From: Nitrospirae bacterium MYbin3
GTDB lineage: Bacteria; Nitrospirota; Thermodesulfovibrionia; Thermodesulfovibrionales; Dissulfurispiraceae
Assembly: GCA_002753335.1 (NCBI GenBank)
Contig: PEAD01000031.1
Coordinates: forward strand, 1-34,087
Direction of reading: 5' to 3'
DNA: 34,087 bases
Within the stretch, counting starts at the first letter, position 1, and every line of letters starts with the position of its first letter. Below the pieces are notes generated by a model. The model worked only from the letters and a program-made list of their open reading frames with translations. It ran no database searches and had not been told where the DNA came from. Both the position numbers and the translations under genes were made by a program. This document shows positions 1 to 34,087 of the stretch, piece after piece.

Positions 1-1
1 C

Positions 2-1180
2 AGCATAGAAGAGTATGTGGGGCAGGAGCATATTTTGGGTGAAGGCAAGCTTTTGAGAAGGGCGATAGAGGCCGACAGGATATCGTCGCTTATATTTTAC
101 GGCCCTCCCGGCACAGGAAAGACGGCGCTTGCAAGGGTTATAGCCTCAAAATCCAATGCCTATCTGGAATGGCTCAATGCGGCCACAGCAGGACTCGACG
201 ACCTCAGGAAGTCTATAAAGTCGGCCCGCGAACGCAGGCGCAAAGGCGTCCGCACCATACTTTTTCTTGATGAGATACACAGGTTTAACAAGCTTCAGCA
301 GGATGCCTTGCTTCCGGATGTTGAGGAGGGGAATGTTGTTCTTATAGCCGCAACGGTCGAAAATCCTTTCTTTTATGTGAACTCTGCGCTGATTTCGAGA
401 AGCCAGATCTTTGAGCTTAAGCCTCTTTCAACAGAGAATATTTCAAAAATACTGGACAACGCGCTTAAGGACAAAGAGCGCGGATTCGGAAAGCTCGATG
501 TAAGTATTGAAGCTGATGCTTTGCAGCATCTCTCAAAGATATGCGATGGTGATGCGCGCAAGGCGTTGTCAGCCCTCGAAATAGCGGTGCTTACTACCCG
601 GCCAGATGCCCAGGGATCGATAAGTATTACTTTAGCCATAGTTGAAGATTCCATACAGAAGAAGGCTGTTGTTTATGACAAAGACGGCGATCAACATTAC
701 GACACCATATCCGCGTTTATAAAAAGCATGAGGGGCTCGGATCCTGATGCGGTGGTCTATTACCTTGCGAAGATGCTATATGCAGGTGAAGACCCGCGGT
801 TTATAGCCCGAAGGATTGTTATATGCGCTTCGGAGGATGTGGGCGAAGCAGACCCTATGGCGCTTGTGCTTGCTGTTTCGACATTGAGGGCGGTTGAGTT
901 TGTGGGCATGCCCGAGGCACGGATACCTTTGGCTCAGGCCGCCATTTACATAGCCAATGCTCCCAAAAGCAATGCCTGCTATGAGGCTATTGACGCTGCC
1001 CTTGAAGATATTAAGAACGAGCAGACTATGGAGGTTCCGGATCATCTGAAGGACAGCCACTACAAAGGGGCAAAAGAGCTGGGGCATGGGGAAGGCTACA
1101 AATATCCTCATGCATACGGCGGATACGTCGAGCAGGAATACCTTAAAAATAAAAAGACATACTACCGCAAACCCAGATAG
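2..1180 (+). CDS. rarA: Replication-associated recombination protein A (RarA/MgsA AAA+ ATPase), 5'-truncated by the window edge
   Basis: Frame is open from base 2 (SIEEYVGQEHIL). Walker A GPPGTGKT, Walker B LFLDEIHRFNK, C-terminal MgsA motifs YDxxGDQHYDTISAFIKSMRGSD and SEDVG. Confidence 0.95.
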   Translation, partial: SIEEYVGQEHILGEGKLLRRAIEADRISSLIFYGPPGTGKTALARVIASKSNAYLEWLNAATAGLDDLRKSIKSARERRRKGVRTILFLDEIHRFNKLQQDALLPDVEEGNVVLIAATVENPFFYVNSALISRSQIFELKPLSTENISKILDNALKDKERGFGKLDVSIEADALQHLSKICDGDARKALSALEIAVLTTRPDAQGSISITLAIVEDSIQKKAVVYDKDGDQHYDTISAFIKSMRGSDPDAVVYYLAKMLYAGEDPRFIARRIVICASEDVGEADPMALVLAVSTLRAVEFVGMPEARIPLAQAAIYIANAPKSNACYEAIDAALEDIKNEQTMEVPDHLKDSHYKGAKELGHGEGYKYPHAYGGYVEQEYLKNKKTYYRKPR

Positions 1181-2043
1181 CGCAAGGGGTTGTCAGATAC
1201 GCATGCGTTCACAGAGTCTTCTGGAAAGCCTTCCTCAACAAGTCTTTTTGCAGCATCAGCCACAGCCATAGCGCCGCCTAAGAGCGTTCCCCTGCCGTCT
1301 GTTAGTTCTCCGCGCAGCCATGTAAGGGTTTCACGCACCGAATCCGACACGATGATTATCCGCTCGTGGTTCTTTACCCGAAACACAAGGTCTATAATTG
1401 CAGCATGAAGGTGGTGCGGGTCTGCTATAAGCTCGATGTAAATATCGTTATGAAGCAGTCCGAAGCCTGCAAGACCGGGCTCTCTGTGATGAAAAACACG
1501 CATCGCATTGAACAGGTGCGTAATACCTTTGGCGCCTGCGTTGTAGCCCCTTTCTGCCTCCTGATAGGTTGCATCAGAATGTCCCATATTCACCTTAATG
1601 CCCATGTCGGATACTTTTTTTATAAGTTTGCGGGCATGTTCGATTTCGGGTGCGATGGTTATGATTTTTACAATATCCTCAAAGCCGTCTGTCAGTTCCT
1701 GAAAGCTGTACTCGGAAGCGTTTATGAATGTTATTGCGTTGAGCGCTCCGGCCTTCACCTGATTAAGAAATGGCCCCTCAAGATGCACACCCAATATTTT
1801 GGCCGGAACAGCAGCTTCTTCGTCTGTCGCATTCACAGCAGGTTCAGACTGAAGCCTGATCGCTTCTTTTACGACAGCCATCTGTTCGCGCATAATTTTA
1901 ATGGTTGCAGAATAGATGGTCGGGATTATTGCGGATACGCCTCGGGAGCCGTGCAAACTGGCTATTTTTAGTATGTGCTCAGGTTCGACGGTCCTTGTAT
2001 CATAGCCGCCTGCGCCGTGTGTATGAACGTCGATGATCTGCAT
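1162..2043 (-). CDS. nagA: N-acetylglucosamine-6-phosphate deacetylase (compact form)
   Basis: Motifs IDVHTHG, GVHLEGPFLN, TIAPE, GHSDA, THLFNAM and SDS of the NagA amidohydrolase. The 3' end overlaps rarA convergently. Confidence 0.88.
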   Translation of the reverse strand: MQIIDVHTHGAGGYDTRTVEPEHILKIASLHGSRGVSAIIPTIYSATIKIMREQMAVVKEAIRLQSEPAVNATDEEAAVPAKILGVHLEGPFLNQVKAGALNAITFINASEYSFQELTDGFEDIVKIITIAPEIEHARKLIKKVSDMGIKVNMGHSDATYQEAERGYNAGAKGITHLFNAMRVFHHREPGLAGFGLLHNDIYIELIADPHHLHAAIIDLVFRVKNHERIIIVSDSVRETLTWLRGELTDGRGTLLGGAMAVADAAKRLVEEGFPEDSVNACVSDNPLRYLGLR

Positions 2044-2108
2044 AATTTAATAGCGTGTCAATAATTGTCGCAAATCATCTTCTGTTTTTCACGCAAAACT
2101 TACAAGGT

Positions 2109-2969
2109 TTATTTTGCTTTAGAGCTTTTTTTCATCATGCTGAAGGGGTTCATCTTGTTCAGTAGTTCAAATGTATCTTCCATGAAGTCTTTTACATCAT
2201 CCGCGTCAATGCTCAGTTCAGCAAGAGTTTCTTTATAACGCGACCCCCAATTGTGGTCAGAATCAACTTTGAAGGATTCAATAACATAGCAGCCGGCAAT
2301 ATATTCAGAGAGAACTAAGATAGCCATAGCTTTGACTACTGCAGGGTCTTTGTGCGAAGCCTTATCGTTATGGTGCGCTTGTATTGTCTGGTAGATAACA
2401 TCAGGCAGCTTCCAAGATTTGGCTATGAGTCCGCCTACGGTGCAGTGGTCAGACTGGACAACAGCTTCTTCTTTTTCCATTGAGTCAAAACTATAACCGA
2501 TAGCGGTATCTAGGACCTGCTTATAATTGGGGAATTTCTTTAACAGCAAAGGTATTGCACAGTCATGGAACAACCCCAGCAGGTATGCCTGATTCTCGGT
2601 TGTAAGCTGAGTCTTCTTTGCAATATATGCCGAGATTTTTGCCACGAACATCGAATGGCTCCAGAAGGAATCATCAGCGTCTCCGCAAACATCACGCAGG
2701 GCTGATGACATAATCACGTTGCTGAAGTTTGACATGCCCATCATATTTAAGGCCTGATGAATGGAGTCAACCGGCCGGCCGCCAAAGAAAGGTGAGTTGG
2801 CTATCTTCAGAACCTTGGCAGCGAGGCCTACGTCCTGTCCGATAAGGTCCGAAATCCTCCCGAAATTAGGATTGGGCCTGCTTGTTTCCTCGTTGATGGC
2901 AATAACTATCCCCATTTGTGAGGGAATGCCTATGCCTTTTACCAGCTCTTCAGCGCGTTTTATATCCAT
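2109..2969 (-). CDS. HDOD domain signal-transduction protein
   Basis: DVGLAAKVLKIANSPFF, FWSHS, GLFHDCAIPLL, HCTVGGLIAKSWKLP, HH motifs. Confidence 0.9.
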   Translation of the reverse strand: MDIKRAEELVKGIGIPSQMGIVIAINEETSRPNPNFGRISDLIGQDVGLAAKVLKIANSPFFGGRPVDSIHQALNMMGMSNFSNVIMSSALRDVCGDADDSFWSHSMFVAKISAYIAKKTQLTTENQAYLLGLFHDCAIPLLLKKFPNYKQVLDTAIGYSFDSMEKEEAVVQSDHCTVGGLIAKSWKLPDVIYQTIQAHHNDKASHKDPAVVKAMAILVLSEYIAGCYVIESFKVDSDHNWGSRYKETLAELSIDADDVKDFMEDTFELLNKMNPFSMMKKSSKAK

Positions 2970-3012
2970 GACTGTAGTTCACCTCTTTGGTTTCTTGATT
3001 CTTTGCGCTCGC

Positions 3013-3417
3013 CTATACACTCTCGATTAGTCCCAGTTTCAGGACTTCATCGAGAAGTTGTTTCTTGTGAATCGGTTTTACGATATAAGAGTCTGCGCCT
3101 CCGCGGTAGTATGATTCGATAACAATTTGAGGGTCGGCAAGCGCCGTTACCATTATAACTTTTGTTTTTTTGTCTTCCGAGATATTTTTTTCATCTTCTA
3201 TTTTCCGTATCTCTTTCATCGCATCTATTCCATTCATAACAGGCATCATTATATCCATCAGTATAAGGTGGTATGGATTGTTTTCTTTCAGCGCAGTTTC
3301 GAACAGTTCGACCGATTCCTTGCCTTCAACCGAAAGAACACACTCCCCGTATTTTGACATGATGCCTTCGAGCACTGTCCTTGCCACCAAATCATCATCC
3401 ACAATCAGAATCCGCAT
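3013..3417 (-). CDS. Single-domain CheY-like response regulator
   Basis: ILIVDDD, LILMDIMMPVMNG, VTA, YIVKP receiver signature. Confidence 0.92.
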   Translation of the reverse strand: MRILIVDDDLVARTVLEGIMSKYGECVLSVEGKESVELFETALKENNPYHLILMDIMMPVMNGIDAMKEIRKIEDEKNISEDKKTKVIMVTALADPQIVIESYYRGGADSYIVKPIHKKQLLDEVLKLGLIESV

Positions 3418-3429
3418 AATTATCCCCTC

Positions 3430-4659
3430 CTATTTCTGCCGGTCGTTATTTTTGAATTTTACTGAAAAATGGAAGTCGGTTCCTTTTCCCTTTTTGCTTG
3501 CAACACGCAGTTTGCCGCCCATCATACCAATCACCTTAGATGCTATGGCAAGCCCAAGCCCTGTGCCGCCGTGTCTCCTTGTAAGGGAGCCATCCCCCTG
3601 CGTGAAACTATCAAACACTTTGGATACTTTGTCTTCAGGAATGCCTATGCCGGTGTCCGAGATCGAGAAAAACAGCTCGGTCATGCCGTCTGCAGGCTCA
3701 CTGTTGAAAGTAATATCGAGACGCACATCACCTTTTTCTGTAAACTTGATAGCGTTGTCAAGCAGCAATGAGAGCACCTGTTTGATTTTGAAATCGTCCC
3801 CTATAAACATAGATGGAAGATCGGCAGCCATGTTAAATGTCAGCAGCAATCCTTTTTTTACCGCCTCGGGTAAATATTCTTTGTTCAGACCGGAAATAAT
3901 ATCATTCAGATTAAACTGACGTTCCACAAACTTGTAATTGCCTGATTCCAAAACCGCGATCTCAAGTATGTTATTGAGAAGCTTGTTTAGAGATGAAGCG
4001 CATGTACTGATCATCTCGGTATTTTTTCTTAATTGGGATGGCAAATCCATATCAAGAATAAGGTCGGTAAAACCGATAATTCCGTTCAAAGGCGTGCGTA
4101 TCTCGTGGCTCATATTCGAAAGGAACTCCGATTTAAGACGAGATGCCTCTATAGCGACATCTCTCGCTTTTTTTAGTTCTCCGACCGTCAAGAGCAGCTC
4201 TTTTGTTTTTTCGTTGACCTCTTGCTCAAGCATGTTCCTGTAATTTTTTTCCATGTTCCTGTATTTGCGGAACATGGTTGCCCTGCAGATAGCCTTAACA
4301 AGGACGTCCGGATCAAAAGGCTTTATTATGAAATCAAAGGCATCTTTTTTTATCGCATTTACTGCGGTGTCAAGGTCTGCGTATGCGGTAAAGAGGACTA
4401 CCGGGACATCAGGGTCTATCCAGTGCAGCTGCTCCATAAGTTCGATACCGGTTATGCCCGGCATTTTTATGTCAGAAAGGACCGCATCTATGTTGTTCGC
4501 CTTAAAAACTTCTATTGCGTTATCAGCGCTGTTGCAAGAAAACATCTTGTATCCCTCTTGCGCAAGCAGCATGCCGGCCGCTTTCAGAACATGTTTGTCA
4601 TCATCAACTATGAGTACTGAGTAGGGGTTGTCGCTTTTCACAGTATTATTATACTCCAT
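3430..4659 (-). CDS. Hybrid histidine kinase (N-terminal REC + HisKA + HATPase_c)
   Basis: VLIVDDD...SDIKMPG receiver; FLSNMSHEIRTPLNG H-box; DNAIKFT, DTGIGI and GGTGLGL boxes. Confidence 0.93.
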   Translation of the reverse strand: MEYNNTVKSDNPYSVLIVDDDKHVLKAAGMLLAQEGYKMFSCNSADNAIEVFKANNIDAVLSDIKMPGITGIELMEQLHWIDPDVPVVLFTAYADLDTAVNAIKKDAFDFIIKPFDPDVLVKAICRATMFRKYRNMEKNYRNMLEQEVNEKTKELLLTVGELKKARDVAIEASRLKSEFLSNMSHEIRTPLNGIIGFTDLILDMDLPSQLRKNTEMISTCASSLNKLLNNILEIAVLESGNYKFVERQFNLNDIISGLNKEYLPEAVKKGLLLTFNMAADLPSMFIGDDFKIKQVLSLLLDNAIKFTEKGDVRLDITFNSEPADGMTELFFSISDTGIGIPEDKVSKVFDSFTQGDGSLTRRHGGTGLGLAIASKVIGMMGGKLRVASKKGKGTDFHFSVKFKNNDRQK

Positions 4660-4665
4660 AACATG

Positions 4666-5667
4666 CTATCTTTCTTTTACAACACGAAAGCCTACGCTGT
4701 AAACGCTCTCAGATGGGTTGGCGCTGCTGCGTGCCGAGCATCTTGCAAAACGCGCAGAAAGCTGAAAACTGCCGCCGCGTATGACCCTGTTGCCTGCACC
4801 TATGCAGATAGGGTTGTCTCTTTCCTGATCCTGATAGCAGTTCGGCGCATAATCGTCTTCGACCCATTCCCAGACATTTCCGCTCATGTCATAGAGGCCG
4901 ATGCCGTTTGGTTTTGAGCGGCCTACAGGATGGAGCTTGCCGTCAGCATTGGAACCTGTCCAGGCATACTGGTCTATAGAAGACTCATTTGCGGTTCCTG
5001 ACCATTTTTCTTTTTTGCCTCCGCTTCTGCAGGCATATTCCCATTCCGCTTCTCTGGGGAGACGGAAGGTGGAGGAGCTGTTTTTCTTTTTCAGGGCAGC
5101 AAAAAAATCCTGTGTGTCTTTCCAGCTTACCTTTTCAACAGGATAGCTCCCGCCGCTCTTTGCGGATAGATTTTTGCCCATAACTATTTTCCATTGATCC
5201 TGAGTTACTTCATGTCTGCTTATATAAAAATCGTTGACGCATACTTCATGCACCGGTTTTTCGTCAGGGTCTCCGTCACCGAAAATATCACCCATAAAAT
5301 AACAGCCGCCTGCGACGAATACAAACTCGATGCCGGATGAGGGGTCTGTGTATTTTTCGTCCGGTTTTGGCAGGCCGGGATTTTTTTGAGAGGACTTTGA
5401 ACCTTGTGATGACAGGCCCGAAAATAATTTTATCTTTTCTCCGCGTGGAATCATCGATTCGATGAAAGAGAGCGCTTCCTGGCCTTTGTATTTATAGGCG
5501 AAAAATGCTATGACCAACAAAAGCAGCATGAGCATTGCTGTTCTGCCGGATTTGCGTTTTTTGCCTGCTTCCAACAAAGGGGGCACAACAGTATTCAGCG
5601 GCTCTCTGCAGTAGGGGCAGAAGTTTAAAGGGTTCCTTATAAAGTTTCCGCAGTTTGGACAGTTCAT
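4666..5667 (-). CDS. Zn-ribbon + TM + FGE-sulfatase (formylglycine-generating enzyme-like) domain protein
   Basis: N-terminal CPNC..CPYC, hydrophobic TM segment, then MGD..DEKPVHEV, EVTQ, RLPREAEWEYAC, PNGIGLYDMSGNVWEW, RGGS and GFR motifs. Confidence 0.9.
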   Translation of the reverse strand: MNCPNCGNFIRNPLNFCPYCREPLNTVVPPLLEAGKKRKSGRTAMLMLLLLVIAFFAYKYKGQEALSFIESMIPRGEKIKLFSGLSSQGSKSSQKNPGLPKPDEKYTDPSSGIEFVFVAGGCYFMGDIFGDGDPDEKPVHEVCVNDFYISRHEVTQDQWKIVMGKNLSAKSGGSYPVEKVSWKDTQDFFAALKKKNSSSTFRLPREAEWEYACRSGGKKEKWSGTANESSIDQYAWTGSNADGKLHPVGRSKPNGIGLYDMSGNVWEWVEDDYAPNCYQDQERDNPICIGAGNRVIRGGSFQLSARFARCSARSSANPSESVYSVGFRVVKER

Positions 5668-5678
5668 CGATATTTATC

Positions 5679-6881
5679 CTACGTCATATCAGCAACGAGC
5701 ATAGCACAATTGGGGCAGTTGTTAAAATCAAATTCCACCGGCACTCCGCAGCTAGAGCACCAGATGGCTGCGCTCTGCACTGTTTGGAGCGCTGCCTGAG
5801 TTCCCGGAACCGGCAGCAGCATCTGGTGTCCCGAAAGAAACGCATTCGGAAAATAGTCCTTGTCCATTCTGCACCACGGGCAGGATGGTAAATGGTCGGA
5901 GTAAACATGGTTTCTGTTGGTCCTGCACTCCTTCAGTTTTTCTATCGCATCACGCAGGGCATCAAGCCAATCCCTTGCTGTGGGCCTTTTTAACCGGTCT
6001 CTGTGGCCCTCGACAAAGCAGCGTGAAAAAAGCTGCTTGAGTGGCGCAGGAATAATTTCGTAATTCGGAGCGTAGTCCGGCGGCTGGACAATCTTGCTGT
6101 CGTCGTATGGGAATAGACCTTTTTTTACTTTTCCCTCCAGGGAAGGGGTGTTGTCAAGGGCGGAGCCTTTTGCCTGATAAGGATGAACGCCCATCATAAG
6201 AAACTTGAAGATGAGTATGCCGAGCGCAAAACGGTCAGAATAAATCCTCTCGTGATCGTTTTCTTTAAAGTTTACCGAATGCAGTTCAGGCGGCAGAAAC
6301 TCCCCTGTGCCTACGCGGGTATAGAAGGTCTGCCGCGTATCGTTGTCTCTGATCTGAAATGAGTCGCAGTCAACGATCGATATCAGTGTGGTAGGTGAAA
6401 CGAGAATATTATTTTCCCTCAAGTCGCCGATGCAGTGGCCCTTTTGATGGATCGCAGTAACCGCATTTGCGATGTTGAAGGCTGCGGTCATCAGGTATTT
6501 CCATGTGAAGGTGCCTCCCAAATCTCGTATCCTGTCTGCCGGGTCATAGTAGATATGGCTTTCCTTGAACACTCTGGTGTCTATCAGAGGCATGGTATAA
6601 CCTGCAAAGCGGGTTTTTTCGAAGTCAAAAAATACTATTGATATGGGCCATGCGATAGAACGGTATCCTATAACAGACCATGTCGGATCCTCAGGCGCAT
6701 TCTTTATCATGGCGGTGATCTTCTGAATCAGTTCATCTGTTATCGCTCTTTTGAAATATATTTTTGCGCATAACAACTGGTTGCCTTTGACCGAATAAAT
6801 CTTGCCTTCTCCACCGCTCTTTCTGGTTTCGTTAAGTGTTAATTCCTGTCCTGATGTTGTATAAACGGTCAGTTCAGTCAT
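5679..6881 (-). CDS. YegI-like Ser/Thr protein kinase with C-terminal Zn-ribbons (TerY-P triad kinase)
   Basis: GGEGKIY, AKIY, IGDLRENNILV, DCDSFQ, PPEL, DRFALG, HPY motifs; C-terminal CPWC and CxxC..CPNC. Confidence 0.88.
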   Translation of the reverse strand: MTELTVYTTSGQELTLNETRKSGGEGKIYSVKGNQLLCAKIYFKRAITDELIQKITAMIKNAPEDPTWSVIGYRSIAWPISIVFFDFEKTRFAGYTMPLIDTRVFKESHIYYDPADRIRDLGGTFTWKYLMTAAFNIANAVTAIHQKGHCIGDLRENNILVSPTTLISIVDCDSFQIRDNDTRQTFYTRVGTGEFLPPELHSVNFKENDHERIYSDRFALGILIFKFLMMGVHPYQAKGSALDNTPSLEGKVKKGLFPYDDSKIVQPPDYAPNYEIIPAPLKQLFSRCFVEGHRDRLKRPTARDWLDALRDAIEKLKECRTNRNHVYSDHLPSCPWCRMDKDYFPNAFLSGHQMLLPVPGTQAALQTVQSAAIWCSSCGVPVEFDFNNCPNCAMLVADMT

Positions 6882-7653
6882 TGTTGAGTCCTTGCAGAAC
6901 AGCCAGAACCAAGGTTTTGTCGTCTTCTGAATATTCGCTGATTTTTTCTGATAAAAGGAATTCGCTTAATTCCTGCTCTCCCGCAATCAGGTCGGCGGTT
7001 TCTGAAGCAAAAGAAAATACCGGATTAAAGAACTTTTCAAAAGGCGTATACCCATCCATAGTTTTAAGCAGCGCTGCCCTCTGGCAGCCATCGGTAAAAA
7101 CAGCCACGCACTCCGCTATTGAGAGCGCCTCTGCAATGTATAGGTCAGACTGCCATGTGCTTGATGTGATTGGTGTGACTTCATTTGCATATTCTGAATT
7201 TAATGGCCCTGAGATTAGCACTAGCTCTCCGCCAACTTTTGCCACCACAGCTCCATCACCGATCTGGGCCGCATAAATAGTGTCCCTGAAGAACAGCACG
7301 GCAAGAAGTGTTGTGGCCATGTCGGTCAGTTTAAGACCGTCCTCAATCGCTCTGTTTTCGAGGCATTCACGGGCGGCATGCAGCATTTTCAAAGGGATTT
7401 CTGAAATATCCAGACCATCATCAGGAATATCCAGGAGAAGATTTTTTGCGGATGAAACAGCAGCCTCCACAGCGAGCCGTGAGCCGATATCAGAAAAGGG
7501 TACACTACCGAGCCCGTCAGCGACAGCTATCAGGCCAAATTCATCTACGATTTCATAATGGCAGGCATCCTGACATGGCAAATCTTCCTTGATATGCAGA
7601 GAACCTGTGATGGAAGCGCCAAAAATATAAGGCGATAAAATCGACAAGGCCAA
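6874..7653 (-). CDS. PP2C-family protein phosphatase (YegK/PphC-like)
   Basis: GSLH...PCQD, AVADGLGS, ATTLL, QIGDG, EYANE, TDG and DDKT motifs. Overlaps the kinase start. Confidence 0.9.
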   Translation of the reverse strand: MALSILSPYIFGASITGSLHIKEDLPCQDACHYEIVDEFGLIAVADGLGSVPFSDIGSRLAVEAAVSSAKNLLLDIPDDGLDISEIPLKMLHAARECLENRAIEDGLKLTDMATTLLAVLFFRDTIYAAQIGDGAVVAKVGGELVLISGPLNSEYANEVTPITSSTWQSDLYIAEALSIAECVAVFTDGCQRAALLKTMDGYTPFEKFFNPVFSFASETADLIAGEQELSEFLLSEKISEYSEDDKTLVLAVLQGLNND

Positions 7654-7668
7654 AATAGCGGAGTGGCG

Positions 7669-8364
7669 CTATCCGGTCTCCACTTCTCCCCAGCCTTCAG
7701 GGCCTGTAGGATTATCCAACGGCACGGTGTCTCCGACTTTTGATGCGGAGGTCTTTTTCGTGCTTTTTGACAACCAGCTGAACATCTCCCTGAATCTGTC
7801 TTTTTTAAGCTTGAGAGGTGGCCTGCTTTGTGGTGACAGGTCTTTGAGAGTCTGCATGTTTGCGGGCTCAACACCCACCGCAAAGAACAGGAACTTCTTG
7901 CTGCTTTCCCCCTCATGGATTCTGCTCACAACCGACTCCCACATCGGGTCGCCCGGCTTCATGTCGGTCGGCTCTCCGTCGGTTATCATAAATATCCATG
8001 GACGGTAGTAATCAACGCCCTTGGTCTTGTATTCGTTCTTTCTTTGTTCGATAAGATCCATCGCGGTATTCAACGCATATCCCATTGGGGTAAGGCCGTC
8101 TGCCGCTAAGTTCATTTCGGGCGTATTTTCTACGGAGGCAAAGTTTTGGACCACATTCACGCCTTCTCCGAAAGTGATAATGGCGAGATCGACTCGTTTG
8201 CGCGCCAGATCGTCCTGCATGATATCTTCTTTGAAAAAGTTCAGGCCTTCATTCAACTGCCTGATCTTATCACCCTCCATAGAGCCTGAGGTGTCCAGTA
8301 AAAGCATGGTAGCGCAATGGGGGTGCTGCGGGTTGGCAATTTCGACTTCATTCAATATAGACAC
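7669..8364 (-). CDS. terY: TerY/YegL-like vWA domain protein
   Basis: MIDAS motif LLDTSGSM, GLTPMG, YYRPWIFMITDGEPTD, FSWLS; first gene of the vWA-PP2C-kinase triad. Confidence 0.88.
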   Translation of the reverse strand: MSILNEVEIANPQHPHCATMLLLDTSGSMEGDKIRQLNEGLNFFKEDIMQDDLARKRVDLAIITFGEGVNVVQNFASVENTPEMNLAADGLTPMGYALNTAMDLIEQRKNEYKTKGVDYYRPWIFMITDGEPTDMKPGDPMWESVVSRIHEGESSKKFLFFAVGVEPANMQTLKDLSPQSRPPLKLKKDRFREMFSWLSKSTKKTSASKVGDTVPLDNPTGPEGWGEVETG

Positions 8365-8421
8365 GGTCAGCCTCCTAAAATTGTTATAATTTATACGAAA
8401 ATATTGCCTGTAAAGTTAGCC

Positions 8422-8451
8422 ATGTTAACCAAAAATGCTTAGTATTGTCAA
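8422..8451 (-). promoter_or_regulatory. Candidate sigma70 promoter for the TerY-P unit
   Basis: On the - strand, TTGACA (8451-8446), an 18-nt spacer and TAACAT (8427-8422) lie in the gap upstream of terY. Confidence 0.4.
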
Positions 8452-8468
8452 GGAATTGCGCTGTGCAG

Positions 8469-11279
8469 TTATGCGATTTGAGAGAGTATATTCAACACTT
8501 TTTGGAGTTCTGCTTTCAGGCTGGTTATGGTTTGTTCCGGAACAAGCTGCTTATTCCGGGATGCGTTTTCGATATCGGAGGCGATATTTTTTAAGGTCTC
8601 GGCTCCTATGCTTGCGGCCATGGATTTCAATGTATGGGCTTCTCTTTCAAGAGTATTCAGGTCCCCGGCCTCAAACGAGCGATTGAGGGTAATCAGACGC
8701 TCAGACGAACTATTTCTAAAAGCATCTATGATTTTTACGATAAACTCCTCGTTATTGCCGACTATTTCAAAGCCTACGTATTCAAACAGCTTTATAATGT
8801 CTATTACCGTACGAGTGTCTTTTATCGGCTCCTTTTCTTTATCGTGGACTAAGTCGGCCACGTCCTCTTTTGTGGAATAGTTGAGCGCTGAAAGTATATG
8901 TGCCAGCTCCTGCATGCTTATCGGCTTTGAAATGTAATCGTTCATGCCGGCCGCAAGGCATTGCTCACGGTCTTCTCTCATAGCATTGGCTGTCATGGCT
9001 ACTATAGGCACCTTATGGTCAAGGACTTTCGATGCGGTGTTTCTTATGATTCGTGTTGCTGTCAAGCCGTCCATTTCGGGCATCTGAATATCCATGAGCA
9101 CAAGGTCAAAAAGTTCCTTTTCAAGCTGTTCGATCGCTTTCAAGCCATTTTCGGCTACGGTGACGGTATGCCCCAATTTCTCAAGAAGCCGGACCGCAAG
9201 CATTTGATTGAAATCATTGTCTTCAGCAATCAGTATCTTAAGCGGAATACTTTCCTTGAGTTCAGCGGTAGAATCTTGTTTGCATGACAGATGTTCTTCG
9301 GTGCCCGAAGCATCTGCAGTGTTAAATACTGCCGTGAAATAAAAGGTCGCCCCTCTTTGCGGTTCGCTTTCAACCCATACGTTGCCGCTCATCAATTCAG
9401 CAAGCTTTTTGCTGATCGCAAGTCCGAGTCCTGTACCGCCGTATTTCTTTGTTGTTGACTCATCAGCCTGCGCAAAATCATCGAATATGCATTTCTGTTT
9501 TTCAATAGGTATCCCGATCCCTGTATCATGCACCGAAAATAGCAGAGGATGGCGGTTCCTTTTTTCGCTCTTTTCGGATGGCATTTCTTTGACATGCACA
9601 GATATCTCACCTTTGTCGGTGAACTTGACCGCATTTCCTAGAAGGTTGACCAATATCTGTTTCAGGCGCTCAGGGTCTCCTTTGAGCGTTTGGGGTGTTT
9701 CGGCCGAGACCGAATAATTAAGCGCCACACCTTTTTCAGAGGCCGCAAGACTGACTATTGAAAGGGAATCGGTAATAACCGATTTCAGATCGAAGACAAT
9801 CTCTTCAAGTTCAAGTTTTCCCGATTCTATTTTTGACAGGTTCAGGATGTCGTTTAATATCTTCAGCAGGCTTTTGGATGCATGGCTGATTACTGTCAGA
9901 TACTCTTTTTGTTCTGCGGTTAGATGTGTGTCAAGGGCAAGATCGGCCATCCCGATTATTGCGTTCATGGGGGTGCGGAGCTCATGGCTCATATTAGCTA
10001 GGAATCTTGATCTTGCAAGGGCTGAAGTCTCTGCTATCTCTTTTGCCTTTTGCAGTTCATCTACCTGTTTTTCGAGGTCTGTATTCAACTGTCGTATTCT
10101 TTTTTCGGCAGACTTGCGCTCGCTGATATTTCTGGACACATGCACGATTTGTACAACATTGCCGTTTTCATCCGTTATAGGCGAAGCCGAAACCTCGACA
10201 TTCATTTGATTTCCTGACCCATCAAAATGTATGTGTTCGTACACTGAGTGTTCTCCGGTCTTCAAAGTGTCTTCCATCGGACAGATATCATTGGGGGCTT
10301 CGCATGGATCGCAGCGTCGGTGTGTAATTTCATAGCATTTCTTGCCCACAACCTCTTCTTTCTTTAAACCTGTCTCTTTCAGGAATACGCTGTTGCAGTC
10401 AACTATGCTGTAATCGGTGGTATTGATGATAGAAACCGCATCATTCATGCTGTCAAGCGCCGATTTTATGAAGTCATGAGATTTTGTGAGCTCTTTTTCT
10501 TTTTCTTTCAGGTCCCGAAAAATAATGCTGTATGGTTTTTCAAAACCGGTTTTAATAAGCGCTTTGTAGAATAGATAAAAAGATAGTATTTTCAGCATAT
10601 GGCCGGTAAAGTTCAAATAACCGTAAACATCCGCATATAATGTGAAGGTCAGTTCCATCGCTACTGTAACAGTTATGGCCGCAATAAGAAGCCGCGATAC
10701 ATCCTCATCGAACTCAGCTCTTTTTTTGTACAGCAACACTGCTGCAAAGGCAAGGATTAGGGATATTACATATTCACTGATTTTTTTAAATGGTGTCAGT
10801 CCAGCTCCTTCGATATAGCAGTCAGGGAAACTTAACCAATAAAAAATCGAGAGGACAAAAAGAACGGTTGCTGCTGTATAGGCCGCAAAAACAGCTTTGA
10901 AGTTGAGACGTGCATGTATAAGGAAAGCAGCAATGAGCAGAGAAACGCTTTGAAGCGCGCGGGCTGCTATCCATAGTTGAGTTGCCGGATTTGCACCGCT
11001 TATTGGCAATAAATTCATTCCTTTGTAGGCGATGGTATGCATGAAATCCAACAGGCCGACGAACAGAAAGGCGGTGCTGAGAAATAGAATGTAGTTGTTG
11101 GATATAGAACGACGCACATTCCATACGAAAATCGAGATCGATAGGATGACTATGATGCTGAAGAATTCAACCGCTGTGTGGAAAACAAGATAGTTGTAGC
11201 GGCTCAAAATAAAGAGCAAAGCGCAGGCAGCAAAGGCCGGGATAAAACTTGTCCGAATCGCTGACAGTTCAATCCTCAT
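8469..11279 (-). CDS. Membrane hybrid sensor kinase (MASE3-like TM region, PAS, HisKA, HATPase_c, REC, HPt)
   Basis: NYLVFHTAVEFFSII...HTIAYKGM...TQLWIAAR multi-TM sensor; PAS with GKKCYEITH; SHELRTPMN H-box; REC with MDIQMPEMDG; HPt with AHTLKS. Confidence 0.92.
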   Translation of the reverse strand: MRIELSAIRTSFIPAFAACALLFILSRYNYLVFHTAVEFFSIIVILSISIFVWNVRRSISNNYILFLSTAFLFVGLLDFMHTIAYKGMNLLPISGANPATQLWIAARALQSVSLLIAAFLIHARLNFKAVFAAYTAATVLFVLSIFYWLSFPDCYIEGAGLTPFKKISEYVISLILAFAAVLLYKKRAEFDEDVSRLLIAAITVTVAMELTFTLYADVYGYLNFTGHMLKILSFYLFYKALIKTGFEKPYSIIFRDLKEKEKELTKSHDFIKSALDSMNDAVSIINTTDYSIVDCNSVFLKETGLKKEEVVGKKCYEITHRRCDPCEAPNDICPMEDTLKTGEHSVYEHIHFDGSGNQMNVEVSASPITDENGNVVQIVHVSRNISERKSAEKRIRQLNTDLEKQVDELQKAKEIAETSALARSRFLANMSHELRTPMNAIIGMADLALDTHLTAEQKEYLTVISHASKSLLKILNDILNLSKIESGKLELEEIVFDLKSVITDSLSIVSLAASEKGVALNYSVSAETPQTLKGDPERLKQILVNLLGNAVKFTDKGEISVHVKEMPSEKSEKRNRHPLLFSVHDTGIGIPIEKQKCIFDDFAQADESTTKKYGGTGLGLAISKKLAELMSGNVWVESEPQRGATFYFTAVFNTADASGTEEHLSCKQDSTAELKESIPLKILIAEDNDFNQMLAVRLLEKLGHTVTVAENGLKAIEQLEKELFDLVLMDIQMPEMDGLTATRIIRNTASKVLDHKVPIVAMTANAMREDREQCLAAGMNDYISKPISMQELAHILSALNYSTKEDVADLVHDKEKEPIKDTRTVIDIIKLFEYVGFEIVGNNEEFIVKIIDAFRNSSSERLITLNRSFEAGDLNTLEREAHTLKSMAASIGAETLKNIASDIENASRNKQLVPEQTITSLKAELQKVLNILSQIA

Positions 11280-11293
11280 AGGGAAAAAACCGC

Positions 11294-12184
11294 TTATCTT
11301 TCTGCCCCTAATATTTTATGAATATCTTCTCTTACATCCAGCACATCATTTTTGTCTATTTCCAGCTCCTCCATAAGCTTGTTCAAAGAGGATTTTGCTG
11401 TGTATTGTATCGAGGTCATCGTATCAAATTCATCATCAGGCATGTTTTCTTTATAGGATTTGACCGTCTCTTCCAGCACAATCTTCTCCGAAAACTGGAT
11501 GCAGGCATTTATCTTTCGTGCAGTTTTGTCGCTCATATCTTTAATTTCATCGAGTGAATGATGCCAGAGTATCGCTTCGCATACAGGCGTCGACAGATGC
11601 CATGACTTGGCAAGCAGATGCCCTACGACGCTATGGTTTGTTTTGTAAAGCGACTCCTCTATTTTGCCTGCTACCGGGGTGGGGCCTATCGCAAAATCAA
11701 CTATGGTATGATATTCGGCGAATTTTTTTATAAGCAGTGGGATTGCGCAATCGTGAAACAGTCCCGCCATATAAGCCTCGCTTTGCAGGGCTGAATCAGC
11801 TTTCTTCATCACAAGTTGAGATGTTTTTGCGATCTGAAGCGAATGGTTCCAGAAGGCATCGAATATTTTTTTAGGTACGCCTTTGATTGTCAGAGTTCCC
11901 TGCAGTGCAGACGCCAGCACGAGGTTGAAAAAATTGGTCATTCCCATAAGATTGAGCGCCCTGTCGATGGAGCTGATCTTGCCCATGCCTATAAAAGGAG
12001 AGCTCGCAATTTTTACAACACTTGCAGAAAGCCCTATGTCTTTCGATACTAGATCGGCTATTAACGACATGTTTGGGTGCGGTTTGTTGACTTCATTGCG
12101 GATAGACATAATAACCGTTGGCTGGGGAGGGATACCTACGCTTTTAATCAGCTCTTCCGCATTCTGGATTTTAGGGTCCGCCAT
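11294..12184 (-). CDS. HDOD domain protein (paralog of 2109..2969)
   Basis: DIGLSASVVKIASSP, FWNHS, GLFHDCAIPLLIKKF, HSVVGHLLAKSWHL. Confidence 0.9.
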   Translation of the reverse strand: MADPKIQNAEELIKSVGIPPQPTVIMSIRNEVNKPHPNMSLIADLVSKDIGLSASVVKIASSPFIGMGKISSIDRALNLMGMTNFFNLVLASALQGTLTIKGVPKKIFDAFWNHSLQIAKTSQLVMKKADSALQSEAYMAGLFHDCAIPLLIKKFAEYHTIVDFAIGPTPVAGKIEESLYKTNHSVVGHLLAKSWHLSTPVCEAILWHHSLDEIKDMSDKTARKINACIQFSEKIVLEETVKSYKENMPDDEFDTMTSIQYTAKSSLNKLMEELEIDKNDVLDVREDIHKILGAER

Positions 12185-12215
12185 TTTTTCCTCCTATGCC
12201 GAAAATGGATTAATA

Positions 12216-12950
12216 TTATTTTTTGAAAAGTTTGTTCAATATGCCCTGCTTTTTAGGAGCTTCTACCTCAACCGTATGAGATGGCGCTTTTGTGGCGCCA
12301 AGCTGCCATACGCAAATGTGGTGTGCAATTTCTTCGTCAATAGCGATGTTAGAGCCCTCGCATTCAACCACAAAAGAGGGGTAGGTCTGGTGCAGTTTAA
12401 TGGTGCTGCCAGGACGTATCTGCAGTCCGTTCAGCCTGTGCATCTCATGGTCTTCACCGCAGTTCATATATGCTATCCGGGCGGATTGGCCTATCTTCAT
12501 ATCCGACAGTGGGGTTACGGCGCTCTCTATCGTTGTAACCGAATTTATGCAGCAGTCGCCGGGCGGTATAGGGAGTCCATGAGGGCATTCCTTGGGATGG
12601 CCCAGCATGATGCAGATGCTGTTGACCAGTACATCCGAGATTATATGCTCGAATTCGCAAGCGCCTTTCTCAAAGTCCATGCCCATGCCCATGGCATCGT
12701 ACATAAGGCGCTCGGCCAGACGGTGTGCGCGTATGATGCGCCGGGCGTGGGCCGCGCCTTTTTCGGTAAGCGCGATGCCGCTTTTATCAGCAGAGAATTT
12801 CGCCATGTCCTCATCAACCAGCATGTCTAAGGCTTCGGAATCCAAATCTTTTTCGAGTTCGCATTTCATATCTGCCATCGATGTTTTGCCGTCCTCCTGC
12901 ATGCACCAGAGCGCCTCGAGGTATTCATCTTTTTCCAATCTGCTTTTCAT
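12216..12950 (-). CDS. DtxR/MntR-family metal-dependent repressor with C-terminal FeoA (SH3-like) domain
   Basis: EYLEALW, LTEKG..A.RIIRAHRLAERLM, ACEFEH, CPHGLPIP, then a FeoA-like PLSDMKIGQSARI...RLNGLQIRPG segment. Confidence 0.9.
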   Translation of the reverse strand: MKSRLEKDEYLEALWCMQEDGKTSMADMKCELEKDLDSEALDMLVDEDMAKFSADKSGIALTEKGAAHARRIIRAHRLAERLMYDAMGMGMDFEKGACEFEHIISDVLVNSICIMLGHPKECPHGLPIPPGDCCINSVTTIESAVTPLSDMKIGQSARIAYMNCGEDHEMHRLNGLQIRPGSTIKLHQTYPSFVVECEGSNIAIDEEIAHHICVWQLGATKAPSHTVEVEAPKKQGILNKLFKK

Positions 12951-12969
12951 ATTTCCACCACCTTTTAAA

Positions 12970-14940
12970 TTATAGTTTAAAAATTAACCGCAGCACCCAG
13001 TTTGTTCCACCGGCAATCAGAAGTGAACTGGCTGTTATAGCAAAAACTATTATGCCTGTACGCTTTACCCCTAGCTGTTTTGTAATGCTGCCGATATTTG
13101 CAAAACAGGGGAAAAACATGGTGGTAAGGGTTACTGCTATGATGCACTGCACTATATCAAGTTGTCCTTTTTCGGCCAGGTCAGAGATAACAACCACAGA
13201 AAGTGACCGCGTTGCCATGACAAGGATAAGGGCCTCGACCATGTCTAAAGGAAGCCCCAAGAAACCTGTCACCAGAGGCGAGAGAAAAATTTTAACTTTT
13301 TCAAGCACCCCAAATCTGTCAAGGGTAAAAAGGGCAAGCGCCGCAAAGATAAAAATCGGAAAGGCCTCTATCAGAAACTCATAGAGCCGGTTATAGGTTT
13401 TCCGCCAGATGTTCTTTAGGTTAGGCATTCTTATAGGAGGGAGCATCTGCACAAAAAGGCTCTTTCTGTCTTCGCGTATCATTTTGTTTAGAATAAGTCC
13501 TGTTACCACCTCTACTGCCAAAAGAATTGAGAACGATATAACAAAAGCTGTTATGCCGAACTTGCCGAGCACGCTCATGCTTAAGCCTATCTGTGGGGCG
13601 CAGGGAATGGCAAAAGCGATAAGGAAGATAGCTATGTACCTTTCTTTCTGAGACATTATTGTCTTTGCTGTGAGTGTGGCCATGGTCTTGCAGCCAAAAC
13701 CGAGCACCATAGGGAGGATGGTCTCGCCGCTAAGACCGATTTTATTGAAGACGCGCTTCGAAAGGACGCTCAGATTGGGTATATACCCCACATCTTCAAG
13801 TATGCTGTACAGGATAAAGAAGACTGACAGGATCGGCAAGACTGTCAAGAGCGCGCTTGCAACCCCAAGGTTGAGAACCCCGTATTTCCCCGTAAGAAAA
13901 TCTTTCCAGAAAGAAGAGTCTATTGAAGCATTAAGCCATTCTTCTACAGGAGACCAGAACAGAATTTTCATGATGTCCGCAAAGGAGTTGGCTACATGCA
14001 CCACAAGCAGATATGTCGTGATGAGTATCGCAATTAATATCAGCGAGCCGGACAGTGGAGAACGGCACAGTCTGGCGGCATTCTCCGAGAACTTGTTTTC
14101 TGAGGCCATCTGTTTTTTTGTGATCTCGTTAAAGGTGTTGTCCACCCATTGACTGTATGTGTAGCGGATGAGTCTTGCAGGATTTCCCCTGAATTTCTGT
14201 ACGATATCGTTGACAGTGTCTGTTATTTGCGCTAGTACATTTTTTTCGGTGATCTTCTCCAGATATCCTTCAATATAAGAATCCGTTAACAGCATGAGAA
14301 GCGCCATTTTCCGCTTGTAGCGTACGACTTCAGGAAAGAGCGGCTCGATTGATGACACAGCATTTTCGAGCATGTCACCGAAGCGCACCGTCTGTTTTGG
14401 CGGTTTTGCCTTTTCTATCGCTTTTTTCAGCCTGTTTGTGCCCACTCCTTTTACCGCAATGGATTCGACCACAGGAACGCCAAGTATTCGGGACAGTTTT
14501 TCAGCATCTATCCACAGCCCTTTCCGGGCCGATTCATCAACAGCGTTCAGGGCGATTACCATAGGAATTCCCAGCTCAAGAAGTTCTGCGGTGAGTGCGA
14601 GTGATTGCTTGAGGCGGGTTGCATCAATGCACTGCAGCAGGACATCAACTTTTCCCGAGAATATCATATCCCTGACAGCGGCGCCTTCTTCTGACTGAAT
14701 AAAAAGCGAATATATGCCGGGGGTGTCAAACATTTCGCAGGCTCCGTCAGGTATGGAGCAGGGTGCCTGTTTAATGCTTATGGTCGAAAAAGGATAGTTG
14801 GCGATAAGGGTATATTCGCCTGTAAGATTTGAGAATATCTGGCTCTTTCCGCTGTTGGGCGGTCCGATAATAAGGATTTTTCTTCCTGATGATGGTGAGC
14901 CTGATAATGTGCTGTCATGACAACTCTGCGACAATAGCAC
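12970..14940 (-). CDS. feoB: Ferrous iron transporter FeoB (magnetosome-cluster-associated FeoB-like)
   Basis: G1 GPPNSGKS, ANYP, G3 DTPGIYSL, G4 NAVD; membrane part LEDVGY, GLSG..LPMVLGFGC, IPC, FPC. Confidence 0.92.
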   Translation of the reverse strand: MLLSQSCHDSTLSGSPSSGRKILIIGPPNSGKSQIFSNLTGEYTLIANYPFSTISIKQAPCSIPDGACEMFDTPGIYSLFIQSEEGAAVRDMIFSGKVDVLLQCIDATRLKQSLALTAELLELGIPMVIALNAVDESARKGLWIDAEKLSRILGVPVVESIAVKGVGTNRLKKAIEKAKPPKQTVRFGDMLENAVSSIEPLFPEVVRYKRKMALLMLLTDSYIEGYLEKITEKNVLAQITDTVNDIVQKFRGNPARLIRYTYSQWVDNTFNEITKKQMASENKFSENAARLCRSPLSGSLILIAILITTYLLVVHVANSFADIMKILFWSPVEEWLNASIDSSFWKDFLTGKYGVLNLGVASALLTVLPILSVFFILYSILEDVGYIPNLSVLSKRVFNKIGLSGETILPMVLGFGCKTMATLTAKTIMSQKERYIAIFLIAFAIPCAPQIGLSMSVLGKFGITAFVISFSILLAVEVVTGLILNKMIREDRKSLFVQMLPPIRMPNLKNIWRKTYNRLYEFLIEAFPIFIFAALALFTLDRFGVLEKVKIFLSPLVTGFLGLPLDMVEALILVMATRSLSVVVISDLAEKGQLDIVQCIIAVTLTTMFFPCFANIGSITKQLGVKRTGIIVFAITASSLLIAGGTNWVLRLIFKL

Positions 14941-15004
14941 CTCCCGGAATACGTGATATTTATTTTAGTTCTTACTGTTTAGAAACCGGCAAATAGAGTG
15001 CCTG

Positions 15005-15049
15005 TTGACTTGTGCTGTATGATAACAATATAATTTAGCGAATGTAAAT
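15005..15049 (+). promoter_or_regulatory. sigma70-like promoter of the mad28 unit with an overlapping palindrome (candidate DtxR-family operator)
   Basis: TTGACT (15005-15010), N18, TATAAT (15029-15034). The palindrome ATTTA-N7-TAAAT at 15033-15049 overlaps the -10/+1 region. Confidence 0.5.
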
Positions 15050-15094
15050 AAATACGCGACTAAGAAAACTTATTGAAAGATATTAGGAGGGGCT

Positions 15095-16156
15095 ATGGTA
15101 GAAGCAGCTGGAGTGAGTGAGTATCAGGGTAAGGTGGACTCTGTTGTGCCGGATAAACCAGAAGGGCCTATAGGTCTTGATGTCGGCACCAGCAACATAG
15201 TCATGGCCCAGAATAAAGGCAACAAAATTGTGCTTACAAAACAGCTTAATGCCTTTTTCACCATCCCCCAATCAAAATTTACCAAACAGATTCTTATTCA
15301 GAACGAGATAACATTTTTCGAACATAAAAAACAGTATTTTATAATCGGTGATTCTGCCGAAAACTTCGCCAACATGTTCAACGCCAATTCCAAAAGGACC
15401 ATGGAAAAGGGATTTCTTGCTTTGCGGGAAGATGAAGGCGTAGCCATAATTCAGGCTTTGATCAAGACGCTCGTACAAAGGCCCAAGAAATTCGGCGAGA
15501 TTATCTGCTTTAGCGTTCCGGGCGATGCTTTTGACAATGAAGACAAGGCCTCTCCGTTGAGCGGTCATGAGTCTGTTATTAAAATGTATCTTGAAAGTCT
15601 CGGCTATACTCCTATTGCTATCAATGAGGGGCTTGCGGTTGTCATGGCCGAGCTGGGCGATGACAACTATACAGGAATAGGAATCAGCATGGGCGGCGGC
15701 ATGTGCAACATCTGCCTTTCATATATGTCTGTTCCGGTTATACAGTACAGCATACAGCAGGGCGGTGATGACATCGACGAGCGCGTGGGCCGTGAAGTAG
15801 GGTTGTCAGCAACAAAAGTAAAAGGCATAAAAGAGGAGGGTGTTGACCTCTCCAAACTCCCTAAAAATAAGGTTGAGCTTGCTATCCAGATGTATTATAC
15901 AGATCTGATAAACCAGTTGGTGTTCAGTCTGGAGCATGTTATTTCTTCTTCCAACAAGATACCGAAAATAGCGGACCCTGTTCCTGTTGTAATAAGCGGC
16001 GGTACGGCATCTCCGAAGGGTTTCAGGGAGAAGTTCGAGAGCGCTGTTCAGACCATCAGGCTGCCTTTCGAGATATCTAAGATCGTCATTCCTCAAGACC
16101 CTCTAAGCACCACAGCAAAAGGTGCTTTGGTTATGGCAGTATCTGAGTCGATATAG
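15095..16156 (+). CDS. mad28: Actin-like magnetosome protein Mad28
   Basis: Actin-fold phosphate-1 IGLDVGTSNI, INEGLAVV, GISMGGGMCN, GGDDID, VISGGT; lies near the mam cluster and is distinct from MamK. RBS AGGAGG. Confidence 0.8.
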   Translation: MVEAAGVSEYQGKVDSVVPDKPEGPIGLDVGTSNIVMAQNKGNKIVLTKQLNAFFTIPQSKFTKQILIQNEITFFEHKKQYFIIGDSAENFANMFNANSKRTMEKGFLALREDEGVAIIQALIKTLVQRPKKFGEIICFSVPGDAFDNEDKASPLSGHESVIKMYLESLGYTPIAINEGLAVVMAELGDDNYTGIGISMGGGMCNICLSYMSVPVIQYSIQQGGDDIDERVGREVGLSATKVKGIKEEGVDLSKLPKNKVELAIQMYYTDLINQLVFSLEHVISSSNKIPKIADPVPVVISGGTASPKGFREKFESAVQTIRLPFEISKIVIPQDPLSTTAKGALVMAVSESI

Positions 16157-16164
16157 AGAGGTGC

Positions 16165-16608
16165 ATGCCTTTTTCAGCAGTCCTCTTTTCGGCTGATAAT
16201 CTCAGAGGGGCATTGCTGAGTAAGGCGCTCACAAAGCATGGCTTTGAGGTTTCTCTCCAGAGGAATATCAATACGTTTACGGATGTTCTGAACACAAAAT
16301 CCCCTCAGCTTGTTATTCTTGATAAAGAAGGCGGCTATTTTACCGGTGATCTTGATGTCCTTGGTCCGTTGAGCGTTCTGTTGAAGGGCATACCGGTTAT
16401 CATTGTTTCCAATTCAGCATCTGACGGCTCTTTCAATCTTAAAGATGTTTCTGTGGAGTGGTGCCATTCAAATCCAATTGATCCTTTGGCCGTTGCAACT
16501 AAGGCAAAAAGCCTGCTTGCCGGTTCTGCCCCCAATTTTGTTTCAAAAGAAGCTCCTGAAAAGGACGCGATCACAGAAGATCTGAAGGGCTTTCTCGGCC
16601 TTGAGTAG
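16165..16608 (+). CDS. Degenerate receiver (REC-like) domain protein
   Basis: Receiver-like pattern (L..HGFEV...SPQLVILD...IPVIIVS), but the acidic pocket is reduced (FSAD) and the conserved Lys is replaced (SNP). Starts 8 bp after mad28. Confidence 0.6.
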   Translation: MPFSAVLFSADNLRGALLSKALTKHGFEVSLQRNINTFTDVLNTKSPQLVILDKEGGYFTGDLDVLGPLSVLLKGIPVIIVSNSASDGSFNLKDVSVEWCHSNPIDPLAVATKAKSLLAGSAPNFVSKEAPEKDAITEDLKGFLGLE

Positions 16609-16631
16609 ATAAATAGCAATGAATTACATCC

Positions 16632-16775
16632 AACCACAGAGTTCACAGAGAGAAAAAAAAACATTTGGGGAAAATAGGTCTTCTCTGTGTTTTTTGGGTT
16701 TTGAATTTTTTAATGCACAGAGTAGTAACTGGCTGTATTTTTTTATTTTAGTTTTTCTCGGTGTGCTCTGTGGTT
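16632..16775. repeat. Imperfect long palindromic element (REP/MITE-like), copy 1
   Basis: Left arm AACCACAGAGTTCACAGAG; right arm CTCGGTGTGCTCTGTGGTT (imperfect reverse complement); internal CTCTGTG/CACAGAG units. Confidence 0.7.
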
Positions 16776-16788
16776 AAAGATATTTATA

Positions 16789-17685
16789 ATGTCTAAAAAA
16801 GTTATCGCAATAGTAGGACCCAAAGGCGGAGTCGGGAAAAGCACAATCTCTGTAAACCTTGCGATAGCACTTGCAGGAATCGGCAAAAAAGTTATCGCTG
16901 TTGATCTTGATCTCGGCGGTGCAAACCTTCACATTCTTATGGGCCTCAGGAGCTTCAAGCACTCCTTGGATGATTTTATTCTGAAAAAGGTGAAGAGCCT
17001 TGAGGAAATTCTTATAGAGACAGGGATCGAGAACTTGAGTCTCATCTGCGGCGGATCCAATATTCCTGATATAGCCAATATGCCTTTTCAGCAAAAGATG
17101 AAGCTTATTAATCATATTCTAAAACTGGACAGCGACATTGTAATTTTAGACCTCGCCGCAGGATCGTCATTTAATGTTGTGGATTTTCTGATGATCGCCA
17201 ACCAGCGGCTGATGGTAACCACACCAGAGATGACCTCTCTGCTGAAGGCCTATACGTTTATAAAGACCTGTGTCTTCAGGATGCTCACATTCCATTTCAA
17301 AACCACAGATGCTCAGAATGTTCTGGAGATCCTCGAAAAGGCGAAGGACCCTGTTGCGAACCCCCATTTGAAGACCATGCAGAATATTCTGGATGAGGCT
17401 GCAAAGATCAACCCTGCTTCAACGGCTGCTGCAAGGGAATTGATTGCAGGATTCAAGCCGAATATTTTAATTAATATGACCCAATCCGAGAGAGACGCCA
17501 ACGTGGGCAATGTTATTCAGGGAATGCTGAACCAGTACCTCGGCATATTTTCGAGCGTTATAACCACGCTGCCGACCGACCCTATGGTTAAGAAGGCGAC
17601 CTTGCAGACCAAGCCTGTAATGCTGGTTGCTCCGGAATCGGAGTTTTCGATAGCTGTAAGAAGTCTTGCCCTGCAGTGCCTTTAA
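16789..17685 (+). CDS. MinD/ParA/FlhG-family ATPase
   Basis: Deviant Walker A KGGVGKS, VDLDLGGANLH, ILDLAAG, VTTPEMTS, LINM. Confidence 0.9.
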   Translation: MSKKVIAIVGPKGGVGKSTISVNLAIALAGIGKKVIAVDLDLGGANLHILMGLRSFKHSLDDFILKKVKSLEEILIETGIENLSLICGGSNIPDIANMPFQQKMKLINHILKLDSDIVILDLAAGSSFNVVDFLMIANQRLMVTTPEMTSLLKAYTFIKTCVFRMLTFHFKTTDAQNVLEILEKAKDPVANPHLKTMQNILDEAAKINPASTAAARELIAGFKPNILINMTQSERDANVGNVIQGMLNQYLGIFSSVITTLPTDPMVKKATLQTKPVMLVAPESEFSIAVRSLALQCL

Positions 17686-17701
17686 GCGAATACGGCAGTT
17701 A

Positions 17702-17793
17702 AACCACAGAGTCCACAGAGGTTTACAAGATAAAACAAGAGCTCACAGAGTTTTTTGTTTTTTTAAAGTCTTATCTCTGTGCTCTCTGTGGTT
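17702..17793. repeat. Imperfect long palindromic element (REP/MITE-like), copy 2; could act as a bidirectional terminator
   Basis: AACCACAGAGTCCACAGAG (17702-17720) pairs with CTCTGTGCTCTCTGTGGTT (17775-17793), 17/19 complementary; lies between convergent genes. Confidence 0.7.
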
Positions 17794-17802
17794 GGCTTTT
17801 GT

Positions 17803-18684
17803 TTAAGCCTTGCTTGAGCCTCCCAGCGCATTGGCTATAACATCAGCAAACGACAGTAAGATGTTTTCGTCCGCCGCATCCCTCTTGTGCCCATCTTTCA
17901 CATAGACGTTGATGACGCCCAAAAGACGATCGCCAGCCATGATCGGAACACAGTAATGGCCGTGCGGGTGGCCGTTCGGCTGCAGCACATGCTTCTTATC
18001 CATTTTGCCCGAAAATACGATGGCACGGGTTGAAGCTGCCTCTCCGCAAAGGCAGGTGCCGACAGGAACCGTAGGGCAGGAAGCACTGCTCAGGGATGCT
18101 TTTGATACAAGCTGGTCAGATCTTTCATCCATAAGATAGATAGCGCCTTTTGTCTGGATGAACAGACGAGGGATCGAAACAATCAGCTGCAGCGCCTGAG
18201 TAAGTTTTTCCTCTAATGTCAGCGGCCTGAGGAAAACCCTAAGCATTTCTGTGATCGCCTTCATCTTCATTTCCATCTTGTGCTTGTAGAGAGCCATGCC
18301 TATGGTGATTATCAGATCTCTCTGGGTGAAGGGCTTTACTATATATCCGTACGGCTCGGTTATCTTGGCCCGATGCAGGGTGTCGAGGTCAGAATGTGCG
18401 GTCAGATAAACAAAGGGTATGTGAAGGCGCTTTTCTATCTGTGTTGCCGCCTCTATGCCGTCCATGTCGCCTTCCAGCGTTATATCCATAAGGATCATAT
18501 CCGGCATGAGATCTTCAGCTTTTTGTATTGCTTCTTTTCCTGAGGAGGCTATGTCACAGACATTGTAGCCTATTTTTTTCAGTTTGGATTCTATATCCCT
18601 TGCCGTAATAATCTCGTCCTCGACAACAAGGATATTTATTCCTGTAGAAATCACTCCGCTAAAAGCATCACTGTTTTTTTCCAT
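17803..18684 (-). CDS. Response regulator with REC + GAF domains
   Basis: ILVVEDE, MDITLEGDMDGI, LTAH, YIVKPF; C-terminal GTCLCGEAA...HYCVPI...LGVINVY GAF domain. Confidence 0.88.
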   Translation of the reverse strand: MEKNSDAFSGVISTGINILVVEDEIITARDIESKLKKIGYNVCDIASSGKEAIQKAEDLMPDMILMDITLEGDMDGIEAATQIEKRLHIPFVYLTAHSDLDTLHRAKITEPYGYIVKPFTQRDLIITIGMALYKHKMEMKMKAITEMLRVFLRPLTLEEKLTQALQLIVSIPRLFIQTKGAIYLMDERSDQLVSKASLSSASCPTVPVGTCLCGEAASTRAIVFSGKMDKKHVLQPNGHPHGHYCVPIMAGDRLLGVINVYVKDGHKRDAADENILLSFADVIANALGGSSKA

Positions 18685-18704
18685 TTCACTACCTCCTCGG
18701 GTTT

Positions 18705-19811
18705 TTAAAAGGTTATTCTAAATTCTGTGCCATGCTCTCTGTCAACTGTAATGCTGCCTTTTAGTTTTCTTGTTACCAGGTCGTGTACCAACTGCACCCC
18801 CAGAGAGCGGGTTGTCTTGAAACTGAAGCTTTCGGGCAAGCCAACTCCATTATCACTCACAACCAGAAGGCGAGAGCCGTTTTCAAGCTGGTGAAAACCG
18901 ATTTTTATCTCACCCTCTTTTTTGTCAGGGAAGGCATATTTAAGGCAGTTTGAAACTAGCTCGCAAACAATGAGAGCGCAGGGAATCATAGTGTCTATTG
19001 GGAGCTGTTCGATAGATATATCGAGTTTTAAAACAGGTCTGACGAAGCTTTGTCTGAAGGACGCTATCAGTTCGGCCGTCAACTCCTGAAAATATTCGAG
19101 CACATGCAGGTGTGACATATCGGATGACTGGTATAATTTTTCGTGGATAAGAGCCATCGTCCGTATGCTGTTCAGGCTGTCCCTGAAAACATTCTGATAG
19201 TTATCGCTGTTCAACGATTCTGTTTGAAGGCTCAAGAGGCTGGATATAATTTGAAGATTGTTCTTTACCCTGTGGTGGACCTCTTTGAGCAGTATCTCCT
19301 TGTCTTTTAACGACGCCATGATTTTGTTCTCGGTTTCTATCCGTGCCTGTACTTCAAGGGTAAGATTGTTATTAGCTTCCTGTAAATCCTTTGTTCTGTC
19401 ATCTATAACCTTTTGTAGCTGCTCATTGTATAGGACTAAGTGGTCCTCCATTTCTTTGCGCTCGTTGATCGTTTTTACGAAATGGATTATCCCCTCGACC
19501 TTACCATCGTTCTGCTCGTTTAAGATGGGATAAGCGGTTATTTCTAAATGACTGTTAAGCAGCGGCTCGAAAATTTCGCTGATAGTTGTTTTTTTCGTAT
19601 CGATACTTTTTACGAAAGGGCAGTTGCCGTGCGGTTCTTTTGTGCAATGCATCACATCATAGCATTGTCTGCCGAGAATGCCTTCGGAACTTGATTTCAA
19701 AGCATCTAGGAATGCTTTGTTGGCGCGGACAATTTTAAAATTACTGTCATGCAGCGTAACCATATCGGTCAGGATGTCGAAGCTGTCTGACCAGTATTTT
19801 TCTAAATCCAA
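18705..19811 (-). CDS. PAS-domain histidine kinase (HisKA_2 type)
   Basis: PAS with GRQCYDVMH..CP; LLKEVHHRVKNNLQIISSLL H-box; ELVSNCLKYAF, DNGVGLP, SLG motifs. Confidence 0.9.
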   Translation of the reverse strand: MDLEKYWSDSFDILTDMVTLHDSNFKIVRANKAFLDALKSSSEGILGRQCYDVMHCTKEPHGNCPFVKSIDTKKTTISEIFEPLLNSHLEITAYPILNEQNDGKVEGIIHFVKTINERKEMEDHLVLYNEQLQKVIDDRTKDLQEANNNLTLEVQARIETENKIMASLKDKEILLKEVHHRVKNNLQIISSLLSLQTESLNSDNYQNVFRDSLNSIRTMALIHEKLYQSSDMSHLHVLEYFQELTAELIASFRQSFVRPVLKLDISIEQLPIDTMIPCALIVCELVSNCLKYAFPDKKEGEIKIGFHQLENGSRLLVVSDNGVGLPESFSFKTTRSLGVQLVHDLVTRKLKGSITVDREHGTEFRITF

Positions 19812-19908
19812 AATATTCTCCTTAGCAAATATAGGTTAATGATTTATGAATTATATGCACAGAAAAGCTGTTTTGTAAAATTTCAGAACAGGCAACTCTG
19901 CTGCAAAA

Positions 19909-20370
19909 CTACCGGGTACGTGTTTTTTTGCGTCTTGTTCCAGAGTGTTTTGTTTTGATATGTTTTTGTTTCTTGTAAAATATGAAAAATTCTTTTGGAG
20001 AAAGGACTTTGACCTGTTCGCAAAGTTCAGAGGGAAAATGATTTTGATTTCCTGTGACAAGGCATGATGTTTTACTTGAGATAGCGACTTCAAGAAATGC
20101 TTCGTCATCAGAATCGGGTAGTGGTTTTTTCAAAGGCAAAGCCGCTATTAGTTTACCCTGAAGTTTGATGTAGTCGAGAAGGTCAGCTACTTTTTTTTCT
20201 TCAAATTTAAATTTTGGCCTGCGAAGCACCTCGTCATACTCCGATAGAATGCGGGCGTCAAAATAAAGTGTCAGCTCGCCTGCCGAAACCATACGAACTA
20301 TTTCGCCACAGCCTCCAAAAGGCGAGAGCAGCCCGGCAACAAGAACATTAGTGTCCAGCACAATGTTCAT
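19909..20370 (-). CDS. PIN-domain (VapC-like) toxin
   Basis: IVLDTNVLVAGL, EYDEVLRRPKF, DSDDEAFLEVA, LVTGN..HFP. Confidence 0.88.
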   Translation of the reverse strand: MNIVLDTNVLVAGLLSPFGGCGEIVRMVSAGELTLYFDARILSEYDEVLRRPKFKFEEKKVADLLDYIKLQGKLIAALPLKKPLPDSDDEAFLEVAISSKTSCLVTGNQNHFPSELCEQVKVLSPKEFFIFYKKQKHIKTKHSGTRRKKTRTR

Positions 20371-20660
20371 CGGGTTCGTTTTTTGCGGACAGCCTTTATT
20401 TCTGCGTTTATCTCATCCATTGTAATTTTGTCGGTTCCCTGTTCGACTGACTTGAGCTGCAGGTCAGCAGCAGCTCTGATGGATCGAGACTGCCGAAATG
20501 AAGCGATTGACTCTTCAAGGCTTGCTTCGGTTGCAGACGCAAGAATGGCAATTGGCCGCCCATTGCTGGTAATTACCATCTCTTTTTCAGAAGGAAGTTC
20601 TTTCCATATTTGTGCCGACTTCCCTCTTAAATCACGAACACTCAAAAATCTCATAACCAT
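20367..20660 (-). CDS. Phd/YefM-family antitoxin
   Basis: SVRDLRGK...VITSNGRPIAIL; 4-bp overlap with the toxin start. Confidence 0.85.
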   Translation of the reverse strand: MVMRFLSVRDLRGKSAQIWKELPSEKEMVITSNGRPIAILASATEASLEESIASFRQSRSIRAAADLQLKSVEQGTDKITMDEINAEIKAVRKKRTR

Positions 20661-20670
20661 GTCCTCCGTA

Positions 20671-20710
20671 TGTGTATTAAATTATGTACACAAATGTCAC
20701 TCAATGTCAA
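20671..20710 (-). promoter_or_regulatory. TA promoter with candidate autorepression operator
   Basis: On the - strand TTGACA (20710-20705), N18, CATAAT (20686-20681). Inverted repeat TGTGTA (20671-20676) / TACACA (20687-20692) spans the -10. Confidence 0.55.
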
Positions 20711-20798
20711 ATTTGCTGTCAAAACCTCATTGACAGGCCGGTCATAAAAAACGGTATTATTACGGCAGAGAAAATCCTAAAATTCTATAGAGGGGAGA

Positions 20799-21152
20799 TT
20801 GAATATCTTGCAAAATGACGCTGCTAATAAATGTGTAACGGTTATATCCGATCAAGGTCCGTCCGTAAATATTGAATCTCCTGAGCTGACAAGAGAATGC
20901 AAGCCACCTGTCAAAGTAGTTGCCCGCTTTATTCCGAACAACGGCAAAGATGTGGATCTCTCAACTCTCAAGGTTGAGATGCTCAAATTCATCTCTATTG
21001 ACCTCACATCAAAGGTTATGCCTTATGCCACAACCGAAGGCATTTTTGCCGAAGACCTGCCTCTCCCATCCGGAAATCACAAGATACGGCTTTCTATCGG
21101 GGATACGGGCGGCGGGGTAACAAGGCTACAGTTTGAGATAAAGGTTGCATGA
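20799..21152 (+). CDS. Small hypothetical protein, beta-rich (Ig-like?)
   Basis: Purine-rich RBS (AGAGGGGAG) before a TTG start; GPxVxIxSP...DLT...LPSGxHxIRL pattern of alternating beta strands. Confidence 0.6.
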   Translation: MNILQNDAANKCVTVISDQGPSVNIESPELTRECKPPVKVVARFIPNNGKDVDLSTLKVEMLKFISIDLTSKVMPYATTEGIFAEDLPLPSGNHKIRLSIGDTGGGVTRLQFEIKVA

Positions 21153-21216
21153 TTAAAATAATGAACCTGAATCTCTTTTCGCATGATATAATGGTAGTCA
21201 TTGAGGAGGTGGGTGA

Positions 21217-22377
21217 ATGGAATTATACGATTTTATCAATACCGATTTTCGTCCGTCTTTAGCGAAAGATGGGGCGGTCAGGACCGTAGTAGAAAAACGG
21301 GAGACCCAGCAGGAGAAGATCGAAGCTATCGAAAGCGGCATTGAAGAGCTGAAAAAGGAGCGCGATGAGCTTTTGGCGCAGCTTCGCACGGCGCAGGCTG
21401 ACAAGGATGCTGCAATCAAAGAAGAAAAAGATTTAAGAGAAAACGTAATCCGTCTTAATGAAAAGACCGATAATCTTTCTGCCGCAAAAGATGAGCTGCT
21501 CAAAAGGCTTGTCTGGTACGAAAACAATGTTGAAATGATTAAAAAAGACCGCAGCGACCTTGATGCCCAACTCCAGTTACGTTTGTCGGAGTTGGATCAC
21601 AAGACAAATGAAATAAAAAGGCTGGAGGCTGAACTAGAACCGCTTCGTCACGAACTCACCGAAACTCTCCTCAAGATGAAGCATGCGAAGGACGAAGAAA
21701 AGATCGCCCAGAATAATCTGTTTGCGGTAAAATCTGATCTCGCCGAATACATCGAAAAAACTAAAAAGGCGGTCATTATTGCATGTGCTGTTGTTCTTAT
21801 TGCGATAGCTTTTTTTATATTGTATAACTTGCCCGATAAGTCTATCGAACAAAGGCCGGCAGGCAAGCCTGTTTCTAAGGCTGATAATGAAGCGAAACCT
21901 GATGAATCAGGACGCAATTTACTGGATGCCCCCATGTCAAAATCTGCGCAGCAAAAGTCTGTTGCTGGTAATGTTTCTGCCGCATGGCACGGGACTCCCT
22001 ATGCCCTTGATATCGAGGAACTAAAGATTTTTGTGGTGCTTTTAAAATCGGATGAGCTATCAAAATTGCCTGCTTTGGCAGGGCAGGGACAAAATGATTT
22101 ATATCATTTTTATCGGGTCGAAATCAGCGCAAAAAAGAGCGATGTATCTGAGGAGTTTTTAAAGTCGCCTTCTATTGATTTTATCGGTGAAAATAATAGG
22201 CGAACCCAGCAGAGCGACTCCGGTTCAGTATTAAGAATTTTGTCCCCTTCTTTATCTGAGGGGCAGAACAGGACTGTTCAATTCCAATGCCCGGTGGCTG
22301 TTAGAAAGGATTTTAATCCGGCCGGGATTATAATCGGACCACTTAACAAAAGGATACTTAAAATTCAAATAGCCTGA
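21217..22377 (+). CDS. Coiled-coil + single-TM hypothetical protein
   Basis: GAGGAGG RBS; about 160 aa of E/K-rich heptads, TM segment AVIIACAVVLIAIAFFILY, then a linker and a globular C-terminal domain. Confidence 0.8.
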   Translation: MELYDFINTDFRPSLAKDGAVRTVVEKRETQQEKIEAIESGIEELKKERDELLAQLRTAQADKDAAIKEEKDLRENVIRLNEKTDNLSAAKDELLKRLVWYENNVEMIKKDRSDLDAQLQLRLSELDHKTNEIKRLEAELEPLRHELTETLLKMKHAKDEEKIAQNNLFAVKSDLAEYIEKTKKAVIIACAVVLIAIAFFILYNLPDKSIEQRPAGKPVSKADNEAKPDESGRNLLDAPMSKSAQQKSVAGNVSAAWHGTPYALDIEELKIFVVLLKSDELSKLPALAGQGQNDLYHFYRVEISAKKSDVSEEFLKSPSIDFIGENNRRTQQSDSGSVLRILSPSLSEGQNRTVQFQCPVAVRKDFNPAGIIIGPLNKRILKIQIA

Positions 22378-22429
22378 ATTTAGCGCTAGAATTTTGTCTC
22401 CTGCTGTTTTATTGTTTAAAATCTTCAAG

Positions 22430-22457
22430 TTGCCCCCCCCCCCTAGGACAGTATTGT
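22430..22457 (+). promoter_or_regulatory. Candidate promoter of the man1-mamK operon containing a C11 homopolymer
   Basis: TTGCCC (22430-22435), N16, TATTGT (22452-22457). The C run spans 22433-22443. Confidence 0.35.
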
Positions 22458-22559
22458 TTTTTCTAAATTCATCTATGTTAAGCTATTGATTAGAATGTCA
22501 GTTTGTGGTTTAATAAAAGTCATGATTTTTCCAATACGCAGCATATATCGGGAGGCGCC

Positions 22560-23051
22560 ATGAATGAAAATGTCGCAAAAATGATGACAGGGGGCGAGGC
22601 TGTTATGGAAGATGTTCTTGATTATTCATGTGCGTCTGTGGAGTATGCCGGTCTTGTAATGTACAGCTATGTGAAAAGAGGCGGCAGGTTTGCGCTCGAT
22701 CCTTTGGAAAAAGTGGCTTTTCCTGTATGCAGCAAAGTGGGGGCTGCCTATGGATGGACGCTTAAAGGTATTCAATCAGGGGCCGGGAAGATATCAGGGC
22801 TTGGAAGAATAGCTTGGCCGGGCGGGGCTTCGAAAAGGCTGGATGCTGTTGAGAAAAGACTGGCCGAAATAGATAGCCTGAAAGAACTGCTAGCCAAGAT
22901 AGACGAAAGACTGGATTACATCGAGAGACATGGCATAGTGGCTTCAAGAGAGGGCGGCCTTGAGGTTAAAGGCAAAAAGCTGGACGAATCGAGGCTTATG
23001 GTGCTCAGGACTATTGTTGCAGAAAATATTGACCTCTTGTCAGAGAACTAA
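22560..23051 (+). CDS. man1: Magnetosome-cluster protein, Man1-like (by position), with coiled-coil C-terminus
   Basis: GGAGG RBS favours the ATG at 22560 over the ORF-track start at 22503. Lies directly upstream of mamK, as recalled for Nitrospirota clusters; the name comes from synteny only. Confidence 0.55.
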   Translation: MNENVAKMMTGGEAVMEDVLDYSCASVEYAGLVMYSYVKRGGRFALDPLEKVAFPVCSKVGAAYGWTLKGIQSGAGKISGLGRIAWPGGASKRLDAVEKRLAEIDSLKELLAKIDERLDYIERHGIVASREGGLEVKGKKLDESRLMVLRTIVAENIDLLSEN

Positions 23052-23076
23052 AAAATTCAAATAAAGGACGGTACTG

Positions 23077-24150
23077 ATGGGACATCATAAAATTATAAAC
23101 ATAGGCATAGACCTCGGAACATCAAGAAGCGTTGCGTCTGCGGATAATGGAGTGAGGACTTATCTTGCGAGCGTTGTTGGTTATCCCAAGGATGCGGTTT
23201 CTTCAAAGCTCTTCGGCAGAAGCATAATATTCGGAGAAGAGGCTTTTAAAAACAGGATCTCTCTGAACATCTTCAGGCCTTTTGAAAACGGCATGCTGAA
23301 GATATCCAAAGAGATGGATGAAAAATCTGATGAATACAAAAAAGCGATGGAGACCGCAAAGGAGCTGCTGAATCGTTTGATCGAGCTTGTTCTGGATGAA
23401 GAGCAGATGGATCGCAAAGATATTATCCTGAGAGGCGTGCTTGGAGCCCCAGCGCTTGCGAGCAGAAAGAATAAAAAATCCCTGCTTGATGTGGCGAAGG
23501 ACCTGCTTGACGATGTTATGATCGTTTCGGAGCCGTTTGCTGTTGCATACGGGCTGAAGCTGCTCACCAATACACTGATTATAGATATCGGGGCCGGCAC
23601 CGTTGACCTCTGCAGAATGTCAGGCACGATGCCTACTGATGAAGATCAGATAACCACAACGCATGCCGGAGATTATATTGATCAGGTGTTCTATGACCTC
23701 TTGAAAAAGAAATACAAAGACGCGAATTTTTCTGTAAATATGGTGCGGAAGATTAAAGAAGAAAATTCGACCATATCAAAACATGGCGACAGTATTTTTA
23801 TAGAACTGCCGGTAAAAGGCAAACCGACCAAGCATGATGTTACTGAGGAGCTTAGGGAAGCCTGCATGAGCATTGTGCCCGAAATAGTTGAAGGGGTCCG
23901 CCAGCTCATATCCTCATTCGATCCGGAGTTTCAGAGCTACCTCAAGGACAATGTTGTTCTTGCAGGAGGCGGAAGCCAGATCGTGGGCCTGAAGAAAGAG
24001 ATAGAGGACTACATGAACGCCACCCTCGGATACGGCAGGGTCACCAAGGTTGAAGAGCCTTTATATGCGGGGGCAAACGGCGCTTTGTATCTCTGCAAAG
24101 ACATGCCTGAAGAGTACTGGCATCAGGTGAAGGGCAAAGGGAAAGTTTAG
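23077..24150 (+). CDS. mamK: Actin-like magnetosome chain protein MamK
   Basis: IGIDLGTSRS, SVVGYPKD, SEPFAVAYG, IDIGAGTVDLC, AGGGSQ, EPLYAGANGAL..DMPEEYW: MamK-type motifs. Confidence 0.93.
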   Translation: MGHHKIINIGIDLGTSRSVASADNGVRTYLASVVGYPKDAVSSKLFGRSIIFGEEAFKNRISLNIFRPFENGMLKISKEMDEKSDEYKKAMETAKELLNRLIELVLDEEQMDRKDIILRGVLGAPALASRKNKKSLLDVAKDLLDDVMIVSEPFAVAYGLKLLTNTLIIDIGAGTVDLCRMSGTMPTDEDQITTTHAGDYIDQVFYDLLKKKYKDANFSVNMVRKIKEENSTISKHGDSIFIELPVKGKPTKHDVTEELREACMSIVPEIVEGVRQLISSFDPEFQSYLKDNVVLAGGGSQIVGLKKEIEDYMNATLGYGRVTKVEEPLYAGANGALYLCKDMPEEYWHQVKGKGKV

Positions 24151-24152
24151 TC

Positions 24153-24392
24153 TTGGATATTCTCAAAAAAACTTTTCTGCCGGTCTTTTCGCTGCTTTTT
24201 TTGCTTGCGGTTTTTTTGGACCAGAACAATACACCGGTGCCGATGAAGATAATATTGGGAGCTCCGGTTCATATGTCGTTAAGCATAATCATTGTTGCAA
24301 GCATGCTGGCCGGCGCAGGCTGCTCGTTTGCAGGTTTTTTTATCTATAAGTTGATGAAGGGCAAATTAAATAAAAACGGTCAACAGAACTGA
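24153..24392 (+). CDS. man2: Small 2-TM protein, LapA/MamL-like (Man2)
   Basis: TM, QN..V, TM, basic tail architecture typical of MamL/LapA-like proteins; immediately after mamK; TTG start. Confidence 0.6.
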   Translation: MDILKKTFLPVFSLLFLLAVFLDQNNTPVPMKIILGAPVHMSLSIIIVASMLAGAGCSFAGFFIYKLMKGKLNKNGQQN

Positions 24393-24424
24393 ACAGTAGA
24401 TGGTTAATAAATCAGGAGGCATTT

Positions 24425-24907
24425 ATGGGAAATGATTTCAGGTACAAAATGGAGCACATTGGAGATTGTTTTGCCGGCATGATAGAAAAAGTTTCCGGAA
24501 AAGTTTCGGAAAAGGTTTCTGGGTTTGGATGTTCATCAGGTCAAGAGTGTAATGGGGGAAAGGACTTAAGGTACAAAGTCCAGCACGGCGGCGATTATTT
24601 TGTGGGCATGATAGAAAAAGTTGCCGACTCGGCGAAATCATCCGCAAGGGGTGTTATCCTCACATATGATATAAACCAGACCGAAAAGAAGGAAGAGAAG
24701 CTCTTAAAGCAGATAGGCGAGCATGCGGCGCATATCTGCAAAGAGAACCCCTCGTTTGCGCAGGATGAAAAACTCAAAGCTCTTCTGGAAAAGTTTGATG
24801 CATTAGAAGATAAAAAGAGCTTGTTTGTTGCAGAGAGAGACAAGCTCTTGTACCCCGAAAAGAAAGCAGCTGAGCCGGTTATGGCTCATATGCTCGAAAC
24901 CGCATAA
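24425..24907 (+). CDS. mad10: Mad10-like magnetosome protein with a duplicated N-terminal segment
   Basis: AGGAGG RBS; charged helical C-terminal half (YDI...KLLKQIGE). Name from synteny and general resemblance. Confidence 0.55.
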   Translation: MGNDFRYKMEHIGDCFAGMIEKVSGKVSEKVSGFGCSSGQECNGGKDLRYKVQHGGDYFVGMIEKVADSAKSSARGVILTYDINQTEKKEEKLLKQIGEHAAHICKENPSFAQDEKLKALLEKFDALEDKKSLFVAERDKLLYPEKKAAEPVMAHMLETA

Positions 24908-24921
24908 CAGGAGGAAAAAGA

Positions 24922-25053
24922 ATGTCAAAAGTATTGATAGGCGTTTTTGTCGGGGTATTTATAAGCTCACTTCTTTATGAAATACTGTATCGCAATGATC
25001 CTGAATTGGTGGACGGACTTGTTGCTAAACTCAGGGACAAGATAGCGGATTAA
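24922..25053 (+). CDS. 43-aa single-TM small protein (man3 position), absent from the ORF track
   Basis: AGGAGG RBS at 24909-24914. Translates to MSKVLIGVFVGVFISSLLYEILYRNDPELVDGLVAKLRDKIAD*. Confidence 0.75.
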   Translation: MSKVLIGVFVGVFISSLLYEILYRNDPELVDGLVAKLRDKIAD

Positions 25054-25144
25054 CAGACATAGATTTTTTATGTCTCCTTTATTATTATTTAAAACAACCC
25101 CTAATCCAGCAAGATAGCGGATTAACAGACATAGATTTTTTATG
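25038..25144 (+). repeat. Perfect 35-bp direct repeat (2 copies, 37-bp spacer)
   Basis: CAAGATAGCGGATTAACAGACATAGATTTTTTATG at 25038-25072 and 25110-25144. Confidence 0.9.
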
Positions 25145-25186
25145 GGGGGAGTAAATCAGTTTACTCCCCCTTGGTTTCTTTATTTT
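25145..25186 (+). terminator. GC-rich hairpin followed by a T-rich tract (intrinsic terminator or attenuator) before mamP
   Basis: GGGGGAGTAAA-TCAG-TTTACTCCCCC (11-bp perfect stem) followed by TTGGTTTCTTTATTTT. Confidence 0.65.
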
Positions 25187-25209
25187 TAGATGGAGGGTTT
25201 TAGGATAGT

Positions 25210-26142
25210 ATGGTAAATGGTTTGTGGAAGCTATTTAATTATCTGGTCATAATTCTGATTCTTGGTGTGGCCGCTTATGTGATCATTTTTAAACACCCGG
25301 GCATAGGGAATGTTGAAGAAGATGTTTTGAAACAGAATGTCCGCCAGAACGCGCAATACCCTAAGTTTGTGGCTTGGCTGTTCGATAAAAAAACACCGGC
25401 TGATCAGATGCCCATGTACCCTGATACTCCTCAGTCGGGCGTAAATTATAATCCGAACCTGCAGGGGAATTTTCAGAACACCCCTATGGATAATCAGCCG
25501 AACCAGCAGAATGTCGAGCCTTTTCCTGACCCGGTTGCTCCCGGCAACGCAGGTTTATTTGCGGCTGCGCCTGCTCAGGCTCCGATGATGTCTAATCTTA
25601 TGGAAAAGGTTCTTCAGGAAGGACATTGGATAGGCCTTGAAGTTGGCCCACTAACACCTGCGCTTGCTGCTGCCAACGGCATCCCTCTGAATATCAGGGG
25701 GGTGCTGGTGGATGAGGTTACTTTGCTTGCGGCAAGCAGCGGCATCATTGCCGGAGATGTCATCTCTGCAATCAACGAAATTGAAACCCCAGATTTATAT
25801 GCGTTCAAGGCGGCTACCCGGCCAATTGCGATGTCAAAACAGGCAACCGTAACGGTCTATCGAGTCGGGTCTTATAAGAAGATTGCGGTGCGCGGATTTG
25901 AGGAGCTTGGTCTTGCACAGATGGAGGCGGCCCCAATGATAAATGCGACAGACCCAAGCCCTCACGGATATTACGGGCCGTGTTTTAGGTGTCATGCAAT
26001 TTCGAAGACGGTGAAAAATACAGGACAGCTTGCCAAGGATGGCGGAGATGTTCTGGCGGTAAAAGCCCCTCCAATAAAGTGGGGCGCAAAACCGATTCAC
26101 GGCAATAGAGGAACATGCACAAACTGCCACAAACTAATTTAA
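25210..26142 (+). CDS. mamP: Magnetosome protein MamP (TM, PDZ, two magnetochrome heme sites)
   Basis: N-terminal TM, EGHWIGLEV PDZ domain, and two magnetochrome motifs PHGYYGPCFRCH and IHGNRGTCTNCH. Confidence 0.93.
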   Translation: MVNGLWKLFNYLVIILILGVAAYVIIFKHPGIGNVEEDVLKQNVRQNAQYPKFVAWLFDKKTPADQMPMYPDTPQSGVNYNPNLQGNFQNTPMDNQPNQQNVEPFPDPVAPGNAGLFAAAPAQAPMMSNLMEKVLQEGHWIGLEVGPLTPALAAANGIPLNIRGVLVDEVTLLAASSGIIAGDVISAINEIETPDLYAFKAATRPIAMSKQATVTVYRVGSYKKIAVRGFEELGLAQMEAAPMINATDPSPHGYYGPCFRCHAISKTVKNTGQLAKDGGDVLAVKAPPIKWGAKPIHGNRGTCTNCHKLI

Positions 26143-27026
26143 ATTATTTAGAGTGCAAGACCTGCGAGAAGAAGGCCGGCTGGATTGCGGTCTTTTCTAA
26201 TCTTGGACTTGCTGTTTTCAAGCTTATAGTCGGAATACTGAGCGGCAGCAAGGCGGTAATCGGCGATGCCTTGTATTCTTTCAAGGATTTTTTTATTGCC
26301 CTCGTTGTTCTGGCCGGAATAAGAATATCAGGAAAACCGCCGGACGAGAACCATCCATACGGCCACGGCAAGATAGAGTTTGTGGCGATTTTCTTTATAA
26401 GCCTGCTGATTATTATCGGTACATTTTTCTTGTTTATTCATTCGGTAAAAGATGTCTGGATGGTTATACAGGGTATATCAACGCCTCATCCCAAGTTTAT
26501 CGCTTTTTGGGCCGCGATTATTTCTGTTGTTGCGAACTATAAACTAGCAAACTATCTGCATTGTGTTGGCGAAAGGGTCCAAAGCCCTGCCATGCTGGCT
26601 AATGCAAAACATAATCATTCCGACGCAGTTTCTTCGGCATTTGTTGCTGTAGCTGTGCTTCTGACCTCGTTCGGATGGTATATCGTGGACCCGCTCGTAG
26701 CGGTAATAGAAACGGTGGACCTTATCATGCTTTGTGTGAATATGATGAAAGACACTATGAAGAGCCTGCTTGATTCGTCATTGGACAGCTCTATAATGAA
26801 GCAGATAGAGTCAACCGCACAGCTCGTTCCGGGCGTCAGGAAGGTTTCATCCCTGACCGCGCGCAAGACAGGTCAGAGTATCTGGATAGACATGATAATA
26901 AAGATAGACCCGCGCCATACACTTGACAACGGATACAAGATAAGCCGTCAGGTTGAGGATACGCTGATGAAGCGCATAAGAGGCATAGGCGGTGTGCATA
27001 TCGCGGTGGAGCCTTATACGCCATGA
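26115..27026 (+). CDS. mamM: Magnetosome CDF transporter MamM
   Basis: N-terminal CxxC, GSKAVIGDALYSFKD (the Y..D variant typical of MamM), PPDENHPYGHGKIEF, SPAMLANAKHNHSD. Confidence 0.88.
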   Translation: MHKLPQTNLNYLECKTCEKKAGWIAVFSNLGLAVFKLIVGILSGSKAVIGDALYSFKDFFIALVVLAGIRISGKPPDENHPYGHGKIEFVAIFFISLLIIIGTFFLFIHSVKDVWMVIQGISTPHPKFIAFWAAIISVVANYKLANYLHCVGERVQSPAMLANAKHNHSDAVSSAFVAVAVLLTSFGWYIVDPLVAVIETVDLIMLCVNMMKDTMKSLLDSSLDSSIMKQIESTAQLVPGVRKVSSLTARKTGQSIWIDMIIKIDPRHTLDNGYKISRQVEDTLMKRIRGIGGVHIAVEPYTP

Positions 27027-27748
27027 CAGAAAATAACATGAAAGACTTTGGCTGGTTTGACAGTCTGTTGACCTTATCAGGTACTAGCCTTCCGGCCATA
27101 AAGAAGGAAGTTCGGGAGATGCTCAAAGAGTATGATCTGAGATACGGCAGCGAAAAGTCCAAGAGACACAGGGCCTATAAAGTCAGCAGCAGTCTTATAA
27201 GGCAGGCTGCATTCAAGACCGCAGGAATGGGCGGGCTTACCAGCGTGCCTGCCACATTGCCTGGAATCGGCACTATCGGCACTGTGCTTCTCGGCAGCGC
27301 TGTTGATCTCTATTATCTTTTGAGGGTCCAGATAGAATTATGCTATGCCATATCGGTAGTTTATGAAACAACCGTGGACGAGGATGAGCTGAAGGCGATT
27401 ACGCTTGCCTTGCTCGGTTTTTCGGGATCAACAGAAGCCTTGAAAGCGGTGGCAGCAGGAACTTTCAGGCGTGTCATAGATGAGGCTGCTGAAGGATATA
27501 TAAGAAATGGCCTTACCAAAGCAAGTTCTGAGGTGGCAGAGAGACTAATCCCTAGGCTCTTGAAAAATACATATAAGATTATTCCATTACTTGGAATTCC
27601 TTTGGGTGCAACCATTAATATAGTTTCTACATTGACGGTTGGAAGGCAGGCAAGAAATTATTTTGCTGTTTTGTCAGGCGATGAGTTGTCTGCGGATGCG
27701 CCAAAAAGTTTTAACGGAAACTATGCAGAGGCTGGCGGGCTTGAGTGA
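27023..27748 (+). CDS. mad31: EcsC-like membrane protein (Mad31 position)
   Basis: EcsC-like pattern (A..GGLTSVPATLPGIGT...DL...Q...IPLLG..LGA.IN...VG..A); lies between mamM and mamQ. Symbol from synteny. Confidence 0.55.
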   Translation: MTENNMKDFGWFDSLLTLSGTSLPAIKKEVREMLKEYDLRYGSEKSKRHRAYKVSSSLIRQAAFKTAGMGGLTSVPATLPGIGTIGTVLLGSAVDLYYLLRVQIELCYAISVVYETTVDEDELKAITLALLGFSGSTEALKAVAAGTFRRVIDEAAEGYIRNGLTKASSEVAERLIPRLLKNTYKIIPLLGIPLGATINIVSTLTVGRQARNYFAVLSGDELSADAPKSFNGNYAEAGGLE

Positions 27749-27760
27749 GAAGAATTCAAT

Positions 27761-28336
27761 ATGATAGCGAAGATCAGACGCAATATTCTTTATGTCGGGG
27801 CGGTTGTAATATTTCTCCTGTTTATGGTCTCGAAGCTTGTTTACAACAAGATGATAGACGAAGAGCATTTTATGCATATATCCCACGGCAAGCTCGAAGC
27901 CGCGCTTCACAAGAGGGAAGACCTGAACAGGAATGCGCTCAAGGCGGTAAATGTTTATGTGGAGATGGAAGGCGAGCTGATGCACCGTCTTATGACTCTT
28001 GCGAAAGAGGTGAAGTCAGGAGCGAACGCTGCGAGGATTGCGGCTATGAGAAACGATATAGAGCGTCTTATAAGCTCGATGGATGTATTGGTTATGATGT
28101 CGCCTCATCTCAAATCAAAAGGGCCTTATATACATCTGATGGAAACCTTCAAATCCACAGAGAACGAGGTGCTGGCGGCGCGTCTGCAGTACAATACTGC
28201 GGTGTGCGAATATAATATGTTTTTAGATAAGTTTCCATATAGGCTAGTAACATTGGTTTATGGTTTTAAAAAAGCTGCTCTTTTTGAGAAGTCGGAAGGG
28301 ATAGAGGTTGCGCCTGATGTCAGCAGTGGTACATAG
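27761..28336 (+). CDS. mamQ: LemA-family magnetosome protein MamQ (copy I)
   Basis: TM then YN; KREDL, PHLKS, STENEVLAARLQYNTAV.EYN...FP LemA signature. Confidence 0.85.
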   Translation: MIAKIRRNILYVGAVVIFLLFMVSKLVYNKMIDEEHFMHISHGKLEAALHKREDLNRNALKAVNVYVEMEGELMHRLMTLAKEVKSGANAARIAAMRNDIERLISSMDVLVMMSPHLKSKGPYIHLMETFKSTENEVLAARLQYNTAVCEYNMFLDKFPYRLVTLVYGFKKAALFEKSEGIEVAPDVSSGT

Positions 28337-28356
28337 GCTATGAAGAGAGAGAGATT

Positions 28357-29259
28357 ATGAAATACGCTGAATGTGAGAGATGCGGCAAGTTGTCCCCTCG
28401 CTGGAGTGTGGTGGGCAATCTCTCGATGTGCGTCTTTAAATTCGTTGTGGGTATGCTTACCGGCAGCAAGGGGCTGATTGCGGATTCACTGCATTCTGTT
28501 GCTGATGCTATTTCCTCTATCTTTGTCCTTATAGCATTAACCGTATCGGACAAGCCGAAAGACAAGCACAGGCCGTTCGGTTACGGCAAAGTCGAATATA
28601 TCAGCACCATATTTGCCAGTCTTTTTATTTTTGTCTGTGCTGTAACGGTGCTTATAGATGCGCTTGAGAGCATAAAGAGCGGTGTGAATAGGGTGCCTGA
28701 CAACGGAGCTATATTTGCTACACTGCTGTCTCTGGCATTCAGCTGGCTTATGTATTCATCCAACACCTGCGCAGGAACCCAGCTTAACAGCCCTGCCATG
28801 CTTGCTGACGCTGCCGAGAGCAAGGCCGATAGCCTTACATCAGTGGCTGTGCTTGTCGGACTTATAGGTACGAAGTTAGGTTTTGCGAGCGCTGATAATG
28901 TGTCTGCCATTGTGGTGGCAGCTTTTATATTCCATATCGGTACAGAGATGTTTTTGAGCGGAGTGCACGGCCTGATCGATGTGTCTATGGACAGCGCTTC
29001 TTTAGAGCAGGTAAGAAGGATATGTCTTGGTGTGAAAGGCGTAGAGGGGGTTAAGGGCATAAAATCCCGCCAGATGGGACAGAAAAATCATCTTAATATT
29101 GATATAGAAATCTTGCAGTCGGTAACTGTTTTTGAAGCCCATGAGATAGCGAACAGGCTTAAAACAGCCGTGAAGAACAATCTAGAAGGTGTTGATGAAA
29201 TTTTTGTACGCACAATACCTATACAAAAACTGAGCTTCTTTAAAAAAGCCAACAATTAA
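28357..29259 (+). CDS. mamB: Magnetosome CDF transporter MamB
   Basis: MKYAECERC start, GSKGLIADSLHSVAD (HxxxD), PFGYGKVEY, SPAMLADAAESKAD. Confidence 0.9.
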   Translation: MKYAECERCGKLSPRWSVVGNLSMCVFKFVVGMLTGSKGLIADSLHSVADAISSIFVLIALTVSDKPKDKHRPFGYGKVEYISTIFASLFIFVCAVTVLIDALESIKSGVNRVPDNGAIFATLLSLAFSWLMYSSNTCAGTQLNSPAMLADAAESKADSLTSVAVLVGLIGTKLGFASADNVSAIVVAAFIFHIGTEMFLSGVHGLIDVSMDSASLEQVRRICLGVKGVEGVKGIKSRQMGQKNHLNIDIEILQSVTVFEAHEIANRLKTAVKNNLEGVDEIFVRTIPIQKLSFFKKANN

Positions 29260-29273
29260 AAGGAGGATAGTAA

Positions 29274-29918
29274 ATGCCGTTTGATATGGATTTTAATGAT
29301 GTGAAGGTGCTTTTAAAGACTGTCACCACTAACAGCAAAAAAGCGCTTGATAAAATGACCGACAGATACAACAACTTTTTGACACTGAACCCTGATGATG
29401 CAAAGCAGGTGTATCTTAATTCGGGCAGAAAGTCTATGGCGGCTGGTGATTATGAAGGAGCTATCAAGACCTACAGAAAGCTTTTGGAATTTGATCCCGC
29501 TAATATCGAAGCCCTTTCTGAACTGGGCAAAGCATATATCAAGGTAGGGCTTCTCAACGATGCTGTTGAACTGCTCGAAAAAGCGAGGACCGTTGACCGC
29601 AGCTCTGCGCAGATATGCTTTTATCTTGGGTCCGCCTATTTTATGGAGGACAAGAACAACGAAGCGCTGAAGGCCTTTCAGGAGGCGATAAGGATTGATC
29701 CCGGATATGTTGAGGCCCATTACAAGTTGGGGTTGGTATATGACAGCATGCAGGACCACGATAAGGCGATAGATGCGTATAAGAAGGTTACAGCGCTTAA
29801 CCCTGATTTTATCAAGGCCTACCAGAGCCTCGGACTTGCTTATGAAGGCAAGGGCCAGAGGGATGAGGCGATAAAATATTTCAAGAAGGCGTTGGAAAAG
29901 GAAGAGAAGGGCCTTTAG
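29274..29918 (+). CDS. mamA: TPR protein MamA
   Basis: About 5 consecutive TPR repeats; located between mamB and mamI. Confidence 0.88.
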   Translation: MPFDMDFNDVKVLLKTVTTNSKKALDKMTDRYNNFLTLNPDDAKQVYLNSGRKSMAAGDYEGAIKTYRKLLEFDPANIEALSELGKAYIKVGLLNDAVELLEKARTVDRSSAQICFYLGSAYFMEDKNNEALKAFQEAIRIDPGYVEAHYKLGLVYDSMQDHDKAIDAYKKVTALNPDFIKAYQSLGLAYEGKGQRDEAIKYFKKALEKEEKGL

Positions 29919-29963
29919 ATATGAGTTATAGAGAAACAATAAAAATACAGGAGGGAATTTGAC

Positions 29964-30191
29964 ATGTCGAGTATAGTATTCGGACTGATAGCAATGTGTA
30001 TTGGTTTGTGGGGTATGGTGGCTTATTGGTGGTATGTGGTGGATGTATTTTTGGCGATTTTGCCGGTGATTTTGTTGTTTGGCGGCTTTATCGCACTGAT
30101 GGCGGGCATTAAGAAAACCGGCATCAGAACAAAGCTGACAAATGGCAGCAAGAAGACAGTCGAAGATGACACTATTACAGAAAAGCGGTAA
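29964..30191 (+). CDS. mamI: Magnetosome membrane protein MamI
   Basis: MSSIVFGLIA..IGLWG..AYWW.V..FL..LPV.L.FG..AL.AG closely matches the MamI pattern. Confidence 0.9.
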   Translation: MSSIVFGLIAMCIGLWGMVAYWWYVVDVFLAILPVILLFGGFIALMAGIKKTGIRTKLTNGSKKTVEDDTITEKR

Positions 30192-30214
30192 TTTGACCGG
30201 TTTAGGAGCTTTAT

Positions 30215-32008
30215 ATGAATGAAATGAATGGTTCAAAAAAACAGATAGGCGGGCAACAGATGCTGCCGAGTTGTCCAAAGAGCTTTAAGCCTTGGATACT
30301 GACACTGCTTCTTCTGGCGCTGCTTACCCTCGGATGGGTGGCGTTCGAAAGCTATCAGGACGGCGGCACCGTGGCCAAACTGTTTGAGCGCGATGATCCG
30401 GGCAAGATGCTTCGGGAAGGCAGAGGCACCGCATCTAACTATAATGCTGTCAATCTGCCGATGGTCAACACGATGCAGAGCAGTTACCACACCATTATCG
30501 ATGCTGTGCGCCCTGCTCTGGTAAGCATTGATGTTGCGGTAGCCGGTCCGGTGGCTATGGATCAGGGCATCCCTAATCAGGTGGCCGGCAATGTTAATGC
30601 TGTAGCAGGTGCTCCTGTAACCAACTACACGAGGGTCGGTTCTGGTGTGCTCATTTCTGACATGGGTTATGTTCTTACGAGCTATCATGTGATAGAGAAC
30701 GCGACCGCCATGAAGGCTACGGTATATGGAGCGGGCGGTGCAACCGAATATCCGCTTAAGCTTGTTAATGTTGACAGGACAACCGACCTTGCGCTTATGC
30801 GGTTGATGGGCAACGGGCCGTTTCAGCATGCTGTTTTAGGAGATTCTGATACAGTCAGGACAGGGGATGTGGTTTTAGCTATGGGAAGCCCTTTTGGGTT
30901 TGACCAGACCATAACAACCGGAATCATCAGCAGCAGGAACAGGACAGTTACTATCGGCGGCAGAGTGTTTGAAGGCATGATACAGACAGACACACCGATT
31001 AATCAGGGCAACAGCGGAGGCCCTCTGGTAAACGCACGAGGAGAGGTCATAGCCATCAATACAGCTATTTACTCTCCCACAGGCGCTTTTAGCGGCATCG
31101 GATTTGCGATTCCGGTCAATCAGGCAGCGTCGCTTGTTGGCGGTGTTGTTGATTTTGGCGGAGCGCTCCCTCAGGTGGCGGGCGGACAGTTGGCAGCATG
31201 GGCAAGAAGCGGAAGACAGACAGGAAATTCATACAAGATGCCGAATGGCAAGATAATAACCCCGCCGCATCCGTTCAGGGGTAAATGTGTAGACTGCCAC
31301 CCGCAGTTGTGTCCGACACCGGGGCAGGGCGCAGGTATGGGGCTTATGGGCAATAATACTTTTCCTGTTGCAGGACAGGGCGGTTTGACCGCAGACCCTT
31401 ATTTAGGGGCATCGCTTTTGGATGTGAATGATGTCATAGCAAAGCAGTTCAAGTTGGCACATGCAGGCGGTGTGCTGGTTGACAACGTAGCGCCCGGTTC
31501 TCCGGCAGAAATGGCAGGCATACAGAGAGGCGATGTTATCCTCAGATTTGATGGCCGCAGACTGCAGAACATTGCCGAGCTTCAGAGCATACTGTCAACT
31601 AAAAAGGTTGATACTAAGGCTGAGCTGGTTTTGATGAGCGGCGGCATGAGAAAGACGGTAAAGATAAAAGTAAAAATAAAAGTAAAGGCTGATAATGTGC
31701 CTATGATGCCCAATCCGGGACCAAAGGTCAAGCAGCCGGGTGAATTTGAGTGGTTGGGCGCAGAGATAATACCTCTGATACCGGCTATGCAGGGCTTTGT
31801 GAATTCCGGCGTCTATGTGGCTGAAGCCGGAGGAGTGTTGGGCGCAGCAGGGTTGATGCGAGGCGATGTCATAAAGTCGGTCAATAATCATGCGGTTCCG
31901 GATATGAACTCTTTCATCAAAATCGCTAAGAAGCTTAATGTGAAAGACGGATTTGTTTTTGATGTTATCCGTTCCGGAAAACCGACTTACATAATAGTGA
32001 AGGGATAG
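30215..32008 (+). CDS. mamE: Magnetosome HtrA-like protease MamE (TM, trypsin, one magnetochrome, 2 PDZ)
   Basis: Catalytic triad TSYHV / DLAL / GNSGG; PHPFRGKCVDCH magnetochrome; two PDZ domains. Confidence 0.93.
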   Translation: MNEMNGSKKQIGGQQMLPSCPKSFKPWILTLLLLALLTLGWVAFESYQDGGTVAKLFERDDPGKMLREGRGTASNYNAVNLPMVNTMQSSYHTIIDAVRPALVSIDVAVAGPVAMDQGIPNQVAGNVNAVAGAPVTNYTRVGSGVLISDMGYVLTSYHVIENATAMKATVYGAGGATEYPLKLVNVDRTTDLALMRLMGNGPFQHAVLGDSDTVRTGDVVLAMGSPFGFDQTITTGIISSRNRTVTIGGRVFEGMIQTDTPINQGNSGGPLVNARGEVIAINTAIYSPTGAFSGIGFAIPVNQAASLVGGVVDFGGALPQVAGGQLAAWARSGRQTGNSYKMPNGKIITPPHPFRGKCVDCHPQLCPTPGQGAGMGLMGNNTFPVAGQGGLTADPYLGASLLDVNDVIAKQFKLAHAGGVLVDNVAPGSPAEMAGIQRGDVILRFDGRRLQNIAELQSILSTKKVDTKAELVLMSGGMRKTVKIKVKIKVKADNVPMMPNPGPKVKQPGEFEWLGAEIIPLIPAMQGFVNSGVYVAEAGGVLGAAGLMRGDVIKSVNNHAVPDMNSFIKIAKKLNVKDGFVFDVIRSGKPTYIIVKG

Positions 32009-32023
32009 AGGAACAAAACTTAT

Positions 32024-32740
32024 ATGGCTGAAGACGGCTTAAACAAAATTATCAAAAGGGTATATGCTGAGGATCTCGAGCTGATCGAGAAGCAGAGCGA
32101 CCTTACGATACGGAAGCAGCAGCTTCTCCAGATGCTGAAGGAGAAGCTCTGGACAGACCATTCCTCAGCCATTAAGGTAGCAATAGTCTCTTTTGGCCTC
32201 GCTGTTATTTCGGCCGGTATTTATTATTACAACTTCTTTACCCTCAATTCCTATCAGGCTATGCAGGAGAGGGCCAATGTAGAGGCGCATTTGCAGAGAA
32301 GGAGCGATCTTATACCGAACCTTGTAAAGAGCGCGGGCAGCTACCTGACTTATGAAAAGAACATATTCGGCCACATAGCCGAGATACGAGGAGCTGTGGC
32401 CGGCATGAAGTCTTTGGAGCAATCGATGTCCGGCATACAGGACAGGTCGGTGCTCTCGAAGTTTCAGGCGGTTGCCGAAGCCTATCCTGCATTAAAGGCC
32501 TCCGAAGCTTATACGACGCTCATGAAAGAACTGAGCGATACAGAGACTAAGATAGCAGATAGCCGTATAAAATATAATCAAATCGCAAATTATCACAACT
32601 CGAGATTGCAGATGTTTCCGGCGGTTATCTTCAACACATTTATTTTCCGTTTTAAACCGCTGCCTGTATTTGAATCGAACAAAGCGCCGGTGCCTGATGT
32701 ACAGCAAAGGCACGAGCAGGCTGTAAATAAGGCAAATTAA
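32024..32740 (+). CDS. mamQ: LemA-family MamQ (copy II)
   Basis: YYYN after TM; LQRRSDLIPNLV, AVAEAYPALKA, ETKIA.SR..YN, FP. Confidence 0.87.
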   Translation: MAEDGLNKIIKRVYAEDLELIEKQSDLTIRKQQLLQMLKEKLWTDHSSAIKVAIVSFGLAVISAGIYYYNFFTLNSYQAMQERANVEAHLQRRSDLIPNLVKSAGSYLTYEKNIFGHIAEIRGAVAGMKSLEQSMSGIQDRSVLSKFQAVAEAYPALKASEAYTTLMKELSDTETKIADSRIKYNQIANYHNSRLQMFPAVIFNTFIFRFKPLPVFESNKAPVPDVQQRHEQAVNKAN

Positions 32741-32748
32741 AGAGCGAG

Positions 32749-33135
32749 GTGACAACTATGGACATTAATGAGAGAGATGCTGTACTGGATAGGGTAGTTA
32801 GTTCCATAGGTGAAATGGAGGACTTTTTTTCTAAGGCTTCTCCTTCCGCCGCAATACTCAAAGAGTCCAAAGAGATGGCTGAAGAGCTCCTGAAAAATTT
32901 TCAGGAAGAACTCCGCCGCAGGGAAGAGGATTCGGGCAAAATCAGGATGGAATTCACCACGTTACGCAAGGAGCTAGACGAAGCTTTGAAAGCTAAGACG
33001 ACTATTCTGGCCATGACCGAACAGTTGGAGAGCTTGAAGCTCGATTCTGCAAAGGCCTTTGAAGAGAGGGACAAGGCCAGCGCAGAGGTTAAGAGGATGC
33101 AGGACCTCTGGCAGAAATTTACCTCGGGTGAATGA
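32749..33135 (+). CDS. Coiled-coil protein (Man4 position)
   Basis: E/K-rich heptads; follows mamQ-II directly. The start may be GTG 32749 or ATG 32758. Confidence 0.7.
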   Translation: MTTMDINERDAVLDRVVSSIGEMEDFFSKASPSAAILKESKEMAEELLKNFQEELRRREEDSGKIRMEFTTLRKELDEALKAKTTILAMTEQLESLKLDSAKAFEERDKASAEVKRMQDLWQKFTSGE

Positions 33136-34087
33136 CGATGGAAAAGAAGGGATATATCCACATAAAAGATGAAAGACGGGGGCAGGGCTCTCACTTTGCG
33201 CCTCTTGCCAAGCATGATGGAATGGCTGCAGAGGAAGTGGAATATCTTCGCAGGTTAAGCGAAGAGCTTACCGAAGATATGGCTGCTATGTCCTCGGAGT
33301 TGGGCTATCTCAATAAACAGCTTGAGATCTCGGATAAAAAGGTTCAGCTGAGGGCCTTGTATGCAGAGCAGGCAGAGAATGAGGCCGGCATACTGAAGCT
33401 GCAAGGAGATTTGGCACAGCTGAAAACGGCGTGTTCCGAGTTCCATTTTGATACTGATACCTCACGCATTGAAGAGGATTTTTCACGCGCCAGTTCCGAA
33501 ATTGATCGGTTCAATGAAAAGCAGGAGAGGCTGGGCAGGGAGTTGTCAGCTCTGCAGAAAGATGCATTAGCTTTTGAACAGGGCATTGCCGAGAGCAGGG
33601 ACAAGCTAAAGGAGAATGAAGCAGTCAGGGCAGAAAAAGAGGCTGAGCTGAACAGGCTTTCTTCAAAGAATGCAGGGCTTGAACGCCTTGAAGCCTCGCT
33701 TTCGAAATATAAGACCAGCGCGAATGACAACACATACACATCCGAGATAGCTTTCTTGTCGGACAGGCTGACAAAAAATGATGGTGCGGCACAGGAGCTG
33801 GCTATGCGCCTTGACAAGGACTTCGACAGCTTGGGAGGAGAAGCAAGCGATTTAGTGCGTCTTTTAGTTTCCAAATTATCTCTTGTGCCTGAGTTGAAAG
33901 AAAAGGACCAGCGGCTCTCATCTCTCGAAAAAGAGAGCGATGATCTGCAGAGCAGAATAGGGGCTGAGTCCACCGAACTGCTCAGACTCAGAACCCTCAA
34001 CCTTGAGGACAAGGCTAAAGTTGCTAAATTAGAAAGCTCCTTGCGCACAGATGAATCGAATGAGGCTATCATCCGTTTTATCTCTGC
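33132..34087 (+). CDS. Long coiled-coil (SMC-like) protein, Man5 position, 3'-truncated by the window edge
   Basis: ATGA overlap with the previous stop; reads MTMEKKGYIHIKDERRGQGSHFAPLAKHDGMAAEEVEYLRRLSEELTEDM... and stays open and heptad-rich to the end. Missing from the ORF track because it has no stop in the window. Confidence 0.85.
   Translation, partial: MTMEKKGYIHIKDERRGQGSHFAPLAKHDGMAAEEVEYLRRLSEELTEDMAAMSSELGYLNKQLEISDKKVQLRALYAEQAENEAGILKLQGDLAQLKTACSEFHFDTDTSRIEEDFSRASSEIDRFNEKQERLGRELSALQKDALAFEQGIAESRDKLKENEAVRAEKEAELNRLSSKNAGLERLEASLSKYKTSANDNTYTSEIAFLSDRLTKNDGAAQELAMRLDKDFDSLGGEASDLVRLLVSKLSLVPELKEKDQRLSSLEKESDDLQSRIGAESTELLRLRTLNLEDKAKVAKLESSLRTDESNEAIIRFIS

Follow-up and report, generated by a model that had tools for sequence, protein, structure and literature searches.

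The window, by which we mean the whole stretch of DNA analysed (34,087 nucleotides), is one whole contig. Between 23.1 and 32.7 kb it carries the set of genes named in the preliminary description: mamK, mamP, mamM, mamB, mamA, mamI, mamE and two LemA-type mamQ copies. The gene for the magnetosome actin, mamK (23077–24150, + strand), scores 464 bits with NF040964 (curated NCBIfam cut-off 400), and in a PDB search the protein matches MamK (5jyg, 251 bits) over MreB (47 bits). The CDF transporter gene mamM (26115–27026, +) also passes its cut-off (NF033615, 425.5 bits; cut-off 350). MamP (25210–26142, +) contains a PDZ domain and two magnetochrome haem motifs (Pfam MCR, two stretches); the two CxxCH read earlier are CFRCH at residue 258 and CTNCH at residue 303, and both align to the MamP structure 4jj0 (PDB, 127 bits). 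The models for MamP (NF040965, 215 bits; cut-off 300), for the CDF transporter MamB (28357–29259, +; NF033616, 249 bits; cut-off 350), for the TPR coat protein MamA (29274–29918, +; NF040959, 142 bits; cut-off 200) and for the small membrane protein MamI (29964–30191, +; NF040963, 71.8 bits; cut-off 80) are each the top family for their own gene, yet score under the curated cut-off. The best natural PDB match of MamA is MamA 3vtx (200 bits); mamB is 59–77% identical to the same-position genes of the relatives G039 and G079, and mamI is 83% identical in G079.

MamE (30215–32008, +) is an HtrA-type protease with two PDZ domains (Pfam Trypsin_2, 101 bits; PDZ) and one CxxCH (CVDCH, residue 358). 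The protease motifs TSYHV, DLALM and GNSGGP are kept; like the haem motifs of MamP (two) and MamE (one), they are seen directly. The gene is 52–69% identical to its same-position counterparts in G039 and G079, and the protein scores lower with the NCBIfam MamE model (263 bits) than with that of the generic Do-family peptidases (305 bits). The LemA family genes mamQ-II (27761–28336, +; Pfam LemA 83.5 bits) and mamQ-I (32024–32740, +; Pfam LemA 115 bits; 54–77% identity to the genes occupying this place in G039 and G079) match MamQ as their sole NCBIfam family, at 45 and 81 bits (cut-off 250). Eight of the ten Mam calls thus lie under the curated cut-offs, with only MamK and MamM passing, and since the generic model also outscores that of MamE, these names rest on synteny with the clusters of relatives.

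The mam genes are interleaved with man1 to man5, a mad10-position gene and mad31. The man1-like ORF (22503–23051, +), whose likely start is the ATG at 22560, shares 28–32% identity with the ORF that precedes mamK in G027 and G039, rising to 38–50% within the same family. Behind mamK lie a man2-like gene for a small protein with two membrane helices (24153–24392, +; 38–63% identity to its positional counterparts in G039, G079 and G076) and the mad10-position gene, a name inferred from its place (24425–24907, +), which shares 43–56% identity with the genes similarly placed in G019, G076, G077, G079 and G132 and gave no match in a sequence comparison with G039. A man3-like membrane peptide of 43 residues (24922–25053, +; 42% identical to a 52-residue ORF just upstream of mamP in G039) is separated from mamP by a terminator-like hairpin (25144–25171, +; 12-bp stem and T-rich tail), a pattern match only. 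The EcsC-like mad31 (27023–27748, +) has a positional counterpart of 55% identity in G039, and UniRef calls relatives of this 241-residue protein (52–57% identity) 'Magnetosome protein Mad31'. Two coiled-coil genes follow mamQ-I, man4-like by position (32749–33135, +; 44% identical in G079 and 22%, same position, in G027) and man5-like (33132–34087, +), the latter cut by the contig end; the names man4 to man6 were given only by position and coiled-coil nature, and comparison with family f4 yields 22% identity or none that can be detected. Upstream of man1, a lineage-specific gene (21217–22377, +) encodes a coiled coil, one membrane helix near residues 189–207 and a C-terminal domain; it is 31–34% identical at the same position in G076, G077, G079 and the metagenome loci L062 and L066, and has no match in G039 or G027. 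Gene content and order and the intact reading frames are direct observations. The co-directional, tight packing described earlier holds, with all the genes named there on the + strand and gaps of 0–50 nt or short overlaps, except for a 157-nt gap before mamP.

The interrupted man5 gene continues on a second contig of the same genome, C4 (6.6 kb), which carries a man6-like gene, mamO-Cter (TauE, 155 bits), mad23 (HEAT repeats), mad24, mad25, mad26 and mad2. These are the genes that had been predicted beyond the right edge (man6, mamO-Cter, mad23–26 and mad2). Man5 residues 22–301 align to G079:C16 37364–38251, and the open frame that opens C4 aligns to 38273–38446 within the same G079 gene; C4 is collinear with G079 across man5, man6, mamO-Cter and mad23 to mad26. 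The split of the cluster across two contigs was counted against the favoured explanation. The last 57 bases of the window (34031–34087) are the exact reverse complement of C4:970–1026 (blastn, 57/57 bases) and are probably an assembly artefact at the contig end. Of the limits first assigned to the cluster, 22560–34087, the left one coincides with the first ATG of the man1-like ORF; the right one is the end of the contig and not of the cluster.

The cluster is also larger on its left side than first described, with feoAB, mad28 and a ParA-type gene at 12.2–17.7 kb. A feoA/mad30-like gene by position (12216–12950, −) fuses a DtxR-type metal-binding domain to FeoA (Pfam Fe_dep_repr_C 80.5 bits, FeoA 46.6 bits) and adjoins the same neighbours in the metagenome loci L062–L066. 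Beside it lies a FeoB ferrous iron transporter gene, feoB/mad17-like by position (12970–14940, −; TIGR00437, 331 bits; cut-off 315.65). The second actin-like protein is of the Mad28 type (15095–16156, +; Pfam Volactin 275 bits). In G039 its counterpart, an actin-like gene situated two genes upstream of man1, is 65% identical; in G076, G077 and G079 the identity is 70–78%. A conserved hypothetical gene (16165–16608, +; 31–50% identical, same position, in G050, G076, G077 and G079) stands between it and a ParA/MinD-type ATPase, mad29 by position (16789–17685, +; Pfam AAA_31, CbiA, ParA; 63–69% identical in relatives); a mad28–mad29–hypothetical region is named in the available part of PMC9376291. 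A response regulator with a GAF domain (17803–18684, −; Pfam Response_reg, GAF_2) is kept beside man1 in another family, being 60–61% identical to the man1-adjoining genes of G039 and G132, and is paired with a PAS histidine kinase (18705–19811, −; Pfam HisKA_2 90 bits), itself 40% identical to the neighbour of the regulator gene in G132. A PIN toxin/Phd antitoxin pair (19909–20660, −; Pfam PIN_3 77 bits; PhdYeFM 25 bits, below the 29.8-bit cut-off) is an insertion relative to genus g7: the interval from the ParA-type gene to cc386 in G077 contains nothing equivalent.

Further left, a TerY-P-type cassette is linked to the magnetosome cluster in this lineage. It consists of an atypical Ser/Thr kinase with GDLRENN and C-terminal Cys-rich zinc ribbons, CPWC and CSSC..CPNC (5679–6881, −; Pfam Pkinase 44.5 bits; 65–77% identical in G048, G050, G076, G077 and G079), a PP2C phosphatase (6874–7653, −; Pfam PP2C_2 150.4 bits) and a TerY-like vWA protein with a DxSGS metal-site motif (7669–8364, −; Pfam VWA; alignment; weak PADLOC TerY match, E 7e-4). 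A fourth cassette gene encodes a membrane protein with an N-terminal zinc ribbon, one hydrophobic helix (residues 40–58) and an FGE-sulfatase-like domain (4666–5667, −; Pfam FGE-sulfatase 150.7 bits), 49–68% identical and adjacent in G050, G076, G077 and G079; it is cluster-associated, which does not imply a role as a magnetosome gene. Among 317 genomes of the order, the TerY-like vWA gene occurs in 8, each of which carries a true MamK, and most of 80 metagenome loci have the trio side by side.

Taken as a whole, 12.2–34.1 kb very probably represents most of a man/mad-type (Nitrospirota-type) magnetosome gene cluster, with the remainder on the second small contig, and the cluster is predicted from its genes to make an uncultured Thermodesulfovibrionales-type host magnetotactic.

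Of the 316 other genomes in the order, 26 have a true MamK (56–85% identity); these comprise 6 of the 67 from the host's own family, 18 of the 22 from family f4 and 2 of the 54 from f2. The nearest, at 85% identity, is from genus g7. In the MamK tree the window groups with g7 (support 100/98) and then g23 (98/96), and this group is nested with the f4 genera g60 and g65 (100/98). Neither f4 (p 0.0006) nor f1 (p 5e-5) is monophyletic by AU tests, for a tree of one gene and with tests run after it had been viewed, although the groups are the collection's own family labels. We infer that the cluster belongs to a sub-lineage common to two further genera of the same family. This sub-lineage appears to lie within the cluster diversity of another family, nearly all of whose members are magnetotactic, which would fit the transfer out of Magnetobacteriaceae into Dissulfurispiraceae, with subsequent losses, that has been published; the consulted text of PMC9376291 derives such a nesting from reconciliation. 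A recent gain from a g7-like donor, instead of inheritance from a common ancestor of g1, g7 and g23 and subsequent disappearance from the sister species G001, is unlikely, though the least unlikely of the alternatives. No MamK, MamM or MamP was found in G001, a 99% complete draft of the same genus (RpoB C-terminal part 95% identical), whose synteny with the window ends at base 2043; the cluster is patchy within the family (6 of 67 other genomes) and contains the toxin–antitoxin pair. However, MamK identity to g7 (85%) is close to that of RpoB (81–83%), as expected for co-divergence, the composition is not atypical, the window has no tRNA gene and the ORFs scanned include no integrase or transposase family, and because G001 is a draft the absence of the cluster there reads as 'not found'.

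Likely functional roles were deduced from the families recognised and from published work on Magnetospirillum and Desulfovibrio magneticus. The magnetosome membrane would be formed by MamI, MamQ and MamB, and the CDF transporters MamM and MamB, with the adjoining FeoAB, would load iron. The magnetochromes of MamP and MamE may set the Fe(II)/Fe(III) balance, MamE may process partner proteins, and the TauE-like MamO-Cter may help nucleation. Elongated (bullet-type) magnetite would be shaped by Mad and Man proteins, while MamK, Mad28, the ParA-type ATPase, the coiled-coil man4–6 and mad24–26 products and the HEAT-repeat Mad23 would position chains, and MamA would coat the organelle. It is improbable that the cluster is a decaying relic in a host that no longer makes magnetosomes. 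The assembly breaks up at this locus, mad2 has changed place, and two gene pairs, toxin–antitoxin and two-component, interrupt the left part; against this, all ORFs from man1 to man4 and onward on C4 are uninterrupted, man5 is broken only by the contig break, haem motifs, MamE protease motifs and TauE domain are retained, and identity to relatives is high across all genes. A functional cluster would enable the uncultured host to build magnetic crystal chains.

The link of the contig to the host genome is likewise observed directly. Positions 1–2043 show 82% DNA identity and synteny with the same-genus G001, in which this stretch runs on from one matching contig, C54, of the present genome. RarA, the product of a housekeeping gene on the same contig, has a best match listed of 90% identity (a 'Nitrospirae bacterium' protein), and among the 120 matches listed 15 are organism-labelled, 13 of them Nitrospirae, Nitrospiraceae, Thermodesulfovibrio(nales) or Dissulfurispira(ceae), in support of the Nitrospirota-like host proposed earlier. 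GC content is 45.6% against 44.4% for the genome, and in tetranucleotide distance the contig falls at the genome median. The genome's 16S gene differs from the phylum probe Ntspa712 by 2 mismatches, which was counted against the favoured explanation. The likely host family is Dissulfurispiraceae. The suggestion of an undescribed lineage is not established: a public collection includes the genome as a species representative, and the likely family already has published magnetotactic MAGs. Magnetosome clusters often lie on short or oddly covered contigs and this MamK lineage is nested among f4 sequences, as would suit a mis-binned contig that came from a co-sampled organism of the other, magnetotactic family; the syntenic left 2 kb, the RarA match, the composition and a genome contamination of 0.18% make this very improbable.

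That the genes are ordinary MreB, CDF, HtrA, LemA and TPR paralogues is refuted, despite most NCBIfam scores being under cut-off and some 70 cluster-less genomes of the order carrying a MamK-like actin (6 of 6 tested exceed the MamK cut-off), by the place of the window's MamK inside the true MamK clade, split 100/100 from that actin class, and by magnetochrome domains, MamI, Mad31, TauE and mad23–26 in published order.

The cassette compares with the TerY-P triad, which in the portion of PMC11090510 consulted (citing Anantharaman et al. 2012) comprises a TerY-like vWA, a PP2C and a kinase fused to a zinc ribbon; 5679–8364 holds the same three genes in a row. Unlike that triad as described there, it has attached the fourth gene (zinc ribbon, membrane helix, FGE-sulfatase-like domain). 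No link of the window's cassette to tellurite resistance or restriction genes was seen; one TerY-P subclade sits at magnetosome cluster edges. With the Magnetospirillum mamAB operon, the source of solved structures and NCBIfam models, the window has the core MamA, B, E, I, K, M, P and Q functions in common (PDB matches: MamK 251, MamP 127, MamA 75 bits). In contrast to that operon, the families matched in the window were not seen to include any mms, mamL, mamJ or mamN-type gene, MamO is the TauE half only, MamE has one haem motif, and man and mad genes are present.

In organization the cluster compares with the man1–mad26 cluster of Ca. Magnetobacteriaceae (Ca. Magnetobacterium, Magnetominusculus, Magnetomonas), whose gene order, as printed in the parts of PMC8353452 and PMC9376291 at hand, agrees overall with that found here, duplicated mamQ included, as the preliminary description had claimed. 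MamK is 70–72% identical to named Ca. Magnetominusculus proteins, and the complete-genome relative G039 has 65% (MamK) and 62% (MamM). By contrast, mad2 follows mad26 here and lies between mamB and mamA there; feoAB, mad28 and the ParA-type gene adjoin the cluster here and lie elsewhere in the chromosome there, according to the same excerpts. The extra coiled-coil membrane gene (21217–22377) precedes man1, man4–6 are barely alignable, and the host is from another family, most of which is non-magnetotactic. By their description in the available text of PMC9376291, the compact clusters of Dissulfurispiraceae MAGs have feoAB within a few genes of the main cluster, in a mostly non-magnetotactic family with a cluster lineage nested in the other family's, all as here; unlike in those, the two-component and toxin–antitoxin pairs separate mad29 from the main part. 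The nearest cluster compared directly is that of genus g7, and its identities of 85% (MamK) and 69% (MamE) therefore set the window apart as a different genus-level lineage. The cluster is an additional species-level instance of a known magnetosome system and no new kind.

The main part of the magnetosome gene cluster occupies the window, which is the entire contig C20 of a 2.93-Mb draft genome in 66 contigs (completeness 93.7%, contamination 0.18%), from 22.5 kb to the contig end. All sizeable ORFs in this stretch lie on the plus strand, with gaps of 0–50 nt or short overlaps between them and a single larger space of 157 nt 5' of mamP. The genes mamA, B, E, I, K, M, P and Q are clustered here, and a part of mamO (the TauE-type mamO-Cter) is found on contig C4 of the same genome. 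MamK (23077–24150; NCBIfam NF040964, 464 bits) and MamM (26115–27026; NF033615, 425.5 bits) score above the curated cut-offs of 400 and 350 bits, respectively. The other Mam proteins fall below theirs. MamB (28357–29259; 249 bits, cut-off 350), MamP (25210–26142; NF040965, 215 bits, cut-off 300), MamA (29274–29918; 142 bits, cut-off 200) and MamI (29964–30191; 72 bits, cut-off 80) nevertheless have the matching NCBIfam model as their top family. MamE (30215–32008) comprises a trypsin domain and two PDZ domains, and matches the generic Do-family peptidase model (305 bits) better than the MamE model (263 bits, cut-off 800). The two LemA genes, one 5' of mamB (27761–28336; Pfam LemA, 83.5 bits) and one 3' of mamE (32024–32740; 115 bits), have the MamQ model as their sole NCBIfam match (45 and 81 bits, cut-off 250). 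The names MamB, MamP, MamA, MamI, MamE and MamQ are therefore based on synteny and on 52–83% identity to same-position genes in the clusters of relatives.

Sequence motifs and structural matches agree with these names. MamP contains two magnetochrome stretches and aligns to the MamP structure 4jj0 with both haem motifs (CFRCH and CTNCH) in register, and MamE carries a single CVDCH together with the His, Asp and Ser protease motifs. Among solved structures, MamK of the window matches MamK with 251 bits and MreB with 47 bits, and in the MamK tree it is placed in the cluster-linked clade, apart from amidase-linked MamK-like actins. The best natural structure match of MamA is the MamA structure 3vtx (200 bits), which we take to be the protein of Ca. 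Magnetobacterium bavaricum; MamA of the 3as4 type scores 75 bits. The set of mam genes named in the preliminary description, with two mamQ copies in one co-directional array, is thus borne out by the NCBIfam and Pfam scans, the motifs and the structure matches. The call also survives comparison with non-magnetosome CDF, HtrA, LemA and MreB families, the sole soft spot being the MamE model that scores below the generic HtrA model. A pattern match identified a terminator-like hairpin with a 12-bp stem between man3 and mamP (25144–25171), at which the cluster may be divided into two separately transcribed parts.

The man and mad genes were named from the gene order in the available passages of PMC8353452 and PMC9376291 and from position in the genomes of relatives; the names man1, man2 and man3 follow this order rather than any named sequence. 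In G039, a relative from another family, man1 (22503–23051) corresponds with 32% identity to an ORF 5' of mamK, and man2 (24153–24392) and man3 (24922–25053) have equivalents with 41% and 42% identity; over G039 and G027, a further other-family relative, the three genes are 28–42% identical to same-position ORFs. The gene at the mad10 position (24425–24907) is 43–56% identical to genes of five relatives and has no match in G039. The mad31 gene (27023–27748) is 55% identical to its G039 equivalent, and relatives of the protein are named 'Magnetosome protein Mad31'. The man4 (32749–33135) and man5 (33132–34087) genes were assigned by position, and the latter is cut at the contig end. The man4, man5 and man6 positions hold three coiled-coil genes that are 34–44% identical to their equivalents in G079, a relative with a collinear cluster; in family f4, a match was obtained from man4 alone, and it is weak (22%). 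Identities of mad2, mad23–26, mad28 and mad31 to the positional equivalents in G039 range from 29 to 65%.

With the G039 cluster as tblastn query, the rest of the cluster was located on C4 (6,631 bases) of the window's own genome. This contig encodes a man6-like coiled coil (C4:193–1389), mamO-Cter (C4:1395–2315; Pfam TauE, 155 bits), mad23 with HEAT repeats (C4:2413–3921), mad24 (C4:3938–4483), mad25 (C4:4486–5211), mad26 (C4:5582–6178) and mad2 (C4:6206–6607), which are all the genes that had been expected beyond the right edge. Between mad25 and mad26, a further small ORF (C4:5171–5566, locus L026) encodes two membrane helices; G079 has an ORF in this position with 50% identity to it. The gene list in the available published passages does not include this small ORF. 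The gene order is the published one from man1 to mad26 for all genes but mad2. The published place of mad2 is between mamB and mamA, which here are separated by 14 nt (29259 to 29274) with no mad2 between them; in this genome it is found 3' of mad26. The moved mad2 is an order variant, not a difference in content. On the collinear cluster of G079 (contig C16), the last ORF of the window aligns up to base 38251 and the opening frame of C4 resumes at 38273 in the same gene, so that C20 and C4 would abut inside man5. The final 57 bases of the window (34031–34087) are the exact reverse complement of C4:970–1026, probably an assembly artefact that produced a chimeric contig end. Mad31 and MamK of the window each have records on two contigs and RarA has one, the longest being of 108,022 bases in each case and most likely one and the same contig (records P0001, P0064 and P0184), which indicates that a longer public assembly of the locus exists.

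Upstream of man1, the cluster is larger than first flagged, and includes feoAB, mad28-like and ParA-type genes. A DtxR-FeoA fusion and FeoB are encoded on the minus strand (12216–14940; feoB, 331 bits), followed on the plus strand by a second actin-like gene (15095–16156; Pfam Volactin, 275 bits). The latter is read as mad28 because of its 65% identity to an actin-like gene that lies two genes 5' of man1 in G039. A conserved small gene separates it from a ParA/MinD-type ATPase (16789–17685, plus strand) that is mad29 by position, Mad29 being presumably a ParA-type ATPase. PMC12713370 is silent on Mad29. In the interval from the ParA-type gene to man1, a response regulator-GAF gene and a PAS histidine kinase gene form a pair on the minus strand (17803–19811), with 60% and 40% identity to man1-adjacent genes of the other-family genomes G039 and G132 (L019, L024, L041). 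Next to man1 in other-family genomes, the response regulator-GAF is conserved at about 60% identity, and in G132 its histidine kinase is conserved too; the regulator gene is absent from the named cluster genes in the available published passages. A PIN/Phd toxin-antitoxin pair also lies within the cluster, accompanied by an orphan ORF of 117 residues (19909–21152). In genus g7 relatives, the space from the ParA-type gene to the coiled-coil membrane gene cc386 (21217–22377) is empty; cc386 occurs at that position in the window's sub-lineage only.

The contig belongs to its host by several measures. Its first 2043 bases, with rarA and an amidohydrolase gene, are collinear at 82% identity with G001, a genome of the same genus, and the sequence that precedes them in G001 corresponds to contig C54 of the window's own genome. 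The cluster part has a GC content of 45.6%, that of the genome being 44.4% (sd 2.25% over 10-kb windows), and its tetranucleotide distance lies at the median for the genome (119 windows of 20 kb). Among the 120 RarA matches listed from a large protein collection, 15 carry an organism label; 13 of these name Nitrospirae, Nitrospiraceae, Thermodesulfovibrio(nales) or Dissulfurispira(ceae), and the remaining two read 'hot springs metagenome' and 'Alphaproteobacteria'. The best labelled match is a 'Nitrospirae bacterium' (90%), and Dissulfurispira thermophila is at 79%. RarA thus supports, from the same contig, the Nitrospirota label of the preliminary description. The phylum probe Ntspa712 differs from the genome's 16S gene at two positions, and a search of the ESM Atlas with EF-G gave no usable taxon signal. 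The host is taken to be a member of the Nitrospirota, order Thermodesulfovibrionales, and probably of the family Dissulfurispiraceae.

Synteny with G001 stops at base 2043 (2043/2044; L025). Past the break, G001 continues with sequence resembling C9:35262–38924 of the window's genome, and the window continues with signalling genes and the magnetosome cluster. A single island relative to G001, composed of C20 from base 2044 onward, C4 and C9:1–35261, was considered and rejected because C9:1–35261 carries housekeeping genes (among them EF-G, argH, pdxA, pyruvate kinase and tilS). The break is a rearrangement point and not a clean insertion site. No tRNA gene was found in the window, which together with the typical composition leaves no classical island signature.

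The distribution of MamK was surveyed in 317 genomes of the order, 316 besides the window's own, and the matches form two classes. True MamK (56–85% identity) occurs in 26 of the 316 genomes, with 18 of 22 in family f4, two of 54 in f2 and six of 67 in f1, the family of the host. The f1 proteins are from three genomes of genus g7 (85%), two of g23 (74%) and one of g19 (62%). About 70 further genomes (among them G030, G040, G029, G034, G005 and G025; L012–L017, L022) have only a MamK-like actin of the 44–52% class and no magnetosome cluster. All six such actins tested exceed the NCBIfam MamK cut-off, so that magnetotaxis cannot be read from MamK alone in this order. In the four loci checked, this actin adjoins an Amidase_3 cell-wall amidase, and in three of these a SPOR-domain protein comes after the actin, two of the three proteins carrying a receiver domain; the actin may act at the septum. 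A search of genome contigs with MamE only returned five distant loci, from three Omnitrophota MAGs, one Thermoproteota-labelled genome and one SAR324. In G079, the closest relative (C16; L029/L030), a second mamP-mamM-mamB set lies upstream of the main cluster (~17.9–20.7 kb and 29.5–33.3 kb); the mamP of the main cluster is split into two pieces.

A single-gene tree of 28 true MamKs, rooted on six of the other class, groups the window with g7 (100/98), this pair with g23 (98/96), and nests the resulting group with g60 and g65 of f4 (100/98); G019 is placed elsewhere. AU tests, run after the tree was seen and using the collection's own family labels as groups, reject monophyly for the rows of either family, with p 0.0006 for f4 and p 5e-5 for f1. 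According to the available part of PMC9376291, the Dissulfurispiraceae cluster was obtained from Magnetobacteriaceae, and our tree, built from other genomes, backs this conclusion of inter-family transfer within the Thermodesulfovibrionales. No MamK, MamM or MamP was found in G001, which is 99% complete and of the same genus. Such a gap between close relatives could be explained by very recent transfer of the cluster into the host lineage. In the C-terminal part of RpoB, identity to the window's genome is 95% for G001, 81–83% for g7, 82% for G019 and 75–76% for g23. MamK and RpoB have thus diverged alike from g7, which makes a very recent transfer unlikely and favours inheritance within g1 (the window's genus), g7 and g23, with loss in G001.

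At the left edge of the cluster, a cassette on the minus strand (4666–8364) encodes a TerY-like vWA protein, a PP2C, an atypical kinase with terminal zinc ribbons and a zinc-ribbon FGE-sulfatase-like membrane protein. It contains a TerY-P triad as defined in the available part of PMC11090510, with adjacent Pfam VWA, PP2C_2 and Pkinase domains and a Cys-rich kinase C-terminus; PADLOC returned weak kinase and TerY matches only (TerY E 7e-4). The same source proposes the triad as a metal-sensing phosphorylation switch, with related modules acting in phage defence. The vWA protein is found in eight of the 317 genomes, all eight with true MamK, although these genomes are kin and the counts overstate independence. 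In five of them (G000, G050, G076, G077 and G079) vWA and mamK are 5–18 kb apart on the same contig, and in the two f4 carriers (G134 and G136) mamK is on a different contig. A metagenome scan for the vWA protein gave 80 loci with the trio adjacent in most, and the triad is thus widespread, also without magnetosome genes. Among the returned loci, only the five closest (L062–L066; vWA 88–93%) adjoin feoAB, mad28 and the ParA-type gene, and two of these carry genes of the main cluster beside the triad (cc386 in L062; cc386, man1 and mamK in L066). Loci with vWA at 80% and 74% have no magnetosome genes within their flanks.

The cassette is located at the left cluster edge in genomes from three genera of the family (L029, L032, L036, L039) as well as on these five metagenome contigs, and may be a hitch-hiker on the magnetosome island or its regulator. 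That the island captured this phospho-switch (metal-binding vWA, PP2C, zinc-ribbon kinase and FGE-like membrane protein) as its own metal-sensing control arm is a speculative reading to which we give little credence. If true, metal or envelope signals would gate magnetosome formation via Ser/Thr phosphorylation, a regulatory layer undescribed for any magnetotactic bacterium. A literature search of limited scope returned no paper in which magnetosome, von Willebrand, PP2C and kinase all occur.

No magnetotactic member of the Nitrospirota is in culture, and the bullet-shaped magnetite that these bacteria form serves as a magnetofossil marker. In a collection of 5.8 billion proteins, the nearest non-self MamK is 85% and the nearest Mad31 76% identical, indicating that the host is not a described species; named Ca. 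Magnetominusculus MamK proteins are 70–72% identical. The genome is public, however, and its probable family has published clusters. Each added cluster helps to separate core from lineage-specific magnetosome genes, and the host and G001, in which no cluster genes were found, provide a pair for studying gain or loss of the organelle. This genome adds a variant order, with mad2 moved, and a candidate accessory TerY-P cassette that accompanies the cluster in three genera. The accepted view of how magnetosomes work is unchanged, and the cluster is a further case of a known system. In the available part of PMC9376291, Dissulfurispiraceae clusters are described as compact, with feoAB only a few genes away from the main region, and the window has the same arrangement of feoAB near the cluster.
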